This document shows positions 1 to 64,000 of a stretch of DNA of 64,000 nucleotides, one piece after another; positions within the stretch are counted from its first letter, which is position 1; each line of letters opens with the position of its first letter. Source of the DNA: a virus; the IMG/VR virus record IMGVR_UViG_3300045988_154277; one strand, written 5' to 3'. The notes under the pieces were generated by a model, which saw only the letters and a program-made list of their open reading frames with translations, was not told the origin of the DNA and ran no database searches. The translations under genes were made by a program, and so were the position numbers.

Positions 1-143
1 TGTTTCAGACCCAACGCACGTGTGATCTTCTGGTTTTGCCATCCGTAAGCATCCACATATGCGATCTGGTTCATTTTCTCAACCAGACGTTTCAGTTCTT
101 GGATCTTATCCGAATCAGCATTCGTGTTAGAACAAGTGCTCAT
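1..143 (-). CDS. hypothetical protein, 5' part only (gene continues beyond window start); ATG at 143..141 with GGGAG-like RBS
   Basis: Open minus-strand frame from ATG (revcomp of 'cat' at 141-143) running off the window; RBS-like 'aagggag' ~8 nt upstream. Confidence 0.35.
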   Translation of the reverse strand, partial: MSTCSNTNADSDKIQELKRLVEKMNQIAYVDAYGWQNQKITRALGLK

Positions 144-414
144 CGTAACCACTCCCTTCCAAGTCATCATTTAGACTTAATTCACCTTCGATGTAGTCGT
201 TGTCGATCCCTTCGTCCAACTCCACATACTCAGGCTGCAGGTTATCATCCTCCCTGATGATCTCAGGGGTATCATCTGACGATGCGCTGATCTCCACCAT
301 CTGATCCGGTACTTGTTCACTAGAACAAGTAGGACAGAACATGTAGTCAACGACATCGTCGAACTCCTCTGTGTCATACCAGCGATGACACTTACAACAT
401 TTGAAATAGCTCAT
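127..414 (-). CDS. small zinc-ribbon protein with strongly acidic C-terminal tail
   Basis: ORF track 95 aa; N-terminal CxxC...CPxC pattern (CCKCH..CPTC) then D/E-rich tail; paralogous to 5987..6238. Confidence 0.5.
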   Translation of the reverse strand: MSYFKCCKCHRWYDTEEFDDVVDYMFCPTCSSEQVPDQMVEISASSDDTPEIIREDDNLQPEYVELDEGIDNDYIEGELSLNDDLEGSGYDEHLF

Positions 415-1201
415 GTATCTTTCCTTTCGGGATCCAAGTCATCCCTTTTGTTAAGTACGTCATACCGGTAATATTCGCATCTACGAACCATTTGTGGCTG
501 ATGTCGATACTGGATGATGATCGTTTACCATCCGCTCTTTTGAATACGATCTTGAGTCGATCCATCCGGTCATCCCACTTAAGAGAGTAGTGTTTGCGTG
601 TCTCATCATCGAGCGACTGCATGATGATATCACAGCAGTCGCTCTCAGAGTAGTGTGATGTACTGTTTTGATAATACCAGATGTAGAAGAAGCGTTGGAG
701 ATCCTCCTCCAACGCACCATAGTGTTTGGTCCACTCTCCAGTCGTATCACGACTGGGTTGACTATGTCCCAACTCACACAACTTCTTGAAATGATGCGAT
801 ATATGCTCCAAATAGTTGTCGTATCTATCAAGATGTAAATACTGATTCACATCTTCGATCTGAACACGATGCCCGACAACGCTGTTGTCTTTCGTGTAGA
901 GTTCACAATAAACGAAACGATGATCTCGTTCATACTTACGTGACTCTTTATACGGTTGGATGAAACACTTGCAGGTACCACTCACAGGATCCCAATCGAC
1001 GCTGGTTATGATATCGTACTTCGGGTTGTCATCTTGGAACGCATCTACGATGATGGATAGGAAAGTGTGATGTAAACACACTTCCATTTCCATCTCATCT
1101 TTACACTCCGGAAGTGGACTGCCTTCACATGCAATGCATGCTTTGACAACCACATCTTTCAAAGCTTGTAACGTTTTGACGATCTTCTGTTCTCTTGTCA
1201 T
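392..1201 (-). CDS. hypothetical protein, distant member of the tandem paralog family (H.F.Y...GHRVQIEDV motif)
   Basis: 269-aa ORF; shares the central F/Y-x-Y-G...(L)I(H)xVxVxC-like motif with downstream paralogs. Confidence 0.55.
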   Translation of the reverse strand: MTREQKIVKTLQALKDVVVKACIACEGSPLPECKDEMEMEVCLHHTFLSIIVDAFQDDNPKYDIITSVDWDPVSGTCKCFIQPYKESRKYERDHRFVYCELYTKDNSVVGHRVQIEDVNQYLHLDRYDNYLEHISHHFKKLCELGHSQPSRDTTGEWTKHYGALEEDLQRFFYIWYYQNSTSHYSESDCCDIIMQSLDDETRKHYSLKWDDRMDRLKIVFKRADGKRSSSSIDISHKWFVDANITGMTYLTKGMTWIPKGKIHELFQML

Positions 1202-1235
1202 AGTTTACTCCTTCGTGCATAATGTTAAGTTTGAC

Positions 1236-1269
1236 GTATAGAGCGGGATGATACTATCCCGCTCTATAC
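1236..1269. repeat. perfect hairpin/palindrome in intergenic spacer (14-bp stem)
   Basis: gtatagagcgggat-gatact-atcccgctctatac. Confidence 0.6.
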
Positions 1270-1276
1270 ACAGTAA

Positions 1277-1975
1277 TCATCGATTGATATTGATCAACGT
1301 GTACCAATGCTTTTTGATCTTGATCGGTACTTCGTGCAACACTCCATAGAACGAGAGTGTGAGATGTCTCTGCTTGGGATACCGTGCCAAATAACACTGC
1401 ATCGTCTGACACACCTCAAGGTGCTCTTTCAGATACTTGATGAATGCAGGATATCCATCCACAAGTCCGATACACTCCATATGACTGTAGATATCCTGGA
1501 ACTCTTCGTTGAGTTCACGAACAGTTAAGTTCGTATCCCCGCAGATCGCTTCTTGTATGTGTGCATTCAACTGATTGATTTGCTTGTCCAAAATACCGAT
1601 CGGAAAGAATCGGCAGATGGACTCGATCTGCAAACGATATCCTACAATCAAACCACGACTCATCGATCTATAAGATCCAACGAAGATCTGTCCATACACG
1701 AACTGATCAAAATCACGATCCGCATCGACAGGTCTGAGGTAGAACGTATAGGTGTTCCTCCAGGTATCCCATTTCCCATCATATTCGATATTGATGGTTG
1801 GGAATTTAGTCTCCAGCTGATGTATCACGTTCATCAATGAACTACGGAGCTGCCCTTCTATGCTACGAGTATCAACACCCGTTAACGGACAATACATCAA
1901 AATATTGATATGAGCACTTATGGTGTTCCGTATGGTGCCCACGATCAATGATTCTTTCAATGTTACTTGTTCCAT
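1277..1975 (-). CDS. hypothetical protein, tandem paralog family member
   Basis: 232-aa ORF; motif FVYGQIFVGSYRS...LIVGYRLQIESIC aligns with FVYGSIM...LIHGVNIQ of other members. Confidence 0.6.
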   Translation of the reverse strand: MEQVTLKESLIVGTIRNTISAHINILMYCPLTGVDTRSIEGQLRSSLMNVIHQLETKFPTINIEYDGKWDTWRNTYTFYLRPVDADRDFDQFVYGQIFVGSYRSMSRGLIVGYRLQIESICRFFPIGILDKQINQLNAHIQEAICGDTNLTVRELNEEFQDIYSHMECIGLVDGYPAFIKYLKEHLEVCQTMQCYLARYPKQRHLTLSFYGVLHEVPIKIKKHWYTLININR

Positions 1976-1988
1976 TTTGATATTCCTT

Positions 1989-2516
1989 TCACTGTAACTG
2001 TTTAATGCAATCTGTTAGAGCTGCTTCCAACCGCGGGTTGTGATAACGCTCACCAAGTTGCAAGACGGAGTTGATCTCTTCCTGTGACAAAACACGCATG
2101 AACTTCGTATCTGCTTTGAGACACTGGTGTTCATCGAAATAATGAGATAACCATGCGATTTCGTGTACATTATCTGTACGAAAATCCGATGGATCGAGGA
2201 TCTCTACATCGACTCCAAAATCAGACGGATCAGAACCATCACACCCGAAGATGTGATAATACGAGCCATCGATACGTGCGTAATAATGATTGTACGTACC
2301 ACGCAATACCTCCTTCCGTAATGTATGGTACGGGGTTCCTTCTAACATCATCCCTACACCAACGATGTGACTATCGTAATGGTGAAATGCTGTACAAAGG
2401 ATCTGAGCGAACCGAAAGCACTGTCCGTTCGCATAGATGAGTTCATGCCATAGTCCGACACTCGGTTGTTCCTTCGGATGGAACAACTCGATGAAATCTA
2501 TCACCTCCTGATGCAT
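1989..2516 (-). CDS. hypothetical protein
   Basis: 175-aa ORF tightly packed between family members; His/Tyr-rich. Confidence 0.5.
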   Translation of the reverse strand: MHQEVIDFIELFHPKEQPSVGLWHELIYANGQCFRFAQILCTAFHHYDSHIVGVGMMLEGTPYHTLRKEVLRGTYNHYYARIDGSYYHIFGCDGSDPSDFGVDVEILDPSDFRTDNVHEIAWLSHYFDEHQCLKADTKFMRVLSQEEINSVLQLGERYHNPRLEAALTDCIKQLQ

Positions 2517-2523
2517 ATTCCAT

Positions 2524-2910
2524 TCACTCCTCTGGATAGATCCAACTCAAGTTGATACCCTGTCCTCGATATAAGACCTGTTTGGTCGGATAACGACCTC
2601 CGAGTAACTCTATGATCATCATTGCAGTATCCGGAAGTCCAGCATACCGGAACTTCACGTATTGACACCATTTATCACTGTGACGTGAAGTATAGATCTG
2701 CTGGAACGTCAAAAGACGTTCCGGATGTTGAATATTGAGTTCACTTACATAATGCTCAAGAGCATCATTCACTTTTGAATGAGTGGTCCTCTCAATAAAC
2801 TCCATCTCGGTCTCATACTCAAACGGTTTAAACGAGTCAACCAAATGGCGTCTCAGATCAGTAAGGTTGATCTGATCTTTCAGTTGTTGTGATATCGTAA
2901 GTTCTTCCAT
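2524..2910 (-). CDS. hypothetical protein
   Basis: 128-aa ORF, 8-nt spacing to neighbour. Confidence 0.45.
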   Translation of the reverse strand: MEELTISQQLKDQINLTDLRRHLVDSFKPFEYETEMEFIERTTHSKVNDALEHYVSELNIQHPERLLTFQQIYTSRHSDKWCQYVKFRYAGLPDTAMMIIELLGGRYPTKQVLYRGQGINLSWIYPEE

Positions 2911-2925
2911 GATGAAGTCTCCTTG

Positions 2926-3624
2926 TTATTCAAACGTGTCTAAAAGTGAATCATTTAACGCGATATGACGAACCAGGATCGCGTTACCTTTGTAATAGAA
3001 TCCGATGACCAAATTACCCTGCTCGTACCAAAACTTGATGTTGCGATATCCTGTATATCCCAACATCTTCTTCAATGATTGACAGAATGCACGTTTGCTC
3101 AGATCAGGATCTCGCCACTTGGAAATATTCCAAAGTTCTTCGATACATGGTTTCAGCAATTCTAAATAGTTCGGTACAATCGAATATGCTACCTTGAACG
3201 CGATCAAGATCTGATCGATGAGTTTTCTCGCTGTGGACTGTGCGTTCTGATACTGCGTATCAGAGAACCGATCAGGGATCGGCAAGCACTCCACATTGAC
3301 AGCTCTGATCAACCACAGGTTGTCATCCTGACAAGTCATTTCTATTTGACCGCACAAATACTGATGTGTTGGACGAACCGTGTCGGTGAGTGTAAACCTG
3401 ATACAACAAGTACGGTTCTCTTCTCGTTTGGATTCGTCACCGTTGTCGCACAATCGCTTCAGTTCTGGATAGACAAAACGAAGTACATAGCGCACGTCCC
3501 ACAGTGCATGGTGGATAACGCGTGTGGGATATGGATACTTTTTCCCTAGCAGTCCACCAAGTGTTTTTAACACGGTCTCCTGGAGTTGATACAAATTCTG
3601 ATTTTGTGTTGTTATCTGAGTCAT
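2926..3624 (-). CDS. hypothetical protein, tandem paralog family member
   Basis: 232 aa; conserved N-term (LxxLGxxLG), central HQYLCGQIEM..WLIRAVNVEC and C-term KWxxPxL...LLxYxGYRxIxF....FYYK motifs. Confidence 0.65.
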   Translation of the reverse strand: MTQITTQNQNLYQLQETVLKTLGGLLGKKYPYPTRVIHHALWDVRYVLRFVYPELKRLCDNGDESKREENRTCCIRFTLTDTVRPTHQYLCGQIEMTCQDDNLWLIRAVNVECLPIPDRFSDTQYQNAQSTARKLIDQILIAFKVAYSIVPNYLELLKPCIEELWNISKWRDPDLSKRAFCQSLKKMLGYTGYRNIKFWYEQGNLVIGFYYKGNAILVRHIALNDSLLDTFE

Positions 3625-3648
3625 GATGGTCCTCTTTGTTAATGACTC

Positions 3649-3684
3649 GTACTTAGGGGTAGTAAAATAACTACCCCTAAGTAC
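3649..3684. repeat. perfect hairpin in intergenic spacer (14-bp stem)
   Basis: gtacttaggggtag-taaaataa-ctacccctaagtac. Confidence 0.6.
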
Positions 3685-3695
3685 TTATGTTGTTA

Positions 3696-4436
3696 TTAGA
3701 AATGCGGGTTCAGTGAGATAACAGTCTGATGTTCTTTCTGTCCACGATGGTGGTACTCGATGAACAACTTGTTCTTTTCAGAGCGGAAGTAGATCGTACG
3801 ATATCCATCGTAGTCCAGAAGAGACTTGATCCTCTTGGCGAACTGACAGATTGTGATATCGGGATTCGTCCATTTGCAGTGATCCCAAATTCTGTCGATA
3901 CGTTCGTCCAGCTTGTTTTCAACAGGTTTCAGATAATGCTGAAGATCGTGATCTGATCGATCCTTTCTAATCTTCTGAAGACCCGACTGGATATCTTCGA
4001 TGTACCGTCGAGCGAACATCCGATCACTGCGGAATTCGTCTGCATCAATACGACGACTTATCACAGGTGCAATCTGTATATTTACACCGTGGATCAAGAA
4101 GGATCCCTCCTGATGAGTGGTCATAATCGATCCGTAGACGAAGTGTTTGCAATCATCGTGGTACCGATCCAACCGAAACATGAATTTACTGTGACTGTAT
4201 CGTTCCCCGTGTTGACCCTTCGGTGACAGCCACTTCGTATCGATGTGATCCATGAAGAGTTCCAATTCAGGAAGTGAGAGTTTACCTCGTAGGTTGTGGT
4301 GAAGTTCATGAAGGAGTCTGTTGATCACTTTCTCGGGTTGTGTGTAGGAACGACCAAGCAACGATTGGGTTGCTTCCAGTGATGCGATCTGGATCTGTTT
4401 CAGATCGCTTGCGTAAGGATCGTGTGTTTGTGCCAT
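3696..4436 (-). CDS. hypothetical protein, tandem paralog family member (start moved to internal ATG with GGAGG RBS)
   Basis: ORF track 3696..4490; the second Met (MAQTHDPY...) has GGAGGAAGAACCCC-ATG RBS and leaves the 4476..4505 hairpin intergenic; family motifs CKHFVYGSIM..FLIHGVNIQ and C-term KWTNP...LLDYDGYRTIYF. Confidence 0.6.
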   Translation of the reverse strand: MAQTHDPYASDLKQIQIASLEATQSLLGRSYTQPEKVINRLLHELHHNLRGKLSLPELELFMDHIDTKWLSPKGQHGERYSHSKFMFRLDRYHDDCKHFVYGSIMTTHQEGSFLIHGVNIQIAPVISRRIDADEFRSDRMFARRYIEDIQSGLQKIRKDRSDHDLQHYLKPVENKLDERIDRIWDHCKWTNPDITICQFAKRIKSLLDYDGYRTIYFRSEKNKLFIEYHHRGQKEHQTVISLNPHF

Positions 4437-4475
4437 GGGGTTCTTCCTCCGTATGGTTATTGGGTTATGTTTTGT

Positions 4476-4505
4476 ATTAGGAGGGAACACGATATCCCTC
4501 CTAAT
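4476..4505. repeat. perfect hairpin in intergenic spacer (11-bp stem)
   Basis: attaggaggga-acacgat-atccctcctaat. Confidence 0.55.
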
Positions 4506-4517
4506 GCACTGCTTCGT

Positions 4518-5201
4518 TTACAGTATCTCGTCAAATGCAGAATACAAGACGAGATGTTTTGTGGTCATGAGTTCGTCTTTGTAATAGAAGTTGATCAACA
4601 TCTCACATCCACGACCTTCCTTGAACTGAACGGTACGACAACGTTCATAGTCAAGAAGAGCTGGTAATGTACGACGGACGAATGTCGTCCGATCCAACTC
4701 AGGATGTTGCCACTTCATGATACACCAGATGTTGAAGATGGTTGCTCCTAAAAACTCCATCTTATCACAAATGCATTGAGATGTTCCACGGATCCCACGC
4801 TGGATCTGTCCGATCGTAAGTTTCACATCATGGATGTCTTCACAGAGCGTATCATTCGATCTGTAGTCGCCTGGGATCCGTCTACATGTCACTGCGACAG
4901 CGTGGATCAACCAAGATCCGTTGAAGAGTTCCATATCAACTCTGATGTAAAGATAATGATTACAGTTGCGATGGTGACGATCCATCCGGAGGATGATCGT
5001 GTAAGAAGTGGTATCTTCTGGATCTAACTCTTGTGGATCCCTAAATACTTCCAATCCTCTGTCGATATACTTCGTAGTTGCTGATGCGATCGTTTGACCG
5101 ATCGTCGTTACGGGATCCAGATGGTACGTCCCGATCAACTTCTGGAATGATTTCAACAGATCAGCTTGGATCCGTCTTAAGATTTCTTCCGATGTTAACA
5201 T
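4518..5201 (-). CDS. hypothetical protein, tandem paralog family member
   Basis: ORF track 4518..5219; start likely second ATG (MLTSEEIL) preceded by AAAGGA; motifs CNHYLYIRVDME..WLIHAVAVTC and KWQHPEL..LLDYERCRTVQF..FYYK. Confidence 0.6.
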   Translation of the reverse strand: MLTSEEILRRIQADLLKSFQKLIGTYHLDPVTTIGQTIASATTKYIDRGLEVFRDPQELDPEDTTSYTIILRMDRHHRNCNHYLYIRVDMELFNGSWLIHAVAVTCRRIPGDYRSNDTLCEDIHDVKLTIGQIQRGIRGTSQCICDKMEFLGATIFNIWCIMKWQHPELDRTTFVRRTLPALLDYERCRTVQFKEGRGCEMLINFYYKDELMTTKHLVLYSAFDEIL

Positions 5202-5223
5202 AATGATATTTCCTTTCATGTTG

Positions 5224-5261
5224 CCTACTTGGTAAGGGTATCGATACCCTTACCAAGTAGG
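5224..5261. repeat. 38-bp perfect palindrome filling the spacer between two paralogs
   Basis: cctacttggtaagggtatc|gatacccttaccaagtagg, exact reverse complement. Confidence 0.7.
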
Positions 5262-5267
5262 ATGTTG

Positions 5268-5987
5268 TTACAATAGATCCTCGAGTGATTCACTCAGATG
5301 GATCTTGTGGGCAAGGATCAGTTCTCTCTTATAGTAGAACTCTACGATCAACTCACCATCTTTTCCTTCTTTGAATTGAACCTTCGTATAACGTTCGTAT
5401 TCCAAGTAGGACGTTAATCCAGAACTGATGAATGTCTTAAGTGGCATCCACGGTTCGTGCCATTTGGTGAAGGACCAGATGTGTAAGATCTTGGAGTCTA
5501 AAAACTCCAAAGTACGTGTAATCGTACCATCGTAGTCCAATGTATTCACGAACCCTCTTGCGGATCGGATCATCAGATGGAGCTTATCGAATGCACGTCT
5601 TGCATCTGAGATACTCCTGGCAAGTTCATCACTGGTTCTATATACATCCGGAACCGGTTTGCATTTCACAGTAACGGAGTGGATCAACCACTTATGATCA
5701 GCACAGTGTTCCATCTCCACTTTACCGTAAAGATAGTGGGCACTGCTACAACGACCGTGACCGATCCTCACCAAGAACGCATACATAGTACCCTGTTCCG
5801 TGTGTCTCGGTAACAGGTTCTTGCCATCATAGATGTAAAGTCCGTAACCCGAGTACTGCTCATATATAGAACCGAGCACATGTGTGATCCGCAGTAACGG
5901 ATCATCAGAACTGGTTCCAAGGAACCCACGAAGTTCCTTCAGTAAAGTTGTTTGGATACCCCTAAGGAACTGTTCTTCTTGTGTCAT
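5268..5987 (-). CDS. hypothetical protein, tandem paralog family member
   Basis: 239 aa; motifs AHYLYGKVEMEH..WLIHSVTVKC and KWHEPW...LEYERYTKVQF..FYYK. Confidence 0.65.
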   Translation of the reverse strand: MTQEEQFLRGIQTTLLKELRGFLGTSSDDPLLRITHVLGSIYEQYSGYGLYIYDGKNLLPRHTEQGTMYAFLVRIGHGRCSSAHYLYGKVEMEHCADHKWLIHSVTVKCKPVPDVYRTSDELARSISDARRAFDKLHLMIRSARGFVNTLDYDGTITRTLEFLDSKILHIWSFTKWHEPWMPLKTFISSGLTSYLEYERYTKVQFKEGKDGELIVEFYYKRELILAHKIHLSESLEDLL

Positions 5988-6238
5988 TATAACTCCTCCT
6001 CGAACTCTTCGTTCGGTACATCGATGTCATCGTAAGATGCATCGAGATAGTTGTCTCCATCGTCGTAGAGATCATCCTCTTCCTCGTACAGCTCTTCCAT
6101 CTCATCTGTGTCATCCTCTACACTGAACATGTTCCCTCTGTACAGGCAGTCGGGACAGCAGTCCTCTGCAGCTTCAGACTCATCAGTGTAGTCGGATGGT
6201 TCATACATGTCACCACAATACTTGCAACGGTACATCAT
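5987..6238 (-). CDS. small zinc-ribbon protein with acidic tail (paralog of 127..414)
   Basis: 83 aa; CKYCG....CPDC then D/E/Y-rich tail; start overlaps stop of neighbour (ATGA). Confidence 0.5.
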   Translation of the reverse strand: MMYRCKYCGDMYEPSDYTDESEAAEDCCPDCLYRGNMFSVEDDTDEMEELYEEEDDLYDDGDNYLDASYDDIDVPNEEFEEEL

Positions 6239-6257
6239 ACTGTTCCTCCTTGTAAGA

Positions 6258-6752
6258 TTACCATTCTGGTTGTTTACTTGCTAATACCTCTACGTTCGAA
6301 GAACGAACGTAGTACTTGCCTTGGCGTTGACGGATGGACAGCGTCATCTTGTAACGTAATTTGGACTCCACCTCAAACGAGTTGGACTCTCGCCCTTTGG
6401 CCATCACCTCCGGTGCGTAATCGATCCATTTTCTCTCACATGCGATGTACACGATACACGCACCTGTCCATGACGTGGCTGTTGTAGTCGTATCTTGGAT
6501 CGAGATCGATACTTTCGGAGTAGTATCACGAGATTTATCATCATGATACTTAGGATCTTTCACCATCTCGTTGATCCAACTGTATAACCATTGTAAAATC
6601 TGATCCAGAGATGTGTTTTCAATGGTAACGTCAGGATACAGAGATGGTAGGTCTCTGCTTCTTTGTACGACATGGTTGATCCGTTCGTGAAGTTCAGACC
6701 GAACATGTCGTGTATAGCGATACCGCTCTTGTTCTAGTTTCTTAGTGATCAT
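6258..6752 (-). CDS. hypothetical protein
   Basis: 164-aa ORF, stop/start overlap with 6749..6943. Confidence 0.5.
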   Translation of the reverse strand: MITKKLEQERYRYTRHVRSELHERINHVVQRSRDLPSLYPDVTIENTSLDQILQWLYSWINEMVKDPKYHDDKSRDTTPKVSISIQDTTTTATSWTGACIVYIACERKWIDYAPEVMAKGRESNSFEVESKLRYKMTLSIRQRQGKYYVRSSNVEVLASKQPEW

Positions 6753-6943
6753 ACTTCATCCTCCTTCTTGAAGAACGTATAGTGAACACCATAGACGATG
6801 TACGTTCCGATATAAGTACCGACCAGTTGATAGTAGATCCGACACACATCAGAACGTTGTTCTGCTACACCATACGTGATCACGATATCGACATAGACCT
6901 CTTGTCGATCAACGGTAACAGGGTCTAATACTTCGAACTTCAT
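6749..6943 (-). CDS. hypothetical small protein
   Basis: 64-aa ORF translationally coupled to 6258..6752. Confidence 0.35.
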   Translation of the reverse strand: MKFEVLDPVTVDRQEVYVDIVITYGVAEQRSDVCRIYYQLVGTYIGTYIVYGVHYTFFKKEDEV

Positions 6944-7101
6944 ATCGGGTAGTTTCTCTTTTTATACGGATGGTGTTGACCGTGGTGTTCAACACATCTT
7001 AGATTTTGATGATTTTAACATGAAGTCATCTAGAGTGTGATACACCCCTGATATAACAAGGATGTTGTTGCTCTAGATGGTTAAATATAAGGTTCTGTGC
7101 T

Positions 7102-7713
7102 CTACTGATCACAGGTGTTCTTAGAGAGGGTAAGATCCTCCTGTTGGATCTGTCGATAAATATACCGTAAGATGCGATAACATGCCTCACCGCGTTCGGT
7201 CAGATGGGATGACTGGATGGTACCTACATGATCGGTGATCCCAGCAGCATGTAAGAACTGCAAGATCAGTTCACAACCATCCAAAAGATCGAGGTACAAG
7301 ATACCGGTATGATCACATCGATGGTAACTATGAGAGCTGATATGAACCGTAACAGCATGGTTCGGATCACAGAACCTGATCCATAGATGTCTGTTGTGCA
7401 GTCGTCGGATGATCATGTATAGAAGTTCATCGGTACCATTACCATAATAACATCCACACATCCCGAACGACTTATGAACGTATCGGATCACATCGACATA
7501 GTGGTAGATGTCCATATCACCATGTCGTACGGGATCATAGATCGACAAGATGTCACGAACGATGTTCTTGGGCAGTATCACCCTGCCCTCTCGCATCGCA
7601 GACAAGAACGAAGGGAACCTATGTTCCGTATCCAGAAGAACAGACTCCGGTACAGGAACCTCAGCATACTCATAAAGAGGAAGTATCTCTTGGTTGTAAA
7701 GATCGTTAGACAT
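7102..7713 (-). CDS. hypothetical protein (paralog of 7728..8336; Cys/His-rich)
   Basis: 203 aa; shared N-term YNxxxLPLY and central C.C...HLWIRFCDPNHAVTVHIS vs YVWVRERNDSTHQHYHLAL. Confidence 0.5.
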   Translation of the reverse strand: MSNDLYNQEILPLYEYAEVPVPESVLLDTEHRFPSFLSAMREGRVILPKNIVRDILSIYDPVRHGDMDIYHYVDVIRYVHKSFGMCGCYYGNGTDELLYMIIRRLHNRHLWIRFCDPNHAVTVHISSHSYHRCDHTGILYLDLLDGCELILQFLHAAGITDHVGTIQSSHLTERGEACYRILRYIYRQIQQEDLTLSKNTCDQ

Positions 7714-7727
7714 AAACGGTTATCTCC

Positions 7728-8336
7728 TTATCGGTTGTGATGCCAATGTTTCACATGTTGTGGTAGATCTTGTTCTTTGGTATAGATTTTGCTTAAGTAG
7801 CTATATTTGTAAATAGCGTTCTTAAAGTGTTCGATCGACATCTGATCTCGTTCTAGTATCATCCTGTTGCACTCAGCACTGCGGTATTCGACCAATCCAG
7901 GAAGATATACTCCGATCGTATTACACCAGTGACATTCTAACACTTCTCCTATGGTGATAAAGCTTTTACATACACTACCATCCACCCATAAGGCGAGATG
8001 GTAGTGTTGATGTGTACTATCGTTGCGTTCTCTTACCCATACGTAAGAAGGATGAGTGAACGCTATCCCTCGTAGGAATAATTCCATCGTATTGCAGAAA
8101 CAAGTGTTATCATTCACAGCCTCCTGGTAAAAGAATTGAGGGAACCTTATAGTGAAGGTTCCAAATAGAGTTGATTTCCTCCTATCTAGAATACGCTCTG
8201 TCAATCGTATTCCGTATTCAAGGATATTGAGATAATGCCCCATCTCATCTGTAGTTCGTACTGGAGATTGGTAAAGAGGCAGTTGATCTCCGTTATAAGG
8301 GTAATAAGGAATTACCCATTTCTTGTATCGGTACAT
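7728..8336 (-). CDS. hypothetical protein (paralog of 7102..7713; contains HxH-hydrophobic motif)
   Basis: 202 aa; AAGGAG RBS upstream of ATG at 8336. Confidence 0.5.
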   Translation of the reverse strand: MYRYKKWVIPYYPYNGDQLPLYQSPVRTTDEMGHYLNILEYGIRLTERILDRRKSTLFGTFTIRFPQFFYQEAVNDNTCFCNTMELFLRGIAFTHPSYVWVRERNDSTHQHYHLALWVDGSVCKSFITIGEVLECHWCNTIGVYLPGLVEYRSAECNRMILERDQMSIEHFKNAIYKYSYLSKIYTKEQDLPQHVKHWHHNR

Positions 8337-8479
8337 ATCGTACAGCTCCTTTCATTAATGTTGGTTCTCTATGTTGTGATGCACCCTTCGTCAGGCTCAG
8401 GGACATCGATGACTACGTTCGCTAGGTGTCTTGGAGGACACTACGCTCTCTTCGTTGCTCTTTTATACGCTTATGATGT

Positions 8480-8578
8480 GCATATAGAGAGACTGTGATA
8501 TGGAACTAACGTTGTTCCTTCACTGGTGATCTACTAACGTAGATCTAAGACGTTACGGTGTTGTGTCTCTCTATATGC
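8480..8578. promoter_or_regulatory. compound structured element: 14-bp inverted repeat enclosing two hairpins with CTAACGT loops
   Basis: gcatatagagagac (8480-8493) / gtctctctatatgc (8565-8578); inner hairpins ggaaCTAACGTtgttcc and gatctaCTAACGTagatc. Confidence 0.4.
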
Positions 8579-8785
8579 TTCTGTTGTTAGATCTTCATTG
8601 TACTTATCGATGAATGAAGTACGGATTATGAATGGTATCTTAACTGTAGCTACATATGGTTGGGTTATATAGTTACTACCATAATACCTGGTTAAGATTT
8701 GAGGGTAAGTTGAGGGTAAAATAACGATGGGATAAATCGTCATATGACTATTATATTTACTCTACTAGATCCCATCTATCAACAA

Positions 8786-8824
8786 GTAATATATACGTGA
8801 AATAGACTTCAGTTACACTAAAAG
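8786..8824 (+). promoter_or_regulatory. diverged copy of the AGTWATATAT..GAAA motif (promoter-like family)
   Basis: agtaatatatacgtgaaatagacttcagttacactaaaag aligns to the 33-mer shared by 10355..10387 and 39695..39727. Confidence 0.4.
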
Positions 8825-8833
8825 AGTAAAAGA

Positions 8834-8857
8834 AGAAGACTAGGGTGACTAGTCTTC
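8834..8857 (-). terminator. rho-independent terminator for minus-strand gene 8868..9086
   Basis: gaagactag-ggtga-ctagtcttc followed on the minus strand by UUCUUUUACUCUUUU. Confidence 0.6.
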
Positions 8858-8867
8858 ACTATCTAAG

Positions 8868-9086
8868 TTAGAGAAGATCTTGGATCTTCTCTACTAAGAT
8901 CGCATCGATCAGAAGTTGAGGGATGCTTTTGGTATAGACGAGGATGTAATCACCATCTCTTATCAGATCGTAACCCTCATGCTTATATTGGTTGTAGGAT
9001 GCGATAGCCATCTTCTGATCCATGGTACGTGCTTGACGTTTCAGGATAGCAAGATGAATCGTATTACCCATGGATAGGATCTTCAT
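8868..9086 (-). CDS. hypothetical small protein
   Basis: ORF track 8868..9194; start moved to internal ATG (MKILSMGN..) which has GGAGAT RBS and avoids a 47-nt overlap with 9148..9921. Confidence 0.45.
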   Translation of the reverse strand: MKILSMGNTIHLAILKRQARTMDQKMAIASYNQYKHEGYDLIRDGDYILVYTKSIPQLLIDAILVEKIQDLL

Positions 9087-9147
9087 GGTAGTATCTCCTA
9101 TATAAGAAAAAGAGAAGGTGGTGTAGTACCACCTTCTCGGTTCGATG

Positions 9148-9921
9148 TTAGAAGAGATTGGAGACCGTATCGGAAGCGGTCTCAGCAGCACCATCTCCGC
9201 AGAAGATCTTCTTCACACCGTAGACGATGGCTGCACCAGCAGCCATACCAACGATGACTCCCATCCCGTAGGATGCTCCGATGGTGAAGGCACTCCCAGC
9301 TTCACGAGCCAGGGTGGAACCATGCCGGTCACGTTCAGCGGGCTTGTTGGGATCGGGATGATCTTCCTGTTCCTCTTTGGGAGTGTCCTTCTTGGGTTCT
9401 TCTTTCGGAACATCCTGCTTGGGGTTGGGATCCACTTTCTTGGACTCCTGTTTGGTGTCCTTGGGATCGACCTTCGGTTCCGTCTTGGGCTGTTCCGGGT
9501 TGCCGTTGGTGTTCTTGGTTTCGGTGTTGACTTTGGTTTCTTCCATTTTGGATTCCTCCTGGTTGTGGTTGGTGTTGTTGGGGTTGATGGTTGCGTTGTT
9601 CTTGTTGTCTTCCATTTTGTTTTCCTCTTTTTGGTTAGGGGTTGTATGGGTTGCTTGTTTGGTTGCATGTTCCTGCAGCAGATCTTCCATCTGCTGACCG
9701 ACGTTGATACCGAATGAGTCTCTCGGGACTTCCTCGGTAAACTCCTCCACAGTAACACCTGTGGGGTTGTTCTCTGGATGATCCAGAGAGATCACAACGG
9801 TTCGACCAGTTGTGATGTTCGGCATATGAGCCGGATAGTCCGGTTCAGTAATGCCAGGACCAGTGAGACCTGGTGCCTGGTTTTCGAATGAACCACGGAA
9901 TTTGTGTCGTTTGTGTCCCAT
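9148..9921 (-). CDS. low-complexity Lys/Glu/Pro/Thr/Asn-rich protein with C-terminal glycine-zipper transmembrane helix
   Basis: 257 aa; AAGGAGG RBS; C-term ...GASYGMGVIVGMAAGAAIVYGV; the opposite-strand ORF 9145..9717 is hydrophobic antisense junk. Confidence 0.5.
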   Translation of the reverse strand: MGHKRHKFRGSFENQAPGLTGPGITEPDYPAHMPNITTGRTVVISLDHPENNPTGVTVEEFTEEVPRDSFGINVGQQMEDLLQEHATKQATHTTPNQKEENKMEDNKNNATINPNNTNHNQEESKMEETKVNTETKNTNGNPEQPKTEPKVDPKDTKQESKKVDPNPKQDVPKEEPKKDTPKEEQEDHPDPNKPAERDRHGSTLAREAGSAFTIGASYGMGVIVGMAAGAAIVYGVKKIFCGDGAAETASDTVSNLF

Positions 9922-10059
9922 ATGAGACCTCCTTATGTTAAGTTTTGAATTGGATGCTTATGTCTACCACGCCCTTGTTTAAAAGTATTGATGATCGCGA
10001 TACTTTGAGCGTGGTAGTTGGTCTACCCTACAAAGAAGGCAGACAGAACTAACGATGTT

Positions 10060-10209
10060 ACTTGGCGATCAACAAGTTGTCCATCGTGAGCTGGAATGCT
10101 TTATTTAACGCCTCATACCAGGTGAGGCTGGTCTTAGCCCAAATCTCTTCCCCGATCACATAGATCGGTCTCCTGAGATCCAAGCTGCTGTAGTCAAATT
10201 CTGACATAC
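10060..10209 (-). CDS. hypothetical small protein (49 aa), below ORF-track threshold
   Basis: ATG with AAGGAG RBS 7 nt upstream; MSEFDYSSLDLRRPIYVIGEEIWAKTSLTWYEALNKAFQLTMDNLLIAK. Confidence 0.35.
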
Positions 10210-10257
10210 AGTCTCCTTCTTAGGAAAGTTGTAGAACAACGTCACTCTCCACAACGA

Positions 10258-10293
10258 CCTAACACTAGAGTGTGGTAGCACTCTAGTGTTAGG
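10258..10293. terminator. perfect 15-bp-stem hairpin, terminator-like
   Basis: cctaacactagagtg-tggtag-cactctagtgttagg followed by gtcctttactattact. Confidence 0.4.
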
Positions 10294-10350
10294 GTCCTTT
10301 ACTATTACTGGAGTCGTGATAAGAAGTCATCGCTCTACTAGTATCATAAG

Positions 10351-10387
10351 AGTTATATATATTCGAAATATTTTGAACTACACTTTT
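10351..10387 (+). promoter_or_regulatory. promoter-like element; the 33-mer 10355..10387 is identical to 39695..39727
   Basis: agtTatatatattcgaaatattttgaactacactttt vs agtAatatatattcgaaatattttgaactacactttt; ~60 nt upstream of the ATG at 10449. Confidence 0.6.
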
Positions 10388-10448
10388 AGATAGAGTACTC
10401 TGTGTTGATCCGAGATGCTATGTCCATATACAGAAGGAGGACATAAGC

Positions 10449-10867
10449 ATGAGTGCTAAAATCTACACAAATGGAAAGTGGGTTGATCTTTCCCCTGCTA
10501 CGGGGGGGGGGTAATCAGTCTTGGAGACTCCGTGTTTGAAAACCAATTGTCGTCCGAGAATGGTGTTCGATTCGGATCGCAAGCAACAGCTACATCGTTC
10601 GTTCAAATGTCATTCCGTTATGCTGGAAAATCAGATGCAACAGGAACGGGATACATCGCGGTAGGAGAACAAGATCGATCTGTTGATCCTAAAACGTTTA
10701 CACGAAGAGGATATCTGCTTATCCCCTTGACAGATGCTGGATATTACTCTGTATCCTTTGTAGTATCCGAAGGTATGTATCCTGCGTGGAAGTTTGAAGA
10801 AGGTAAGTCGTTTGGAAACATCCTTACATATATGACCACCACACCACTCACGATCGTATCAAACTGA
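10449..10867 (+). pseudogene. poly-G-interrupted (frameshifted or phase-variable) homolog of the small late gene 58975..59181
   Basis: ATG 10449 frame gives MSAKIYTNGKWVDLSPATGGG* ending right after G10 (10502-10511); frame of ORF 10532..10867 is open back through the G tract; +1 G fuses them into ~139 aa resembling MSKAKIYINGAWVDLGG... of 58975. Confidence 0.6.
10502..10511 (+). repeat. G10 homopolymer followed by TAAT, candidate slippage site
   Basis: cGGGGGGGGGGtaat; same context as the G11 tract at 54082..54092. Confidence 0.8.
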
Positions 10868-10883
10868 TCTCGATATAAAAGAA

Positions 10884-10918
10884 GAACTACAGGGAGTTGG
10901 TTAGACTCCCTGTAGTTC
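10884..10918. terminator. bidirectional hairpin terminator (14-bp stem); U-tract on the minus side
   Basis: gaactacagggagt-tggttag-actccctgtagttc; minus-strand transcript continues UUCUUUUAUAU. Confidence 0.65.
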
Positions 10919-10929
10919 CATATGTTGCA

Positions 10930-13032
10930 TCATCCGTAAAGGTCCATCAGAAGTGTCTTAGTCTCTTTATTGAGATGAGCCACTCCGATGTTGAGTTTGT
11001 TCAGGACTCGATACAGAGCAGAACAGTTGTGATAGATGATCTTCTTGTAATCCACCAAAGGGATGATCTCTTTGGGGATCGCATTCGCAGCTGGGTTGAT
11101 CAGGACGTTGTTCGGGAACTTCTTATGCTGTTCTACGAACTTCATCGTCTCTTGATAGATGGATTTATTCATCTTCTCAAGCTCCTGATAATAACCGGCT
11201 GTAGGGGTGTACAGGGATACGTAAATCACCTTAGCTGGCGGTTGAACATCCCCGTATTTCTTGGCATAAACAGCTTGCCAGAACATCCAAGCGAAGAACA
11301 CAGAGGTTGACTCAGGATCACTGTAATCTCTCTCATACTTCAAGGATGTGATCTGGAGGAACTCTGTTTCTCCACGTTTGATACTATCCATGATGTTGTG
11401 TTCCCACCCAAGTACTTTATCGATCAACTTATTGGCTGATAGCTTCCCTTGGATGGAAGGATACAACACATCGTTCTCGATGAAGTTCTGGATGAAATCA
11501 AGAGAGGTTGAACAGATCGAAGATCCTCTGAGTGTTTGACCTTTGATATCCGCTTTGGGTTTGGGTAGGATTACTCCTTCCTGCACCGCTTGGATCCCAC
11601 AATACGTCTTCTTGATACCGAAGAGCAACATGATGGGATAGAGGAACTCATTCTTCATCGCCAGCACACGACGATGCTCAGGAGATACCCCATGAAGGAT
11701 ACTGTATCGATAGCAAGCGTGACGAACACTATGATGGAGCCAGTAGATCACCAAGGAAGTGATCTGATAACTCTCATCTGTGATGTCATAGTGGATCCCA
11801 CCACGATACCAATCATCCCACTCAGCAGCTGTGAAGATTTCACTATCCGTATCACTGATGATAACGGTGTTCCGCCAGGTCATTTGTTTCTTACGAACCT
11901 CTGGAACATCCGCATCTGTGTTGACGAACGTATCGAACAGGAGATCCAGCATGTGGACTTTCTTCTCGATGCTCTTACAGTAAGCTACCACCTTCGGGAT
12001 CAACTCTGGATGTTCTTCCACGATGATCTTGATCGAGTAGTTGTTGAACTCCTTCGCAAGACCCACTGTTGTGATCGCCAGCACCGTCTCATCTTGTTTG
12101 AAGATATCATCCGCTGTTACATTCGGATCGATCTGTACTTTACTGGTATCGAACACATAGTGGATGAACCCTTTGAAGATCTCAGAGTTGTACCACATGA
12201 TGTGTCTCAGATTACAGTAGTAGAAGAGGAAAGTCACTTCCAATGGGGTGAGTCGACTTACCAGTCGGTCTACAGAAGCCATCTGACAACCAGGACAGTA
12301 CCGATGTAATGTCTCAGTGTAGAAATCGATCAGCTGCATGTGATCGATCATCTTCAGTTTATACTTCTGGATCGCTTGGTTGATCTGATCATCCGAAGGA
12401 CGCAACCTTAAGTTAAGTAGGATGTGGTTCACCAGTTCATCTTCACTGAACCAGGAGAAGTTCCCACCCAACAACTGTTCTGCTACCGTGTATGCTCTTA
12501 CGATCATACAGCGAGCAGCAGATGTGATCGTGTTGTATCCCGGTTTATCATAGAAGATATTGAACGGAGATCCGAATCCTCCAGGTAGACTGTTACAGTT
12601 GATCTTGATCGTAGCTTGCTGATACCAGCAACGCTTCGCTTCCAAGTCATCACCCACCGCTTCTGCAGCAAGTTGTTTCTTCTTAACCTTCTTACGTTCT
12701 TTCAGCTTATCGACGACCATCTCTGCGATGAACGAAGATTGTTCGATCGTTGGTTTGTACATCGATCCAGCTGGTGTGATTACTTTGGATTTTTGTTGAT
12801 TCAAGAACTGGTAGAAATCTTCCTCCACGATCTTCTCATTCCCAGGAGAGACCGTCTTATTGTAAATAACTCGTTTACTCTGATATCGTTCTCGGAAGGT
12901 ATCCTTCAGGAACCGTTTGATCTCATTATCATCTTCAAATCCAGTCATCCTCTTTAGATAGTCATAATGCATCCGCATCGCTTCCTGGAAGATATCGGGT
13001 CTTACTATCTGATCGGTTGTTAGCATATTCAC
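10930..13032 (-). CDS. large hypothetical protein (700 aa) with acidic DTDS / LYPSI motifs of unknown significance
   Basis: Long ORF, balanced composition; ...VIISDTDSEIF...RGGIHYDITDE...NDVLYPSIQ...; no P-loop. Confidence 0.65.
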   Translation of the reverse strand: MNMLTTDQIVRPDIFQEAMRMHYDYLKRMTGFEDDNEIKRFLKDTFRERYQSKRVIYNKTVSPGNEKIVEEDFYQFLNQQKSKVITPAGSMYKPTIEQSSFIAEMVVDKLKERKKVKKKQLAAEAVGDDLEAKRCWYQQATIKINCNSLPGGFGSPFNIFYDKPGYNTITSAARCMIVRAYTVAEQLLGGNFSWFSEDELVNHILLNLRLRPSDDQINQAIQKYKLKMIDHMQLIDFYTETLHRYCPGCQMASVDRLVSRLTPLEVTFLFYYCNLRHIMWYNSEIFKGFIHYVFDTSKVQIDPNVTADDIFKQDETVLAITTVGLAKEFNNYSIKIIVEEHPELIPKVVAYCKSIEKKVHMLDLLFDTFVNTDADVPEVRKKQMTWRNTVIISDTDSEIFTAAEWDDWYRGGIHYDITDESYQITSLVIYWLHHSVRHACYRYSILHGVSPEHRRVLAMKNEFLYPIMLLFGIKKTYCGIQAVQEGVILPKPKADIKGQTLRGSSICSTSLDFIQNFIENDVLYPSIQGKLSANKLIDKVLGWEHNIMDSIKRGETEFLQITSLKYERDYSDPESTSVFFAWMFWQAVYAKKYGDVQPPAKVIYVSLYTPTAGYYQELEKMNKSIYQETMKFVEQHKKFPNNVLINPAANAIPKEIIPLVDYKKIIYHNCSALYRVLNKLNIGVAHLNKETKTLLMDLYG

Positions 13033-13077
13033 CTCTAGTTGTAATATTCAGTCGTATAGGTTGAAACTCTTTCATTG

Positions 13078-13100
13078 AGTAATATATGCTTGAAAGAACG
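13078..13100 (+). promoter_or_regulatory. copy of the AGTAATATAT..TTGAAAG motif ~78 nt upstream of 13156
   Basis: agtaatatatgcttgaaagaacg. Confidence 0.45.
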
Positions 13101-13155
13101 ATGGTGATCCCAAGTCATGCTATGCTTAAACTTGTCTCAACAATAACTTTTACAT

Positions 13156-14331
13156 ATGGAGTCTATGATGATCCCTAACCCTGCTTGTCTTGGTCTGGAA
13201 GCACTGATCCCGTCGGAGACGATCGCTTACCAGCAAATCCAGAAGATGTCCCATGATCTGAATGTTACTCAGAAACAACTGTTCGATCAGATGGGACTTC
13301 TCCGCAATGCTCATGATCTTTACATCGACAGCCGTCGTAGTCCTGTGGCTTATGTTGCAGCGATGCGTGCGATGGATCTGAAACAACCAGGTGATCTGGT
13401 TAGGATGTATGCTTCTGTTGAAGATGCTTACGATACTGCTTTCCGCACATACGAAGCTTGTGTGGATCGGTTCGTAAGGTTCTGCAAGGAACATATGACG
13501 GATGAGAAATACAAACTCGCTTATCAAGCTGCGATCGAGAATATCCAGATGCAGTACCATAACCTACTCTGTCTGGATCCGAGAGCGAACGGTGGTGTCG
13601 ACATCGGTCCTTCCACAGAAAGTCTTGTGATGGGGGATGTATCGGATGCATCGATGGAAGGGTTCTTCAAGAATATCATCGAGAGCATCAAGCATACATT
13701 CACACGAGATCTCAAGTGCAAAGAGATCATGAGTGAGATTGCGGCAAGAGCATCCAGCGCTTCGAAAGAAGCTGATGATAAATTCAAATCCATCGCTCAT
13801 GAGTTCAAGTGTCCTCCAGCTGATGACCTGCAAGAAGGAATCGCATACATCGGACCAACGACGAAGTTCCTTAGTGAACGGTTCGATGCGTTCATGAACG
13901 CACACAAATCGATCTTCACCAGGAAGATGTCTGGAGCAGAACAGGAAGCTTATTTGAAGAAGTTCTTGAAAGAACATAAAGATCACTTCAATCAGTGGGG
14001 TGCGAAATATGGTGATTACCATATGTCGTATCGCAAGGAAGGCAACTATGGCTCCCTCGGTTACAACATGAAGAAAGTGGTTCAGCTGTTCAAAGCCTTC
14101 GAAACGACATCTTCGGGTGCGCGCTCTATGTTGAAAAAGATGTTCGAACAGACAGAAGGGCACACTCAAATTGATGGTGCTTCCTACAACGGGAGTGGTG
14201 TTACCATCTACTATTCCATCAAGAAGGAATGGAGACTGTGCAATGCTCACCTCGAACGTGTCTTGGAGATCTACGACCAAGTTGATTACACGATCTTCCG
14301 TATCGGCAAAGACGTGAAATCCTGTCTCTAA
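13156..14331 (+). CDS. hypothetical protein
   Basis: 391-aa ORF; the opposite-strand ORF 13564..14340 has antisense-like composition. Confidence 0.6.
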   Translation: MESMMIPNPACLGLEALIPSETIAYQQIQKMSHDLNVTQKQLFDQMGLLRNAHDLYIDSRRSPVAYVAAMRAMDLKQPGDLVRMYASVEDAYDTAFRTYEACVDRFVRFCKEHMTDEKYKLAYQAAIENIQMQYHNLLCLDPRANGGVDIGPSTESLVMGDVSDASMEGFFKNIIESIKHTFTRDLKCKEIMSEIAARASSASKEADDKFKSIAHEFKCPPADDLQEGIAYIGPTTKFLSERFDAFMNAHKSIFTRKMSGAEQEAYLKKFLKEHKDHFNQWGAKYGDYHMSYRKEGNYGSLGYNMKKVVQLFKAFETTSSGARSMLKKMFEQTEGHTQIDGASYNGSGVTIYYSIKKEWRLCNAHLERVLEIYDQVDYTIFRIGKDVKSCL

Positions 14332-14358
14332 AACATACACAACTTAAGGATAACAACA

Positions 14359-14880
14359 ATGAAAACACAACCTGTCAATACCGCTGTACAAACTGCAGTG
14401 ATCCGCGAATCTGCGATCGTAGCTCTTCTGGAAGACTACGGGAGATTCCTTCTGAAACATCAACGTGTCTCTTCGATGGAAGAGTGTCGGGATAAGATCG
14501 GACAGATCATCAGTCTCGCCATGGATCGAGGAGATGCTACCCAGAACACTCTCGCTCACATCGAACGTTGGCTCTCCAAGAGAACGGTCAGCACAGACTT
14601 CACTTGTTGCTGCAAGAGGATCGAAAAGTATCTCAGTCACGCTCTTGTGGAAGAGATGGGTGAGGTAATGCAGGAACACAATGTCGCATCGGATGACCCG
14701 AGTTATGCTGAATTCAAACAAGTGTACGATATTTATCTTCAGTGCAAACAAGCGACGGAAGCTCTGATTGCGAAGTATGGTCAACAGGTCAAATCGATTG
14801 CTGCTCAATTCATCACGGAATACAAGCAGGCGTTCGATCCGGAGTTCGTTGCCAAAGTGGAACAAGCGAAGAACTGCTAA
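14359..14880 (+). CDS. hypothetical protein
   Basis: 173-aa ORF with AAGGA RBS, followed by terminator. Confidence 0.55.
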   Translation: MKTQPVNTAVQTAVIRESAIVALLEDYGRFLLKHQRVSSMEECRDKIGQIISLAMDRGDATQNTLAHIERWLSKRTVSTDFTCCCKRIEKYLSHALVEEMGEVMQEHNVASDDPSYAEFKQVYDIYLQCKQATEALIAKYGQQVKSIAAQFITEYKQAFDPEFVAKVEQAKNC

Positions 14881-14889
14881 CATTTAATT

Positions 14890-14921
14890 ACTGATGGGTG
14901 GTTGTGTGACCACCCATCAGT
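14890..14921 (+). terminator. rho-independent terminator
   Basis: actgatgggtgg-ttgtgtga-ccacccatcagt then tatatttctatc. Confidence 0.7.
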
Positions 14922-14959
14922 ATATTTCTATCTATGCGGATGATCCTACCTTATAGGAG

Positions 14960-15724
14960 GTGGTGAATATGGAACCTAATGATGTTAAATATTTCTTAGA
15001 ACAACTGAAGCTCGTGTTCTCTTCGTTGTTCGCAAGACAGATGTCGTATGTGATCTTCGGATGTCCGAAGTTACAAGACAACGAACTGTTGTTCTCTAAT
15101 GTGGACTCAGTAGCGATTGAAGTTTACGAGAACGATCCGGAGTTCTACTTTCACAAAGTAACGATCCATGATCAACGATTCTTGGATCTTCTGTATCAGC
15201 AGTATCCGATATTGAAATCTCATGTAATCTGTATGGATGTGAAGACATTCATGTCAGCTGTGAACAAATCAACCAAGTCGCTGACAGAGAGCAAATTGTC
15301 CTTGGCTGAGCAGGAGCTTCTCTTCGAATGTCAGGAGATTTCGATACCCTGTGGACAGATGATTTCAGAGTTCACAGCGAACCATTATTACGACATCTTC
15401 TTATCCGGATTACCGGATGGTGAAGATCCGTATGTGGTACAGTTACAACTGGATCAGATCGATCCGACGAAGATTACATATTTGGATATCAATGACCACG
15501 GTGGTCAGACGATCCAGGAGATCCTTCATTCCAGATGTATGTTGTTACAAGGTAAGAATATCATCTCTACGAAGGAGTATATCCCGAAGTCCAAGATATC
15601 CGAGTACACCTTACAGTTAACAGCAGGCGGAACCAAACAAGCACTGAAAGTGTCGATGATGTTCCAGAATGAGTTGTTATCTGTCGTATCCTCACAACCT
15701 GGGATACGGTATTACGTACGATAG
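14960..15724 (+). CDS. hypothetical protein
   Basis: 254-aa ORF; RBS taggaggtggtgaatATG. Confidence 0.6.
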   Translation: MVNMEPNDVKYFLEQLKLVFSSLFARQMSYVIFGCPKLQDNELLFSNVDSVAIEVYENDPEFYFHKVTIHDQRFLDLLYQQYPILKSHVICMDVKTFMSAVNKSTKSLTESKLSLAEQELLFECQEISIPCGQMISEFTANHYYDIFLSGLPDGEDPYVVQLQLDQIDPTKITYLDINDHGGQTIQEILHSRCMLLQGKNIISTKEYIPKSKISEYTLQLTAGGTKQALKVSMMFQNELLSVVSSQPGIRYYVR

Positions 15725-15742
15725 TATACAGAACATGTGGCA

Positions 15743-15779
15743 GAACTACACTACGTTGTAATGACGTAGTGTAGTTCTC
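15743..15779 (+). terminator. hairpin terminator (15-bp stem)
   Basis: agaactacactacgt-tgtaatg-acgtagtgtagttct. Confidence 0.55.
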
Positions 15780-15847
15780 TATTAGTAGTGTTAAATCGTA
15801 TACCTACTAGAATATTTGAACACTCTTACAATAAGGAGTATACCACT

Positions 15848-17734
15848 ATGGAACGTCGACCGATTAATCGTGTTGTCCAACCGATGGAAGATGGTCTTCC
15901 TGAAGTCCCGCCAACTGAAGTGATTGTGGATAAACATCCAGAACCACAGCCTTCTGAACCAACACCATCTGCTGTGACAGATGAGGACTGGGCGAAGGAG
16001 ATCGAGCGTGAGAAAGCGGAACAGGAAGCTGTCCTGAAGAAACTTGCGGAAGAAGAGAAAGCTACTGAGCAGAAGGTAACAGAGACTCAACAGCATGAGA
16101 TGCAAGCGGATCAGAAGATCGCCGAACTGGAACGACAGCTGGCTGAACTGAAAGCCCAGCAAGCCAAACCGGTACAGGAACCACCGAAGCCACAGCCGCA
16201 ACCTGTTGCCCCTAAAGAACCCAAACAAGAAGCACAACAGCCTGCTCCCTCAGCACCTGTGAATCCTCTTGAAAAACTCCAACAGGATGAACTGGGTGGG
16301 ACTTTGTCACAGAATACCCCTGAAGCGAATGCTCCGAAAGAGGAGATCGTCGATCCCGTCCAGAAGAAACACGATGAGATCGCTACCAAGAACAACTGTT
16401 CCAACCGTGTCTTTACAGACAATGGTACGGAAGATGATCTGGACAACGCGATCATCACGTACGACAGAGAGGATCAGCGAGATGAAGAAGCCAAAGAGGA
16501 ATCGCCTTCTCCTGGTATCATCGCGATGTCACTCTGTGCACAAGCGGGACAGAAGACCAAACAAGCTCGTATGATGAACCGGTATATCAATGAGCTCAAG
16601 GAGTTGAATCAGAAGTTCGAGATCCTCACGGAAAGCGTCCTCCGTCTGTCCAAGATCACTCCTCGCCTCCCCAAGAACGACAAGACAACACCGATCCATC
16701 TGTCCGGCGATGCTGCGAAGATCGCCGTTCTTTCCAGAACACAGGGACTGTACCGGATCATGCTCTACAACAGTGGCTTTTGGATCACGGTTCGTCCTCT
16801 TACGGTATCGGATGCTTCTGCGTTCGTTCATGAAGTGGACAATGATTTCAAAGAACTGGGTCGGATCTTGGGTGGACAATTCCATCTGGTCCTCGGTGCC
16901 TATCTGAAACAGAAGGTGCTGGAGATCCTTCCCAATGTGATCGTCTCTTCGAACCTGGAAGACTGGGATCAGCCGGATGTGCTCGGAGAAGCGATCTCCA
17001 TGCACGATTACGATACGATCCTCTGGGGGATCTGTTGTTCCATGTATCGAGACGGGATCGGGATCGGGGTCCACTGCACCAATATGGAATGTCGTCATAT
17101 CGACGCCAACCAATATGTGGATCTCACCAAGGCGTGTTACATCAATCCCGATGTGTTCAATGAGGAAGCGATGACGTGGATGCGCGATACGAGAGTCAAC
17201 AGGACCTTGGATGATTGTCTCAGATATCGCAACACTATCCTGAAGTCTACCAAGACGCTCCCGATGGATGACAACAAGGTGTTGATCCACATGCGTGTTC
17301 CCTCTATCCAGACCTACACAAAACGCAGTGTTGAACTGATCGGGAAGATGCAGTCTGCGATCTATCGGGCGAAGACCCGTAAGAACCAGGAACTGCAGAA
17401 TCAAGTGATCTTCCACATTTACAAGATGCTGGCTCCCTGGATTTCATCGATCGTCTACAAGAACGAGTCGGATGCGGATGTTGTGATCGAAGGTTACGAT
17501 GCGATCTGCGCCGACTTGGAAGCCAGAGCAGAACAGGACCACACTCTCTACAGCAAACTGGAAGAATATATTCGCGATACGAAATGTTCGATGTACTGTC
17601 TGACTTCGATCGAATGTCCGAAGTGTCACAAGAAACCCAATCTCAACTCTGAAGGACTGTTCCCGTTGGATGTTGAGTACCTTTTTTTCGGGTTAACCTG
17701 TCTGAAGTTGGAGCAGACAGGAGCACAATTGTAA
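15848..17734 (+). CDS. hypothetical protein with N-terminal Pro/Glu/Gln/Lys-rich coiled-coil-like region
   Basis: ORF track 15788..17734; start likely ATG 15848 (aaggagtataccactATG). Confidence 0.6.
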   Translation: MERRPINRVVQPMEDGLPEVPPTEVIVDKHPEPQPSEPTPSAVTDEDWAKEIEREKAEQEAVLKKLAEEEKATEQKVTETQQHEMQADQKIAELERQLAELKAQQAKPVQEPPKPQPQPVAPKEPKQEAQQPAPSAPVNPLEKLQQDELGGTLSQNTPEANAPKEEIVDPVQKKHDEIATKNNCSNRVFTDNGTEDDLDNAIITYDREDQRDEEAKEESPSPGIIAMSLCAQAGQKTKQARMMNRYINELKELNQKFEILTESVLRLSKITPRLPKNDKTTPIHLSGDAAKIAVLSRTQGLYRIMLYNSGFWITVRPLTVSDASAFVHEVDNDFKELGRILGGQFHLVLGAYLKQKVLEILPNVIVSSNLEDWDQPDVLGEAISMHDYDTILWGICCSMYRDGIGIGVHCTNMECRHIDANQYVDLTKACYINPDVFNEEAMTWMRDTRVNRTLDDCLRYRNTILKSTKTLPMDDNKVLIHMRVPSIQTYTKRSVELIGKMQSAIYRAKTRKNQELQNQVIFHIYKMLAPWISSIVYKNESDADVVIEGYDAICADLEARAEQDHTLYSKLEEYIRDTKCSMYCLTSIECPKCHKKPNLNSEGLFPLDVEYLFFGLTCLKLEQTGAQL

Positions 17735-17769
17735 ATTATCTGGAAGAGTACTGGGAGAAAGGACAAGAT

Positions 17770-18126
17770 GTGATCTCCAAGAATGAGGGATTCAACAAAT
17801 CCTTTCATCTCCAGCTCTTCACAGACAGTCGCTTCCACAAAGCAGATAAGCGATATCGCTTCAATAACCCCAACTGGCACATCTCGTATAAAGAGCCAGG
17901 TGGTAACCTGGATCAGTATGAGAATCGTGTTATCGATCTGCTTCAACGAAGCGTAACACACGAACTGTTCGGACTCTCATATTGGGATCTGATGAATATG
18001 GATCTTCCTACTTTTAACAAGATCAGGAACCGTATCTTAGACATCTGTCAGAGACAAGATGAGATGAAGAACCAGATCGATAAAGAACAAAAGAAACTGG
18101 AAACGGCGCTCCAGAAAGGATATTAA
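17770..18126 (+). CDS. hypothetical protein (start uncertain, GTG in track)
   Basis: 118-aa ORF immediately upstream of the chaperonin; frame open from previous stop. Confidence 0.4.
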   Translation: MISKNEGFNKSFHLQLFTDSRFHKADKRYRFNNPNWHISYKEPGGNLDQYENRVIDLLQRSVTHELFGLSYWDLMNMDLPTFNKIRNRILDICQRQDEMKNQIDKEQKKLETALQKGY

Positions 18127-18129
18127 CCT

Positions 18130-20016
18130 ATGCCAACTGTACAGCAAGAACCGAATATCGGCTTCGTTCCGATGGATAACAACATCGGTATGAGCAATCG
18201 GTTAGAGAAAGATGAGATGCAGAAGATCATGGTTGAAACACTCGGCGACCTTGCCGATGTGCTGAAAGATCACTGCGGTCCGTATGGTAAGTATGCAGCG
18301 ATCACATCTCCTGTGAACCCCTCTGCAGAACCGATCTTCACGAAAGACGGGATCAACATCGTCCGTTCGATCGACTACGTGTCTCAGGTGCAACAGTTCA
18401 TCAGGCACACACTGATGTACATGGGATCTCGTATCGAATCTACAGCAGGTGATGGTACGACTTCTGCCATGATCATCATGGCTGTTGCGATGAAGAACCT
18501 GATCCGATCGATCAACGATATTCCCTGCACCTATCAAGATCTGATCTATGTATATCAGAAATACATCCTGGACAAGATGGATGGTGGATATAAGGAACAT
18601 TATGGGTATCATGTCGATAACCAGCAGTTCAAGAACTACGCCAGTCTCCATACAGAGTACGAGGGTGGTGAAGCTTCTACGATGAAGAAGGGGATCCGTT
18701 ATATCGCTTACAGTCAAGCGTATACCTCGTCGCATGGTGATATTGAACTTTCCAACATCATCGCTGATCTGTTCGCGAATACTCCGAAAGAAGTGTGGCA
18801 CCTCTTCTCTCTGGACAAAGCAGCATATGAAACCAAAGAGCGGTATGTGGTGGATACGGAGTGCTGTCAGTGGAAGGTGGAGGGATGTCAGCTCTTTCCT
18901 CTTACGCAGATGTCAGAGGAGTTCGGCACCGCAGCGATCCGAGAGAACGCTACAACGTTGTTGACGGATCACGGGATATCGGTTGGAGATGACTATACCA
19001 AACCAGTCAGAAATCGAATCGAACAAGCGATCTTGAATGATGAACAGTTGACGGTTCTGGTAACTGGCAACTTAGATACCGCAACCAACATGTGGTTGAC
19101 TGGGTTGTTCCAGCAACATCCGAACCACATGATCAGTATCTACATGATCACTCCTGGAGATTATGGTCTGTGGAACGACATTCCCTACATGAAGGTTGCA
19201 TCAGGACAGCAGCCCACAGAAGTGATGGAGTTCCAACTGGACTACAAGTTCAACGGACGTGATCTCACGATCACCAAAGGTCTGTACGAAGACGATGACA
19301 AAACTACTTGTCATATGCATCCGTTCTACAAGAACGAAGCATATCCTCTTTACAACGACTTCGTTGCCAGATTGGAACATCAGATCAAGATCCAGTCTTC
19401 TGTTGTGGCTACCAGAGAGTCCAACAACACGGTCGCCCACATGAAGAAGATGCTCAGCAAACTCATCGTGGTGAATCGCAACTACTTCCGAGTTGGCGGT
19501 GCTGCATATGACAATGCTGCCGCGGTTGATGTAGCGGTAGATGTCCTCACAGCAGTGAAGAACACTCTGATCAATGGATGCGCTCTCGGATCCAACAAGA
19601 CGTTGTATCAATTCTTCCATAATCGGAAGAAGAATGCGGTTGATCTTGGTATGGATCAGAAGACTTCGAAGATCCTGGTTGCTTTTGCAGATGCGTTCAT
19701 GTCTGCGATCGAAGAGACCTTCACTGCGATGTTTCGTTTCGCACCGACGATGCGTCCTGCAGATGATCGTATTAAAGAGATCCTACTGGAACCTGTTCCG
19801 TACAACATCCTGGAACAAGATCAATCCAGTGCAGAGTATCATAACCTTTATGATATGTGCTTCTCTGAACACACGAACCAACCAGCTGTGCTTCAACCGA
19901 TCGATACCGATATGGCCATCGTAAGACGGTTCGGTGAAGTGGCTCTTCGGTTCGTGAAAACAGCGCGACTGGTCTCAGAGGGCGGTATCTACGTCAACCA
20001 AAAGAAGGACTCTTGA
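18130..20016 (+). CDS. phage-encoded chaperonin (GroEL/thermosome Cpn60 family)
   Basis: LADVLKDHCGPYGK...FTKDGINIVRSID...TAGDGTTSAMIIMAVAM matches the Cpn60 N-terminal ATP-binding signatures (GP.G, TKDG, AGDGTT). Confidence 0.75.
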   Translation: MPTVQQEPNIGFVPMDNNIGMSNRLEKDEMQKIMVETLGDLADVLKDHCGPYGKYAAITSPVNPSAEPIFTKDGINIVRSIDYVSQVQQFIRHTLMYMGSRIESTAGDGTTSAMIIMAVAMKNLIRSINDIPCTYQDLIYVYQKYILDKMDGGYKEHYGYHVDNQQFKNYASLHTEYEGGEASTMKKGIRYIAYSQAYTSSHGDIELSNIIADLFANTPKEVWHLFSLDKAAYETKERYVVDTECCQWKVEGCQLFPLTQMSEEFGTAAIRENATTLLTDHGISVGDDYTKPVRNRIEQAILNDEQLTVLVTGNLDTATNMWLTGLFQQHPNHMISIYMITPGDYGLWNDIPYMKVASGQQPTEVMEFQLDYKFNGRDLTITKGLYEDDDKTTCHMHPFYKNEAYPLYNDFVARLEHQIKIQSSVVATRESNNTVAHMKKMLSKLIVVNRNYFRVGGAAYDNAAAVDVAVDVLTAVKNTLINGCALGSNKTLYQFFHNRKKNAVDLGMDQKTSKILVAFADAFMSAIEETFTAMFRFAPTMRPADDRIKEILLEPVPYNILEQDQSSAEYHNLYDMCFSEHTNQPAVLQPIDTDMAIVRRFGEVALRFVKTARLVSEGGIYVNQKKDS

Positions 20017-20017
20017 T

Positions 20018-20485
20018 ATGCCTACCACCACAGAACAAAATCTGGTGAAAGTATCTCAGTGTAATCTCGGAGATACGATTAAATTCAAGACGATCAACCC
20101 GATCGATGTCAATGTCTACTCCGGTAAGATCATCGGCATCGTGGACTTTGAACGTGCCAGAACTTACGGTGATGTTGCCGCGATCCATCTTCAGATGGCT
20201 CAAGGTGCATCCAGCATGGGTAAAGACGATCTGATCGATGTGACTCAACAGCAGTTCCTGGTCGTGGAACTATACAACGGTGAGATCGTTCCTTACGCGT
20301 TTGAGTGGTTGCAGTCTCCAGGTGGATCCTACGGATCGGTACAGAAGATCGATGTTGGTGCAACCTACACGATCCGTCTGTACAACGTGTCGGACACTGA
20401 CGCGTCGACAGCTCTGTCCATCCTGAAACAGAATGGATATGTCTGTAAACTCTTGAAGAAAACAAGAGATGGTTCCGTCTCTTAA
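20018..20485 (+). CDS. hypothetical protein translationally coupled to the chaperonin (co-chaperonin role not demonstrable)
   Basis: 155-aa ORF starting 1 nt after the chaperonin stop. Confidence 0.5.
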   Translation: MPTTTEQNLVKVSQCNLGDTIKFKTINPIDVNVYSGKIIGIVDFERARTYGDVAAIHLQMAQGASSMGKDDLIDVTQQQFLVVELYNGEIVPYAFEWLQSPGGSYGSVQKIDVGATYTIRLYNVSDTDASTALSILKQNGYVCKLLKKTRDGSVS

Positions 20486-20493
20486 GTAAGAAC

Positions 20494-20529
20494 ATCACTA
20501 GGGATGTGGATATCCACATCCCTAGTGAT
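20494..20529. terminator. bidirectional terminator, 16-bp perfect stem
   Basis: atcactagggatgtgg-atat-ccacatccctagtgat between convergent genes. Confidence 0.65.
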
Positions 20530-20536
20530 CATATCG

Positions 20537-21553
20537 TTATTTCTTGGAGTTATTGATCTCTTGGATGATCCACTCCGTCATAGAGTAGAACTTAGCATAA
20601 TACTGTTCGATACCAACCAACAGAGATGCAGATGAGTTCATCACATATTGAGTGACGTTGAGCAGAAGCGTGATCGACTCTTCCGCATTCGAACCTTTCC
20701 ACATGTTACTCACATCTCTGATGTTCTCGTACAACGTTTCCATGTTGTCAGCGACCGGTTCGATCTCTTTCATGATGGCGGAGACCAACGCCTCTGCATA
20801 ACGAATCTGAGATCCACCATTCCAACCGAACTCTCTGGGATCAACAGGATCCGGAGATGCCGTTTCGATGATGACTTTGCATCCCTCAGATGTTACAACG
20901 ACACCATCGCGATAGTGCTGGTGATTGATCTCCCTGGCGAACATATCTCTGGCTGAACGGTAGTCTTTGAATACACCGTCTATGGTTTGCTTAGCTTTGG
21001 CTGGATCGCTTTTAACTGCAGCGAATAGACTGTTCAACTTGCTGTACCAGTCTCCGATGTACACAACAAGATTGCGGAGTGCGGTTAATCGCGTAATGAA
21101 CATCTGGTAATCGAATACATTGGGAACTTGCATCCCTTTGGGGAATGATTGGATCATCATGAGTCGGCTGGCGTTCATCTTCTGTTGTTTGTTGGGACGC
21201 AGGAACCATTCTGTGATCTTGTCCATCAGATAACGGAGGAAGTCCAAGATCTTCTGGATGATGTAGTTCGCTTTATCCTTCAGCCAACTTCCCAGGTTAG
21301 CAACATAGATGCTCTTCTTGGAGAACATGTCTTTGCCGTCCAGTTCGTGTTTGCCGATGTGAATGGCCGTTGTGAACGACTCACCACCAACAGAATCGAT
21401 CAACGGTTTGCTGTATCCGAACTCTCGAATGGTCTTCAGTACATTGCGGTGATGTTCGAACGTTGCGAAATCCTCCATGATTGACCGGTACATCTCTTTG
21501 GTTCTCTCTTGGAACTCAAAGATATCCATGTAAATAGGAATAAACATATCCAT
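20537..21553 (-). CDS. hypothetical protein
   Basis: 338-aa ORF. Confidence 0.55.
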   Translation of the reverse strand: MDMFIPIYMDIFEFQERTKEMYRSIMEDFATFEHHRNVLKTIREFGYSKPLIDSVGGESFTTAIHIGKHELDGKDMFSKKSIYVANLGSWLKDKANYIIQKILDFLRYLMDKITEWFLRPNKQQKMNASRLMMIQSFPKGMQVPNVFDYQMFITRLTALRNLVVYIGDWYSKLNSLFAAVKSDPAKAKQTIDGVFKDYRSARDMFAREINHQHYRDGVVVTSEGCKVIIETASPDPVDPREFGWNGGSQIRYAEALVSAIMKEIEPVADNMETLYENIRDVSNMWKGSNAEESITLLLNVTQYVMNSSASLLVGIEQYYAKFYSMTEWIIQEINNSKK

Positions 21554-21568
21554 GTGTTATTATCCTCA

Positions 21569-23155
21569 TCAGTTGTTCAGTAGTTGTGAGAGCTTAGCAG
21601 CTCTGAAATAAAGTTTGTTATCCACAAGTTGCTTGGTCTTGTAGATTAGTTGTTCGTACTCTCTTGGGAATCTTCCACTGAGGATCATGCCCACTGGTGT
21701 TTCCACAAGATAACGAAGTAGTTTGGTGAACGCAGTGATACCATCTGCGATACGGTTCGTAATGGAACGGTTATCGAGCGCTTGTAAAGTACTCTCGTAA
21801 TCAGCGATGTAATACGCGAGCATATCGGGAGGAAGGTTCTGCTTGAACACTTTAACAGTCTCCTGCAGAACCAGCTGGCCACGCATCGGCATCTCATCGT
21901 GTTCTTCCAAATGATACATATCACCATTCAGAAGTGTCGTGATGAAAAACGAGAGCTTGGCAACGTTCCAAGCGATACTGCTGTTCTTCGCGAAGATCCC
22001 TGTACCAGCTCTGCTAGCGAGGTTGTAGTCCAGTTTGTTCAGAGAGGACACCAGAGCACTACCGAGTCCGTGTCGTACAACGAACTGATCTGCCAGTCTC
22101 TCACAGAGTTTGAAGTTGTGAACAGAAACTGCTTGATCGGAGAGTTTCTTACTGGATGTGTTCAGTGCGATCAATGTGGACGTATCTCCCATATAAGAGA
22201 ACAGCTGACTCAATACGGCGAATGGGATCGTTGCTATCATAGCAGCATCCATGATCGCCGAGATCAAAATGCCGAATCCATCAAGGATGTAAGCTCCAGC
22301 AGAGTCTTTTCTATTTTGCAACAGATCATCGGTCTTATCAACAGCGTCTGGTGTATGATGGATCTTACTCAACTCAATCACCATCTTGGCTTTTTCCTCA
22401 ACGGTAGCGTGTTGATTGAAATACTCATAAGCAGTCATAACCGTTCCCATCCGCATACACCCATCCAGAGCATGTTCTAACATGGAGTGAAGATGTCCGA
22501 TCTCATGGATGACGATAGCAGCGATCTCTTCTGCTGTAAATGGTTGACATTTGTTATGTCCGACTTCCTGGATCAAAAAAGAAGCGAATGGATCGAAGTA
22601 CAACGTGAACGATACCTTACGACCATCGTAGAGATGATCGATTGCATAGATACCGGTATCCTTACGAAGTGAATTCACAAGGTTCTGGATGTCCTTGACG
22701 GTGGTACAGCGTAGGTCGTACTGCTTAATGATCCATTGATAATACTTCTGCATACCAGTACCGGAATACGAATCGATGAACATCTGAGCATTCCAACCGT
22801 AACGGTCACCAATATCCATCACACAAGCGAACCCGTAGTTGATCCCATTGGAGAGAACGATCTTCCTACAGTTCAACCCGGTGGTCTCTTTGACCAGTTT
22901 GCTGAACCTTGGATAGAAGATCTTTTTGGTGTAAGCGATCGTCTCTTTGACACGATCTTGGATAGAGGTGTTGATGTTGTTCCTGTAATTGATAATATCT
23001 TGAAACAGTTCAACCAACCCTTTCGTCAAAGGAGAACTACGTTGGAAGTCGATCGCTTCCAACGAAGGATATAATCTTGACATAGTGGAAAGTTCCTTCT
23101 GTAGTTTAAGTATAGCATGTGCTGGAAGTGTTGTGAATACACACACCATAAACAA
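21569..23155 (-). CDS. putative zinc metallopeptidase (HExxH; M48/M56-like with hydrophobic segment)
   Basis: 528 aa; IVIHEIGHLHSMLEH; hydrophobic stretch ILISAIMDAAMIATIPFAVL. Confidence 0.55.
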   Translation of the reverse strand: MFMVCVFTTLPAHAILKLQKELSTMSRLYPSLEAIDFQRSSPLTKGLVELFQDIINYRNNINTSIQDRVKETIAYTKKIFYPRFSKLVKETTGLNCRKIVLSNGINYGFACVMDIGDRYGWNAQMFIDSYSGTGMQKYYQWIIKQYDLRCTTVKDIQNLVNSLRKDTGIYAIDHLYDGRKVSFTLYFDPFASFLIQEVGHNKCQPFTAEEIAAIVIHEIGHLHSMLEHALDGCMRMGTVMTAYEYFNQHATVEEKAKMVIELSKIHHTPDAVDKTDDLLQNRKDSAGAYILDGFGILISAIMDAAMIATIPFAVLSQLFSYMGDTSTLIALNTSSKKLSDQAVSVHNFKLCERLADQFVVRHGLGSALVSSLNKLDYNLASRAGTGIFAKNSSIAWNVAKLSFFITTLLNGDMYHLEEHDEMPMRGQLVLQETVKVFKQNLPPDMLAYYIADYESTLQALDNRSITNRIADGITAFTKLLRYLVETPVGMILSGRFPREYEQLIYKTKQLVDNKLYFRAAKLSQLLNN

Positions 23156-23164
23156 AAAACAAAT

Positions 23165-23198
23165 CGTATGGTGGGAGTATTATAGCTCCCACCATACG
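23165..23198 (-). terminator. rho-independent terminator for minus-strand transcript
   Basis: cgtatggtgggag-loop-ctcccaccatacg followed on the minus strand by AUUUGUUUUUUU. Confidence 0.7.
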
Positions 23199-23330
23199 AA
23201 GTCGTTATCATCTCAGATGATACCACACAGTAACATATAGTTCCCTATATGACATCGTGTGATCTCATGCCTGATTAGGTCATCAGACATGTGTTTCATT
23301 ACAATGTACCACATGTGTTCCTCCTTGTTG

Positions 23331-24674
23331 TTATAGTTTTGATTTGATCTGTTTTATCACGTCCCGAACCCAACGACGATCTTCTTCGTTTAAGTATTCA
23401 CGGTAATATTTCTGTTCTATCTTCTCTACCAGATCCTCTTCCTTTTTTTGGTTATTTGGGGCTTTGTCCCATTGCGCTAAGAACAGGTGATAACACTCGT
23501 GTACGATAGTTCCCATAAAACTATCTATTTGATCCTTTGTGGCGTTACCGGATGGACCCCACATGTTACTGTACAATCTGTAATTGACATATATGTCTAC
23601 AGAGCCAGACATGTTGTTCTTAGCATAACACCAACCGTACGGAGGGCGTTCTTCAGCAGTATCGTCGCTAAGACCCCACGTCATAGGTCTACGATTTGTT
23701 ATAATTACATTTCGGACAGTAACAGATCCTCCAAAGAGGTGCTCCATCTTCTTTAGGATATGTGATGGGATCTTAACAGTAACCTCTACTGGTATATCTC
23801 GATTAAACAATCTATCTATATCCAATAGATACGATACACCGATAGAGCATAGTTCAGTCGATGCTCGTGATATGGTTGTGACTATCAGTATAACTTGTTT
23901 GACACCATCCTGTATCCCGACATCCATAATGTCATCTCTAAAGATGTCATTCGCTTGTTTTGATATACCTAATATCGCCTCTTTGAATTCTTCTTTCGTC
24001 ATATCGTCTGATATTGTTAACTTAAATTCTTCCAATGCGAATACTAGGGTATCTGAAAGGAGTGCTATGTGACCAAGATCACTTGCTATTGATCTTGCCA
24101 GATCACGAACATCTCCACGGCGATAACCAACAACTCCCTTTTGTTTTTCACAAAGCTGATGTGCTTTATCAACGTAACTATCTAGTTTTCGTTTAAAAGC
24201 ATCAAATGGTGTTGATTTACATCTAGTACGCATGAACACATGGGCATCAGTGAATACTTCTGCTACCTCATCCATATATTTATACGGTATTAGTATAACA
24301 CCATCTCTAGCTTGAGACATAAGTAAGAAAAGATCACTCATACTCTTCTTTACGAAATCAGAGTTACTCGTCTTAGGTGTTTCTTTGATACCAAGTACTT
24401 TACACACCTTATGCCGAATAGCACCGAAGAACTTCTTAACAGCAGCAATCAGTTGGTTGATTTTCTCTTTCAACCAACTGATGAACTTACTGATCGCTTC
24501 TTTCGCTTGATCAACTAAGCTCTCTTCACCTATTAGTTCACGGAAGTGTTCTGTGTAACCATACTTGTTATAGTAGTTGACCACAACGCATGCGTTGTGA
24601 TACACATCGTAACCTTGTATGATTTGGTTACAGATAGTGTTGATATCGTTTAGGTATTTTAATTCAGTTTCCAT
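23331..24674 (-). CDS. hypothetical protein with C-terminal HExxH motif (SprT/metallopeptidase-like)
   Basis: 447 aa; ...FMGTIVHECYHLFLAQW... Confidence 0.5.
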   Translation of the reverse strand: METELKYLNDINTICNQIIQGYDVYHNACVVVNYYNKYGYTEHFRELIGEESLVDQAKEAISKFISWLKEKINQLIAAVKKFFGAIRHKVCKVLGIKETPKTSNSDFVKKSMSDLFLLMSQARDGVILIPYKYMDEVAEVFTDAHVFMRTRCKSTPFDAFKRKLDSYVDKAHQLCEKQKGVVGYRRGDVRDLARSIASDLGHIALLSDTLVFALEEFKLTISDDMTKEEFKEAILGISKQANDIFRDDIMDVGIQDGVKQVILIVTTISRASTELCSIGVSYLLDIDRLFNRDIPVEVTVKIPSHILKKMEHLFGGSVTVRNVIITNRRPMTWGLSDDTAEERPPYGWCYAKNNMSGSVDIYVNYRLYSNMWGPSGNATKDQIDSFMGTIVHECYHLFLAQWDKAPNNQKKEEDLVEKIEQKYYREYLNEEDRRWVRDVIKQIKSKL

Positions 24675-25482
24675 GTTCTAGATCCTCTTTAAGTAATTCA
24701 TCCCAATAAGTATCGGTTGCGATGTCGTTGTCTTTTACCATAGCCTCGTATGGGATAGACCTGATCAGCTCCAGTTGCTCTTTGGTCAACAGTTCTTTGG
24801 AACAGTGCCAGCTCCGAAAGTAGTTGAAACGTGCTTTTGTGTGAAACTTCATATAGAGCCAGACAGTGTTGTTGTCTTCTGCTCTTTCGATGACCAGACG
24901 GTCACCTTCTTTGAGTCGTGCAAATTGCTCCAGGAACGCTTTGCAGTTGCAGAAACTCAGCTCACCGGCACTTACCCGGATCATCTTGCATTGCCATTCC
25001 AGAATCTCAAGCCTCCGAAGCTGCTCTCCCTCCAAATTGGATTTATGAAAAGAATGGGTTTCCGTGATGGCTTCGGGACCATTCATCAAATATCGTCTTA
25101 CGACGATAGTCACCGTGTTATAGTCTTCTTTGAAAGATACCAGATCAACACGCTGATGATCCGCCACATACAACAGTTGATAACAGAGCGATTCAAACTC
25201 ACTCTGTTCCGCACGTTTGTTTGCCAGCTTAAGTTGCTCTTCCTTGATTCGGACGATCCGTTCTGCGTTCAGATGTTTCTTTTGGAATGTATATGCAACA
25301 TCATAGGTGGGTAAGCTGATACCATCATGTTCTTTCCGAACGATGATCTCGAACTTGTCATCGAACTCCTGTATGCTGGTGATATAGATGTGCTTGATCA
25401 TATCATTCTGAGTTCGATCAATGTCGCGGATAACTGTGTCGAACAGTTTAGTAGACGAGGGTTTTTCAGAATGGTAAAACAT
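24664..25482 (-). CDS. hypothetical protein
   Basis: 272-aa ORF overlapping neighbour by 11 nt. Confidence 0.5.
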   Translation of the reverse strand: MFYHSEKPSSTKLFDTVIRDIDRTQNDMIKHIYITSIQEFDDKFEIIVRKEHDGISLPTYDVAYTFQKKHLNAERIVRIKEEQLKLANKRAEQSEFESLCYQLLYVADHQRVDLVSFKEDYNTVTIVVRRYLMNGPEAITETHSFHKSNLEGEQLRRLEILEWQCKMIRVSAGELSFCNCKAFLEQFARLKEGDRLVIERAEDNNTVWLYMKFHTKARFNYFRSWHCSKELLTKEQLELIRSIPYEAMVKDNDIATDTYWDELLKEDLEHGN

Positions 25483-25552
25483 GCGTGACTCCTTTATGAT
25501 TGTTCTTATTGGATGTTTGATGGTTATATCAATTCGATGATATACTTCAATT

Positions 25553-25572
25553 AGTTATATATACTTCAAAAG
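25553..25572 (+). promoter_or_regulatory. copy of the AGTTATATATA..TTCAAAAG motif
   Basis: agttatatatacttcaaaag. Confidence 0.4.
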
Positions 25573-25607
25573 ACCTTCATTTACACCTGCTATACTGGAC
25601 ATAAAGA

Positions 25608-25643
25608 CTGTACACGTGATGGTTTTATCCATCACGTGTACAG
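25608..25643. terminator. 15-bp-stem hairpin downstream of minus gene 25683..27782
   Basis: ctgtacacgtgatgg-ttttat-ccatcacgtgtacag. Confidence 0.5.
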
Positions 25644-25682
25644 TAGGGTAGACCTCTAATAGTCCTATACTAGAACCTTAGA

Positions 25683-27782
25683 TCAAAGCCATCTGAAAAG
25701 ACGGTCTTGGTTCAGTTCTTTCTCAGCCGATTCGTTGGGGATGGTCTCCGGGGGAGTCTCCACAACTTCACGGTGGGGTTCGGTCACAGCGTTCGGAACT
25801 TCCGGATCGCCGTTGGGATCGACGCCAGGAGCTGGTTCCTCCACAGGCTTCGGTTCACCTTCACCACCAGGAAGACCTTCCGGTTCCACAACACCAGCTT
25901 CGTTGGTCAGAGCAGGCTGCGGGGGAACGAGAGGTTCTTCTTCGATCGGAGAACCATCCGGGTTGACAGGGCTCACCGGAGGAGTGACTTCCGGGTCAAC
26001 GGGAGCAGGAGTTGCAGGTTCCGCAGGAGGAACGATGGGTTCTTCCACAACGGTACCTTCCGGAGTGACGGCAGGTTCCCCTTCGTTCCGATAGACACGA
26101 CGACGATTGGTCGGGTTGCCAGCGGACGGAGCCGGTTCACCACCGACAGGACCTTCCGTGCCTTCTTCCAGAGCACCAGCCGGATCCGCATTGCCATCAC
26201 CAGACTTGCCTTCCCCTTCCGTATCGTCCGGAAGCGTGCTCGCCGGGTCTTCCATCTGTTTCTCAGGTTCGAACTCATGCTCGGTCACATCACCACCCTG
26301 GAACTCATTGAAGACGCGACGACGATTGGTCGCATCACCAGTGGTGGAAGATGCACTTGGTTCGTTGCCGGAGGTCGGAGCAGGATCGCCTTTGCCTTCT
26401 CCTTCGCTTTCATCGGGGAGGGTACCAGCAGGATCATCCATCTGTTCTTCCGGTTTGAACTCATGTTCCGTGACATCGCCGCCTTCGAACTCGTTCTTGG
26501 CATGACGACGGACTTTGCCTCTGCGTTTGTTACCGAGAGGTTTCTGCTCGGTGACTTCTTCCACAGGAGTTGCAACCGGAGCCTGTTCTGGAACTTCGGC
26601 TTTCTTCAGCTTACCGCACATCGCGACAACCTGGTCAACCATGTGGCTGCAAGCCGTTCCATAAAGCTGAGCCACCGTACCAACCGTGGCAGCGAACTTA
26701 CGGCACTCTTCGATTTCACCATCCGCCTTCGCATCACCTTCCATCGCGTTGATCTGTTCGACTTTCGCACAGACATCATCTTTGCATTTACAGACAACGT
26801 CTTTGGCTTTGGCGATGTTCTCACATTTGCCGATCACAGCAGCGAGAGCAAGAGTCGCTTCTTTCAGGTTCGCAGGAGTCCAACGGAAGACCGCCATCTC
26901 CTGTTCCTGAGGAGCATCGGCAGGACCTTCGACCGGGATCGCTTCCGCCGTCTCGCGCTGTTCCAGATCTTCCTGAGACTTACCTTCTTCAGCAGCCGGA
27001 GTTTCGGCGACAGGAGCAGACATCACTTCTTCCGGAGCAGGAGCTTCCGCCTCTGCTACAGCAGGAGACTCTTCCACGATCGCGACCTTCTCTTCGACCT
27101 GATAACCGAGTGTCTTGAGAGCCGGTTCGATCTCAGCAAGCTTGGCGGGATCCAGAGTCGGCATCGCAGCATTGATCGTTTCCAGAGCTTTGATGCGTTC
27201 CATGAACACAGGCTGAGTAAATCCGAAGACTTCGTCCGTAGCGAACGCAGCCGCATCGATCGCTTCGATGTTGCCGAGCAGATCGTTGGCAAGGTCGTTC
27301 AGAGTTTCCTGCTGACATTTGGAAGTTTCACAGAGTTTGTCGAGGTAATCGCAAACGGTGTGAGCCAGGGAGTGGAAGAACTCACAGACTTTGGCATACG
27401 CATTCTCAACGACGTTGTCGATGCCTTCGCAGCAGAGTTTGCCGACCTGACGAGTATTGAGAGAGGTGACGTTCGGGATTTCGATGCCGATCGCATTCGC
27501 AAGCTGGTTGCCGTCATTGAAGACCGCAAGCAGACCTTCCGTAGCGCCGTGCTCTGTGAACAGAGCTTTCGCCTGTTTCAGAGTGGCAACCGCATCATAG
27601 ACCGCTTTGTCCTGGCAGATGATACGGCTGATCTTGTTGCCCTTCATTTCAAGGGCAACTTGACAGTTCTGCATGTTGGCGAGATGGATCCAGAAGAACC
27701 CCTTGCTGACAACTTTCTTCGCAGTAGAGTGCTGCTTGGGAGCAAGGATGCTCTTGAGATTGAGGTTGATTCCGTTACTCAT
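25683..27782 (-). CDS. acidic Pro/Glu/Gly/Ala-rich protein with tandem ~60-aa repeats
   Basis: 699 aa; repeats NEFEGGDVTEHEFKPEEQMDDPAGTLPDESEGEGK...NRRRV x2; the opposite ORF 25707..27827 is Arg-rich antisense. Confidence 0.6.
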   Translation of the reverse strand: MSNGINLNLKSILAPKQHSTAKKVVSKGFFWIHLANMQNCQVALEMKGNKISRIICQDKAVYDAVATLKQAKALFTEHGATEGLLAVFNDGNQLANAIGIEIPNVTSLNTRQVGKLCCEGIDNVVENAYAKVCEFFHSLAHTVCDYLDKLCETSKCQQETLNDLANDLLGNIEAIDAAAFATDEVFGFTQPVFMERIKALETINAAMPTLDPAKLAEIEPALKTLGYQVEEKVAIVEESPAVAEAEAPAPEEVMSAPVAETPAAEEGKSQEDLEQRETAEAIPVEGPADAPQEQEMAVFRWTPANLKEATLALAAVIGKCENIAKAKDVVCKCKDDVCAKVEQINAMEGDAKADGEIEECRKFAATVGTVAQLYGTACSHMVDQVVAMCGKLKKAEVPEQAPVATPVEEVTEQKPLGNKRRGKVRRHAKNEFEGGDVTEHEFKPEEQMDDPAGTLPDESEGEGKGDPAPTSGNEPSASSTTGDATNRRRVFNEFQGGDVTEHEFEPEKQMEDPASTLPDDTEGEGKSGDGNADPAGALEEGTEGPVGGEPAPSAGNPTNRRRVYRNEGEPAVTPEGTVVEEPIVPPAEPATPAPVDPEVTPPVSPVNPDGSPIEEEPLVPPQPALTNEAGVVEPEGLPGGEGEPKPVEEPAPGVDPNGDPEVPNAVTEPHREVVETPPETIPNESAEKELNQDRLFRWL
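26100..26520 (-). repeat. tandem ~190-bp coding repeat inside 25683..27782 (approximate bounds)
   Basis: gaactcatg(c/t)t(c/c)gg(t/g)(c/g)acatc(a/g)cc(a/g)cc...gaactc(a/g)tt repeated. Confidence 0.5.
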
Positions 27783-27813
27783 AATCCTATTCCTTTGTAT
27801 AAGGTGAAATGTT

Positions 27814-28779
27814 TCAGTTTACTGTGAGTATATTGTTCCACGTATCGATAAGCATACCGCTCATCTGTGTTACATAGGATTGAAAGACGACCGCACATTT
27901 GAACACGTAGCTGGCACGTAAGCTCTTGTTGTTGAGCTCGTATTGCAGCTGTTGTGCACCTGCATCATCTCCCAATGCGATGTATTTATCGATCGTACGG
28001 ATGGAAGCGGTTACATCGTTCTCCAACGAGTTCTTCAGATCGTTCAGTTCAGCAGCTTGTGTACAAAGCATCGCAACACGATTGGTGATCTGTTTCAGAT
28101 GCTCCACGGACCAGTCACTGCTCTTCATCGTCATACGACCTGCTCTGATCTTGTAAGGATTCACTTCATAGATCACTCCGTCTTTGACCGTGTATCCGAA
28201 TTGGGTGATCCCTGTTTTGAAGGTAGCAGCATCTTGGATCGAAGGAACTTTAGACAACTCCATCACGTCGTGATAGAGGATCTCGAGACTACTGATCACT
28301 TCAACCGACTCCTTATAAGTAGGAAGATAAAGATCGACAGTCTGCAACTTCAGATCAGCGTCGTTGGATCGATTCTTATCGAACTCTCTCTGCAGGTTGT
28401 AGAGAGTCGTCCTCGTTCTGGAGTTCGTATCGAACATCCGTTTGAAGAACGCTACGATGCTAGCCCACAGATTCATGAAGAAGTTCTTAAGTGACAGAAG
28501 TGCATTCCGGAACATCGATGACAGTCCTTCCTGAGAACTGTTCATCAGTTTCTCACTTCCCAGAGCATCTCGGAGCACGATATCCTTCATACCCGCATAA
28601 TCGATCAAAGAGTGGATATTGAAGGTCTTCAAGATCTCATCCTGAATGGCGTGGAAGTTGTTTACAACAACACGTTCCAAGTCATCCATAGTGGAGATCT
28701 GAGAAGCGAGTTCTTCGATCGACCAGTTGCAGATAGGAGGAGGCGCTGGGAATGCTTGTTTCAAAGCGTTCGTGATCAT
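27814..28779 (-). CDS. hypothetical protein (operon of four)
   Basis: 321 aa; stop/start overlap with the next gene. Confidence 0.55.
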   Translation of the reverse strand: MITNALKQAFPAPPPICNWSIEELASQISTMDDLERVVVNNFHAIQDEILKTFNIHSLIDYAGMKDIVLRDALGSEKLMNSSQEGLSSMFRNALLSLKNFFMNLWASIVAFFKRMFDTNSRTRTTLYNLQREFDKNRSNDADLKLQTVDLYLPTYKESVEVISSLEILYHDVMELSKVPSIQDAATFKTGITQFGYTVKDGVIYEVNPYKIRAGRMTMKSSDWSVEHLKQITNRVAMLCTQAAELNDLKNSLENDVTASIRTIDKYIALGDDAGAQQLQYELNNKSLRASYVFKCAVVFQSYVTQMSGMLIDTWNNILTVN

Positions 28780-29726
28780 ACCTCAGTATCCTCCATAGTC
28801 AGATGATCCTGGAGATATTTGGTGTATGCATACAGGGTTTCCAGTGTTTCCACATTGGAGATATCCGCTTGCTGGATAGGAAGATCCAGATCGGTATCCG
28901 TATCCAGACAGATCAGATGAGTCATCTTGAGAAGACCGTATTTGACCGTGAATCGACTGGATGCTTCCCGGAGTTCCTGTTTCATCCAACCCCAACGGAA
29001 TGCACTGGACGGAAGTTTCAGAACATCTTCTTTGCGTTCGATCTTCGCCTGATGTGCGATCAGAAGGAGAACCTTCAGATACTCGATCACCGCTTGGATC
29101 TTCGTATGGTAGTCCACAGCGATGCTGTCGTTGCTGTTCGTCTTCTGGAAACAGCCTTTGATCTTCTCATCCACGATGTCCATGAAGAGGAGGAATCGTT
29201 CCTGTGGGATCAGATACTTTGAGATATCGAAATCCTGGTTCCAAGTCTGGAACCACTCTTCACTGTTCCTCAGGAGAGAAGATTTGAATGCATTGAACTG
29301 AAGCGTATCGTCCGCACCAGGATCTTGTTTGTGGAGCAAGAGCAGGTTGTTGAACATCGTCAAACTGTTCGTCGGAATAGAGAACGGGTAGTTCTTGTTC
29401 TTCTCAGCGAGGGAACGCCAACGTCTGGAGATCTTGCTGATTACATTGAACAAGCTCTGGTAAACGAACACCTTGATCGCCTGCTGATACGAAGTGGCCA
29501 GTTCTCGGAGTTGCTCATCGTTCAAGTTCGTGATATCACGACGATACACATCAGCGTAGATCCGCATCATGTTCTCATCGAACGACGGAGTAACATCTCC
29601 GATGTTCCACACCGCTACCATATCGCAGATCCACTGGAACTCCACATATCTGCGTTGTGACATCTGAGCGGTCATGGTAGCAACCTGAGCTGCTCGTTTT
29701 AATCCAATATCGAATCCCATGATCAA
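28776..29726 (-). CDS. hypothetical protein
   Basis: 316 aa; ATGA overlap on both sides. Confidence 0.55.
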   Translation of the reverse strand: MIMGFDIGLKRAAQVATMTAQMSQRRYVEFQWICDMVAVWNIGDVTPSFDENMMRIYADVYRRDITNLNDEQLRELATSYQQAIKVFVYQSLFNVISKISRRWRSLAEKNKNYPFSIPTNSLTMFNNLLLLHKQDPGADDTLQFNAFKSSLLRNSEEWFQTWNQDFDISKYLIPQERFLLFMDIVDEKIKGCFQKTNSNDSIAVDYHTKIQAVIEYLKVLLLIAHQAKIERKEDVLKLPSSAFRWGWMKQELREASSRFTVKYGLLKMTHLICLDTDTDLDLPIQQADISNVETLETLYAYTKYLQDHLTMEDTEV

Positions 29727-30679
29727 TCCTCCATATAGCTGCTGATCTTGAGATCGAGATCTCGGATCATATCGTTATAAGTGTTGATGATCTTCACAGC
29801 TTTCCGGTATTCATCGCTGTTGGGATCAATACCATTCAGCTGAAGTTTCAGAAGGTCAGTGTGGTTCTGCAACCACTCTTTCTCCTGGACCATCTTCTGG
29901 TATTTCAGGTTGCGCATCAGAACACCCCACTCTCCGAAATAACGGAAGATAGAGGCGAGGATCGTAGCGCCACCCTCGATGAGACCGAACTTGTTCTTGA
30001 CGGTCTTGATCATATCGTTCACTCGATCCTGATCATCGAGCAACGTTGTATCGCTTGACTTGCGAAGAGTATCGATCTCGGTGATCAATTGATTCGCACT
30101 GGATGGCAGAGAACCAACCTTAAGCAGTTCAACAACGCCGAGTTTATACTTGTTGATGAACTCATACCGATATGGTTTCGGTTGGTTGAGTTCATGAACA
30201 CCTTCATTGACGATGATCTCGTACAACACTCCATCGAACAGATAAACAGCGTAGTTGCTGAAGATCTGTGCCTGTTCCACGATACGGAACACCGCCAGCT
30301 GGCTGACTTTCGCATTGTAGATCGTAGTGAACTTCTCGTTGAAGAGAACATTCACATTACGTTCGATCATCTGAAGAACCGTTGTAAGGTTCTGAGCAAG
30401 CATAACGAACGGATCGAATCCAACCTTCTGAGAGCGCAACAGCTTGTTGATCTCTACACAAGTGTTGCAGAAGAGGTTGCCTGGAACGGCGAATGTATTG
30501 ATCCTCTGAGAGAACTGTTCCTTATCCGATCCAGTAATGTTGTTAAGTGTATTGATGAAGTTGGTAAGCTGTCCCTCAACCAGTTTAAGATTCTCTTTGA
30601 AGTCTTCTTTCGAGATCTTCCGCATCTTCTTGGATTCGACAGCAACCACTTCACCTACGTCTTTCAATATATCTCGCAT
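29723..30679 (-). CDS. hypothetical protein
   Basis: 318 aa. Confidence 0.55.
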   Translation of the reverse strand: MRDILKDVGEVVAVESKKMRKISKEDFKENLKLVEGQLTNFINTLNNITGSDKEQFSQRINTFAVPGNLFCNTCVEINKLLRSQKVGFDPFVMLAQNLTTVLQMIERNVNVLFNEKFTTIYNAKVSQLAVFRIVEQAQIFSNYAVYLFDGVLYEIIVNEGVHELNQPKPYRYEFINKYKLGVVELLKVGSLPSSANQLITEIDTLRKSSDTTLLDDQDRVNDMIKTVKNKFGLIEGGATILASIFRYFGEWGVLMRNLKYQKMVQEKEWLQNHTDLLKLQLNGIDPNSDEYRKAVKIINTYNDMIRDLDLKISSYMED

Positions 30680-30692
30680 AGTGGCTACTCCT

Positions 30693-31772
30693 TTAGAATC
30701 TGGGACTCATACCCTGGGAGAAAGTCTGCATGATCTCTGCGAGATTGAAGCTGTCCTTCCCCTTGGCTCCCACTTTATTCAACATCTGGAACGTGTAAGT
30801 TCCCTTCACGTCGATGCCGTTGAAATACATATCGACGGTTCCACCCATCACGTCGACAACAACCACGAAGATCGCCATCGTCTTCAACATGAAACTCTGA
30901 CGATAACCTTTGTCTGCAAAGTTCGCACCGACCTCTTTGCAAGCTTCGGTAAAGGTTGGTTTGTCCATGATGATCATGGAGTTCGCCAAGTTTCCGGATG
31001 TGGGTTTCATACCGATCAGGCGAAGTGCCCAGTTGAAAAGCTTATTGTGCTGGTTGGTAAGGATCGCAGCCAGAACACCGGACTTGTCTTCCTTCAGGAG
31101 TTTTTCCTGCTTCTTGAGCAGGTCTCTGGAGAGCATGAAGTCGTTCCAGAAACTGATCTCCTTCGCCTCCACCTGTTTCCAACGAACGGACATCGGCGGA
31201 TGGAAGTTGATGTTCATGAAACCTTTGCAGATGTTGGAAGACAAGATGATCGGGATCAGCTGGACATACACGTATACTTTAAACGTGTTCACCTTGCCGC
31301 CCCCTTCAAGCGTAAGATCGACCTCCAAAAGACGTCCGGTAACCAGTCGCTGGCTGTCCTTCTCCAGGTCCACCACTTGTGACTCCATAGAGACGTTCAT
31401 CTCTTTGATCGTGGAGTTCAGAGTCTCCTGACCGAAGTCATCCGCGATGATCGTGACGGTATCTTGAAGGGTTTCTGTGGCGATGATACCGTACAGTTCT
31501 TTCACCGTCTTTCCGCCAACCACTACATTTTGCATATTCAAAGCGGTCATGATGTAGCTAGCATAAAGCTGGTTCAGGGTACCGAGCAACGGTAACGCGA
31601 TGTCGTCTTGAGCGACACTTTCCTGCAGATACACTCGACTGATGATGTTCGCAGGTTTGTTCATTTGTGTCAGCGATACTGTCTGCATCTCGTTGACCTT
31701 ATTCACACCTTGTGCGACGATCTTCAAGATTTCAGACAGTCCTGCTGGCAGCAGATCTGGGATAGAAGCCAT
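30693..31772 (-). CDS. hypothetical protein (start moved to MASIPDLL with GAGGAT RBS)
   Basis: ORF track 30693..31838; second ATG has gtgaggatatttcatATG. Confidence 0.55.
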   Translation of the reverse strand: MASIPDLLPAGLSEILKIVAQGVNKVNEMQTVSLTQMNKPANIISRVYLQESVAQDDIALPLLGTLNQLYASYIMTALNMQNVVVGGKTVKELYGIIATETLQDTVTIIADDFGQETLNSTIKEMNVSMESQVVDLEKDSQRLVTGRLLEVDLTLEGGGKVNTFKVYVYVQLIPIILSSNICKGFMNINFHPPMSVRWKQVEAKEISFWNDFMLSRDLLKKQEKLLKEDKSGVLAAILTNQHNKLFNWALRLIGMKPTSGNLANSMIIMDKPTFTEACKEVGANFADKGYRQSFMLKTMAIFVVVVDVMGGTVDMYFNGIDVKGTYTFQMLNKVGAKGKDSFNLAEIMQTFSQGMSPRF

Positions 31773-31904
31773 ATGAAATATCCTCACTTTGCGGGATAAA
31801 ATACCCCTTGATTTTGTGGATTCAATGCAGCATAGCATGTCCAGGAACGCACCCTCAACTATGAGATGCTAGACTCTATTATTCCTTAATATAAGGAGAC
31901 AACC

Positions 31905-33407
31905 ATGCCTTCCAATGAACGAGAAAGAACTCCGAAGGATATCCTCGGATACTTCGATGAGTTTTTACCATCTGCGTACAGGGGTAAGAATCTTCAATCG
32001 ATCCCTGAGGATGTTCTTCAAACTGCATACAATCAGATGATGCGATCCACGGTCGATCCAGATGCTCTTACCAAAGAGATGAAAGATCGAGTCGCCAACC
32101 TCGCATTCGTCACGTCAGGTGCAGGTCCTTACTTCAACCAGATCCAAACCTATTTAACTTGTTTGGATCGATTCAAAGGGAACCTCCTCCCTATCAACAC
32201 GATGGAATCCGGTCTGACATTCATCACCAGACCGAGGCTCTGTCTGCAGTCATCTAATATTCGTAACAATCGTAGAATGGCAGCGTTGGATACTTTGAAC
32301 CCAACATCGATGGCGTTCATGATCCGATGCTTGTTGGATACGAACTTTGGAGAAGTGAATAATCAGCGGTACAAAAGCATCGTCAACAGTTCTCCGTTGA
32401 TTGACTCCTATAACCCATTCTTAGTTCCACTCTGCAACTCTCTGTTGTCCATCAGCGGGTTCCCGGACATGATGATTCAGACTCAGACGACCGATGGTGG
32501 GTATCAAGCAGAAGCACAGACCTTCGCTGTTGGAGGTGATGATTTCAACCGAGCAACCTACAACTTGAATCTAGAGTTCAAGGATATCCAGCACGGTCCG
32601 ATCTCAGCGATCATCTACTACTGGTTGGAATACATCCGTTGTGTGACAAGAGGGATCCTCTTGGCATATGCAGATGACATCGATGAACAGAGACTCAATT
32701 ACACAGTGTCCATCTATCGGTTCGCTCTGGATCCAACGAAAACTTATATCGTGGATTGGTGTAAGTGTACCGGATGCTTCCCGACGAACTTGAACACCGG
32801 TGCAATCATGCAGGTAAATGACGGGGAAGAGTTCGTATCAGCAGCTACCAGGATCAATGTGGGATTCGCATGCAATAAGGTAGAGTACCGAGATCATGCG
32901 ATCTTCATGGATTTCAACACACTGATCCAGAGATACTTCCCAGATATCAACAAAGACGTCAATGGGAAGTATGCGGAACCGGATGAACAGGGTGTCAACC
33001 ATGCAACCTTAAGATACCCCAACCTTCCGAAAGAACCTTATGCCAACTTCCGAGGTATTCCATATATCACCTCTGATATGCACGGACCCCGATTGGAGTT
33101 CCGTCGTTCTCCTACTCCGGTGTTCCCATACTCCAGAGGAACGAATGATCTTGTTGATCAGTTGCTTATGATCGACATGATGCGAAAAGCCCAAGAGTTT
33201 GGAAAACAGAACTACACTCGTTATGCAGAGATGTATACACCTGAGTATATGAAACAAGCGAATAGTCAGAACCTCGGTGCGAACATTAAAGCATTCTTCC
33301 GGAGAGTTATGAACGATAAAACGCATGATTCGAAGGGGTTCGATGCGATCCAGTATCGAGATGATACCCCTCCTAGCTCAGCGCAAAATACACAAGGAGT
33401 TAACTGA
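31905..33407 (+). CDS. hypothetical protein (500 aa)
   Basis: RBS ataaggagacaaccATG; stop overlaps the start of the next gene (TGATG). Confidence 0.6.
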   Translation: MPSNERERTPKDILGYFDEFLPSAYRGKNLQSIPEDVLQTAYNQMMRSTVDPDALTKEMKDRVANLAFVTSGAGPYFNQIQTYLTCLDRFKGNLLPINTMESGLTFITRPRLCLQSSNIRNNRRMAALDTLNPTSMAFMIRCLLDTNFGEVNNQRYKSIVNSSPLIDSYNPFLVPLCNSLLSISGFPDMMIQTQTTDGGYQAEAQTFAVGGDDFNRATYNLNLEFKDIQHGPISAIIYYWLEYIRCVTRGILLAYADDIDEQRLNYTVSIYRFALDPTKTYIVDWCKCTGCFPTNLNTGAIMQVNDGEEFVSAATRINVGFACNKVEYRDHAIFMDFNTLIQRYFPDINKDVNGKYAEPDEQGVNHATLRYPNLPKEPYANFRGIPYITSDMHGPRLEFRRSPTPVFPYSRGTNDLVDQLLMIDMMRKAQEFGKQNYTRYAEMYTPEYMKQANSQNLGANIKAFFRRVMNDKTHDSKGFDAIQYRDDTPPSSAQNTQGVN

Positions 33408-36400
33408 TGCCTAACACAGATAATGCAACGGAGATGACGTTGCAGCTCTATACGGTTCCACAGAGGATCCAGGCGAGAGCTCTGGATCTTCTCCAAGAGA
33501 AAGTCTTGGATGGTCGTGAAATGGTCGATGGGAACAACCCAACCACCTTCTTGCTTGAGTTCTCTGCAACTGTTGCTGCAGGGATCACCAACGAAGTATC
33601 CCAGTCGTTGTCGTCACTGTATCCAAGCCGTGCTCAGACGACAGCGGATCTGTATCGTCATATGGCAGATTACGATTATGTCAATCTGTTCAGCACACCT
33701 TCTAACACGATGATCGAGATCGTATTGAACCGAAACTATCTGATCCAGAATGCTGTTCGTTATGGAAACTCAGATTACAAGAAGATCGTGATCCCAGAGT
33801 ACAGTACATTCAAGATCGGAGAGTATACGTTCGGGATCTACTACCCAATCGAGATCCAGATCAAAGAATCCAGAGAGAACGGTGTACTCGATTACGACAA
33901 CTGTCTGATCACGACCAAATGGGATCTCACCAATGAGAATCCCCTGATGACGATGGAGACGAACATCCTGGAGAACAGAACATATATGCGGGATGGGATC
34001 ACGATGCTCTGCATCAGTATCCCGATCCACCAGTTCGTCTCCACGATCCACCAAGAGGACACGGTTGCAAGCACTGGGTTCTCGAAACGATATACGTATA
34101 CCGATCAGTTCTATGCTGCACGGATCTTCCACTACTTCGGTGGTTCCTGGGTAGAACTGGCTCAGACATTGTCCGATGTCGTATACGATCCGATGTTGGC
34201 AACGGCGAAACTCACTGTACTGACAGATCTGAGTGTACTGCAAGTTGACATCCCACAGGTGTATTTCACCAAGAACATGATCGGATCGAAGATCCGCATT
34301 TACGTCTACACTTCCAAAGGTGCACTGGATGTGGATATCACGGAATACAGCGCAGAGCAGTTCAGTGCATCGTTCCTGTTGAACGATGAGGTGGTGGATG
34401 ATACCTACAGCGCGATGTTGAAGAGGATCCCCTATTGTCAGGTCCTTCCTCTCTCCAAGAGGATCGCCAGCGGATCTGATGGATTGACCTTTGAAGAGTT
34501 GAGAGAACGAGTGGTGCACGATTCGACTTACAGTCTGCTGATCACGCCTGCTGATATCGAGAACTACTTCAAAGACCAAGGATTCATCGCCAAACGATAT
34601 CTCGACAACCTTACAGATCGTATCTATCTGGCTCAGAAAGTGATGACAGACGGAGCAGGTGTCACGATCAGTGCTGGTGATCAGACCGCTGTATTCCAAA
34701 GTGATGTTTTCCATCGTGAGACAGATCCAGATACCAACGAAGTGATCATATCGAACTACCGTACGATCAAATACATCAACGATCGTTCGTTCATGATCTT
34801 ACCTTCTACGGTGTATCAGTACGATCAGGGTACCAACACGGTTGTTCCGATGAACAACACTTGGATGGATGCGTTGGATGATATGTCTGCTGCTCAGAAA
34901 GTATCTCTTCTGAACAGTGGAGTTTACATGTACTCTCCATTCCACTTAAAACTCACAACGACAAACTCTACTCCGGTTGCGTGTTATTACGATCTTCTAC
35001 AACCGAAGATCACAAGTACAACATTTCTCAGTGAGAACCAGAATATCACCTCTCAGATCTCGATCTACAACTCCAGTATCACCCATATGGAGAACGGAAC
35101 AGGTGGATATCGGTTCTACATCAGTCTGTACAAGACGTCGGATATGCAGAAAGTTCCAGTACTGGGTGAAGATGGTCTGACTCCGAACATCACCGTTGTT
35201 CTTAAGACCGAAACAGCGGAAGGTCAGGAACTCTACATGTACGGACAGTATGCGGGTCAGTACAGCGATCACGATGTATTCGTGTTCGATATCAAAACCT
35301 CATACAAGATCAATGAGGATAACGAAATCGATGTGTCCTCGTTCAACAGTATGTCCTCTGGTCAGAAGACCACGATGATGATCCCTCTGACCAACACTTA
35401 CAAGATCATGTTCTTCGTGAATCGGTCGTTCATCTCATCGATCAGTGCAATGACAGGTGTGGATGTATCGCAGTTCCCACCGGATCTTGGAGCAGGTGGT
35501 GTGGTATGGTTGGCAACGCAGCAGTTCACATTGGAACTTGGTTCCGCACTGAACTCGTTGTTCACCAACGTAGCGGTTCATGTGGAAGCTCAGCAATACC
35601 AGACCTATCCAACTACTGTGTACGCCACGTATACCAACCCTGTATATGCGAGGTATACCGAAGAGGATGTGAAAAACGGTGTTGTCTCTGAGTACTACGG
35701 ACCGATTACAGAAGAACTTGTTGGTGTGTACAAGTATCCGTTGGAACTGATCCACGACGCGGATGAAGTGATCCTGAGTCCTGTTTACAATGAGACGATC
35801 CCACCAGCTTGTAAGGTGAAGATCCCAAATGCAGAAGATGAGTCGATCACCACGTATCCTCTGTATCTGCAACCGATTTACACAGCAAGCTCGTCTTCTA
35901 CGAACCTTTGGTTGCCTCCTCCAGAAGGGATGGATGCGTACGATGTGAACAACAAGATGCGGTTGGAAGTGGTGGATGTGTTGCAGTTCGCACTTACGGA
36001 TGTGTCGAAAGCATCCGGTGTGGTGAAAGAACCATCCGAACTTCAGATCCAGTTCAGAGATGAGACGATCACCAACGAGGACGGATCTACCACCGTTGTT
36101 CGTACCTCATACGACCCTCATGTTGGTCAGATGTTCATGTTCGTAACAGATGCGGAGAATGACCTCTCCGATCCTGAGAACACCTTCAGTCTTGGATCCG
36201 GAAGCACGGAACCATCCCTCACGGGAGCTCTGTATCGTCGTGATGCGAGCGCTACGGATTACGATTACACTGGATTCTCCTACCGGTTGGCAGGGGATAC
36301 GGAGTATCATAGTCTTACAGCTGAAGTTCTGGAACAGATCTACAACGATCTCGCTACCATGACAGAAGATGCGGTCAGTCAGAAATACAGCATGACGAAG

Positions 36401-37735
36401 TCTGTGCTGAAGAGATTGAACGGATCGATCCGTTCTCCATGGATCAAAGTGATCCAAGCGGAGTCGATACAACAGTTGTCCAATTACTGGAACAACCGTC
36501 GGATCTTGAACACCACAGCGGATTATCTCTACGCTATCCAGAAACAGTTGAGTCGTGTTCCAGAGTATGCGAGTTACACAGCGTTGTTGGATGCGGAAAA
36601 AAGCATCGTAACAGGATCGATCGTGTGGGTCACAGATGTGAGCGATTACGGTGGAGAACTGCCTGTTCGGTTGATCGGTGATCTGACCGTTACTGGGACA
36701 CAGACACAAGGTGCTCTGCTTCGTAAGCTTGATACCGGTTGGGAGTGGATCATCACAGGTCCTTACAAGAAATCCTGTATCGCTTCTGTGAACTCCACCA
36801 ATACCTTCAGTGGGTTCGCTTACCTGATCAGTGAACAGGATGCGTCTGGAACATACATCCCACGGTACATCAATCTTTTGTCTTATACGGACAAAGGGAA
36901 GTTAAGCATCGATTTCTCCACGTATACGTGGGCATTGATCGATCACTGGGCGTGGGAAATCACCACTCCTTGGGTATCCATCAGCACAGGTACCAACTCC
37001 GGTGTTGATCTGGATATCGATACGACCACTTCAGCGAAGATCGCTCAGTATGGTGGTGATGTTCAGTTGGATGAGAACGGGAATCTTGTGGGTGTGATCA
37101 CCGATGCGAATGGTAACCCGGTCGAAGAGGACGATGAGTATGCAGATACTCGTAAGATCGCTTACCGAGTTCGTACTTTGCAAGCAGATTACAAACTCAC
37201 CTACTCCACAGAAGCTCAACATCTCACCTATCGGAACGACATCCTCGAACTGCTTCGGTCGTATTTCAATACGATCAATACAGCGAGAGCATCGTTACTG
37301 GAGAGAACAGAGTTCTACTACTCTCCGATCCGTACGATGGGTTATGCGGAGTTCAAAGGAACGAACGCAGAAGTGGAATCGAGATCGTTGGATATCACGA
37401 TGGGGTTCCGGCTGTACGTGCAAGACTACGTTGCGAACTCTTCGGATAACCGAGAAGCGATCATGAACAACGTTCTCAGTATCATCGACAGCCATATGGC
37501 AACGGGTTCTATCTCGACGACTCAGTTGGCAGAGGAGATCCGCGCATCTCTCTCTGATACAGTACAGTTCGTAGAGAACCTTGGGATCAACGGAGATCCT
37601 GAGTTGAGAGTACTGGTCCTGAATGAAAGTATGGAGGAGTGTATCCCCCATCTGAAACAGGAACTTTATCTCGATGAAGGGAACCAGATCAAAGTCAATC
37701 GTGGTGTTACGTTGGAATACGTAGCGATCAACTAA
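33407..37735 (+). CDS. giant hypothetical protein (1442 aa), candidate virion/structural component
   Basis: Uninterrupted 4.3-kb ORF coupled to 31905..33407 and followed by a strong terminator. Confidence 0.65.
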   Translation: MPNTDNATEMTLQLYTVPQRIQARALDLLQEKVLDGREMVDGNNPTTFLLEFSATVAAGITNEVSQSLSSLYPSRAQTTADLYRHMADYDYVNLFSTPSNTMIEIVLNRNYLIQNAVRYGNSDYKKIVIPEYSTFKIGEYTFGIYYPIEIQIKESRENGVLDYDNCLITTKWDLTNENPLMTMETNILENRTYMRDGITMLCISIPIHQFVSTIHQEDTVASTGFSKRYTYTDQFYAARIFHYFGGSWVELAQTLSDVVYDPMLATAKLTVLTDLSVLQVDIPQVYFTKNMIGSKIRIYVYTSKGALDVDITEYSAEQFSASFLLNDEVVDDTYSAMLKRIPYCQVLPLSKRIASGSDGLTFEELRERVVHDSTYSLLITPADIENYFKDQGFIAKRYLDNLTDRIYLAQKVMTDGAGVTISAGDQTAVFQSDVFHRETDPDTNEVIISNYRTIKYINDRSFMILPSTVYQYDQGTNTVVPMNNTWMDALDDMSAAQKVSLLNSGVYMYSPFHLKLTTTNSTPVACYYDLLQPKITSTTFLSENQNITSQISIYNSSITHMENGTGGYRFYISLYKTSDMQKVPVLGEDGLTPNITVVLKTETAEGQELYMYGQYAGQYSDHDVFVFDIKTSYKINEDNEIDVSSFNSMSSGQKTTMMIPLTNTYKIMFFVNRSFISSISAMTGVDVSQFPPDLGAGGVVWLATQQFTLELGSALNSLFTNVAVHVEAQQYQTYPTTVYATYTNPVYARYTEEDVKNGVVSEYYGPITEELVGVYKYPLELIHDADEVILSPVYNETIPPACKVKIPNAEDESITTYPLYLQPIYTASSSSTNLWLPPPEGMDAYDVNNKMRLEVVDVLQFALTDVSKASGVVKEPSELQIQFRDETITNEDGSTTVVRTSYDPHVGQMFMFVTDAENDLSDPENTFSLGSGSTEPSLTGALYRRDASATDYDYTGFSYRLAGDTEYHSLTAEVLEQIYNDLATMTEDAVSQKYSMTKSVLKRLNGSIRSPWIKVIQAESIQQLSNYWNNRRILNTTADYLYAIQKQLSRVPEYASYTALLDAEKSIVTGSIVWVTDVSDYGGELPVRLIGDLTVTGTQTQGALLRKLDTGWEWIITGPYKKSCIASVNSTNTFSGFAYLISEQDASGTYIPRYINLLSYTDKGKLSIDFSTYTWALIDHWAWEITTPWVSISTGTNSGVDLDIDTTTSAKIAQYGGDVQLDENGNLVGVITDANGNPVEEDDEYADTRKIAYRVRTLQADYKLTYSTEAQHLTYRNDILELLRSYFNTINTARASLLERTEFYYSPIRTMGYAEFKGTNAEVESRSLDITMGFRLYVQDYVANSSDNREAIMNNVLSIIDSHMATGSISTTQLAEEIRASLSDTVQFVENLGINGDPELRVLVLNESMEECIPHLKQELYLDEGNQIKVNRGVTLEYVAIN

Positions 37736-37747
37736 ACGAATGATATC

Positions 37748-37787
37748 GTAAGTACGTGTAGAGAGATAACCCTCTACACGTACTTAC
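37748..37787. terminator. bidirectional terminator, 16-bp perfect stem, loop contains GATAACCCT
   Basis: gtaagtacgtgtagag-agataacc-ctctacacgtacttac then cttttacaattt. Confidence 0.7.
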
Positions 37788-37810
37788 CTTTTACAATTTA
37801 CCATGTGACA

Positions 37811-38200
37811 TCATTCATCGTTAGGCTCCTGTTGTGGACGAGTGATCCGTCCTGGTGAGTGGATCGCCAAGATCTGTGGGATCTTAACCAGGGCACCTTC
37901 TGGTAACTGGGAGATCTGTTCATCCATGATCTTGGATACTTGGTTCCCAAGCTCTTCACAACGGATCCGTTGTCCGTTGGTGACATCGATCATATCACCA
38001 CTGGTGGTGATATAGTTGTTCTCTTTGAGATAATCCATCACTTCATCAGATACATCGAGAGATGGGAGTGGTTTGACACTGTCGGTCAGTGTCATCAATG
38101 CACCCAGTAGTTCACCTGCTGGGATATTCTTCTCTCCGTCTTGGAGGAAGAACTGCTGCACGGTAACAGCAGAGGGTTTAATATTGACATCAGAGGACAT
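37811..38200 (-). CDS. hypothetical protein
   Basis: 129-aa ORF, 11-nt overlap with the upstream gene. Confidence 0.45.
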   Translation of the reverse strand: MSSDVNIKPSAVTVQQFFLQDGEKNIPAGELLGALMTLTDSVKPLPSLDVSDEVMDYLKENNYITTSGDMIDVTNGQRIRCEELGNQVSKIMDEQISQLPEGALVKIPQILAIHSPGRITRPQQEPNDE

Positions 38201-38687
38201 AGGGTTTTCCTTTCGGGTCGTTGGGATGATCGTTTTCCATAAAGTTCAGTGAGATACGTGGCACCATGGAGAAGGTGAGGTGTGCAAGTTCTTCTCCTTG
38301 GTGAATCGTCTGTACGTTACGACTGATATTGTGAATGATCAACAAGATCTCACTGTGATGAGTAGCAGGAAGTACGGTTGGTGCAACCAACACGATCCCT
38401 TTTGACTCAACGAGATATGGACTGGAATGCAAATTGATTTGAAGCACCAGTTTGGAATACTTGGAAGTAGTATTACCTTCCTTAGTGGTTTCAACGATGT
38501 TGGGAGTCATAAGACGGATCCCCGTCGGTACAGGGGCGTAGACTCCTGGGTTGATCGGAAGTTTCTTCTGGCAGAGAAGAGCGAAGATCGAAGCATCTTC
38601 GGACAACTTCAATGGAAGATATCGAAAGTCAGTTCCAATGGTGGTGAATGGAACCGTGGTATTGAGTTTGTCATATTTTCTGGACAT
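38190..38687 (-). CDS. dCTP deaminase / dUTPase-superfamily protein (putative)
   Basis: ...LHSSPYLVESKGIVLVAPTV...SEILLIIHNISRNVQTIHQGEELAHLTFSMV resembles the Dcd core (RSSLARLG...GxIVLEFxNxG...G..I..L.F). Confidence 0.5.
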   Translation of the reverse strand: MSRKYDKLNTTVPFTTIGTDFRYLPLKLSEDASIFALLCQKKLPINPGVYAPVPTGIRLMTPNIVETTKEGNTTSKYSKLVLQINLHSSPYLVESKGIVLVAPTVLPATHHSEILLIIHNISRNVQTIHQGEELAHLTFSMVPRISLNFMENDHPNDPKGKPYVL

Positions 38688-38789
38688 GATGTCTCCTAAC
38701 GTTGTGTTCTGGTATAGGCTGGTTGATGCTACACAACAAAAAAGAAAATACAGAGTTAGGGGTAACCTAACTCTGTACCGAAGAACGAC

Positions 38790-39191
38790 TTAGTCGTTAT
38801 CTTCTTCCTTGTCATCCTCCGGATCGTCCTTGAAGAGATTCTTCGACTTGGCTTCCCAATACTCGGACTCTTCCTCGTACTTCTTAGTACGAGCTTTGGA
38901 CTCTTCGACAGAGGCTTTGACTTCCTGGTCACGGAGTTCAAGGCGTTTCACGTCCATCTTCATCTGGTGTTCGATTACCTTATCGACCTTCGCATCGGCG
39001 AAGGTGAAGATGGCTTTCAACAAACCGACCGCACCGTCGGTCGAGATCTTCACGTTCTCATCGGTGATGTCGGCATGTGCAGACATCTTGAGGTTCTTCA
39101 AGGTGATACCCTTGAATTCCACTTCTCCGATGGTGAACTCGAAGTTGGCGGTGCTGTTGTTGCGGACGTTGTTGGTGGTTTCGTTGCTCAT
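38790..39191 (-). CDS. hypothetical protein with acidic C-terminus
   Basis: 133-aa ORF. Confidence 0.45.
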   Translation of the reverse strand: MSNETTNNVRNNSTANFEFTIGEVEFKGITLKNLKMSAHADITDENVKISTDGAVGLLKAIFTFADAKVDKVIEHQMKMDVKRLELRDQEVKASVEESKARTKKYEEESEYWEAKSKNLFKDDPEDDKEEDND

Positions 39192-39690
39192 GGTTTGATT
39201 CCTTTTGTTAAGGGTTGTTGGGTTGAGCTAAGATATGGAGAAGAACGAAGGTTCGTATCGTTGTCACTAACACAACGATCTTCTCCTTCGAATCTTCGAC
39301 TTGTTTACTACACGAATGACTTTTGTACAAAACTAGACTATGTAAACACACTATGAGAGAGGTTAGTGTCTCATATGTGTTAAATGAACGTTACCGACCG
39401 ACTCTTGTCGGTATGTACAACAATACGAATTAGTTCGTCGGATATTCGGTACCACAACGAACTTCGTACTGTATTACTGCAACTGCACGCTGCATCGCGT
39501 CAAGAACATCTTGTCCTTCACGCAGGAACTGGTTTAACAGTTCGTAATAACGTTGATGAAACGTCTTCACGTAGTCACCTCCTTTCTTGATGTTAGTGTA
39601 CAGAGTGTAGATGCGTCAACATCTACACTCTGTACACGGTTATCAGTTTGACACATCTCTAATTAGACATGTCTTCGGTATTATCAATAA

Positions 39691-39727
39691 AGTAATATAT
39701 ATTCGAAATATTTTGAACTACACTTTT
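39691..39727 (+). promoter_or_regulatory. promoter-like element; the 33-mer 39695..39727 is identical to 10355..10387
   Basis: agtaatatatattcgaaatattttgaactacactttt. Confidence 0.6.
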
Positions 39728-39743
39728 CAAGACAGTCGATGGT

Positions 39744-40067
39744 ATGCAAGATAGGAGGTTAACGATGATAGGTAGGATCTTCAGTATATTAAAAGCAATA
39801 TGGGCTCGACCAGCGGTTCAAGCCTCTGTATGGTTGGTGATCGAGAGCATCGCGATCTGGTTGAAAGACTGGATCGTTACATTCTTCAAGAGGAACAGTC
39901 CTTGTTGTGAGCAACCGAAGTCAGAAGACTACACTCCAGGTGAGACGAAAAGTGATCGTAAAACAACTCGAAGAGCTCCTCGTAGGAAGAAATGTTCTAA
40001 GACCCCAACAACCCTTGCTACACCAAGGACTTCTACTCGTAAAACGAGGACGAAACGAAAAGTGTGA
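39744..40067 (+). CDS. small membrane protein with one N-terminal hydrophobic helix and a highly basic Arg/Lys/Thr-rich tail
   Basis: 107 aa (possibly starts at MIGRIF with taggaggttaacgATG); ...IWARPAVQASVWLVIESIAIWL...RKTTRRAPRRKK...RKTRTKRKV. Confidence 0.45.
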   Translation: MQDRRLTMIGRIFSILKAIWARPAVQASVWLVIESIAIWLKDWIVTFFKRNSPCCEQPKSEDYTPGETKSDRKTTRRAPRRKKCSKTPTTLATPRTSTRKTRTKRKV

Positions 40068-40111
40068 TGTATCGTACACGGTGGCATAACTCACCGTGTA
40101 CGATACCTATT

Positions 40112-41038
40112 TTAATCAAGTGATAGTTCGATCCCGAACGCTTTCCGGAACAAGATCTTCAAGTCCTCACTTTGATGGATCCCTTTCGTAGATCCAGCAT
40201 AGATGTTGGAGAATAGATGTTTGGTCCCAAGGAGAAGATCGATCCTTGTGATCGGAACTTTGTCAGCAGAACACAGCTTAGTGAACTCTTTCAATGTAAC
40301 AGGATGTTCTGCATACAAGAGTTGTAGTTTCTGTCGGAACAGTAGAACTTTAACTGTGTTGTTGACAGCTCTCGCTGCGAACCGATTGAACGTCAGTTCA
40401 CTGGAGAGTTGTTTCAAGAACGCTTCCAACGAGTAGTCCTTATGAAGAAGTTCATCGTCTATCTTCCAAGCATATTGTGACTTCCTGCCTTTTCGTTCTA
40501 CCTTCTTCTCCAGTTCTTTAATTGGCGCTTGAGAAGCTCTTTTCTCTTGCGCATCTTTCTCAGTTGTCTTTGGTTCCTGTTTCTTCGTCTTAGATTGTTC
40601 AGCCGATTGATCTCTTTTTGATTGAACGGTTGACTTGAGTTGTTGGAACACTCTTCGATCGTCATCCATGTCTTGGAGGATTCCAGGATGGAACAGGGCA
40701 TTCCAAGCATTAGTAAGATAAGGGAACGAAGCCCCATCCAACATCTTGTTAAAATCATCTTCAGATAGATCACAATATCTCCTCAATTCCTCTTGTACCT
40801 GGAACTTCCCTTCCAGATAAGCGACGATCTCTCGTCGTGTTTTGGTTGTATAGTCTTTAATATTGACGATGATAACTCGTCTTAAGTACTCGATGAACTT
40901 CTCTCTGGAAGTTTCTCTTGGGATGCCCTTGATAACGAGAGTGAATGTTTTCTTATTCCACCTTCTCTGTTGTTCTGCGAGCTCTTCCCAATCCTTCCAA
41001 TCTCCTTCGTCGGGTACATATACGTCCTCTTCTGGCAT
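40112..41038 (-). CDS. hypothetical Lys/Glu-rich protein
   Basis: 308-aa ORF. Confidence 0.5.
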   Translation of the reverse strand: MPEEDVYVPDEGDWKDWEELAEQQRRWNKKTFTLVIKGIPRETSREKFIEYLRRVIIVNIKDYTTKTRREIVAYLEGKFQVQEELRRYCDLSEDDFNKMLDGASFPYLTNAWNALFHPGILQDMDDDRRVFQQLKSTVQSKRDQSAEQSKTKKQEPKTTEKDAQEKRASQAPIKELEKKVERKGRKSQYAWKIDDELLHKDYSLEAFLKQLSSELTFNRFAARAVNNTVKVLLFRQKLQLLYAEHPVTLKEFTKLCSADKVPITRIDLLLGTKHLFSNIYAGSTKGIHQSEDLKILFRKAFGIELSLD

Positions 41039-41152
41039 AAAGATCCCTCCTATTGTTTTGTTCGCAAACTATGGTTGTTCTCAGTAAGAAGATCTATGAG
41101 TGGAAGGCGTCCAACCCTTCCACTCATAGATCGTTGCATAGGAGCAGGATAA

Positions 41153-41556
41153 GAGGTCGCTCAAGATCCTTCAGAGAACATCGGATCAAGAGCTACGGAC
41201 CGACCGCAGCCCAGTAATAGAACTCGAGCGGACTTCAGGCGTGTCCTCAGATCACTGACGAAAGATAGGTGGTTCCTCCTAGACTGCGTCGCGAACTACA
41301 CGCAGACCAACTTCACTTCCGGCGCAAAGCGAGGTCGTTCCTATGTGGGTAATCATCGAAGAGTCTGGGAGTTTGACCCTATCGATGGAAGGTTGTCAGG
41401 TCTCAACGAGTTCTTTTCGGCACGATGGTTTACCAGACCACCGAATACAGGTTGTGCCCAAGTGCGTCCTTGCCTAAGGTAGCGTCATAGTTAAGGAGCA
41501 TTTGTACATAGGATACTCGAACTCAAAACATCAAAAATATATAGGAGTAAACACAC
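41153..41556. other. ~400-bp gene-free, relatively GC-rich region with local hairpins (candidate ncRNA/origin/packaging signal)
   Basis: No ORF >=60 aa in any frame; hairpin ctgcgt-cgcgaactac-acgcag; repeated GGTYGTTCCT. Confidence 0.3.
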
Positions 41557-42273
41557 ATGTCGTATCAACCCTCTGACAAACTGAAAGCTTATGTGAAGAA
41601 CGGCGATATCAAGATCTTAGGGATCACAGGTAAGATGTTCTCTGGCAAAGACACGGTCGCTGAGTTCATCCACTTCGCATTCCGGAACTCCAGGATCACC
41701 AGCTTCGCTTACCCCATGAAACAGATGATGATCGATTACTTCGGATTTACTCACGATGACCTTTATACTGTGGAAGGCAAGAAACGGTACAACGAGTTCT
41801 GGGGTATGACCAATCGGGATGCTCTCCAGAAGATCGGTACAGAGTGTTTCAGAAACAACTTCCATATCGATACCTGGTTGAAGACGATGGAGGTTAATAT
41901 CATCCATGACCTCACCAAGTTGATCATCATCCCGGATGTAAGATTCCCCAATGAAGCAGAATTGATCAAGGCTCTTGGAGGATCGATCCTGAAGATCGTG
42001 AGAGATGATGTATCTCGTGATCCCAACCAGATGGCTCATGCGTCGGAATCATTGATCGATCAGATCCCTTACGATATGCTGCTTGTGAATGACCAAGATA
42101 GAGCAACTTTGTTTGAAACAACACTCTGGTTGTTGGAAGAAGATGGGATCTTAACCAGGCATATGTTGAATCCTCATATCCAGAACACGATTGATGATGC
42201 AGTGCTTGAAGATGAGTACTTTACAGCCATAGAAGAACACACCGGAAACTACTTCCGTAACCGACCCATTTGA
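41557..42273 (+). CDS. deoxynucleoside monophosphate kinase (T4 gp1-like)
   Basis: ILGITGKMFSGKDTVAEFI matches T4 gp1 IFLSGVKRSGKDTTADFI; IIPDVRFPNEAELIKALGGSILKIVRD matches VPDTRQDHEMDAARAMGATVIHVVRP. Confidence 0.8.
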   Translation: MSYQPSDKLKAYVKNGDIKILGITGKMFSGKDTVAEFIHFAFRNSRITSFAYPMKQMMIDYFGFTHDDLYTVEGKKRYNEFWGMTNRDALQKIGTECFRNNFHIDTWLKTMEVNIIHDLTKLIIIPDVRFPNEAELIKALGGSILKIVRDDVSRDPNQMAHASESLIDQIPYDMLLVNDQDRATLFETTLWLLEEDGILTRHMLNPHIQNTIDDAVLEDEYFTAIEEHTGNYFRNRPI

Positions 42274-42332
42274 AATCCCATGTTATGCTTATATGCAAGG
42301 GAATATGTGAACCTCTATAAGGAGTTATCAAT

Positions 42333-42491
42333 ATGTCAACACAACCGGTTCCGAAAGCGAAAGTGTTCGCTCTGACCGCTGCGTTCAGCGTGATCCGAAA
42401 TGCAGTATCTCAGGTTACCAAATACAAACCTGAAAAGGACGATCGTATCGTCTTCAACTCATTGACCAAAGCTCTTAAGAAAGGAGAATAA
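42333..42491 (+). CDS. hypothetical small protein (52 aa), below ORF-track threshold
   Basis: taaggagttatcaatATG; MSTQPVPKAKVFALTAAFSVIRNAVSQVTKYKPEKDDRIVFNSLTKALKKGE. Confidence 0.4.
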   Translation: MSTQPVPKAKVFALTAAFSVIRNAVSQVTKYKPEKDDRIVFNSLTKALKKGE

Positions 42492-42493
42492 CG

Positions 42494-44029
42494 ATGAGTA
42501 AGCTTCTTTCTTTTGCTGGACTGGCGTCCACTTATCTCAACAGTGATCAGGCTCCTGATAAGATCGAGTTCTCGCAGAGCAACGCTCTGCAGACTTCGGT
42601 GGAGGGTCTCGCCAACGCTGCTTCTGTGGAATACGACCTGACTCCGAATAAATCCGTTGCGGAACATGTTGCGGATTATGAGAAGATGACGAAGAACCGT
42701 CTGCTCAACGGAGAACTGCTCCAACCATTCGACGACATGGCGAATATGTTCGCTCGTAAGATCTACGATGGGATCACCAACCTGAAGCAGATCAAGAGAG
42801 ATGTCACCTGGCTCACAGAGGACATCATGAAGAAATACCACCAGTATGTCAGCGAAGATCCTGTCGTCTCTGCGTATACTGGAGAACGCAACTTCTCTAC
42901 ATTGTCGATGCCTGCAGTCGACTGGTCTCTGATGAACAAGATCAGCGAACGTGTGACGATCGCTCGTGTGCATGAGAAGATCGACCATGAAGATGATGCT
43001 CCGATCACGGACTCCATGATCCGTCTGGCGATCAACAGACTTCCTGGAGTGTCGGACGATCGTGTCTGTGAACCTGTTGGAGATCTGAAAAAAGAGAAGG
43101 TGGATCGGATCATCGATATGGTCTACTCTTCTGTGAAAGATCAGTGTACCAGAGAAGAAGTCACCAACGTTGTGAAGTCGGCTCTTTATCTGACTCCGGA
43201 TCATCTTCGTCAAGCTGCGAACAGCATCGCTCAGTTCGCCGATGGGCGTACGGTCGATAAGATCAACACCTATATGAACCAAGTCCGTCTTGGCGATCTG
43301 ATCCTTCCTCACATCACCGATGATGTGACAGATGTCAGCGCTGCGAACCGTCAGCGGATCAACCACAATATCGATCTCATCCAAGAGATCAACCACATGG
43401 TTGCGTATGTTGCGATGCACTATCGCAACACAGTTTGGAGAGATGCGATCATGGTTCCTGGTCCGATGGTCAACAGTGACAACATGGATCAGTTCCAAGG
43501 GAAAGGCGGTTCTCTGGAGTCTCTGGTACTTTATCACAACTACCTCTACAAGGAAACGGGTGTTCCTTCCAACGGTGTTTCTGTCCAGTTCGCACTGGAA
43601 AGCATCGGTCGTGTCTCGGAAGAGTACAAACTGGAAGCTGCTCGTCAAGCGGCTACTTGTGAGGAACACAGGAAACAGTATCTGCGTGATGCGTTCATCC
43701 ACTCCAGCTTGGAGTATCTGAACAGCCACAAAGAGAAGTTCTCTCCGCAGTTCGCTTCCAACAACCTGGTCGCTTATGTCGGTTCTGTATACGACAGTGC
43801 GATGCTGGAAGCTCCGATGGAGAACAGACTGTATGACCTGATCCTGAACAGCTGTTACATCAACTCGATGGAACGCAACATCTATCATCGGTTGAATGCG
43901 GCTTACATCAAGCACGCGAACAGTGCGGAAGCTCTTACCGATGAGATGTGTGATCGGATCGATGTCAGTGTTTACTCTGACATGATCGCTGAATACCTCG
44001 TCGACAAAGGTATCCTTATCGCCGAATAA
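42494..44029 (+). CDS. hypothetical protein (511 aa), candidate structural protein
   Basis: aagaaaggagaataacgATG; the opposite ORF 42410..44047 is Arg/Val/Asp-rich antisense. Confidence 0.65.
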   Translation: MSKLLSFAGLASTYLNSDQAPDKIEFSQSNALQTSVEGLANAASVEYDLTPNKSVAEHVADYEKMTKNRLLNGELLQPFDDMANMFARKIYDGITNLKQIKRDVTWLTEDIMKKYHQYVSEDPVVSAYTGERNFSTLSMPAVDWSLMNKISERVTIARVHEKIDHEDDAPITDSMIRLAINRLPGVSDDRVCEPVGDLKKEKVDRIIDMVYSSVKDQCTREEVTNVVKSALYLTPDHLRQAANSIAQFADGRTVDKINTYMNQVRLGDLILPHITDDVTDVSAANRQRINHNIDLIQEINHMVAYVAMHYRNTVWRDAIMVPGPMVNSDNMDQFQGKGGSLESLVLYHNYLYKETGVPSNGVSVQFALESIGRVSEEYKLEAARQAATCEEHRKQYLRDAFIHSSLEYLNSHKEKFSPQFASNNLVAYVGSVYDSAMLEAPMENRLYDLILNSCYINSMERNIYHRLNAAYIKHANSAEALTDEMCDRIDVSVYSDMIAEYLVDKGILIAE

Positions 44030-44046
44030 GAGACAAAAGAATAACA

Positions 44047-44084
44047 TCTAGAGTGTACGAAGGATAACCCTCGTACACTCTAGA
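44047..44084. terminator. bidirectional hairpin terminator; loop contains GATAACCCT like 37748..37787
   Basis: tctagagtgtacgaagg-ataa-ccctcgtacactctaga. Confidence 0.6.
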
Positions 44085-44096
44085 GTCTTAAACACG

Positions 44097-44630
44097 TTAG
44101 GCTGGCATCTGACTGTAGAACATCAGATCGTCTTGATCATCTGCAGTGAAGACCAGATCTCTCTGTTGCTTCACCCAGGATAAGGTTTTCTTATGGATTT
44201 CCGACTTGGTCTTCATCCTCTGTTCCAAACTGGTCAATCGAAGCATCTTCATCAGCTTCTTTTGTGTGTAGAAATACATACAGGTTTCAAAGAGGATATC
44301 CGTAACCCAAGTGGTAGTGATCTCCATCTCACAGATAACTCTTGCGATGATGTTCACAAGTTCGTATTCTGATACAGAGTTCAAGAACCGGTATCGGGTA
44401 GCTGCTAAACAACTGAGGATGTCCGGAGTGATCAGATCGATCTCTTTCAGACAACATGCAGAACTGGATGATTGAAGATGACGACCCAGATGTTCATTCT
44501 GAGACATCATCAGAGTTTGAAAGTGACTGGAACATTTGAGAATCAATCGTTCGTGTACACGATCTCGGACCTCGATCATCGTTTTGATGTACTCGTACTT
44601 TGACTCACCTGATTTTGATTCCTCCGACAT
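44097..44630 (-). CDS. hypothetical protein
   Basis: 177-aa ORF. Confidence 0.5.
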   Translation of the reverse strand: MSEESKSGESKYEYIKTMIEVRDRVHERLILKCSSHFQTLMMSQNEHLGRHLQSSSSACCLKEIDLITPDILSCLAATRYRFLNSVSEYELVNIIARVICEMEITTTWVTDILFETCMYFYTQKKLMKMLRLTSLEQRMKTKSEIHKKTLSWVKQQRDLVFTADDQDDLMFYSQMPA

Positions 44631-44738
44631 GATACTTACCTCCTAACGTGTTTTGATTGGGTGTTGTGAAATGATGATCCGTGTACAGTGGTACACGGAT
44701 CATCTAATAGTTGATTCTGTCTAAGAAATATCCTTGTG

Positions 44739-46040
44739 TTAGAAGGGTATTTCGTCTTCGAATATCGCATCGAAGATATGTTTGTTGTTGTAGACCCAGA
44801 GACTATCTCCGATGATGTGACCATCGGGGAAGTGTTCTTGTTTCAGCTGTTCCAGCGTGATGTCCGGGTTCAGACTGTAGAACCGATACCGATACCATCC
44901 GGTCTTACACAGATTCCAGAATACGCCGATGTCGTAATCCAGATTCAACCCGGTAACATACCAGGTGTTCGTGAACAAAGCAGGATGGTTGATCGCGATC
45001 ACCTTCATACCACATATGGTCATGGGTGTTGATGAACCATAAATGACAGGAAGGAGATTCTGGTTGGCGTATTTGTTCGCCAGAGGATCGTGTTGCAACG
45101 CATCCGTGATGGGCTGAAGGATGTTGTCGAATTTCAGATCATCATACTTCGTTGCAGTGGGTAACTGGAACGGGAGTTGATTGATATCACAGACACAACC
45201 AGCTGCTCCAGGATGTCCGTTCCCTCCGTACTTCTTCGCGATCTCGTTCGCCGGATAGTGTTCTTCGTCGATGCTGTAGATCGATACACGGACTTTCTTG
45301 ATATTGTTGAAGTACCGGAACAGGATACGGATCGGAAGATCCGGACGATCGATGTGTGAGAAGAGTGCGCTGTTCGCATCCTTCACATTACAAGCGATCG
45401 CAGGAACACCGTTGATCTTCGTCTCGAATGCACCGTCGTCTACGACAACGTGGTTGCGGATCGAGATGTAGTTCAAGATCCTCTTCCCAGTCTGGATCAA
45501 CTTGTGGATGAAGTCTTTGTCACGGAACAGACGACTCCACTCTTGCTGATGTTTATCCACAGGGGAGAGTTCCAGCTGTCCCAATGCGACATCGAAACAT
45601 CTGGTATCATCTCCATATTCGAAGCACCAAGTATCGTAGTCCGAGATATATTTGATCACCCAAGGAGGATTCACTCCAGGATGGAAGTACTCCCAGACTA
45701 ACATCGCAGCGGAACGTCCTTTGGTCGTTTCACATTTCCCTTCACAGGAGAACTCTTGTTCTTTGTATTCGTGAACAACAGGGTGATGGTCGATCCAGAT
45801 CAACCGATACCGGTTCTTCAGGTCTTTCATCGTCTGAAGAGGGAACGAGAAATCCACGATCAAGATCGTTGTAACGTTCGGATCGATCAAATCCCAACGT
45901 ACATCTTTGTTATGGTTAACTGGGTAACACCAGCTTTTAGGGTAGAGCTCGTGGATGATCGCAGCACAAGCTTTCCCGTCATTATCCGCATGGTAGAAGA
46001 CTACCATATCGGATCCTTCTGTTTGACTTAATAGTTCCAT
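44739..46040 (-). CDS. DHH-DHHA1 family phosphoesterase (NrnA/RecJ-core-like nanoRNase/phosphodiesterase)
   Basis: Motif I VVFYHADNDGKACAAI, motif III LIWIDHHPV, DHHA1 motif GGNGHPGAAG. Confidence 0.75.
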   Translation of the reverse strand: MELLSQTEGSDMVVFYHADNDGKACAAIIHELYPKSWCYPVNHNKDVRWDLIDPNVTTILIVDFSFPLQTMKDLKNRYRLIWIDHHPVVHEYKEQEFSCEGKCETTKGRSAAMLVWEYFHPGVNPPWVIKYISDYDTWCFEYGDDTRCFDVALGQLELSPVDKHQQEWSRLFRDKDFIHKLIQTGKRILNYISIRNHVVVDDGAFETKINGVPAIACNVKDANSALFSHIDRPDLPIRILFRYFNNIKKVRVSIYSIDEEHYPANEIAKKYGGNGHPGAAGCVCDINQLPFQLPTATKYDDLKFDNILQPITDALQHDPLANKYANQNLLPVIYGSSTPMTICGMKVIAINHPALFTNTWYVTGLNLDYDIGVFWNLCKTGWYRYRFYSLNPDITLEQLKQEHFPDGHIIGDSLWVYNNKHIFDAIFEDEIPF

Positions 46041-46071
46041 ATCAGTGCCTTTCTGTTGAAGTATTACACTT

Positions 46072-46093
46072 AGTTATATATAGTTGAAGTTCG
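46072..46093 (+). promoter_or_regulatory. copy of the AGTTATATATA..TTGAAG motif ~100 nt upstream of tail fiber gene
   Basis: agttatatatagttgaagttcg. Confidence 0.45.
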
Positions 46094-46179
46094 TTTGGCA
46101 TAGAACAGCCGGGTCAACTACTTTCCTATATGACATCCTATGCATAATTGTTATTTCGACTTCAACTAGGAGGGCCGCA

Positions 46180-47538
46180 ATGGGCACTGTGATTAATCCA
46201 AATGGCAAGTCTTGGTTCGCCACAGCTTCTGGCGTCACCGTGATCGGGACGACGAAGACGTACCAGACTTATGCCGACCTGCTGCGCGAGCAATATCCAG
46301 GTAAGTTGGCCTGGGTTGTAGACGCATCGGGTGACCCCAGTGTAGACAAGGGGTCTGCTCTTTATGCATGGCGTTCCCTCAGTAAGACATGGGAGAAGAT
46401 CTATGAAACAGAGATGATGGATGGTGGAAGTTCCGTGATCCAGAACTTTGTTGGATGGGTTGCAACTCCTGAACAGCTGAGGGCTATGTACCCGAATGCA
46501 TCCGACGGTTGGTATGCGATCGTTGGAACAACCGACAGTATCTGGGTCTGGGACAGTGATACCAACGACTGGAAAGATACGACCGCGATGGATGGAGAGA
46601 TCATGTGGTCTCAGATCGTCGATCCTCCGTCTTCATATCCGATCACGTTCATCACTGGACTGAGAGAGGAACTGGACAGTCGTGTTCTCAACACCACGCT
46701 GGAAGCGTTCTATCCCAAGAAAGCAGATCTGGCTCTGGTTGCAACAACCGGATCATACACGGATCTGACCGATCTTCCCGACATCGATGGGATCATTACC
46801 AAACTGGATACGCTGTCTGGTACGGTTGAGGATATCCGTCTTCAACTCACTCAGCTGGCTGAATACGTTGATCAGCTCAGTGCCGATCAGATTAAGGGGA
46901 TGGATCAGTACCAGAAGATCACAGATACGATCGCTTGGGATCGCATCACTGGGTTCCCTGCGGATCAGTATGCTCTTCAGACTTATGTGGATCAGAACTT
47001 CTCTAAGATCGGACACACTCACTCGCAATATGCGCTGAACACCGAAGTTCAAGCGATGTATGCGACGAAGGTGGAACTCTCTACAGAGATCTCCAAACTC
47101 CCATCGCTCTATGCTCCGATCAAACATACTCACACGATGGAAGACATCATCGGATATGTTGACAATACTCCGACGTTCATGCAGTTCGTAAGACCAGTGG
47201 AACAGGAGAACATGTTCTTGAAGGTGGAAATCTTCTCGGATCCATCCATGGAAACCCTGATCAAGGAAGTGGATAGCCGTGATGAGGACGGACGTCTTGC
47301 GATGTCCTACTACAACGGAACCGCTTATGTCGCTGTACCAGAAGGTGGTATCCCAGTGGACGGTCAAGGACGTTTGGCTGCTGTAAACGTTGGTCAGATC
47401 GAAGCTGCTGGACAAGTCTATGTCCGGTCGACCTGGCAGAACGCGGTTGCATCGATCAGCATCACATCTGCTACGATGTATCCGGCATTCACCCCGTCTG
47501 ACATGATCGCCGTTGGTAACTTCTGGCGTACTCTTTAA
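46180..47538 (+). CDS. tail fiber protein with HxH 'phage fibre' repeats; paralog of 61373..62677
   Basis: ORF track 46084..47538, start at aggagggccgcaATG; N-terminal 90 aa ~60% identical to 61373 gene; repeats IGHTHSQYAL, IKHTHTMEDI. Confidence 0.7.
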   Translation: MGTVINPNGKSWFATASGVTVIGTTKTYQTYADLLREQYPGKLAWVVDASGDPSVDKGSALYAWRSLSKTWEKIYETEMMDGGSSVIQNFVGWVATPEQLRAMYPNASDGWYAIVGTTDSIWVWDSDTNDWKDTTAMDGEIMWSQIVDPPSSYPITFITGLREELDSRVLNTTLEAFYPKKADLALVATTGSYTDLTDLPDIDGIITKLDTLSGTVEDIRLQLTQLAEYVDQLSADQIKGMDQYQKITDTIAWDRITGFPADQYALQTYVDQNFSKIGHTHSQYALNTEVQAMYATKVELSTEISKLPSLYAPIKHTHTMEDIIGYVDNTPTFMQFVRPVEQENMFLKVEIFSDPSMETLIKEVDSRDEDGRLAMSYYNGTAYVAVPEGGIPVDGQGRLAAVNVGQIEAAGQVYVRSTWQNAVASISITSATMYPAFTPSDMIAVGNFWRTL

Positions 47539-47585
47539 CAACAAACCATTTAACCTTTCAAACATAAACAAAAGGATTCAACAAC

Positions 47586-48986
47586 ATGGCTACTATCGCT
47601 GATCTCCCGCAGATGTGGGTAGGTACCTCTGCCAATTACGAAGCTCTCGAAACCAAAGTCGCCGGTGCGATTTACTTCCTGACGGATACTCGTCAGATCG
47701 CTCGTGGCAACGTCAAGTTCTCGCAGGAAGCCCAGCTGGTTTCCGCTCTTCCGGGATCCGGTATCCGCGGATACATCTACTTCAACACCACGGATGGCAT
47801 CGCTTACATCTATACCGGTGCGGAGTTCAAGCCGATCGGTGTTGTCACCATCAGTGACATCACGGCTGCTCAGGATGCTGATGTGCCGAATGTTGGTGCG
47901 GTCAAGACCTACGTCGCCGCTCAGGTTGCAGCTGGTGTTGCCAACAAGGTCGACAAAGTCGAAGGCAAGCAGCTCTCGACTGAAGATTACACGACTGCTG
48001 AAAAGACCAAACTCGCCACCTATCCCGAGAACTATACCACGGTTACCGCTCTGATCGACAGCAAAGTCGCTTCCGTCTACAAGTACAAAGGTACGGTTGC
48101 CACGGAAGCGGAACTTCCGGAAGCGGATCAGGTCGTTGGTGACGTCTATCACGTGACCGAGAAATCGAAGGAGTTCGTGTGGGATGGTACCAAATGGGAA
48201 GAACTCGGCGGTATCGTCGATCTCTCCGGTTACTACACCAAGACTGAAACTGACAGTGCCATCGACACCAAGGTCGGTGCTGCGAAGACGGAACTGGAAG
48301 GCAAGATCGATGCCAAGGCTGCCAAAGTTGCGGATGCCACGGCAGGCAATCTCGCTGGTCTGAGCGCTGCTGGTGATCTGACCGATGCTGGCGTCAAAGC
48401 CGGTGGTGCGACTCTGAATGGTGCTCCGAATGCTCAGACTCTGGCGACTGAAGCGGCTGTCAAGGCGGCGGTTGATACCGCTGCTGGCACCAAGGTCGAC
48501 AAGGTCACTGGAACGGCGAACAACATCGTTGTCTTCGCGGCTGATGGTGCGATCGCGGACAGCTCTGTCGCAGTCAGCGTGATCGCCAGCAACACTGCGG
48601 CTATCGCGACCAAGGTTGCGAAGGTCACTACTGCGGTTGAGAACAACGTCGTCGTCTTCGGTACCGCTGGCGAAGTGAAAGACACTGGGTACAAGATCGG
48701 TGGCGATGCGTTCGCTGCTTCGAACAACAACGTTACCCTGGCGACCGAAGCTGGCGTGAAAGCCTACGTCGCTGACCTGGTTGTTGAAGGCGGTGCCACT
48801 AAGATGAACTACGTGGATGCCAGCGCTGCCAACCAGATCATCGTGGCTGACACGGATGGTGATGCGAAGGCTTCCGGCATGAAGATCGGTGGAGCGACCT
48901 TCTCCGAATCGGCTGCCGGTACCACGGTTGCCACGGAACAGGCGATCATCGACCTCCTGGCTTGGAAGACCATCCCCAACGCGTGA
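47586..48986 (+). CDS. fibrous Ala/Thr/Val/Gly-rich repeat protein (tail fiber / fibritin-like)
   Basis: 466 aa; repeated modules ...NVTLATEAGVKAYVAD... / ...AQTLATEAAVKAAVD... / ...TVATEQAIIDLLA. Confidence 0.6.
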   Translation: MATIADLPQMWVGTSANYEALETKVAGAIYFLTDTRQIARGNVKFSQEAQLVSALPGSGIRGYIYFNTTDGIAYIYTGAEFKPIGVVTISDITAAQDADVPNVGAVKTYVAAQVAAGVANKVDKVEGKQLSTEDYTTAEKTKLATYPENYTTVTALIDSKVASVYKYKGTVATEAELPEADQVVGDVYHVTEKSKEFVWDGTKWEELGGIVDLSGYYTKTETDSAIDTKVGAAKTELEGKIDAKAAKVADATAGNLAGLSAAGDLTDAGVKAGGATLNGAPNAQTLATEAAVKAAVDTAAGTKVDKVTGTANNIVVFAADGAIADSSVAVSVIASNTAAIATKVAKVTTAVENNVVVFGTAGEVKDTGYKIGGDAFAASNNNVTLATEAGVKAYVADLVVEGGATKMNYVDASAANQIIVADTDGDAKASGMKIGGATFSESAAGTTVATEQAIIDLLAWKTIPNA

Positions 48987-49009
48987 TCTACGCTTTGAAC
49001 TGACAACTT

Positions 49010-49045
49010 GATAAGGGTGGGTGGGTCATCCCACCCACCCTTATC
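49010..49045 (+). terminator. hairpin terminator (16-bp perfect stem)
   Basis: gataagggtgggtggg-tcat-cccacccacccttatc. Confidence 0.65.
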
Positions 49046-49066
49046 ATATCAATAAGGATAACCAAT

Positions 49067-51385
49067 ATGGCAACTATACAGGATGTGTTTTCTCACATCT
49101 ATACCACAGAGGCTCACCTTGGTGATGTTGCTGTCAAGAACGGACAGATCATCCTCTGCGTCGACAGTGAGAAACTTTACATCGACCACGGAACGACCCG
49201 TGTCAGTACCTCTGATGTTGTCTATGTCGAGAACGAAGCAGCTCTTCCGCTCGCTCCACTCGACAAGTTCTACATCACGCAGGATACTGGTGATATCTTC
49301 TTCTATCTGAATGGTGAGTGGAAGAAACTAAATGATACATTCAGAGACTACACTGCATTCGAAGTCTATGCGAATGATACGATTATCTCTCCTGGAGAAC
49401 ATGCTGAACTTGGTACAATCACAGTTGAAATCCCTGTTCAGATGACCGAGACGTTCGCTCTTCGTACCACAACTCCTGAAGCCGACAGTGATGTTGTTAT
49501 CGATTGGGGAGATGGTACGGTCCAGAAGGTGAAAGACGGTGAACACGGTGGGTACACTGGACCAGATGGAGAAGGTCGTTACATCGCCAAGATGACCCAC
49601 ACCTATGCTGCTACTGGTAAGTATGTGGTGAAGGTGTATGGTAAGGATTATTTCTGCTTATCGCATGCTCCAAGTCATGTATCGGATGCATCCAACATGC
49701 AGTGTCGAATCTTGGCGGATGATCTTCCGATCGCCAGTCATCTCACCAACCTCACAGCATTCGCTTACGGTACTTTAAAACTGGTTACGGTACAGTGTGC
49801 TTCTTACAAGTATCTGCACCGTACGACGAACCATGCTCAGATGTTCACCAACGACAAGAACCTGCTGAGTGTCACTGGGTTCGAAGATCTTGTGATGATC
49901 AGCCGTGGAGCGGAAGGTTGCTTCCAGTTCTGTGAGAACATGCACACTTGCGATTTTAACGGTGTGTTGTGCTCGAACAACCCACGTGCGATGTATGCGA
50001 TGTTCCAGAACTGCTATGCTCTGTCTGTGGACATCGGGAAGTTCTTCCCGACGAAATTCGTCTCGAGAGCATTGAACTTCACGAATACATTCACCCACAT
50101 GCATGCGATGACTGGTACGATTGATCCGAACCAGTTTTGGGGTGACCCGAATATCGACTGGCAAGGGTTCTCCAACTGTTTCTACGGATGTCCTGAGGCG
50201 ATCCGCAGTCAAGTTCCCACGTCTTGGGGTGGTACTTCTTCTACTGAGATCGTTGGCGATCTTCCCGTTGCGAAACTCTCTCTGAACGGTACTCTTCCGA
50301 ACACCGCCAACGGTCTTCTGATGCTGAATGCATCTGGTAAGGTTGACAGCTCGTTCCTACCTCCGCAGGCTGCTGTCAACATCGACAACTACACTTCCAA
50401 CAACACGATCAAGCTGACCAGTACAGCTGGTGCTGTGGATCTGATCTCCAACACTGGGGAAGTTGGACTGTACAGTGGAAGCACATCCCACATCAAAGCC
50501 AACGTCGATACGATCGAGCTGACCGCTACAACCCTGTCGTTCAATGGAAACGATCAGAATGTTGCGGGTGGTATCGCTGTAATCGACAAAAGTACTGGTA
50601 AGCTCCCAGAGTCGATCCTCCCTGAAATTGCTGGTACTGATCTTTCTAACTATGTCGGAGGCGTTGACATCACAGCAACTGGTGCTACGTACATTCGTAA
50701 CGGCCAAACTGGTGATTACGCACTGTTGATTGGTATGGATCAGTATTACGGTCTCAACATAACCAACACATCGTCGAAAGAGATCACACTAGCAGCTACG
50801 CTTGATGGTGAAGGAACGATTAATTTGGTCGCTCCAACACTTAAAATGAAGACGACACTGACTGGTACACATTTCTTTGCCTACGACGCAGACCATATTT
50901 CAGTTATACACGGTACTGAAGTTGATCTGACTGGAGGATCATCGTCGCTTTCTATACACAACGGACTCAGTATGATTGTGGCAAAAGGTGGTTTTGGTAT
51001 TAATGCATCAGGGAAGAACATCCTTCTGACCTGTGATCAGTTGTACCTTAATAACCATAGACTCAACTCAGCCAACGGCTTGGTTCAGTTGAACGACAGT
51101 GGTAAGGTTCCGACGAATCTGCTTCCTGAGATGTCGCAGTCTTGGACCAAACAAACGATCAGCCAGTCCAGCTTCACTACCGACGACAGTACGTACGGTG
51201 GGAAGTACATGGAACTGAATGGGATCTGTTCTGTGGAAGTTTATGATGCTGACGGATACAAAGTTGAGTTCGATGTGAAATGTGATTTCACAGGAAACAA
51301 GACTCGGATCTACATCCCGTCTGGTCTCACCGCTGACACCATCAGCAACTGGACTCTTCTCTATCTGGCGAAGACGATCGCCTAA
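49067..51385 (+). CDS. tail fiber-like protein (772 aa) with repeated 'L..LD..GK(V/L)P..LLPE' segments
   Basis: Repeats LLMLNASGKVDSSFLPPQ, IAVIDKSTGKLPESILPE, LVQLNDSGKVPTNLLPE also present in the C-terminal region of 54968..58507. Confidence 0.6.
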   Translation: MATIQDVFSHIYTTEAHLGDVAVKNGQIILCVDSEKLYIDHGTTRVSTSDVVYVENEAALPLAPLDKFYITQDTGDIFFYLNGEWKKLNDTFRDYTAFEVYANDTIISPGEHAELGTITVEIPVQMTETFALRTTTPEADSDVVIDWGDGTVQKVKDGEHGGYTGPDGEGRYIAKMTHTYAATGKYVVKVYGKDYFCLSHAPSHVSDASNMQCRILADDLPIASHLTNLTAFAYGTLKLVTVQCASYKYLHRTTNHAQMFTNDKNLLSVTGFEDLVMISRGAEGCFQFCENMHTCDFNGVLCSNNPRAMYAMFQNCYALSVDIGKFFPTKFVSRALNFTNTFTHMHAMTGTIDPNQFWGDPNIDWQGFSNCFYGCPEAIRSQVPTSWGGTSSTEIVGDLPVAKLSLNGTLPNTANGLLMLNASGKVDSSFLPPQAAVNIDNYTSNNTIKLTSTAGAVDLISNTGEVGLYSGSTSHIKANVDTIELTATTLSFNGNDQNVAGGIAVIDKSTGKLPESILPEIAGTDLSNYVGGVDITATGATYIRNGQTGDYALLIGMDQYYGLNITNTSSKEITLAATLDGEGTINLVAPTLKMKTTLTGTHFFAYDADHISVIHGTEVDLTGGSSSLSIHNGLSMIVAKGGFGINASGKNILLTCDQLYLNNHRLNSANGLVQLNDSGKVPTNLLPEMSQSWTKQTISQSSFTTDDSTYGGKYMELNGICSVEVYDADGYKVEFDVKCDFTGNKTRIYIPSGLTADTISNWTLLYLAKTIA

Positions 51386-51398
51386 AGAAGCAGAGCTC

Positions 51399-51431
51399 AG
51401 TAGAGGTGAGACTTAACCTCTCACCTCTACT
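51399..51431 (+). terminator. hairpin terminator
   Basis: agtagaggtgag-acttaac-ctcacctctact then agtttatacg. Confidence 0.6.
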
Positions 51432-51457
51432 AGTTTATACGTCTAAGGAGACTGAAT

Positions 51458-51892
51458 ATGGCTAATTATATCGATATGCAAGTGTTGGCTGATGCCAAGG
51501 TCTCTAAGATCGCACAGCCCACACTGAAACTGAAGAGCACAGGAGTCACGATCCTTCCAGGGATGGACGGTGCAGCTTCTGCTGGTCTTCGGTATCTCAA
51601 TGGATCTTGGGAGTACAACAACGGATCCGCTTGGGTTGCTCTCTCTCCTGAGAACGGAACACTTCCATCTACTCAGGTGATCCAGATCACAGCATCGAAT
51701 CTCGTGAACGGAGTTGCAACGATCCAGCACAACCTGGGTAAGGTTCCGTTCGGGTTGGATGTGTCCGTCACTCCGAAAGCGATCACGTACGTTGACAACA
51801 ACACGATGACGTTGGATTTCAGCGATCAGGCGACTGGGTTCACTGGAGCATCCGTGTGGTTCATCGGTAGTCAACAGAGTATGCTGGTTTAA
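51458..51892 (+). CDS. small protein of the 'ITHNLG...YVD.NT..LDYS...VWF..SKQSML' module family (member 1)
   Basis: 144 aa; C-terminal 75-aa module shared with 51903..52376 and 52366..54099. Confidence 0.6.
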   Translation: MANYIDMQVLADAKVSKIAQPTLKLKSTGVTILPGMDGAASAGLRYLNGSWEYNNGSAWVALSPENGTLPSTQVIQITASNLVNGVATIQHNLGKVPFGLDVSVTPKAITYVDNNTMTLDFSDQATGFTGASVWFIGSQQSMLV

Positions 51893-51902
51893 GGAGGTAC
51901 AC

Positions 51903-52376
51903 ATGAAACAAGTTATCTCTCATAACACCAGAGATCTAACGATCGGTGGTATCATCGATCAGGATCAACTTAAGATCGGTACAACAGGTGGTTCCATCGC
52001 TGGGATCTTTTTCGATACCGGCAAAGAGAACTTCCCTGGGATCCGTTACAACAAAGAGACGTCTCAATGGGAGTCCTCTGTGGACGGTACCACTTGGAAG
52101 ACGTTCGCACAGGAAGGTGCTGTTCCGTATGAAGTGATCAACATTACATCCACGGAATTAACTAGTGGGGTTGCTACGATCACACACAATCTTGGGGTTA
52201 GATACCCCATCGGTCTTGGGTTTACTATAGTTCCAGATGGGATTGAATATGTGGATACCAACACTCTTAAGCTTGATTACAGCAGTCATACTCTCCGCGA
52301 CTTCCATGCCCAAGTGTGGTTTTACAACAGTAAGCAGAGTATGCTTACAGGAGGATCTAGCTCCAATGAAGCCTAA
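51903..52376 (+). CDS. module-family member 2
   Basis: 157 aa; DQDQLKIG and SVDGTTWKTF motifs plus C-terminal module. Confidence 0.6.
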   Translation: MKQVISHNTRDLTIGGIIDQDQLKIGTTGGSIAGIFFDTGKENFPGIRYNKETSQWESSVDGTTWKTFAQEGAVPYEVINITSTELTSGVATITHNLGVRYPIGLGFTIVPDGIEYVDTNTLKLDYSSHTLRDFHAQVWFYNSKQSMLTGGSSSNEA

Positions 52377-54099
52377 TGCAGATATGATAACGAAGGTCTT
52401 GCACAACTTCCGTGTGAACGGTAAGTTCGACCAGGACCAACTGATCATCGGGCGTGGTGTGTATGAACAACTGCAACTGATGATCCAGGAGGGTAGTGAA
52501 GGTGTCGCTACCCTTACATTTGACAATAAGACGTTCTACCGTCGACCGGATCTCGATAAGTATCTGGTGGATGGATGTACGCTCGCGTACGGTGATACAC
52601 TCACTGGTAACCCAACAGCTACACTGTATCGTGGTAGTGAAACCTGGTGTGGTGAGAACTGGTTCGATCCTGAAATGCAGATCGGCAACGACACACCAAC
52701 ATGGGAAGCGACAGGTGGAACCGCTGATAGTCCAGAAGGAACTACTTGGGGTTCCATCTATGACTCTGAAAAGACATTGGTGAGCACATACACCGTTACT
52801 GGAGGAAGTGATCCAATCGGGATTCGGTACACTCCCAGTGTAGCTGGAGAGCGTACGTTCACGATACTCGGGACGACCGATCACCCCGTATTCGATGAGA
52901 CTGTCACACTGTATCCTTACGAGAAACCAGTGAATGATTTTACCAACAGTTGGGTTCTCGCTGAGGAGGATGTGATCTGGATCTCTGATAAATTCACTGA
53001 TCCGGATTTCCCTGGTACCAGATACATCATGTATATTGGAGGCGCCAATGGACCGATGCCGAATCAATGGAGAATCCACACGATCGGTAGTTCGGATGAT
53101 GGAGTTTACGGTGTTGATTGGACTGGTACGAACACTCCTGATTTCCTTGGTGCGCAGGAGAATGTCACCTGGAGCAATGGAGAAGCTTCTGCTTATCCGG
53201 AGACTGTGGATGACTGGTCCACGTCTGGTTATCAGGGTGTTCAGCCAGAATCGTTCAGTATGTCGAACACCGAAGGATCTGATGCTAAACTCGAATACAC
53301 GAACGATGGTACCACTTGGTATCCATTCGGAGGATCTGGTTCTGCAGGGATCACCTATGAGCCGATCGAGTTCACTGGTGATGACCTGCAAGATGATGGT
53401 ACGATCCATATCCAACACGACTTCAACAACAAAAATGTGCTGTGTCTTGGGTGTACCCCACAACCCAAAGAAATCACCTATCTGGACAACAAAATAGTCC
53501 TGGATTACAGTGATCAAAACAGCTCTAATCTTGTTGGTGCTGTTTGGTTCGTAAATAGCAAACAAGAGATGTTGGTAGTTCCTGTAGCACCAGAACCAAG
53601 GAATGTTCCTGAGAATTTGACATCAAACACATCGGATAAGAACTGGTCTATTATGAAGACCTCTGTGAATCCGAGTAATCCGAACGAAGGGCTCGAAAGT
53701 GATGATCCTGAGATGTTCCAGATGTTCGACAATGATGTGTCGACTGGATGTACGTTCTCTGGATCTGCAGGATCTCTCTATCGCTGGAATAGGAGTGACT
53801 TAACTCCTATTAAACCAGAGAAGCTCTATGTCAAACAAGGTGACTTCTTGGATCTTGGTGCTGTTGCGGACGGCATGATGTTGTTCGTTTATGCATCGAA
53901 CACCAAGGTCACTAGCCCGTATGAGACAGGTTCTCTGACTGAGATCGCCAATCACATGGGCGGTGCAGCTGGAACTTACGAGATCGACCTCTCCAGTAAC
54001 AGCCAATCGTTCATCTACTGGTACGTGATGATGGTGAACGCAGAAACCGGAACGATCTACGAGATCGCGGAAGATCCCATCGGGGGGGGGGGTAATTGA
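52366..54099 (+). CDS. module-family member 3 (expanded, receptor-binding-like), ends at the G11 tract
   Basis: ORF track 52237..54099, start at aggaggatctagctccaATG (MKPNADM); contains DQDQLIIG, LEYTNDGTTWYPF and the shared module; terminates ...PIGGGGN* in the G tract. Confidence 0.6.
   Translation: MKPNADMITKVLHNFRVNGKFDQDQLIIGRGVYEQLQLMIQEGSEGVATLTFDNKTFYRRPDLDKYLVDGCTLAYGDTLTGNPTATLYRGSETWCGENWFDPEMQIGNDTPTWEATGGTADSPEGTTWGSIYDSEKTLVSTYTVTGGSDPIGIRYTPSVAGERTFTILGTTDHPVFDETVTLYPYEKPVNDFTNSWVLAEEDVIWISDKFTDPDFPGTRYIMYIGGANGPMPNQWRIHTIGSSDDGVYGVDWTGTNTPDFLGAQENVTWSNGEASAYPETVDDWSTSGYQGVQPESFSMSNTEGSDAKLEYTNDGTTWYPFGGSGSAGITYEPIEFTGDDLQDDGTIHIQHDFNNKNVLCLGCTPQPKEITYLDNKIVLDYSDQNSSNLVGAVWFVNSKQEMLVVPVAPEPRNVPENLTSNTSDKNWSIMKTSVNPSNPNEGLESDDPEMFQMFDNDVSTGCTFSGSAGSLYRWNRSDLTPIKPEKLYVKQGDFLDLGAVADGMMLFVYASNTKVTSPYETGSLTEIANHMGGAAGTYEIDLSSNSQSFIYWYVMMVNAETGTIYEIAEDPIGGGGN
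54082..54092 (+). repeat. G11 homopolymer followed by TAAT at gene end, candidate slippage site
   Basis: cGGGGGGGGGGGtaat; -1 G fuses 52366..54099 to the downstream frame. Confidence 0.8.
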
Positions 54100-54478
54100 C
54101 CCTGAAGAACCACCCGACAACGTCGTTGTAACAAGCCCCATCTACGTCAGTGGTAGTCACCCAACACAAGTGAACTGTGATGGAACGTATGAGACCTACG
54201 ATGGTTCAGCTGCTTCTACAGCAGCTCCCTCCGGTTCAACGACTGTTGCAGTGTACTTCACGATGGGTGGTGGATTCCAAATCACAATAATCCAAAACAA
54301 CACTTCAGGGGAAGTTACATTCTATCTGATGGATGTCAGTTCTCAGATGAATGATGCTGTTGTTTATTTCGTTGGGCATCCTTCTGATACCAGTACGAAC
54401 CATTATGACCCGACGCAAGCTGTCTGGTCACTTGGACAGTATGGTACCGATCCTATCCCAACGATCAGTTTGGAATAA
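54093..54478 (+). CDS. downstream extension frame of 52366..54099 (open back through the G tract; GTG start in ORF track at 54170)
   Basis: Frame open from well upstream through G tract: ...SGGGVIDPEEPPDNVVVTSPIYVSGSHPTQVNCDGTYETYDG...TISLE*. Confidence 0.35.
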
Positions 54479-54841
54479 CCGGTTAAAACCGGATCATTTG
54501 ACGTTGCTGGAGCAGGGACGGCTGGAGTTGATGGTATCTACTACGAGGTACCACATGATCAATATCTGAATTACATCCCGTCATACTTGCCGATCGACGA
54601 AGTATACCGGATCTACACCAACGGGACTTATATGCTCTTGGTGTATGTGTATTCGACCTCTGGTCCGCAGTACAAATTCGGCATATTGAATAACGGTGGA
54701 GATTGGTATATGGAAGAGCTCTACACTAGCAGAAGCTGGTTTACTCATCTGGACGCTGTATCCGTCGTTGGAACATCAACTGTCAATGGTACTGCTCCGG
54801 CACCTACCGTTACTCAGATAAATACAGCATCGGAGGTATGA
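54479..54841 (+). CDS. second extension segment, same frame as 54093..54478, separated only by one TAA (54476-54478)
   Basis: Frame open immediately after the TAA: PVKTGSFDVAGAGTAGVDGIYYEVPHDQ...; ORF track reports it only from a TTG at 54587. Confidence 0.3.
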   Translation, partial: PVKTGSFDVAGAGTAGVDGIYYEVPHDQYLNYIPSYLPIDEVYRIYTNGTYMLLVYVYSTSGPQYKFGILNNGGDWYMEELYTSRSWFTHLDAVSVVGTSTVNGTAPAPTVTQINTASEV

Positions 54842-54875
54842 TCAAGTAACTTCGATGTCTGAATCGTAGATTGAT

Positions 54876-54915
54876 ATGCTTGATCTAGGAGGTTCAACAC
54901 CCCTAGATCAAGCAT
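54876..54915 (+). terminator. hairpin terminator (14-bp stem)
   Basis: atgcttgatctagg-aggttcaacacc-cctagatcaagcat. Confidence 0.55.
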
Positions 54916-54967
54916 GCTATGATTACTTGAAATCTCTTCAATTCTACAACTAGGAGTAATAAAAAAC

Positions 54968-57900
54968 ATGAAAGATCAGGCATCTCTGAATCTTCTGATC
55001 GTGGATACCCCGATCGACGGTAAGGCACTGGAAGGGCATCTCATGCTCCGTGCCACATCGGACGGGTTGAAGCTCTACGACAATACAGGTGTTGAAACAC
55101 CGATCGGTGGAGAAGTGGATGAAACACGACTTCTACCCACTGGAGCGAAAGATGGAGACCTCCTGATAAAGAGCGCGGAGATCGTTGGTAATGATTACAA
55201 CGACGGTCACACTGTGCTTTTTATTCAAGGGAGCGCCTCCAATGCCGCTGCAGCAGATTCCCCGCTTCCGGTTACTTGGAACAACCAACCGGCTGTTCAA
55301 GAAGATAATACTCTGCTTCTCACTGGAAGTACGCAGTTGTCCACAGCCAGTGCTCCCGAAGTCAAACGCGTCTTCGGCGGTGAATTTACCGTGGAAGCTT
55401 ACTTGAAACCGACTCAGTTCAACAACACAAGTCGGCAAGATACCAATTTCTTTTATCTGAATGGTCCGAGTACCTACTACATATATCTCAGCAACTACAA
55501 TAATTCTGGCAATGCGGAGAATGGGAAGTTCGGTCTCTGGGTATATTCTGGTAACCGACAGATCACTCTCAACAACGAGGAGTTCCACCATGTAGCACTC
55601 GATGTGTACATGGAAGGTACGACCAGGAAGTACACGATCTATTACGACGGCGTTGCTGTTCAGACCGATACCTGGTACAATGATGGAGTTGCTGATAGCA
55701 CCAATGCTATCATCCGGTTCTTCTCGAACAGCGATGGCGCGGAGCTGAACAACTGCTACCTGAAATCCATCCGAGTGTCCGATATCGCTCGTTACAAGGG
55801 CAAGTCTTTCACTCCTCCGGCCAATGGTCTTTATCTTCCGGCTCCCGATGGGGAATGGATCACGATCAACCGTTCCAATTTTGTGGAACAGACTGATCAC
55901 AAACTCAACCCGGAACCAACCACTGTTGAAGAGGCCAAGTACGGTTTCTCTCCCGCACTGAAGAAGGATGCCGAAACCAAGACATTCGCTTACGAAATGC
56001 CTTCCAAGGCGAATGATGTTCCGGCGGATTCTACGTTGCAGCTGAACGATTCCGGTACTCCGGTGTTCGTGGAGGCTGAGAAAGTTCTTCTCAGCGATGC
56101 CAAAAGCACCAAACTGAATCAGCTTGACGTGGTCCGTCAGCTTCCGGCAAGTCCGGCAGACAATGTCACTCCTGTTTATAAGAAGCAGGATGTGATCGGA
56201 GCCATGTACAACGACTCTAAAGTCGTCGTACTGCTGCAGGGGTCAAAGGTAAACATCGCCAAGAATGCCGCTTTCCAGTTGACGGGTGGGGATGATGTTA
56301 CCGTTGACAGTGATGGCAATCTTGTCTTCAACCGTGGTAACGGCATTATCGTTCCTGCTGGTAAATTTAACAATGAAGACAATGGTCAGTTTACTGTCGA
56401 CATCATGGTTGCTGTCGACCAGTTGCCATCCGATAGACTTTACGAGTATATTCTCGGTAACGACAACAGTCCTATCTATCCGTTCAACTATCGTGTGTTC
56501 AACGACGGTACAGTGCGGTTCCAGTACCAGAACACGAGTCACTACATCCAGATCGAACAGGGCATCTTTACTCTGTTGAGTTTCGATTACGATGGAACGA
56601 CTCTGCGTTCTTACAAGGATGGAGTTCTGGTTGGTGCACAGGATATGACCTACAGTGCATTCCCGAACGTCATCGGCATCGGCACTGACCAATACTACCA
56701 GCATACTGGATTTGCTGGTCGGATCAAATATATCCGGATGTCAAATATCGCTCGGTACAGAGGTCAAACGTTTACCCCTCCTGGTCTGGCTGGATACGTT
56801 ACTCCGCCGGATGGTGAATGGGTTACCACGCCTGCAATCGGAGACAATCGCCTTCTTCCGAACAATCCGACGAACGGCGATATTCCGGTATATACCAACG
56901 ATTTCGACAGGTCCAACTTCAATACGACGGATACCGTTTGCTTGCTCCAGAACGCAGGCTTGAATCAATTCGAGAACGTTGCCAAAGGAAAGATCGGCGG
57001 AAGTCGGATCAACAACTATGGTGGAAGCGTCACCATCGATGAAAATGGATACTTCGTGTATCCTGGTGGTTCCGGAACCCGGATCGAATTCATCGATTCT
57101 GGATGGAACGCCAGTGGCAATGGAGACTGGACGCTCGATGTTCGCATGATCGCTGAAGCGACCGGCAGTTCGCAGTATTTCCTCGGACCAGCCAACGACG
57201 GAAGCGGTGACCCACAAGCTGTTATCAGAGGTAGCGGAACCACTGGAACGATCCAGCCGTACGAGATCAGCGACATGATTCACGATATTACGTTCGGCGA
57301 AGAGTTCACTTACTCGATGGCATGGGAAGCTGCTACCAAGACTCTGCGTACCTGGAAAGATGGTAAGCAGATGCGGAAGAAGACGTTCACCAGTAACGGA
57401 TATCAGTTCGGCTTCAAGGGAGCCACTGAGTTCTGGCTTGGACGGAATGCAGTCGACCCTGGTCTCAAAGGTAAAGTTAAGTATTGGCGGTTGTCCAACG
57501 CCGCGCTTTACGGTGACAGTGAATTCACCCCTCCAACGGATGTTTATCAGGATGCTCCTGATGGCGCATGGGAACTGGTGAACAAATCCGAAATCGGCGG
57601 AGGAGGAATCTCTGAGATCGCAGTTGGAACAGGTCTGAGTGGGACAGGGATCACTTCCGACCCGCTCAATCTGAATATTGCCAACTACACATCTCAATCA
57701 ACCATCAGTCTTTCTTCAACTGAGGGTAGTGTTAATCTTGCTGGTCACAACTCCGTTAATTTGCAAGAAACATTCGGTAACAAACTGACTTTGGCAGAAC
57801 GAGGGATTGTCATCACCACCGCATCTGGTGCTGATGTGTTGTTGAATGAGCACGCATCAAATTCACCCGGTGGTTTTGTGATCCTTGACAACACTGGAAA

Positions 57901-58507
57901 GCTTCCTGCAGTAGATGGTTCCCAACTGACGAATCTTCCTGCCGGTGCTGTAGATCTCTCTGCTTATACAGGTGGAATCAACTTGAACAGTACGAATGAT
58001 TCCGCTGTTGCGATCAAATTCAACAGTGGCAACCCAACGTACAATGCAGAACTCTCAATGAGTCCTGCTGGAGTTACACTCTCCGGTTATGGAGATGTAT
58101 CACTGGAACACACAGGTGGATCTTATCTAAGACTCACCTCTGGTGAAGCCACGTTATCTTCTAACGCGTCACTTGCATTGAGTGCTGGTTCCAGACTCAC
58201 GATCAGTGCATCGGAAGGCATCTATCTTGGTGCCGCTGGTTTGAACACCGCTGGAGGACTCGTGAAAGTCGGTGATGATGGGAAAATCCCTTCTTCTCTG
58301 TACGATGCTGGAACTGGTGGAGACACTTCTGCTTTGGAGACACGCGTTGCTACACTAGAAACCACAGTGGGTACACTGAATACTACTGTTGATGAGATCC
58401 TTGCTGATTACGGAGAAGGATCTGGTGCTCTGGTTTACCGTGTAGTTGCTTCAGCAACAGAGCCTGTGAACCCGACAGAGGGTATGGTCTGGATCAAGAC
58501 TGATTAA
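54968..58507 (+). CDS. large tail fiber/adhesin-like protein (1179 aa) with three LamG/concanavalin-like repeats
   Basis: Three repeats ending IRVSDIARYKGKSFTPPANGLYLPAPDGEWITI / IRMSNIARYRGQTFTPPGLAGYVTPPDGEWVTT / WRLSNAALYGDSEFTPPTDVYQDAPDGAWELV; C-terminal fiber repeats shared with 49067..51385. Confidence 0.7.
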   Translation: MKDQASLNLLIVDTPIDGKALEGHLMLRATSDGLKLYDNTGVETPIGGEVDETRLLPTGAKDGDLLIKSAEIVGNDYNDGHTVLFIQGSASNAAAADSPLPVTWNNQPAVQEDNTLLLTGSTQLSTASAPEVKRVFGGEFTVEAYLKPTQFNNTSRQDTNFFYLNGPSTYYIYLSNYNNSGNAENGKFGLWVYSGNRQITLNNEEFHHVALDVYMEGTTRKYTIYYDGVAVQTDTWYNDGVADSTNAIIRFFSNSDGAELNNCYLKSIRVSDIARYKGKSFTPPANGLYLPAPDGEWITINRSNFVEQTDHKLNPEPTTVEEAKYGFSPALKKDAETKTFAYEMPSKANDVPADSTLQLNDSGTPVFVEAEKVLLSDAKSTKLNQLDVVRQLPASPADNVTPVYKKQDVIGAMYNDSKVVVLLQGSKVNIAKNAAFQLTGGDDVTVDSDGNLVFNRGNGIIVPAGKFNNEDNGQFTVDIMVAVDQLPSDRLYEYILGNDNSPIYPFNYRVFNDGTVRFQYQNTSHYIQIEQGIFTLLSFDYDGTTLRSYKDGVLVGAQDMTYSAFPNVIGIGTDQYYQHTGFAGRIKYIRMSNIARYRGQTFTPPGLAGYVTPPDGEWVTTPAIGDNRLLPNNPTNGDIPVYTNDFDRSNFNTTDTVCLLQNAGLNQFENVAKGKIGGSRINNYGGSVTIDENGYFVYPGGSGTRIEFIDSGWNASGNGDWTLDVRMIAEATGSSQYFLGPANDGSGDPQAVIRGSGTTGTIQPYEISDMIHDITFGEEFTYSMAWEAATKTLRTWKDGKQMRKKTFTSNGYQFGFKGATEFWLGRNAVDPGLKGKVKYWRLSNAALYGDSEFTPPTDVYQDAPDGAWELVNKSEIGGGGISEIAVGTGLSGTGITSDPLNLNIANYTSQSTISLSSTEGSVNLAGHNSVNLQETFGNKLTLAERGIVITTASGADVLLNEHASNSPGGFVILDNTGKLPAVDGSQLTNLPAGAVDLSAYTGGINLNSTNDSAVAIKFNSGNPTYNAELSMSPAGVTLSGYGDVSLEHTGGSYLRLTSGEATLSSNASLALSAGSRLTISASEGIYLGAAGLNTAGGLVKVGDDGKIPSSLYDAGTGGDTSALETRVATLETTVGTLNTTVDEILADYGEGSGALVYRVVASATEPVNPTEGMVWIKTD

Positions 58508-58603
58508 TCTTAAACGAAACGCCGTACAGGTACCTGTACCCTATGACATGCAATAGGGTATGCGTATCTCTATCTCTACAACCATTAACCAAGGACACAC
58601 CGT

Positions 58604-58888
58604 ATGACATTTTATCTCACCATGTACGGTTACAACGACTACAGTGAGATCATGAACCGGTTCTTCGCTACCATTGAATTGCCGAATGGAGAACGTGTCT
58701 ACTCTGAAGAAGGCAACTGGCAACTGGATACAGATTCTGTCTGGGAGAACCTGGATGGATACACCAGCTACAAACTCACGATCCCGTTCCACATGGATGA
58801 GGAAGGTGATATCTCCACTTCGTTCCAGTGGTCCTGGTACATGGTAGGTGCGGCTACTTTCGTGGATCCGTTCCCGACCATCGCGTAA
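58604..58888 (+). CDS. hypothetical small protein
   Basis: 94-aa ORF between two terminators. Confidence 0.45.
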   Translation: MTFYLTMYGYNDYSEIMNRFFATIELPNGERVYSEEGNWQLDTDSVWENLDGYTSYKLTIPFHMDEEGDISTSFQWSWYMVGAATFVDPFPTIA

Positions 58889-58898
58889 CACAGCATAT

Positions 58899-58932
58899 AT
58901 TCTACAGGAGAACTTTACTTTCTCCTGTAGAA
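58899..58932 (+). terminator. hairpin terminator
   Basis: attctacaggagaa-ctttac-ttctcctgtagaat then ctttcag. Confidence 0.6.
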
Positions 58933-58974
58933 TCTTTCAGAACGATATGAACCTTTTAATATAAGGAGGACTTT

Positions 58975-59181
58975 ATGTCTAAAGCAAAGATCTACATCAA
59001 CGGCGCTTGGGTTGACCTAGGAGGAGCAGATATCCAATTCGCAGTTGCACAATCTGCTGGTAATGAAGCAACCAAACAAGTTGTGGTACGACCAGTTACT
59101 ATTGCTGCCGACGGCACCAGCACCTATAGTGGTGAGGCAAGGACCGTACTATACACATTCGATATCCCAACTGGAGCGTAA
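58975..59181 (+). CDS. small protein (68 aa), intact paralog of the poly-G-interrupted gene at 10449
   Basis: ataaggaggactttATG; MSKAKIYINGAWVDLGG...RTVLYTFDIPTGA. Confidence 0.55.
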   Translation: MSKAKIYINGAWVDLGGADIQFAVAQSAGNEATKQVVVRPVTIAADGTSTYSGEARTVLYTFDIPTGA

Positions 59182-59184
59182 CTC

Positions 59185-60792
59185 ATGAGTATGACAACGA
59201 CATCAGGAACCGTATTGAACGGATTGTACGTCGGTTCGTCTACACCGGTAGCAAACCAAAAGGGATTGTTGATTGACAACAAATACTTCATCCCATTGGT
59301 CGAAAGCTCTAGTTCTGGTACTGATACATCCGATGCTACGGCAACAGCCAGCGATATTTTACAGGACAAGACAGCTTATGTCAACGGTGAAAAAATCACG
59401 GGAACGATAAGCTCTTATACCGGCTCAAGCCTGATTATACCGGGCGTTGAAGATAAAGTATTATCAACCGCTGAAGGAATCTACCTGCCAAAAGCCGTAA
59501 AGGTCGCAGGCGAATCCGACCTGCTGGCGGAGAACATCAAGAAAGGTGTAAGTATCTACGGCATCGTAGGGACGCTGGAGAGCTCCGGAGGCACCTCGGC
59601 GGAGTATTACAAGTGTGCTTCTGTAAGCTCAGGAACAAGCGGGACACTGCTGGAAGGTCGCCTTATGACTATGTCGTTTATTGATGTCGTTGACTTCAAT
59701 TACAACACAGAACCTACAGTTATTCATCTGACGATGGTTGACACCACCAAGACAGGGCTTGATAGGGAATGGGTTAGTTCTGACGGGGTATACACGTTCA
59801 AGAAATATGTGTCTACTTCGGAAGGTTATATTTCATGGGGACTTTATAAGAATAGCGACAATACCTACTCGCACTATATCACAACGGGACTGCTCGATCA
59901 AGATAAAATGACGACGGATGAAGAAGGTAGCACCGTCGATCTGAGGGACCCGTGGGAGATAAAGCAGTTATACAGCGCGGCTGGCTTCATGGACACTCAA
60001 ACAATATCGTGGGGACACTCGCAGGAATCCGTGGGAGGAGGAAAGACATGGAGTGGCTACAAGGCGGTATTCGACTCCGGCACCGGAACGTGGAGCTTTT
60101 CTGATACTGTAACGGAAGGATTGATCTACTCAGCGGTAACACCAGTGCCTGGATTCATCTATAACGACGACTGTACAGTGTTCGTTAAATCGTTGTATGT
60201 TGGAGTGGCTGAAATACCAACTGATAACTTATTCTATTATCTGCCCTTAAGTGAGAATTATAACACATCCGTTGGTGCCGAAACTAGCATAGGTACAGGT
60301 ACGCTCTCCTTTACATCGGAAGATAGCATAAAGTGTGCAAAATTCGATGGTACACAATACCTGAATACAACCTCGTTGGTCAATCAACCCAACATGACGT
60401 TCTCTTTCTGGGCAAAGAAAACAGGTACAGACACCGGAGTCGTGATAGGACAACCTTATAATTCGTATATAGCGCTTAGTAACACTTCACTGTCACTCAT
60501 GACAGATGCTACTGATACATCTGTTAATGTGAATACCACTACCTGGCATCACTATGCTGTCAAGAAGGTTGGTGTGCAGTGGTCAGTGTATGTAGATGGT
60601 ATCCTTGAACATACGTGGTCTGGAAAAGACTTTGACCGTAGTGGAAACACTATGCGTATTGGTGTTCATGGGTATAACCAATCGTACCTTCGGTTCAATG
60701 GTTACTTAACATCAATACGTATTTATTATAAAGCACTCACCGATGCTGAAATTGTAGCACTCTCCAAGGAACTTTCACCAACGAAACAATGA
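59185..60792 (+). CDS. fiber/adhesin protein (535 aa) with C-terminal LamG-like domain
   Basis: Ser/Thr/Gly-rich N-terminus; C-term ...MTFSFWAKKTGTDTGVVIGQ...TTWHHYAVKKVGVQWSVYVDGILEHTWSG...GYLTSIRIYYKALTDAEI. Confidence 0.65.
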   Translation: MSMTTTSGTVLNGLYVGSSTPVANQKGLLIDNKYFIPLVESSSSGTDTSDATATASDILQDKTAYVNGEKITGTISSYTGSSLIIPGVEDKVLSTAEGIYLPKAVKVAGESDLLAENIKKGVSIYGIVGTLESSGGTSAEYYKCASVSSGTSGTLLEGRLMTMSFIDVVDFNYNTEPTVIHLTMVDTTKTGLDREWVSSDGVYTFKKYVSTSEGYISWGLYKNSDNTYSHYITTGLLDQDKMTTDEEGSTVDLRDPWEIKQLYSAAGFMDTQTISWGHSQESVGGGKTWSGYKAVFDSGTGTWSFSDTVTEGLIYSAVTPVPGFIYNDDCTVFVKSLYVGVAEIPTDNLFYYLPLSENYNTSVGAETSIGTGTLSFTSEDSIKCAKFDGTQYLNTTSLVNQPNMTFSFWAKKTGTDTGVVIGQPYNSYIALSNTSLSLMTDATDTSVNVNTTTWHHYAVKKVGVQWSVYVDGILEHTWSGKDFDRSGNTMRIGVHGYNQSYLRFNGYLTSIRIYYKALTDAEIVALSKELSPTKQ

Positions 60793-60859
60793 CGTGTTAG
60801 TGAACTACTTCTATCTGAAGAAAGGGACTTCTTTGAACAAATGTTAAAATAAGAAGGAT

Positions 60860-61267
60860 ATGGTTATGGCTGAGATGATCGACAATGTGGAAGTGAAGCT
60901 CGGTAGAGCGATCCGTGTCAAGAACTTGGATCCTCGTAAAGGAGAAGCGGAAGTATACATCGCTCTCCAAGTGGAAGACCTGAACGGTAAGAACGAACGC
61001 TGTGTTCTGTTCACGGAACATGAACTGGATCTCTGTCCTGTATTGGACATCACTTGGGATCTGGTTCCCGGAAGACTGTATCCGTATGCTGATAACCAGT
61101 ATAACGGATATATCGTGAAGACACTCACTTACAGTACCAAGAGAGATGAGTGGTATGTTGTGGTTCGTCGGATCACACAGCACCGATTGGATATCGCTGA
61201 AGATCGGGCTGAGAAGAACCCAGAAGATCTCACCAAGAAACCCTGGTTAGTTGATTGGCTGGACTAA
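60860..61267 (+). CDS. hypothetical protein
   Basis: 135-aa ORF followed by a terminator. Confidence 0.5.
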   Translation: MVMAEMIDNVEVKLGRAIRVKNLDPRKGEAEVYIALQVEDLNGKNERCVLFTEHELDLCPVLDITWDLVPGRLYPYADNQYNGYIVKTLTYSTKRDEWYVVVRRITQHRLDIAEDRAEKNPEDLTKKPWLVDWLD

Positions 61268-61278
61268 GATAAATATGT

Positions 61279-61313
61279 CATCAGGACTGTGGGTACATCC
61301 CACAGTCCTGATG
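61279..61313 (+). terminator. rho-independent terminator (15-bp stem, T-rich tail)
   Basis: catcaggactgtggg-tacat-cccacagtcctgatg then gtattatatctttt. Confidence 0.7.
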
Positions 61314-61372
61314 GTATTATATCTTTTGCCATGCTATGCAAACACTATTCAACCAACCAAAGGAGCTCTCCT

Positions 61373-62677
61373 ATGGGTGTTATTATCAATCCCGGAGAAA
61401 GACCTTGGTACACTTCCCCAAGTGGCATTACCATAGTTGGTACAACCAAAACGTACCAGACTTGGGACGACATGCTGAAGGAACAGTACCCTGGCAAGTT
61501 AGCTTGGGTGGTAGATGCAACAGGTGACCCGACCGTGAACGAAGGTTCTGCTCTCTATACATGGAGACAACATCAAGGTTGGGTGAAGATCTATGAGACT
61601 GAGTCGATGGATCAGGACATCAACGATGCGATCAACAAGTTCGTTGGTTGGATCGCGAATCCTGAACAGTTGAACACGCTCTATCCAATCGGTGAAGATG
61701 GGATGTTCGCTATCGTAGGAACTACAGACACGATCTGGGTATGGGATAGCGATACGAAGTCCTGGTTGGATACTGGGCAGGACCAGGTTGAAATCAACAA
61801 CAAGTGGGAAAGTATCGAAGGCAAACCGGACTATTTTCCGTCTACATTTGAGTTGGTGATCAACGAGGTCAACAACACTACATTGGCTCAGACGATCAAC
61901 GATCTCACACTGACCGATCAGGATCTGACAACCAGACTGATCACAGTAGAGACGAAGATCAACAACCTTCAGATCTCTGATATCTACGGGTTGCAAGAGA
62001 CCTTCAGTCGCCTGAAACCGATTGCATTTACCTCCAGTTGGAACGACTTAGTCGATATCCCAACTACCTTTACACCATCTGCTCACACGCACAATTGGAC
62101 TGACATCACTAATCCCCCACTGTTCTCTCTGGTAGGACATAAACACGATTGGGGGGATCTGGTAGAAACACCAGACTTCGATGCACTGTATGCACCGATC
62201 GATATCAACTTCGATGATCGGTATGCGATGCTTCAGCATACCCATCAGTGGAGTAATATCCAAGATGTTCCCAACTTCGCATTAGCGAATCACAACCACG
62301 ATACAGTGTATGCCCCAAGGATCCATACACACACGATGACAGAGATCGTGAATCTTACGGAGACTTTGGACACACTTCAAAGAAGCATCGACAACATCCA
62401 AACATCCGTGGATGGTAAAATGTCAACTCCAGATCCGATCTCAGTTGGACAGATGGTTGTACTTGGAGAAGACGGAACCTATCATGGACAAGATATCCCT
62501 GGAGGTGATGTTACTTCTGAGGAGTTCAACAACTTAATCAACCGTGTAACGGTTGTTGAAACCTCCAACACCGATCTGGAACAGCGTGTACAAGCTCTGG
62601 AAGCAGTGGTATTCGAAGTGGATCAACTGGCTGATCAAGCCTTGGATCTGCTTGGATACACTGGACATAGGGAGTGA
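61373..62677 (+). CDS. tail fiber protein with multiple HxH 'phage fibre' repeats; paralog of 46180..47538
   Basis: ORF track 61289..62677, start at aaaggagctctcctATG; repeats SAHTHNWTDI, GHKHDWGDL, LQHTHQWSNI, ANHNHDTVY, RIHTHTMTEI. Confidence 0.7.
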   Translation: MGVIINPGERPWYTSPSGITIVGTTKTYQTWDDMLKEQYPGKLAWVVDATGDPTVNEGSALYTWRQHQGWVKIYETESMDQDINDAINKFVGWIANPEQLNTLYPIGEDGMFAIVGTTDTIWVWDSDTKSWLDTGQDQVEINNKWESIEGKPDYFPSTFELVINEVNNTTLAQTINDLTLTDQDLTTRLITVETKINNLQISDIYGLQETFSRLKPIAFTSSWNDLVDIPTTFTPSAHTHNWTDITNPPLFSLVGHKHDWGDLVETPDFDALYAPIDINFDDRYAMLQHTHQWSNIQDVPNFALANHNHDTVYAPRIHTHTMTEIVNLTETLDTLQRSIDNIQTSVDGKMSTPDPISVGQMVVLGEDGTYHGQDIPGGDVTSEEFNNLINRVTVVETSNTDLEQRVQALEAVVFEVDQLADQALDLLGYTGHRE

Positions 62678-63192
62678 TGATCATGCAGTTACTTGACAAA
62701 CAACGTAAGATCGTGGAGCTATTGCAGCCTCTGTTGGAAGAGTGCAAAGAAGCTCTTCGTAATAAGAAGGTCACTCTCCCTACCAACATGGGTCTTGCAC
62801 AGGTTCCTGATTTCATCAACCTGATCGAACAGAGTGAGTATGAGTTCTTCATGAACTTCTTCCTGATCGATTCGGTTGGATCACCGGATATCCCGAATAC
62901 AGGGCAGTCGTGGTATGGAAGCGAGATCACTACAGAGATCGTTGGGTTGGATCCTGTCCCTGAACATTGGGCATTCCTGACACCCATCAACTTCCAAGAT
63001 CAAGCATTTAACCCCAACACGCAGTTGAACAAACGAGGGTGGGTCACTGCACAACAAGCACAGATCTACCCGAACTTCGATCACTACGACAACCAGCTCC
63101 CAACCACACTTGGGTTCCGAGGGTTACAGTCTGTCCCAGACAACATGGTGTATATGCCACCAGAAGAATTTGAAACAGAGGAGACTACGTAA
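62674..63192 (+). CDS. hypothetical protein (possible fiber assembly/accessory)
   Basis: 172-aa ORF overlapping neighbours (ATGA / TAATG). Confidence 0.5.
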   Translation: MMIMQLLDKQRKIVELLQPLLEECKEALRNKKVTLPTNMGLAQVPDFINLIEQSEYEFFMNFFLIDSVGSPDIPNTGQSWYGSEITTEIVGLDPVPEHWAFLTPINFQDQAFNPNTQLNKRGWVTAQQAQIYPNFDHYDNQLPTTLGFRGLQSVPDNMVYMPPEEFETEETT

Positions 63193-64000
63193 TGTGGTTT
63201 AAACATATAACTCCAACGTGGTACTACATCGATCCCACACAACAGTATAATGATAGTGTTGACTGGGATCCTGCAGAGCACGATGGATCTTCTATCACGA
63301 AATGTGATAGAGAACTTCCTGCTGTGTTGCAAGATAACACGGTTTATTTGATCAGACGTTCCAACCATCAGCACGTAACAGATGAAGGAGCATCTTATCC
63401 TCGTATCTGGTGTTACAACAATAGCAGTGGTTGTGTGCTTGCATCTGGAGCTATGCGTGTTGCTATCGTCGGTATGCCGAAACAAGATGATCCTGTCTTT
63501 GAGTATATGCCAGAAGATGCAAAAGCACAGTGGGGTGCTGATGCTTCCGAATATGCAACATTAGCCCAAAACTACAACAAGTATCTTGCTGATACACATT
63601 TCATCCAACTGAATGCACGTGATGTTGCGATTTACAATCTTCGTATCCGCACACTATCCATGAATCCTGGTTCCGGAGACCGTCGTAATGGTAAAGGGTT
63701 CATCATGGCGAACTGCGAGAACTTCGAAGCTTCGAAGATTTACAGTTGTATGATCCATGGAGATATCCTAGATCCTACCGATGTATCAGGTCGTTGGTTT
63801 ACATCGTCGAACGACGATAGCAATATGTCCACACCAACCTTGTTCCATGTTAGCTATACGAACACTTGTCACATTCACGACAGTGTGCTGATCAGCAAGC
63901 CTGACTGCTGTGACTCTGGTGGTTACATCTATCTGTACTCCAGATTCGGTAACTGTACCATCGAAGATATCACAGTACACAGTATCCCGTTGGCGAACCA
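63192..64000 (+). CDS. putative right-handed beta-helix tailspike/depolymerase-like protein, 5' part only (runs off window end)
   Basis: Open frame from ATG 63192 to window end; Asn/Cys/His-rich repeats (...NCENFEASKIYSCMIHG..., ...NCTIEDITVHS...). Confidence 0.45.
   Translation, partial: MWFKHITPTWYYIDPTQQYNDSVDWDPAEHDGSSITKCDRELPAVLQDNTVYLIRRSNHQHVTDEGASYPRIWCYNNSSGCVLASGAMRVAIVGMPKQDDPVFEYMPEDAKAQWGADASEYATLAQNYNKYLADTHFIQLNARDVAIYNLRIRTLSMNPGSGDRRNGKGFIMANCENFEASKIYSCMIHGDILDPTDVSGRWFTSSNDDSNMSTPTLFHVSYTNTCHIHDSVLISKPDCCDSGGYIYLYSRFGNCTIEDITVHSIPLAN

Follow-up and report, generated by a model that had tools for sequence, protein, structure and literature searches.

Candidate minus-strand early promoters of phiKZ type in a 64-kb window of an uncultivated gut jumbo phage

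Six AT-rich elements in the window (the whole stretch of 64,000 nt analysed here) are very probably minus-strand early-class promoters of a phiKZ-like (Chimalliviridae-type) jumbo phage. The observations concern the motif and the strand it lies on, where it stands relative to genes and terminators, how far relatives conserve it and how well it matches phiKZ sites. This type of early promoter is already known from phiKZ-like jumbo phages; the six elements are new members of it and bring no new mechanism. A preliminary description had proposed a phage-specific promoter class on the plus strand. That the elements are a class and not a chance repeat stands, but the strand, the target genes and the reading of the nearby hairpins given there do not.

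Aligned on the minus strand, the six copies read (GTGTAR-N)-TTTCRAR-TATATATWACT-N3-4-TGA. A promoter of this build would consist of a TTTCRAR block (preceded by GTGTAR in four copies), a nearly invariant TATATATWACT core with its centre near -10, and a TGA 3-4 nt past the core, where transcription probably starts. The core is TATATATWACT in five copies and CATATATTACT in one. TTTCRAR stands directly upstream of it in every copy (diverged in two, TTTGAAG and CTTCAAC), the TTCAAA and GTGTAR blocks are found in 4/6, and TG(A) falls 4-5 nt past the C of the core in 6/6 window copies and in most copies in relatives. The family had earlier been read as AGTWATATATR followed by TTGAAA, always on the plus strand. 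Its four diverged copies are indeed present at the places given for them (8785-8795, 13078-13088, 25553-25563 and 46072-46082), with the TTGAAA part approximate only (GTGAAA, TTGAAA, TTCAAA, TTGAAG). All copies do share one strand, but the motif reads on the minus strand: the reverse complement of AGTWATATATA is TATATATWACT, and TTGAAA is the reverse complement of the known TTTCAA block.

The putative promoters, their targets and the features beside them are as follows (PolB, family B DNA polymerase; L001 and similar labels denote loci of relatives).

8779..8820, minus strand: candidate early-type promoter, copy 8785-8795, AGTGTAACTGAAGTCTATTTCACG-TATATATTACT-TGT-TGA; promoter stretch identical in L001.
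8534-8743, minus strand: 69-aa ORF, target of copy 8785-8795; predicted leader about 36 nt, terminator 8835-8857 upstream.
8835..8857, minus strand: intrinsic terminator of gene 8868-9194, a stem and then TTCTTTTACT.
10344..10387, minus strand: copy A, candidate extended early-type promoter, AAAAGTGTAGTTCAAAATATTTCGAA-TATATATAACT-CTTA-TGA; core 10351-10361, 33-mer 10355-10387, predicted start G/A at 10345/10344; on its upstream side the 489-bp insert and then the PolB terminator.
10058-10207, minus strand: 49-aa ORF with AAGGAG ribosome-binding site, target of copy A; predicted leader about 137 nt.
10388..10876, plus strand: genome-specific insertion of 489 bp with ORF 10449-10867, split by a G10 run (10502-10511).
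10883..10919, minus strand: PolB terminator, directly upstream of copy A in L001, L135, L140 and L141.
13072..13110, minus strand: candidate early-type promoter, copy 13078-13088, core CATATATTACT and then CAA-TGA.
10930-13026/13032, minus strand: PolB, target of copy 13078-13088; predicted leader about 40-46 nt, divergent region upstream.
25547..25589, minus strand: candidate early-type promoter, copy 25553-25563, GGTGTAAATGAAGGTCTTTTGAAG-TATATATAACT-AAT-TGA.
24664-25482, minus strand: 272-aa ORF, target of copy 25553-25563; predicted leader about 65 nt, terminator 25607-25644 upstream.
24664-25482, 23331-24674, 21569-23155 and 20537-21553, minus strand: the operon behind copy 25553-25563, of which the 272-aa ORF is the first gene.
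25607..25644, minus strand: intrinsic terminator with 16-bp stem, of gene 25683-27782.
39684..39727, minus strand: copy B, candidate extended early-type promoter; core TATATATTACT at 39691-39701, predicted start 39685/39684.
39430-39570, minus strand: 46-aa ORF with AAGGAGG ribosome-binding site, target of copy B; predicted leader about 114 nt, divergent region upstream.
46066..46105, minus strand: candidate early-type promoter, copy 46072-46082, core TATATATAACT and then AAG-TG; identical in L002.
44739-46040, minus strand: DHH phosphoesterase, target of copy 46072-46082; predicted leader about 26 nt, divergent region upstream.

All six window copies are intergenic with a co-oriented minus-strand gene downstream, and the predicted leaders measure 26-65 nt in four copies and 114-137 nt in the two exact ones. 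Just upstream of two copies (8785 and 25553) lie the minus-strand terminators of the preceding genes, of which 25683-27782 is placed on the minus strand by codon statistics. Targets are ORFs without family matches, PolB and the DHH phosphoesterase; PHROGs and Pfam searches of about 35 ORFs mostly gave no family, and Rfam and tRNA scans of the window gave nothing. Within the window the motif is absent from the internal-head-protein operon (25683-31838, minus strand) and from all plus-strand virion and tail genes.

With up to one mismatch, TATATATWACT matches seven places in the window where 1.28 would be expected; every one of them is on the minus strand, and none of the shuffles reached seven. 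The shorter TATATWAC has seven minus-strand copies and no plus-strand copy in the window, 6/7 of them intergenic though intergenic DNA is only 7% of the window. This 8-mer alone is not over-represented (seven seen, about six expected from base composition); the family signal is the longer motif with its strand and position, not the 8-mer count, and the repeat family is real and non-random. A seventh site with one mismatch (TATATGTTACT, 23229-23239, minus strand), in the gap between 23331-24674 and 21569-23155, was set aside as it lies upstream of a terminator-like hairpin and not of a gene; it is probably a degenerate or chance match. An IMG/VR scan with a degenerate 14-base pattern (TATATATWACTN{3,4}TGAT) gave single-match stretches on many contigs, among the matches listed, and was dropped as a genome-wide count of the motif.

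Copies A and B share a 33-mer, ATATATATTCGAAATATTTTGAACTACACTTTT on the plus strand, which is found exactly twice in the whole 64-kb window, at 10355-10387 and 39695-39727; no third copy occurs there at up to three mismatches. The preliminary description had reported this pair correctly, as well as the agreement at 36 of 37 nt once the flanking AGT(T/A) is added. It had also held an exact 33-mer to be beyond chance in 64 kb, which agrees with a chance expectation of 0 and 0 matches in dinucleotide shuffles (n=100). Around the 33-mer there is a weaker likeness, 77% over 77 nt (10320-10396 versus 39660-39736). DNA likeness of the two copies ends about 35 nt past the predicted start, and the small ORFs behind them were rejected as paralogues for this reason. 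The 33-mer is the stretch from about -42 to -10 of the two copies nearest the family consensus, and copy B equals copy A from about -42 to the core. Since phiKZ also has early promoter pairs that are identical over at least 45 nt (e.g. 70339/246707 and 2665/4516), exact identity between copies is a normal trait of the early-promoter class.

Published work describes the early promoters of jumbo phages that encode RNA polymerases as highly conserved AT-rich elements of about 10 nt, centred at -10 and found bioinformatically upstream of early operons (PMC7598289). Reports give 28-32 early promoters with the AT-rich element at -10 and the start 6 nt downstream (PMC7598289, PMC8244752, PMC5312081), and further conservation at -20 and -30 (PMC11512511, PMC8244752). 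The early consensus is TATATTAC in phiKZ (PMC7058600), TTTRARR_BTATATTACDWHDGTG, that is TTTRARR-B-TATATTAC-N5-TG, in 201phi2-1 (PMC7058600), TTTYARRYAKATATTAT in OBP/N1M2 (PMC7058600, Table 2) and AAATATATATTAT-N6-G(+1) in AR9 (PMC5312081). In the phiKZ genome, the plus strand has 26 copies of TATATTAC with AT-rich DNA upstream, most of them followed by N5-TG, and the copy before gp54 is a site named early in the literature. A 41-nt weight matrix was made from phiKZ sites only and used to scan both strands of the window. Its top four of 128,000 positions were 39699 (copy B, 23.0 bits), 10359 (copy A, 18.6 bits), 8793 (third) and 25561 (fourth), all on the minus strand; the maximum in shuffles was 8.8 bits. 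The window motif agrees with the early consensus over about 30 nt, and the consensus of phiKZ, 201phi2-1, OBP and AR9 is matched in the minus-strand orientation only.

Further likenesses were checked directly in the phiKZ sequence. The core octamer TATATTAC of the phiKZ early promoters (Ceyssens 2014, as given in PMC8244752 and PMC7598289) is shared, with A or T at position 6 in the window; TG lies 4-5 nt past the core, at the same spacing as in phiKZ in the two exact copies; and an upstream TTCAAA...ATATTT block is common to both. In both phages the elements are intergenic, co-oriented with genes, directly after terminators and present as multiple near-identical extended copies. The window phage is nevertheless very distant from phiKZ (PolB 23% identical). 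Its core is longer (TATATATWACT), its TG is 1 nt nearer the core in 4/6 copies, and a GTGTAR block near -37 takes the place of the GTATT/CACTA block of phiKZ. The DNA polymerase gene is a direct target in the window, whereas in phiKZ it is not directly behind the early motif. The leaders of the two exact copies are unusually long, strongly structured and followed by small ORFs, whereas phiKZ 5' UTRs are mostly 31-40 nt.

The consensus sequences of the early promoters, predicted or mapped, of 201phi2-1 (TTTRARR-B-TATATTAC-N5-TG) and OBP/N1M2 (TTTCARRYAKATATTAT) fit TTTCRAR-TATATATWACT-N3-4-TGA block for block (PMC7058600, PMC11512511), although 201phi2-1, OBP and N1M2 are Pseudomonas/Klebsiella phages, 201phi2-1 with transcript data, and the window belongs to an uncultivated gut phage known from sequence. 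AR9 shares an AT-rich core (TATATATTA) with its centre at -10, a start at a constant 6 nt past it and, as a trait listed as common, extreme sensitivity to single core changes (PMC5312081); it differs in a core that ends in TAT, not TAC, in a uracil-containing genome and in not being a nucleus-forming phiKZ-type phage. Promoters of T7-type single-subunit polymerases are likewise long, near-identical, multi-copy and phage-specific, and span the start site, but their sequence is unrelated to the window motif, and no single-subunit polymerase gene was found among the large window ORFs tested. The window has six motif copies in 64 kb, against about 28-41 genome-wide in phiKZ and AR9.

On sequence grounds, the window comes from an uncultivated, distant phiKZ-like (Chimalliviridae-type) jumbo phage of the human gut, as follows from its PolB family, its tblastn matches, the contigs of its relatives and its gut metagenome matches. 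PolB (ORF 10930-13032, minus strand) is a 'divergent family B DNA polymerase' (PF20286, E 4e-105). Looked up as an exact protein it gave no record, probably since its true start is two codons downstream of the listed one. The only tblastn matches of PolB and of the 1442-aa ORF 33407-37735 are to phiKZ-like jumbo phages (23-29% identity), and the phiKZ proteins matched by the window are gp50 (PolB), gp87 and gp89, the last an inner-body protein. When 9000-12000 was compared with phage records by megablast, no match was found. Relatives found through PolB are contigs of 194-331 kb, and a search with the extended element finds contigs from human-gut metagenomes as long as 279 kb (UONW01000014.1, 279,059 bp).

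No RNA polymerase subunit was found in the 64-kb window or in L001, and phmmer with four large unannotated ORFs against PDB sequences gave no RNA polymerase or other match. phiKZ gp80, which RefSeq annotates both as an RNA polymerase subunit and as a structural head protein, has homologues in L003-L006 that lie 7-10 kb from PolB (29-37% identity, E 1e-46 to 1e-51); they were seen only in relatives with PolB 53-86% identical. phiKZ gp180, searched against a set of 5.8 billion proteins, found close phiKZ relatives only, among the matches listed (at least 120). Judged by the gp80 homologues, the lineage encodes at least one virion-polymerase-type subunit, and this exact genome presumably does as well.

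The start point, the early timing and the polymerase that reads the elements are inferred by analogy with phiKZ, 201phi2-1, OBP and AR9. The elements would be recognized by the phage's own multisubunit virion RNA polymerase. Injected with the DNA, this enzyme would transcribe the minus-strand non-structural genes immediately after infection, and the early genes so transcribed would include the small ORFs, the family B DNA polymerase and the DHH phosphoesterase.

Relatives keep both the elements and their layout. Copy A is kept in L001, L135, L138, L140, L141 and L143, with differing DNA upstream among these loci, and copy B in L002, L136, L139 and L144. Between the window and its 97% relatives there are 0-1 substitutions in the promoter stretch and many in the first 50 nt of the leaders. 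TATATWAC stands co-oriented upstream of PolB or its abutting short gene in L001 and L003-L006, with PolB identity falling from 97% in L001 to 86, 76, 59 and 53% in the others; it stands 218 nt from the gene start in L006 and 41-58 nt from it in the other four. Over L003-L006 it is intergenic in 16/21 cases, with about 9% of the sequence intergenic, and 14 of those 16 are on the PolB strand. Ten copies lie 29-64 nt upstream of co-oriented genes and three more at 104-218 nt; the targets include PolB, DNA ligase and gyrase B. A 32-mer of the element has 13 metagenomic copies in four genomic contexts, two of which (C and D) are outside the window. All 13 are in the minus-type orientation; a ribosome-binding site and an ORF come after at least 12 of them.

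In L001 (a 97% relative) the segment 10388-10876 with its plus-strand ORF is absent and the element adjoins the PolB terminator, the breakpoint being the exact end of the 33-mer, which is also where the 489-bp insertion of the window begins. L135, L140 and L141 are arranged as L001, and L138 has a different insert at the same spot. By comparison of these natural variants, the element reaches upstream to about -42. What lies between the PolB terminator and copy A varies among close relatives: the window has the 489-bp plus-strand cassette there and L138 (509-1180) a 189-aa minus-strand gene that brings its own terminator, and L001, L135, L140 and L141 have nothing.

The plus-strand reading, by which AGTWATATATR..TTGAAA would drive genes 60-110 nt downstream, a tail-fibre gene included, and the copies at 8786 and 25553 would give short antisense or attenuated RNAs, is extremely unlikely. 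It is true that four copies are in divergent intergenic DNA and have plus-strand genes 60-110 nt to their right, but every copy has a minus-strand gene downstream in the other orientation as well, the known consensus is matched on the minus strand only, and in relatives the motif is co-oriented with the genes downstream. The hairpins at 8835-8857 and 25607-25644, formerly taken as marks of antisense or attenuated transcripts, carry their T-tails on the minus strand and are terminators of the preceding minus-strand genes. In L001, L135, L140 and L141 no plus-strand gene follows copy A, its plus side holding only the PolB terminator and antisense PolB. Because ORF 10449-10867 is absent there, copy A cannot exist to drive it. 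The plus-strand neighbours, for their part, carry their own ATGCTATG-type element nearer their start codons.

10415-10422, plus strand: ATGCTATG motif (cATGCTATGc), 27 nt upstream of ORF 10449.
13117-13124, plus strand: ATGCTATG motif, before 13156.
54914-54921, plus strand: ATGCTATG motif, before 54968.
61331-61338, plus strand: ATGCTATG motif, before about 61377.
31831-31838, minus strand: ATGCTATG motif at the head-protein operon 31838, overlapping the listed ATG.

These five copies compare with 1.5 expected in the window, and each is at, or at most about 50 nt upstream of, the start of a likely co-oriented plus-strand or structural gene. Variants are ATGGTATG at 39739-39746 (TGGTATG before 39765) and CCTATG at about 46140, before 46181, and L003 and L004 keep the motif in the divergent region at PolB. 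The motif is similar to the late TATG(+1) promoter of phiKZ, and the plus-strand neighbours probably use this separate, late-type element, for which the sequence is suggestive and not proof.

Other features of the plus-strand genes were noted. Plus-strand ORFs are broken by two poly-G runs, G10 (10502-10511) and G11 (54082-54092), with TAAT after each run. With one more G, 10449-10514 and 10532-10867 become a single ORF of 139 aa; with one G fewer, 52237-54099 and 54170-54478 become one of 746 aa. Across the run, each of the corrected proteins has the sequence GGGVI. The runs could stem from a homopolymer sequencing error, from phase variation or from programmed slippage. Genes 46181-47538 and 61289-62677, called tail-fibre by the earlier reader, share 161 nt at 71% (46211-46371 versus 61404-61564). 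The N-terminal peptide of the cassette ORF (10449), KIYTNGKWVDL, recurs at the start of ORF 58975-59181.

Other minus-strand readings were weighed against a virion polymerase. Many phages use the host polymerase early in infection, and TATATT and TATATA resemble a -10 hexamer, so that the elements might be AT-rich extended -10 boxes read by host sigma-70 RNA polymerase. This is quite unlikely, since a consensus scan (-35/-10 hexamers 16-18 nt apart) found no site on either strand at the five copies covered, the TTCAAA block is 12-14 nt from the best -10-like hexamer where 16-18 nt are needed, and sigma-70 promoters have neither an invariant AC-T behind the hexamer nor a fixed TGA. The lineage also encodes a homologue of a virion RNA polymerase subunit, and the same architecture is used independently of the host polymerase in phiKZ (PMC7598289, PMC13282480). 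It is also unlikely that the elements belong to another temporal class, either middle promoters of a non-virion RNA polymerase or sites that also need a phage transcription factor. Timing is not readable from sequence, and a DNA polymerase gene is among the targets while phiKZ has no early motif directly before its own; against this, the middle and late motifs of phiKZ differ (the former weak, TACT/A-rich and near -22, the latter a TATG at the start site), the early consensus is matched over roughly 30 nt, and a separate TATG-type motif stands before other window genes.

It is highly improbable that the elements have a primary role other than that of promoters, be it as a dispersed repeat maintained through recombination or gene conversion, or as a target or boundary of cassette insertion. 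The exact identity of two copies 29 kb apart would fit such a repeat, as would the genome-specific inserts of the window (10388-10876) and of L138, both of which begin right where the 33-mer ends. However, only promoter-like positions are kept in the four diverged copies, no terminal inverted repeats or target duplications were seen, and the layout holds in relatives down to 53% PolB identity with unrelated flanking DNA. The inserts themselves lie upstream of an intact element, which fits a neutral spot between terminator and promoter.

With the six elements taken as early-class promoters, the leaders of the two exact copies deserve separate mention, as each contains a long hairpin.

10258..10293, minus strand: 15-bp perfect hairpin without T-tail, in the predicted 137-nt leader of copy A.
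39596..39637, minus strand: 19-bp hairpin (z = -7.0), in the predicted 114-nt leader of copy B.

The copy A leader folds at -55 kcal/mol (z = -6.0), and L001 keeps the stem of its hairpin with a changed loop; the copy B hairpin has a compensatory U:A to A:U change in L002 and L139. Both were rejected as terminators, having no T-tail on either strand and not being flagged as such. In L136, a relative at about 80%, a hairpin that does have a T-tail comes about 110 nt after the same promoter, with no obvious ORF. It is conceivable, though doubtful, that the identical extended copies (two or more) are a special immediate-early module, with an abundant short structured RNA or a tiny peptide as its main product in place of an ordinary mRNA. 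Such a module would, just as tentatively, combine the strongest promoter variant, about 30 nt of shared initial transcribed sequence and a long perfect hairpin; were it real, host takeover or anti-defence would be candidate roles for its product.

The 8-mers most enriched intergenically belong to hairpin stems with GTGTAC/GTACAC or GAACTACA/TGTAGTTC in common, e.g. those at 15743-15777, 25607-25644, 39596-39637, 40069-40106, 44050-44080, 44675-44700 and 10883-10919. One arm of the hairpin at 15743 is the word GAACTACAC, which also occurs in the 33-mer. The shared stem words suggest a common stem sequence preference or a common terminator origin.

Read as early promoters, the six elements give a strand-correct map of predicted early transcription units in the window of an uncultivated gut phiKZ-like jumbo phage. 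Early genes are the usual place of host-takeover and anti-defence functions. Since the architecture of TTTCARR, TATATTAC and N5-TG is kept almost unchanged between phages with PolB only about 23% identical, the motif should be usable to predict early genes in metagenomic jumbo phages.

Follow-up and report, generated by a model that had tools for sequence, protein, structure and literature searches.

Two poly-G tracts of variable length at frame junctions in a jumbo phage genome, probable contingency loci for fibre modules

Genes split at two poly-G tracts

The 64,000-nt stretch of viral DNA analysed in this work, which we will refer to as the window, contains a small gene whose two parts lie in different reading frames and meet at a run of 10 G's (tract 1). 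The features of this locus, which extends from position 10356 to 10919, are as follows.

10356..10388, + strand: 33-nt promoter-like element; a second copy at 39696-39728 is identical at 32 of 33 positions, with 0 chance matches expected
10435..10440, + strand: Shine-Dalgarno sequence AGGAGG, as read from the sequence, 8 nt before the ATG at 10449
10449..10514, + strand: 5' part of the gene, comprising the N-terminal motif MSAKIYTNGKWVDL and a Gly linker; terminated by TAA in the G10 (OFF) state
10502..10511, + strand: poly-G tract 1; G10 here, which is OFF; ON at G8 or G11
10511..10867, + strand: gene body of 118 codons and a stop, read in the -1 frame; hypervariable cassette with a predicted jelly-roll domain
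10883..10919, no strand assigned: 15-bp terminator-like hairpin between the convergent small gene and DNA polymerase gene; conserved in the related contigs L001-L003

The frame that begins at ATG 10449 reads MSAKIYTNGKWVDLSPATGGG (21 codons) and then encounters TAA at 10512-10514, directly 3' of the G run. The downstream frame is open from 10487, and the insertion of one G in the tract leads to a 139-aa product, MSAKIYTNGKWVDLSPATGGGVISLGDS.... A first-pass annotation of the window had described this arrangement, viz. a short ORF from ATG 10449 that is closed by TAA after 10 G's, a following ORF (10532..10867) that stays open back through the run, a fusion product of ~139 aa upon addition of one G, and a conserved 33-nt element preceding the locus, and our examination bears out all of these points. 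The 33-nt element may function as a promoter, and no sigma-70-like site was found at it. Its second copy precedes an unrelated small gene (ATG 39766..40067), whose product is hydrophobic at the N-terminus and strongly basic in its tail, and a related version of the element is located upstream of the 629-aa counterpart gene in L007 that is described below. Upstream of the locus, a 257-aa ORF (9148-9921, - strand) contains a long low-complexity region rich in Lys, Pro, Glu, and Asn, encoded by imperfect 21-27-nt tandem repeats; the 7-9 kb region around it is among those less conserved between lineages (84-90% identity). Searches for tRNAs and for notable tandem repeats found neither.

The first-pass annotation had also regarded an intact gene near the other end of the window as a homolog of the small gene:

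58975..59181, + strand: gene for a 68-aa protein, sharing the N-terminal AKIY.NG.WVDL motif only

This proposal stands for the N-terminal motif, in which 10 of the 12 residues are identical, but not for the internal motif, which gives no alignment. As the 12-residue motif is all that is shared, the argument from homology is weak. The motif MSAKIYTNGKWVDL is common to the product of this gene (p68) and to the 629-aa protein from L007 (P0007).

A second run, consisting of G11 at 54082-54092 (tract 2), was absent from the first-pass annotation and has the same layout as tract 1. It is found within a gene of the fibre cluster, whose neighbours contain Laminin_G_3 domains and show matches to tail-fibre families in PHROGs.

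52366..54099, + strand: fibre-cluster gene, conserved N-terminal part of 577 aa, ending ...EDPIGGGGN-stop in the G11 (OFF) state; 577 aa are also called in L008
54082..54092, + strand: poly-G tract 2; G11 here, which is OFF; ON at G10
54092..54478, + strand: linker VIDPEEP followed by C-terminal module A, read in the +1 frame with respect to the part upstream; frame open from 54038
54479..54841, + strand: module B, in the frame of module A; cut off here by TAA 54476-54478

A run of G10 in tract 2 would fuse the 577-aa part with the following ORF, and both tracts are OFF in the window. Each of them is followed by TAA(T), so that products read out of frame end at the linker or extend past it by a few codons. 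The TAA at 54476-54478 is located at a module boundary, and after it come the palindrome CCGGTTAAAACCGG and 120 further open codons. Relatives read through this position, with CAA in L005 and proteins of 819 aa (P0016), 263 aa (P0026), and 718 aa (P0027); in the lineage of the window, the stop could be a lineage-specific nonsense mutation or would possibly be read through.

Both tracts are real and non-random. The G runs in the window include 46 of length 4, four of length 5, and one of length 6, followed only by those of 10 and 11, and the number of runs of at least 10 expected by chance is 0.009-0.023. The runs of A, C, and T do not exceed 7, and the two homopolymers longer than 7 nt that are present in 64 kb are both coding-strand G runs at frame junctions. 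The share of GGG among the Gly codons of the window's genes is 14%. Both tracts are uninterrupted mononucleotide repeats of at least ~8 nt within a reading frame, and the pure tract has been retained by lineages whose identity in the neighbouring cassette is 65-88%, a pattern indicative of the maintenance of a contingency locus. One relative, L004, carries an interrupted in-frame allele of tract 2, GGGGGTGGGG.

Tract length and reading frame in related phages

The source of the window is an uncultivated jumbo phage of ~278 kb, distantly phiKZ-like, from gut metagenomes whose sample prefixes resemble the names of human-gut cohorts, suggesting that they are human. A metagenome scaffold of 278,450 nt (L011, L008) matches the window at 100% / 99.99% identity, one short twin contig of the window is labelled "gut metagenome," and related contigs of ~278-281 kb were found across many samples. 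The GC content of the phage is 46%. Its DNA polymerase (10930..13032, minus strand) shows 25-27% identity to the polymerases of phiKZ-like jumbo phages, and of the queries it alone gave such matches. Megablast of the locus against 50,697 phage records gave no match, and neither did tblastn of the fused protein against these records, even at E-values up to 10; IMG/VR and JGI metagenomes, searched with protein patterns and an exact 39-nt pattern, likewise yielded nothing. All relatives that were used derive from the ENA/Logan protein collection and comprise dozens of contigs from MEGAHIT, scaffold-type, and Logan assemblies. The tract lengths found in them, which are in all cases the assembled consensus of short-read metagenomes where long G runs are error-prone, are listed below.

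Tract 1, G8: P0045, deduced from the protein (1 contig)
Tract 1, G9: L001/P0001 (4 contigs), P0044, P0043 (2), P0047, L003
Tract 1, G10: window, L011-L014/P0040 (8 contigs), P0042 (3)
Tract 1, G11: L002, L015
Tract 1, G12: P0048, deduced from the protein (1 contig)
Tract 2, G8: five protein variants ending PLGGGN-stop, deduced
Tract 2, G9: L005, L006, and seven variants ending GGG-stop
Tract 2, G10: L016-L018/P0027 (4 contigs, pure run seen), P0016 (819 aa), P0009/P0015 (697 aa), P0038
Tract 2, G11: window, L008, P0017, P0012

The length of the tract differs between otherwise identical genomes and decides the reading frame. At tract 1, G8 and G11 lead to a protein of 138/139 aa, and with G9, G10, or G12 the product is truncated. 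At tract 2, where G12 was not seen among the compared contigs, products of 697-819 aa are specified by G10 and products of 575-578 aa by G8, G9, and G11. The pure G10 run in L016-L018 gives a continuous 718-aa protein, and P0016, P0027, P0009, P0015, and P0038 all have module A joined to the upstream part without a break. Between L001 (G9) and L012 (G10) there are 0 mismatches over 880 nt upstream and 3,300 nt downstream of tract 1 (4,180 nt). Our guess, based on patterns in their accessions and contig sizes, is that these two contigs may represent the same sample assembled twice, in which case their difference could be read noise as well as real heterogeneity. In-frame contigs account for ~3 of ~25 at tract 1 and ~14 of ~39 at tract 2. 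The ON share at tract 1 is below the 1/3 expected under free drift, and in view of this rarity, expression could be independent of the DNA being in frame.

The two ORFs at tract 1 are parts of one gene under purifying selection. Continuous homologs of 139 aa are found in P0002 and P0046, pure G11 is seen in L002 and L015, and P0045 is continuous over 138 aa (...PATGGVISLG), implying G8. In L007, a more distant jumbo phage than the other relatives, the same genomic position is occupied by a lone plus-strand gene, adjoining the divergent DNA polymerase gene, whose 629-aa product P0007 (N-terminus MSAKIYVNGIWMDLS) has both parts joined without a G run; its terminal domain shows 40% identity with the small protein over residues 26-122 of the latter. 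In comparisons of three alleles, the 118 codons of the body contain no indel or stop at dS values of up to 1.5, the dN/dS is 0.18-0.20 at a dS of 0.57-1.48, and in L003 none of the first three substitutions 3' of the tract alters an amino acid of the downstream frame. A dN/dS of ~0.2 indicates that the body is translated. It could be argued, from a GGAG located 5 nt upstream of GTG 10532, from the 111-aa product that gene callers annotate and from the TAA at 54476 that the tract 2 gene also has in this lineage, that these are decaying pseudogenes, or that the downstream ORF is a separate gene that starts from this GTG, with the G run being an irrelevant mutational scar. However, decay is contradicted by the dN/dS value and the intact ORFs, the VISLG codons between tract 1 and the GTG have been kept through synonymous changes, and the tract stays pure in diverged lineages; hence, we consider this explanation to be very improbable. 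GTG 10532 was also examined as an independent start, but L002 has GGG in its place and L003 lacks the codon, and due to this lack of conservation independent initiation is unlikely.

The versions of this 139-aa gene that are reported by gene callers are of 86, 111, 131, 132, and 137 aa. Several of the mis-called versions have a wrong-frame N-terminus (MLKSTQMESGLIFPLLRGG...) that starts from GTG 10453; with G9 in the tract, this alternative frame is already open 4 nt past the true ATG. A locked-ON form of the tract, in which GGG is changed to GGT/GGA, would be GGTGGAGGT, and the predicted junction-spanning peptides of the full-length products are ...SPATGGGVISLGDSVFENQ... and ...EDPIGGGVIDPEEPP....

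Both short-read chemistry and PCR have difficulty with long G runs, and two of the assemblies that are possibly duplicates differ by one G. It may thus be suggested that the true tracts are in frame everywhere (G11 and G10 for tracts 1 and 2, respectively) and that all other lengths are errors of sequencing or assembly. However, scattered errors should leave the true in-frame length as the commonest consensus, whereas the majority of contigs at tract 1 are out of frame (G10 in 8+3 contigs and G9 in ~9). Additionally, lengths of 8-12 at tract 1 and of 8-11 at tract 2 are distributed over dozens of contigs and three assembly types, and identical out-of-frame lengths recur in independent samples. 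Pure sequencing error is therefore unlikely, and we give little credence to the suggestion that the tracts are in frame everywhere.

Conserved anchors and recombining modules at the tracts

Searches of Pfam and PHROGs found no family for either of the tract-bearing proteins. A first AF2 model of the small protein, based upon 4 sequences, had a pLDDT of 56 and only weak Foldseek matches (E >0.001), and it was replaced by an AlphaFold model based upon 7 sequences, which has a pLDDT of 74. In this model, a beta-hairpin is predicted with low confidence for residues 1-14, and a jelly-roll with high confidence for residues 40-135 (pLDDT 83-89). Between them, residues 15-27, among which is the GGG of the tract, have a pLDDT of <50 and hence look like a linker. 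The C-terminal domain of the small protein is thus predicted to be a jelly-roll like those of fibre tips, although the fold is generic and capsid proteins match it as well. The product of the tract 1 gene is probably a tail-fibre tip protein, and both of the tract-bearing proteins may take part in receptor binding.

The sequence around tract 1 is conserved on both sides of a divergent cassette. The 5' region (promoter-like element, 18 codons, tract, and TAAT) is 100% identical in all lineages, and this is also the case for the 63 nt of the 5' part in the window, L001, L002, L003, and L015; the 3' flank, consisting of the last 8 codons and the terminator hairpin, is likewise conserved. The cassette itself is 67-76% identical to that of L003 vs. 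a genome background of ~97%. Across tract 2, the similarity of the window to L016 changes from 87% upstream to 99.25% downstream, and that to L005 from 94.8% upstream to 77% downstream. In view of the divergence of the cassette at tract 1 and of this flip in similarity at tract 2, the tracts lie at recombination or mosaic junctions. At both of them, the tract encodes a Gly linker that joins a conserved N-terminal part to hypervariable, recombining C-terminal modules, and at tract 2 the conserved VIDPEEP linker is followed by shuffled modules in at least five architectures.

It is conceivable, though we hold this only tentatively, that the poly-G together with its conserved flanks forms a dedicated cassette junction, serving both as a hypermutable switch and as a point of homology for the swapping of modules, with the promoter, 18 codons, and G(n)TAA as its 5' flank and the last 8 codons and terminator as its 3' flank. 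If this is the case, one lineage of jumbo phages would combine the shuffling of modules with stochastic expression, and stuttering of the RNA polymerase encoded by the phage itself might further add a mixture of fibre isoforms in each burst.

Proposed mechanism and relationship to known systems

The tract 1 length differs between otherwise identical copies, and it is thus most likely a mutational on/off switch. The interpretation that we favor, with a probability of about 0.72, is that both tracts are slipped-strand contingency loci which switch fibre modules. According to this interpretation, slipped-strand mispairing during the replication of phage DNA would add or remove G's at the tracts, and the GGG glycine codons of each tract would form a flexible linker between the conserved N-terminal and the variable C-terminal part. 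With G8 or G11 at tract 1, the 139-aa protein would be made, consisting of the N-terminal beta-hairpin motif, the Gly linker, and a domain resembling a jelly-roll tip, and with G9, G10, or G12 translation would halt just past the linker. Similarly, at tract 2, the 577-aa fibre-cluster protein would gain its distal modules with G10 and would end at the linker with G8, G9, or G11. Because of such switching, which we expect to be reversible and to generate heterogeneity within a population, a phage population would contain both virions that carry the tip modules and virions that lack them, and such mixtures could be adaptive as bet-hedging on variation in the host surface.

The first-pass annotation had left the choice between phase variation and programmed frameshifting or slippage. 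Of these, phase variation is supported by the lengths of G8-G12 among the relatives. A fixed programmed ribosomal frameshift is not supported, since the five lengths span all three frames, including in-frame alleles, and no significant or conserved 3' structure was found. A broader possibility is that RNA-level recoding, by stuttering of the RNA polymerase of phage or host or by a ribosome shift on GGG GGG GGG by the stop, is the main route to the full-length protein; every genotype would then make some of this protein and the length of the DNA tract would be nearly neutral. Such recoding would suit the predominance of out-of-frame G9 and G10 at tract 1 (~20 of ~25 contigs) in a gene whose body is under purifying selection, as well as the facts that the gain or loss of a single G would turn each OFF length ON and that TAA follows directly after the run in one of the OFF frames. 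However, the slippery sequence does not vary at known programmed sites, whereas the out-of-frame arrangement is not conserved here and in-frame alleles occur. The sequence directly 3' of tract 1 diverges in L003, a search of Rfam found no family, and a stimulatory RNA structure that is significant or conserved was not found 3' of either tract (z -0.8 to +0.9; individual fold z-scores of -0.80, -0.33, +0.90, +0.06, and -0.28). With regard to transcriptional slippage, the run is long enough (at least 9 nt), but it is composed of G and not of A/T, and to our knowledge the well-studied bacterial examples involve runs of A or T rather than G. RNA recoding is therefore unlikely to be the main route, but it is compatible with variation at the DNA level and both could operate; stuttering of the RNA polymerase would help to explain the out-of-frame predominance at tract 1.

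Switching of fibre proteins by slipped-strand mispairing, as we propose it, follows a principle that is already established for poly-G tracts in phages, although the present case is not a sequence relative of the known ones. We know of experimental demonstrations of the poly-G switching of receptor-binding proteins only in Campylobacter phages. In the Fletchervirus group of these phages, the genes for receptor-binding proteins carry poly-G runs of 7-11 G (Sorensen et al., 2021, Cell Rep 35:109214; as described by PMC12633550 and cited by PMC12823448). The two systems are alike in having uninterrupted G runs (7-11 there vs. 8-12 here) inside genes of the tail or receptor-binding type, and in length changes that shift the frame to produce subpopulations with different fibre proteins, which for the present phage is a prediction from its sequence. 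They differ in that no sequence relationship was detected between them (tblastn, 50,697 phage records, no match), in that the Fletchervirus members are T4-like phages of Campylobacter whereas the phage studied here is a phiKZ-like gut jumbo phage of ~278 kb with 46% GC, and in the location of the present tracts exactly in Gly linkers at the junctions of conserved anchors and swapped modules.

In a 2025 preprint, Gomez, Barrick and Waters describe mononucleotide repeats in phage ORFs that give rise to reversible frameshifts by polymerase slippage, which they read as bet-hedging (PMC12633550). They argue that contingency loci are general in phages, but found such repeats to be depleted in the tail-fibre genes of coliphages, and they also report poly-G runs in a methylase gene of BPP-1 and in a PB1-like baseplate gene (PMC12633550). 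In view of this depletion, the location of the present tracts in fibre genes is notable, though not unprecedented. Most of the contingency loci that it describes in T-even and other phages are A runs 6-9 nt long, found for instance in agt and rIIA (PMC12633550), whereas the long repeats here are only G runs in fibre-type genes. The poly-G phase variation of bacteria (Campylobacter, Neisseria, Haemophilus) resembles the present case in having a G run of at least 8 within an ORF, a return to the ON state with every three G's, and premature termination in either OFF frame; unlike the bacterial loci, the present tracts are borne by a virus, and at tract 2 it is a C-terminal module that is switched and not an enzyme that is lost from its N-terminus onward. 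The invertible tail-fibre segments of Mu and P1 and the retroelement of Bordetella phage BPP-1 also produce alternative C-terminal ends of fibres, which is the purpose that we propose here, but the mechanism differs, as in an unsystematic look no invertase, inverted repeats, reverse transcriptase, or adenine-specific pattern was seen near the tracts. A diversity-generating retroelement seems unlikely, given that the cassette shows substitutions of every type and that no reverse transcriptase was noticed in its vicinity. The programmed -1 frameshift in genes for tail assembly chaperones, of the lambda G/GT type, is similar in that a tail gene region yields two products from frames that overlap; however, it depends upon a fixed heptameric slippery site and a conserved out-of-frame arrangement, whereas the tracts described here vary in length and have in-frame alleles.

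If our interpretation is correct, these results would extend poly-G phase variation in phages to jumbo phages and to the gut. The carrier is an abundant and geographically widespread gut jumbo phage, for which natural length variants are present in dozens of metagenomes, and the tracts could provide a sequence-defined marker for following the tropism states of a phage in metagenomic reads. As annotation pipelines split or mis-start such genes, their mis-annotation is likely to be systematic.

Some additional features of the fibre clusters may be mentioned here. A 462-aa protein encoded at 61289-62677 of the window has repeated His-x-His motifs (HTHNW, HKHDW, HTHQW, HNHD, HTHT) and PHROG tail-fibre matches, and we take it to resemble the metal-binding fibre shafts of T4-type long tail fibres. 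The protein P0033, from one Logan contig of 11,802 nt, ends ...EDPLGN-stop, implying that tract 2 is down to two G's, and this collapse could be either a real deletion or an assembly artefact. Lastly, the tail-fibre cluster of the related phage L006 contains an IS605-type TnpB gene (14449-15681, - strand; OrfB_IS605 / Cas12f1-like_TNB), and at the same locus a C8 run (10450-10457) ends a truncated copy of module A (P0006).

Follow-up and report, generated by a model that had tools for sequence, protein, structure and literature searches.

Gene A, a tail-fibre-like gene, occupies positions 52366..54099 on the plus strand of a 64,000-nucleotide stretch of viral DNA (the whole stretch analyzed, referred to below as the window), where it lies within a cluster of fibre-like genes. 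It starts at ATG 52366 and, in its present OFF phase, encodes 577 aa, with a 3' end that reads ATC GGG GGG GGG GGT AAT TGA (protein end IGGGGN; stop codon at 54097-54099). The gene combines a conserved N-terminus, MKPNADMITK, which is the start common to its homologues (32 clusters), with variable inserts, a domain running to VWFVNSKQEML and a domain of ~175 aa running to YEIAEDPI. At 54082..54092 on the same strand lies a run of 11 G's (G11), placed in a glycine linker (EDP-I/L-GGG-VIDPEEPP) between the gene A body and a set of distal modules. A run of G10 would be in frame with these modules, whereas G9 or G12 gives GGG TAA and G11 gives GGT AAT TGA.

The +1-shifted frame is open from within the tract to a TAA at 54476-54478, spanning 128 aa (VIDPEEPP...TISLE), and reopens past this codon for a further 120 aa up to a TGA at 54839-54841. 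Module B (54093..54475, plus strand) comprises, together with the last G of the tract, the VIDPEEPP linker and a domain of ~120 aa, and is translated only with the tract in frame; module C (54479..54841, plus strand) consists of the 120 aa and TGA beyond the TAA, its first start codon being TTG 54587. With G10, this genome would yield a 703-aa A+B protein, and a fully joined A+B+C product would reach ~824 aa from ATG 52366. The original prediction had placed a G11 tract at 54082-54092 at the end of gene 52366..54099 and a second tract at 10502, and these coordinates and frames, the 128-aa extension and the TTG start of the last piece all stand; gene A and the last piece measure 577 and 120 aa rather than 578 and 121, and the interrupted frame, although real, attains the ~865 aa once given for it only from an upstream ATG at 52237.

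The second run, which we call locus 1 (the gene A tract being locus 2), is a G10 homopolymer at 10502..10511 on the plus strand, again followed by TAAT. Its 5' part (10449..10514, plus strand) has an SD sequence (AAGGAGG) and runs from ATG 10449 for 21 codons, MSAKIYTNGKWVDLSPATGGG, to a TAA straight after the tract, an OFF configuration; its 3' part (10511..10867, plus strand) holds 118 codons and a stop (VISLGDS...TPLTIVSN), with no Pfam or PHROG match. Gain of one G would fuse the 21-codon ORF with the 118 codons that follow, G11 being in frame with ATG 10449, while G9 joins an alternative upstream frame. Both tracts had been assigned to tail/adsorption-type genes; locus 1, however, adjoins the gene for DNA polymerase and matched no family, and all that connects it to the fibre cluster is an N-terminal motif of 12 residues that also occurs in a small ORF at 58975. 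Gly(n)-Val-Ile is encoded at each of the two G(n)TAAT contexts, with no similarity further out, and this likeness is compatible alike with shared ancestry, with selection for an immediate wrong-frame stop and with chance.

Within the window the two tracts, each an unusually long homopolymer inside a reading frame, stand apart from all other sequence. Matches to G8 number 7 against 0.57 expected, a count reached in none of 100 shuffles, and GGGGGGGGGTAAT occurs twice against an expectation of 0.01; G runs elsewhere in the 64 kb reach 6 at most, and C runs no more than 5. No signs of frameshifting are evident elsewhere in the window.

The window forms part of the genome of an uncultivated jumbo phage of ~278 kb, distant kin of phiKZ-like phages, that encodes its own divergent family-B DNA polymerase. 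The exact 577-aa protein is also present in JGI/IMG and ENA, the longest contig carrying it being 278,513 bp. Megablast and tblastn searches with the region and the fused protein returned no match among 50,697 phage records, a scan of GTDB genomes for relatives that might hint at a host found none, and the one relative contained in IMG/VR is without the tract; a search of IMG/VR for the locus-1 leader was negative. An Rfam scan of the window gave no matches, and promoter-like (4, against 5.6 expected) and terminator-like sites (3, against 2.2) showed no excess over shuffled sequence.

Gene neighbourhood and architecture suggest a tail-fibre or receptor-binding role for gene A. Neither Pfam nor PHROGs matched any of A, B and C; querying PDB sequences with the family profile, and likewise with the homologue P0016, returned nothing; and Foldseek comparison with viral structures gave no match at E <= 0.001. 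Modelling of P0003, an in-frame homologue, by AlphaFold2 from a 32-sequence alignment gave a poor result, with a mean pLDDT of 49 and values <50 throughout module B and the C-terminal domain of A. Because family, PDB and fold searches produced no match, the label 'receptor-binding' is drawn from context. The fibre cluster also includes a clear gene remnant at 58604..58888.

Tract length and downstream modules among relatives

Relatives of the locus come from many metagenomes and are represented by consensus assemblies only, so that the differences described here are differences between assemblies. The alleles derive from runs SRR30861080, SRR14556504, SRR31242776, SRR31239570, ERR14039211, SRR7457762, ERR10610674 and SRR13400340 and from those underlying ERZ28810201, ERZ27317148 and ERZ28635356. 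Tract length was measured directly at the same codon in 10 distinct contigs, with identical duplicates counted once, and the lengths recorded were G5 (L001, L020), G9 (L021, L022), G10 (L003, L004/L005, L015), G11 (L006/L007/L008, L011, L013/L014) and, in L002, a G12 in which the next T is read as G and which could be an artefact; some of these lengths may be miscounts, given the low coverage of certain assemblies (cov ~5-6) and the error-proneness of long G runs. Among ~30 distinct proteins, the C-termini imply lengths of G8 to G12, with ~9 in frame and ~20 out of frame, both wrong frames being present, and in-frame fusions (GGGVIDPEEP) occur alongside short forms (ending in GGG or GGGGN) at the same codon. 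This ON:OFF ratio of ~1:2 is the expectation for frame-random lengths, and no selection for either state is seen.

Comparison of the flanking sequence indicates that the tract changes far faster than its surroundings, with 98-100% identity over 800 nt in pairs of alleles that lie 1-3 G apart. The flanks of L002 (G12) and L021 (G9) are identical at 400/400 positions upstream and 399/400 downstream; those of L011 (G11) and L021 agree at 398/400 and 399/400, and those of L003 (G10, ON) and L022 (G9, OFF) at 398/400 and 393/400, respectively. Locus 1 varies in the same manner, as had been anticipated, with G11 in L017, G9 in L016 and L018, and G10 in the window, the 100 nt upstream of the tract being invariant across the three lengths. 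The G11 of L017 gives an in-frame 139-aa protein (P0034), and ON and OFF states are both found in nature at each locus.

The ancestral gene is one continuous ORF. Uninterrupted fused genes are found in L001, P0001, P0003, P0011 and P0043, among others; in-frame lengths come in two versions (LGGVID and LGGGVID), some in-frame tracts are interrupted (G5AG5, G5AG4), and the oldest-looking allele is G5 (PLGVID). Alleles with gene bodies no more than 80-90% identical, and several domain architectures (P0025, P0051, P0007), have all retained the run and show its lengthening from G5. The original prediction had held that uninterrupted genes in related phages, if accompanied by a lack of tract-length heterogeneity, would point to sequencing error or a recent pseudogene; such genes do occur, but the heterogeneity is abundant (8-12 G).

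Inspection of the sequence downstream of the tract shows that it remains intact and under selection in OFF alleles, the TAA of the window aside. Module B of the window is 100% identical to that of L011 and 94-99.7% identical to those of L002, L009, L010, L012 and L003, forms in-frame fusions in P0003, P0043 and P0053, and has a dN/dS of 0.15-0.33, pairs of OFF alleles included. Module C is 100% identical to that of L011 and 99.7% identical to those of L009, L010 and L012, where it lies within one ORF. In the OFF alleles L004, L011 and L022, the downstream frame is open for 222-249 codons, the single TAA of the window being the sole exception.

This TAA (54476..54478, plus strand) stands at the B/C boundary in place of a CAA (Gln) codon. 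The five relatives with a B-C junction (L011, L012, L009, L010 and L002) have all retained this CAA, from which the window departs by a single C>T; the 749 bp around it are otherwise 100% identical to L011, and P0007 and P0016 read TISLEQPVKTG across the junction. Readthrough of the stop at 54476, which had been proposed for this site, finds no support in these data: TAA is the commonest terminator in the window (23 of 44 long ORFs), a tRNA search of the 64-kb window of the ~278-kb genome found none, and RNA folding 3' of the TAA gave no significant structure. Recoding of TAA to Gln was considered as well and rejected, given the CAA of the relatives, the ordinary use of TAA as a terminator and the lack of a tRNA in the 64-kb window. 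We attribute the separation of module C to a recent C>T nonsense mutation rather than to a recoding signal; in this genome the module most probably persists as a silent remnant. Promoter-like sites within B or C occur only on the opposite strand, so there is no hint of separate transcription of these modules. The nonsense codon in this genome also fits relaxed selection on its extension.

Origin of the frame interruptions

We consider it probable that both G-runs are hypermutable polyG contingency loci, at which DNA slippage adds or removes distal fibre modules. Because related phages have 8 to 12 G's there, the run at 54082 is most likely a slippery switch by which the outer modules are turned on and off. 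During replication, which is presumably carried out by the phage's own family-B DNA polymerase, nascent and template strands would mispair within the run, yielding progeny that have gained or lost a G and, with it, a heritable change of frame that we infer to be reversible within one lineage. An in-frame length (G10 in this allele type) would produce a long fibre with one or two exchangeable ~120-aa modules, and the other two frames, stopping within 0-2 codons (GGG TAA or GGT AAT TGA), would produce a short one. A population would mix long- and short-fibre genotypes, with a predicted effect on adsorption and host range and presumably as bet-hedging on host receptors; the present genome is OFF at both loci.

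An alternative is programmed recoding, whereby RNA polymerase slippage, or slippage of tRNA-Gly at GGG plus stop, would generate a fixed ratio of short to long products from one genotype. Homopolymers of 9-12 bases suffice for transcriptional slippage by polymerase, a range that makes the present runs permissive; tRNA-Gly would re-pair perfectly either way on a G run, and a stop codon sits right behind the run in both OFF frames (GGG UAA; GGU AAU UGA C). Leaky expression would likewise offer an alternative explanation for modules that remain under purifying selection although the majority of alleles are OFF. Programmed sites, however, keep one frame configuration, whereas here in-frame alleles are common, both wrong frames occur, and the G5 and G5AG5 alleles are plainly in frame. 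Moreover, the two loci of this genome require opposite shifts, loss of one G at 54082 as opposed to gain of one at 10502, and RNA folding 3' of the tract (54093-54212) revealed no significant stimulatory structure (z = +1.14), with no Rfam match; a ribosomal frameshift in one direction, as originally envisaged, does not accommodate these observations. We regard recoding as the source of the two forms as unlikely; as leakiness beside DNA slippage it may well operate, and it is not needed for the data.

It is also quite improbable that all genomes are truly in frame and that the frameshifts are sequencing or assembly errors. The ~2:1 excess of out-of-frame over in-frame alleles extends over five lengths, too many for errors around one true length, even though short-read chemistry and assemblers struggle with long G runs, several contigs are at low coverage and the G12 of L002 may itself be an artefact. 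The same lengths were recovered from different assemblies and assemblers (L006=L007=L008, L004=L005, L013=L014), and the exact OFF protein of the window is present in two sources. Miscounting, moreover, cannot explain why there is a run at all, why it expanded from G5 or why a second locus has one too, and the rest of the window is free of frameshift signs.

Decay, in which the C-terminal extension is a pseudogene being lost and the tract a mutational weak spot with no adaptive role, would accommodate two lesions in one gene (G11 and TAA), other truncations at or near the B-C boundary (P0053 ends in SLEQPG, and module C of L002 and L021 ends early at PHDQ) and the gene remnant in the fibre cluster, but is highly unlikely given OFF alleles that, the window TAA aside, carry no extra stop or frameshift, dN/dS values well below 1 and a run that persisted and grew across divergent alleles and architectures, when synonymous GGN changes, of the sort seen in the interrupted alleles, would remove a mere weak spot. 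The original prediction of a real, conserved, length-variable switch as opposed to random decay draws support from the near-identical flanks and from modules that stay intact and selected when OFF.

More tentatively, the contingency-locus reading might extend to a clade of ~280-kb uncultivated jumbo phages with an evolved 'phasome', in which the fibre linker, the polymerase-side small gene and, in relatives, an intergenic polyC would act as independent switches. The fibre linker tract might in addition mark a recombination boundary for exchangeable distal modules, so that one element would serve both to switch rapidly between on and off and to shuffle receptor-binding ends as cassettes, and at locus 1 two of the three phases might differ in their N-terminus (the ATG frame with G11; an alternative GTG/ATG frame with G9).

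If confirmed, phase-variable contingency loci of this kind would take polyG phase variation of host-recognition proteins beyond Campylobacter phages, into a widespread uncultivated jumbo-phage lineage with its own polymerase, and in a modular form in which distal fibre modules are gained or lost rather than a gene silenced. Host range predicted from a single consensus genome would then be incorrect for some of the phages in a population. Such genes come out split from gene callers and may be labelled pseudogenes in annotation; the allele series described here provides ready targets for read-level tests in public metagenomes.

Comparison with known switching systems

Several systems yield alternative ends from one gene by other means. 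Frameshifting of the prfB type (+1) or of tail-assembly chaperones (-1) and transcriptional slippage likewise give short and C-terminally extended products, and the G11 allele has a similar trait in its G-rich, SD-like stretch beside a UGA C stop. At such sites, unlike here, the frame configuration is conserved; the present locus has common in-frame alleles, no stimulatory structure and opposite shifts at its two tracts. The invertible G segment of Mu and P1 and the diversity-generating retroelement of Bordetella phage BPP-1, as outlined in the account of these elements in PMC10579305, arrive at the same outcome, alternative C-terminal fibre ends in one lineage. The mechanism differs, being here a change of homopolymer length with no invertase, inverted repeats or reverse transcriptase.

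Another close system is polyG/C phase variation in bacteria such as Campylobacter, Neisseria and Haemophilus (PMC11868660), which shares with the present case an intragenic homopolymer, ON and OFF states in close relatives, a tract that evolves faster than its flanks and surface-interaction targets. Bacterial switches turn an enzyme or adhesin fully off, whereas here a virus with its own polymerase would truncate a modular structural protein. Among phages, contingency loci made of simple-sequence repeats in genes of T2, T4 and others undergo frequent, reversible frameshifts by polymerase slippage, read as bet-hedging (Gomez, Barrick & Waters, bioRxiv 10.1101/2025.10.21.683753); those loci are mostly A runs of ~6-9 nt, for example in agt and rIIA, and were established by reversion assays and deep sequencing, whereas here we deal with runs of G9-G12, which in the window far exceed all others in length, and the evidence is comparison of metagenome assemblies.

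A further counterpart is found in the Campylobacter Fletchervirus phages, in which polyG tracts phase-vary receptor-binding proteins (Sorensen et al., 2021, Cell Rep 35:109214, as recounted in PMC10579305 and PMC10877375). In those accounts, as here, polyG lies inside host-recognition genes, tract length switches expression and gives mixed phage populations, and fibre or RBP genes stand side by side. The present case differs in that it concerns an unrelated jumbo phage of ~278 kb, that the evidence is comparative, and that the DNA polymerase gene has beside it a small non-fibre gene with a second tract; the searches of phage records gave no match of the fibre-like gene to any cultured phage and no sequence kinship with Campylobacter phage RBP genes, which speaks for similar working rather than homology. 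The Fletchervirus switch, as recounted there, silences a whole protein; because the run here sits in an inter-domain glycine linker, a change of length would instead add or remove distal modules. The best reading is that the locus carries a switch of the Fletchervirus kind, here in a new phage lineage.

The G11 run and the frame behind it

The window stems from an uncultivated jumbo phage and encodes a virion protein of 1442 aa, 25-29% identical to matches among phiKZ-like and related jumbo phages; the exact protein encoded by gene A is also recorded on a 278,513-bp contig. A fibre-like gene cluster spans the region between about 46 kb and 63 kb, marked by PHROG tail-fibre and tail-protein matches, a phage tail repeat and lectin-like domains of the Laminin_G_3 type. 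Within it, gene A (plus strand, ATG at 52366, stop ending at 54099, 577 aa; all homologues share the N-terminus MKPNADMITK) closes with ATC GGG GGG GGG GGT AAT TGA (IGGGGN*) across a G11 run at 54082-54092 (locus 2, plus strand). From inside this run, the +1 frame is open for 128 aa (module B, VIDPEEPP...TISLE) up to a TAA at 54476-54478, after which it reopens for another 120 aa (module C, to 54841; earliest start codon TTG at 54587). The layout is as the original prediction described it, including a long joined frame; the ~865 aa given there were counted from an upstream ATG, and a conceptual A+B+C join from ATG 52366 comes to about 824 aa. Apart from a G10 run (locus 1), the longest G run elsewhere in the 64 kb is 6, and C runs reach at most 5; the G-run counts were attained in no shuffle of the window, and the two long runs are not due to chance.

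Neither gene A nor modules B and C matched entries in Pfam, PHROG or PDB, and the AlphaFold model was of too poor quality for use; we therefore infer a receptor-binding role for gene A only from position and architecture. Three copies of a domain of ~70 aa with the ending VWF-x-[NG]S-x-Q-x-ML are present (51458-51892, 51903-52376 and about 53330-53580): two small genes immediately 5' of gene A each close with one at the C-terminus, and the third lies within gene A. The next fibre-like gene (54968-58507) encodes 1179 aa with Laminin_G_3 matches (two stretches matched by Pfam); its counterpart in the IMG/VR relative (L001, 10879-11913) extends only about 300 aa from the common MKDQASLNLLIVD start, and the two have N- and C-terminal parts in common, showing a large module gain or loss within the same cluster. 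Relatives possess an intact 700-aa protein (L001 13240..15342) whose final 94 residues are matched at 94% identity by a 94-aa ORF at 58604-58888; this ORF is a gene remnant from a deletion in the cluster.

Alleles in relatives and the stop between modules B and C

When the conceptual joined product served as protein query, 32 clusters were found, drawn from ENA, Logan, NCBI and JGI assemblies; further alleles came from cluster look-ups, and DNA was taken for more than 20 loci. The IMG/VR relative (a 361-kb contig) and L020 carry only G5, reading EDPLGVIDPEEPP, and no stop interrupts the two distal modules that follow; the ancestral arrangement is a single gene. Every other allele places its long G run at exactly the same codon. 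In the context cccatc-Gn-taattgac we measured G9 (L021, L022), G10 (L003), G11 (the window, L011) and G12 (L002, whose following T reads as G), and in cctct-Gn-taattgac G10 (L004/L005, L015) and G11 (L006/L007/L008, L013/L014); protein ends imply G8 (LGGVID), G9 (LGGGN*) and G12 (LGGGGN*). Of the locus 2 alleles, about nine are in frame with the downstream modules (ON; GGGVIDPEEP...), against about 20 out-of-frame (OFF) alleles, which include both wrong frames. Flanks are identical at 799 of 800 positions between L002 and L021, whose tracts differ by three G, at 797/800 between L011 (G11) and L021 (G9), and at 791/800 between L003 (G10, ON) and L022 (G9, OFF); the run changes much faster than the surrounding sequence.

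The GGG-VIDPEEP switch is also found behind a different upstream domain (proteins P0025, ON, and P0051, OFF). In an alternative architecture, in-frame interrupted runs, G5AG5 (GEG) and G5AG4 (GGG), encode the same linker (L009 4130-4150; L010; L012 7222-7242) and resemble stabilised forms of the switch. Relatives hold a third variable homopolymer, a polyC run (C8, C9, C10 or C12) about 35 nt 3' of the fibre-gene stop and just 5' of a hairpin and the next fibre-like gene's start (L004 8116-8124; L005 3382-3390; L006 8114-8125; L013/L014 8129-8138; L022 1817-1824); no such run exists in the window, nor does L020 have a long C run at this spot.

Apart from one base, the T at 54476, the window matches L011 at 100% over modules B and C (749 bp), while their gene bodies agree at about 90%. 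In other relatives, different modules follow the same 20-nt linker. The distal modules are thus mosaic, which places the G run at a module boundary as well. Position 54476 is C in L011, L012, L009, L010 and L002, giving CAA (Gln) there versus TAA in the window. Since the difference is a single C-to-T change, TAA is the window's commonest terminator (23 of 44 long ORFs), no tRNA genes are encoded within the window, and the small hairpin after the TAA is not significant and is identical in CAA-bearing relatives, the predicted readthrough at this codon is not upheld; the TAA is a nonsense mutation of recent origin, or else a variant or error. Most likely, this genome leaves module C silent, and a shift to G10 would yield a 703-aa A+B protein; L013 carries a natural one-module extension. 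The in-frame allele P0053 (cluster of P0006) ends TISLEQPG* at the B-C boundary, and in L002 (~3650) and L021 module C ends early (...VPHDQ*), similarity to the window's module C being lost after 86 nt; these truncations at or just past the boundary are independent events in other lineages.

A second tract beside the DNA polymerase gene

The G10 run of locus 1 (10502-10511, plus strand) terminates an ORF of 21 codons behind a strong Shine-Dalgarno (ATG at 10449, product MSAKIYTNGKWVDLSPATGGG*), which one additional G would fuse to 118 further codons. Both tracts had been placed in tail- or adsorption-type genes, but locus 1 sits in a non-fibre gene outside the fibre cluster, flanked by minus-strand genes and adjoining a divergent family-B DNA polymerase gene. 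Its sole tie to the cluster is the N-terminal motif AKIYTNGKWVDL, which a 68-aa ORF at 58975 repeats at its own N-terminus (10/12 residues). That ORF (58975-59181), likewise with a strong Shine-Dalgarno, begins MSKAKIYINGAWVDL, a paralogue of the locus 1 N-terminus MSAKIYTNGKWVDL, and lies directly 5' of a 535-aa Laminin_G_3 fibre-like gene.

The expectation of a second locus with the same slippery context is borne out by the alleles: G10 in the window, G11 in L017, which encodes an in-frame 139-aa protein (P0034), and G9 in L016 and L018. A G9 tract connects the downstream frame to a second frame upstream, which offers both GTG and ATG as starts (called as P0033 and P0035). The 100 nt upstream of the tract are without substitution in these four contigs, with one inserted base in L017; this invariant stretch (window 10400-10501) comprises the Shine-Dalgarno and 53 coding nt. 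Despite it, the downstream part in L018 retains only ~65% protein identity. The invariance could reflect either dual-frame constraint or a boundary of recombination.

Proposed phase variation and its precedents

The simplest account is that both loci are contingency loci. Slipped-strand mispairing within the run at replication, presumably by the phage's own DNA polymerase, would gain or lose a G, probably reversibly within a lineage. In-frame lengths at locus 2 would give a long fibre carrying the distal module(s), and the other two phases would terminate immediately (GGG TAA, or GGT AAT TGA), leaving a short fibre that ends in the YEIAEDP domain; the isoforms may differ in receptor use. Because GGG encodes glycine within the linker, the run can lengthen by threes harmlessly, and LGGVID and LGGGVID are both found.

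Leaky slippage on such a G run is possible. Pure sequencing error is unlikely: although low coverage in places means that some single tract lengths may be miscalled, out-of-frame calls outnumber in-frame calls over five lengths, separate assemblies agree, and error cannot account for the run's existence, expansion or recurrence. Fixed programmed recoding, by the ribosomal frameshift or transcriptional slippage also proposed originally, does not fit a frame that varies among relatives, with in-frame alleles common, either wrong frame present and some alleles lacking the tract; moreover, the window's two loci require opposite corrections, and no RNA structure was found after the G11 run. Nor does simple decay fit, since downstream frames are intact and selected, with 222-249 codons still open in the OFF alleles L004, L011 and L022 and module B dN/dS at 0.15-0.33 in every pair, OFF/OFF pairs included. 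The idea of a deliberate mechanism, as opposed to decay, survives in the form of DNA phase variation, which best fits the length alleles and intact modules, and not as fixed recoding or readthrough.

The principle has precedent, and the comparative evidence here is unusually clear and directly checkable in public reads. Hypermutable polyG tracts that make receptor-binding-protein expression phase-variable in Campylobacter Fletchervirus phages were described by Sorensen et al. 2021, as summarised in PMC10579305 and PMC10877375, and contingency loci have recently been reported in T2 and T4 (bioRxiv 10.1101/2025.10.21.683753). The present loci would work like both of these systems and are homologous to neither. 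In contrast to both systems, the phage here is an uncultivated jumbo phage, its run occupies a linker between domains and would toggle modules rather than silence the gene, and a second tract lies in a non-fibre gene.
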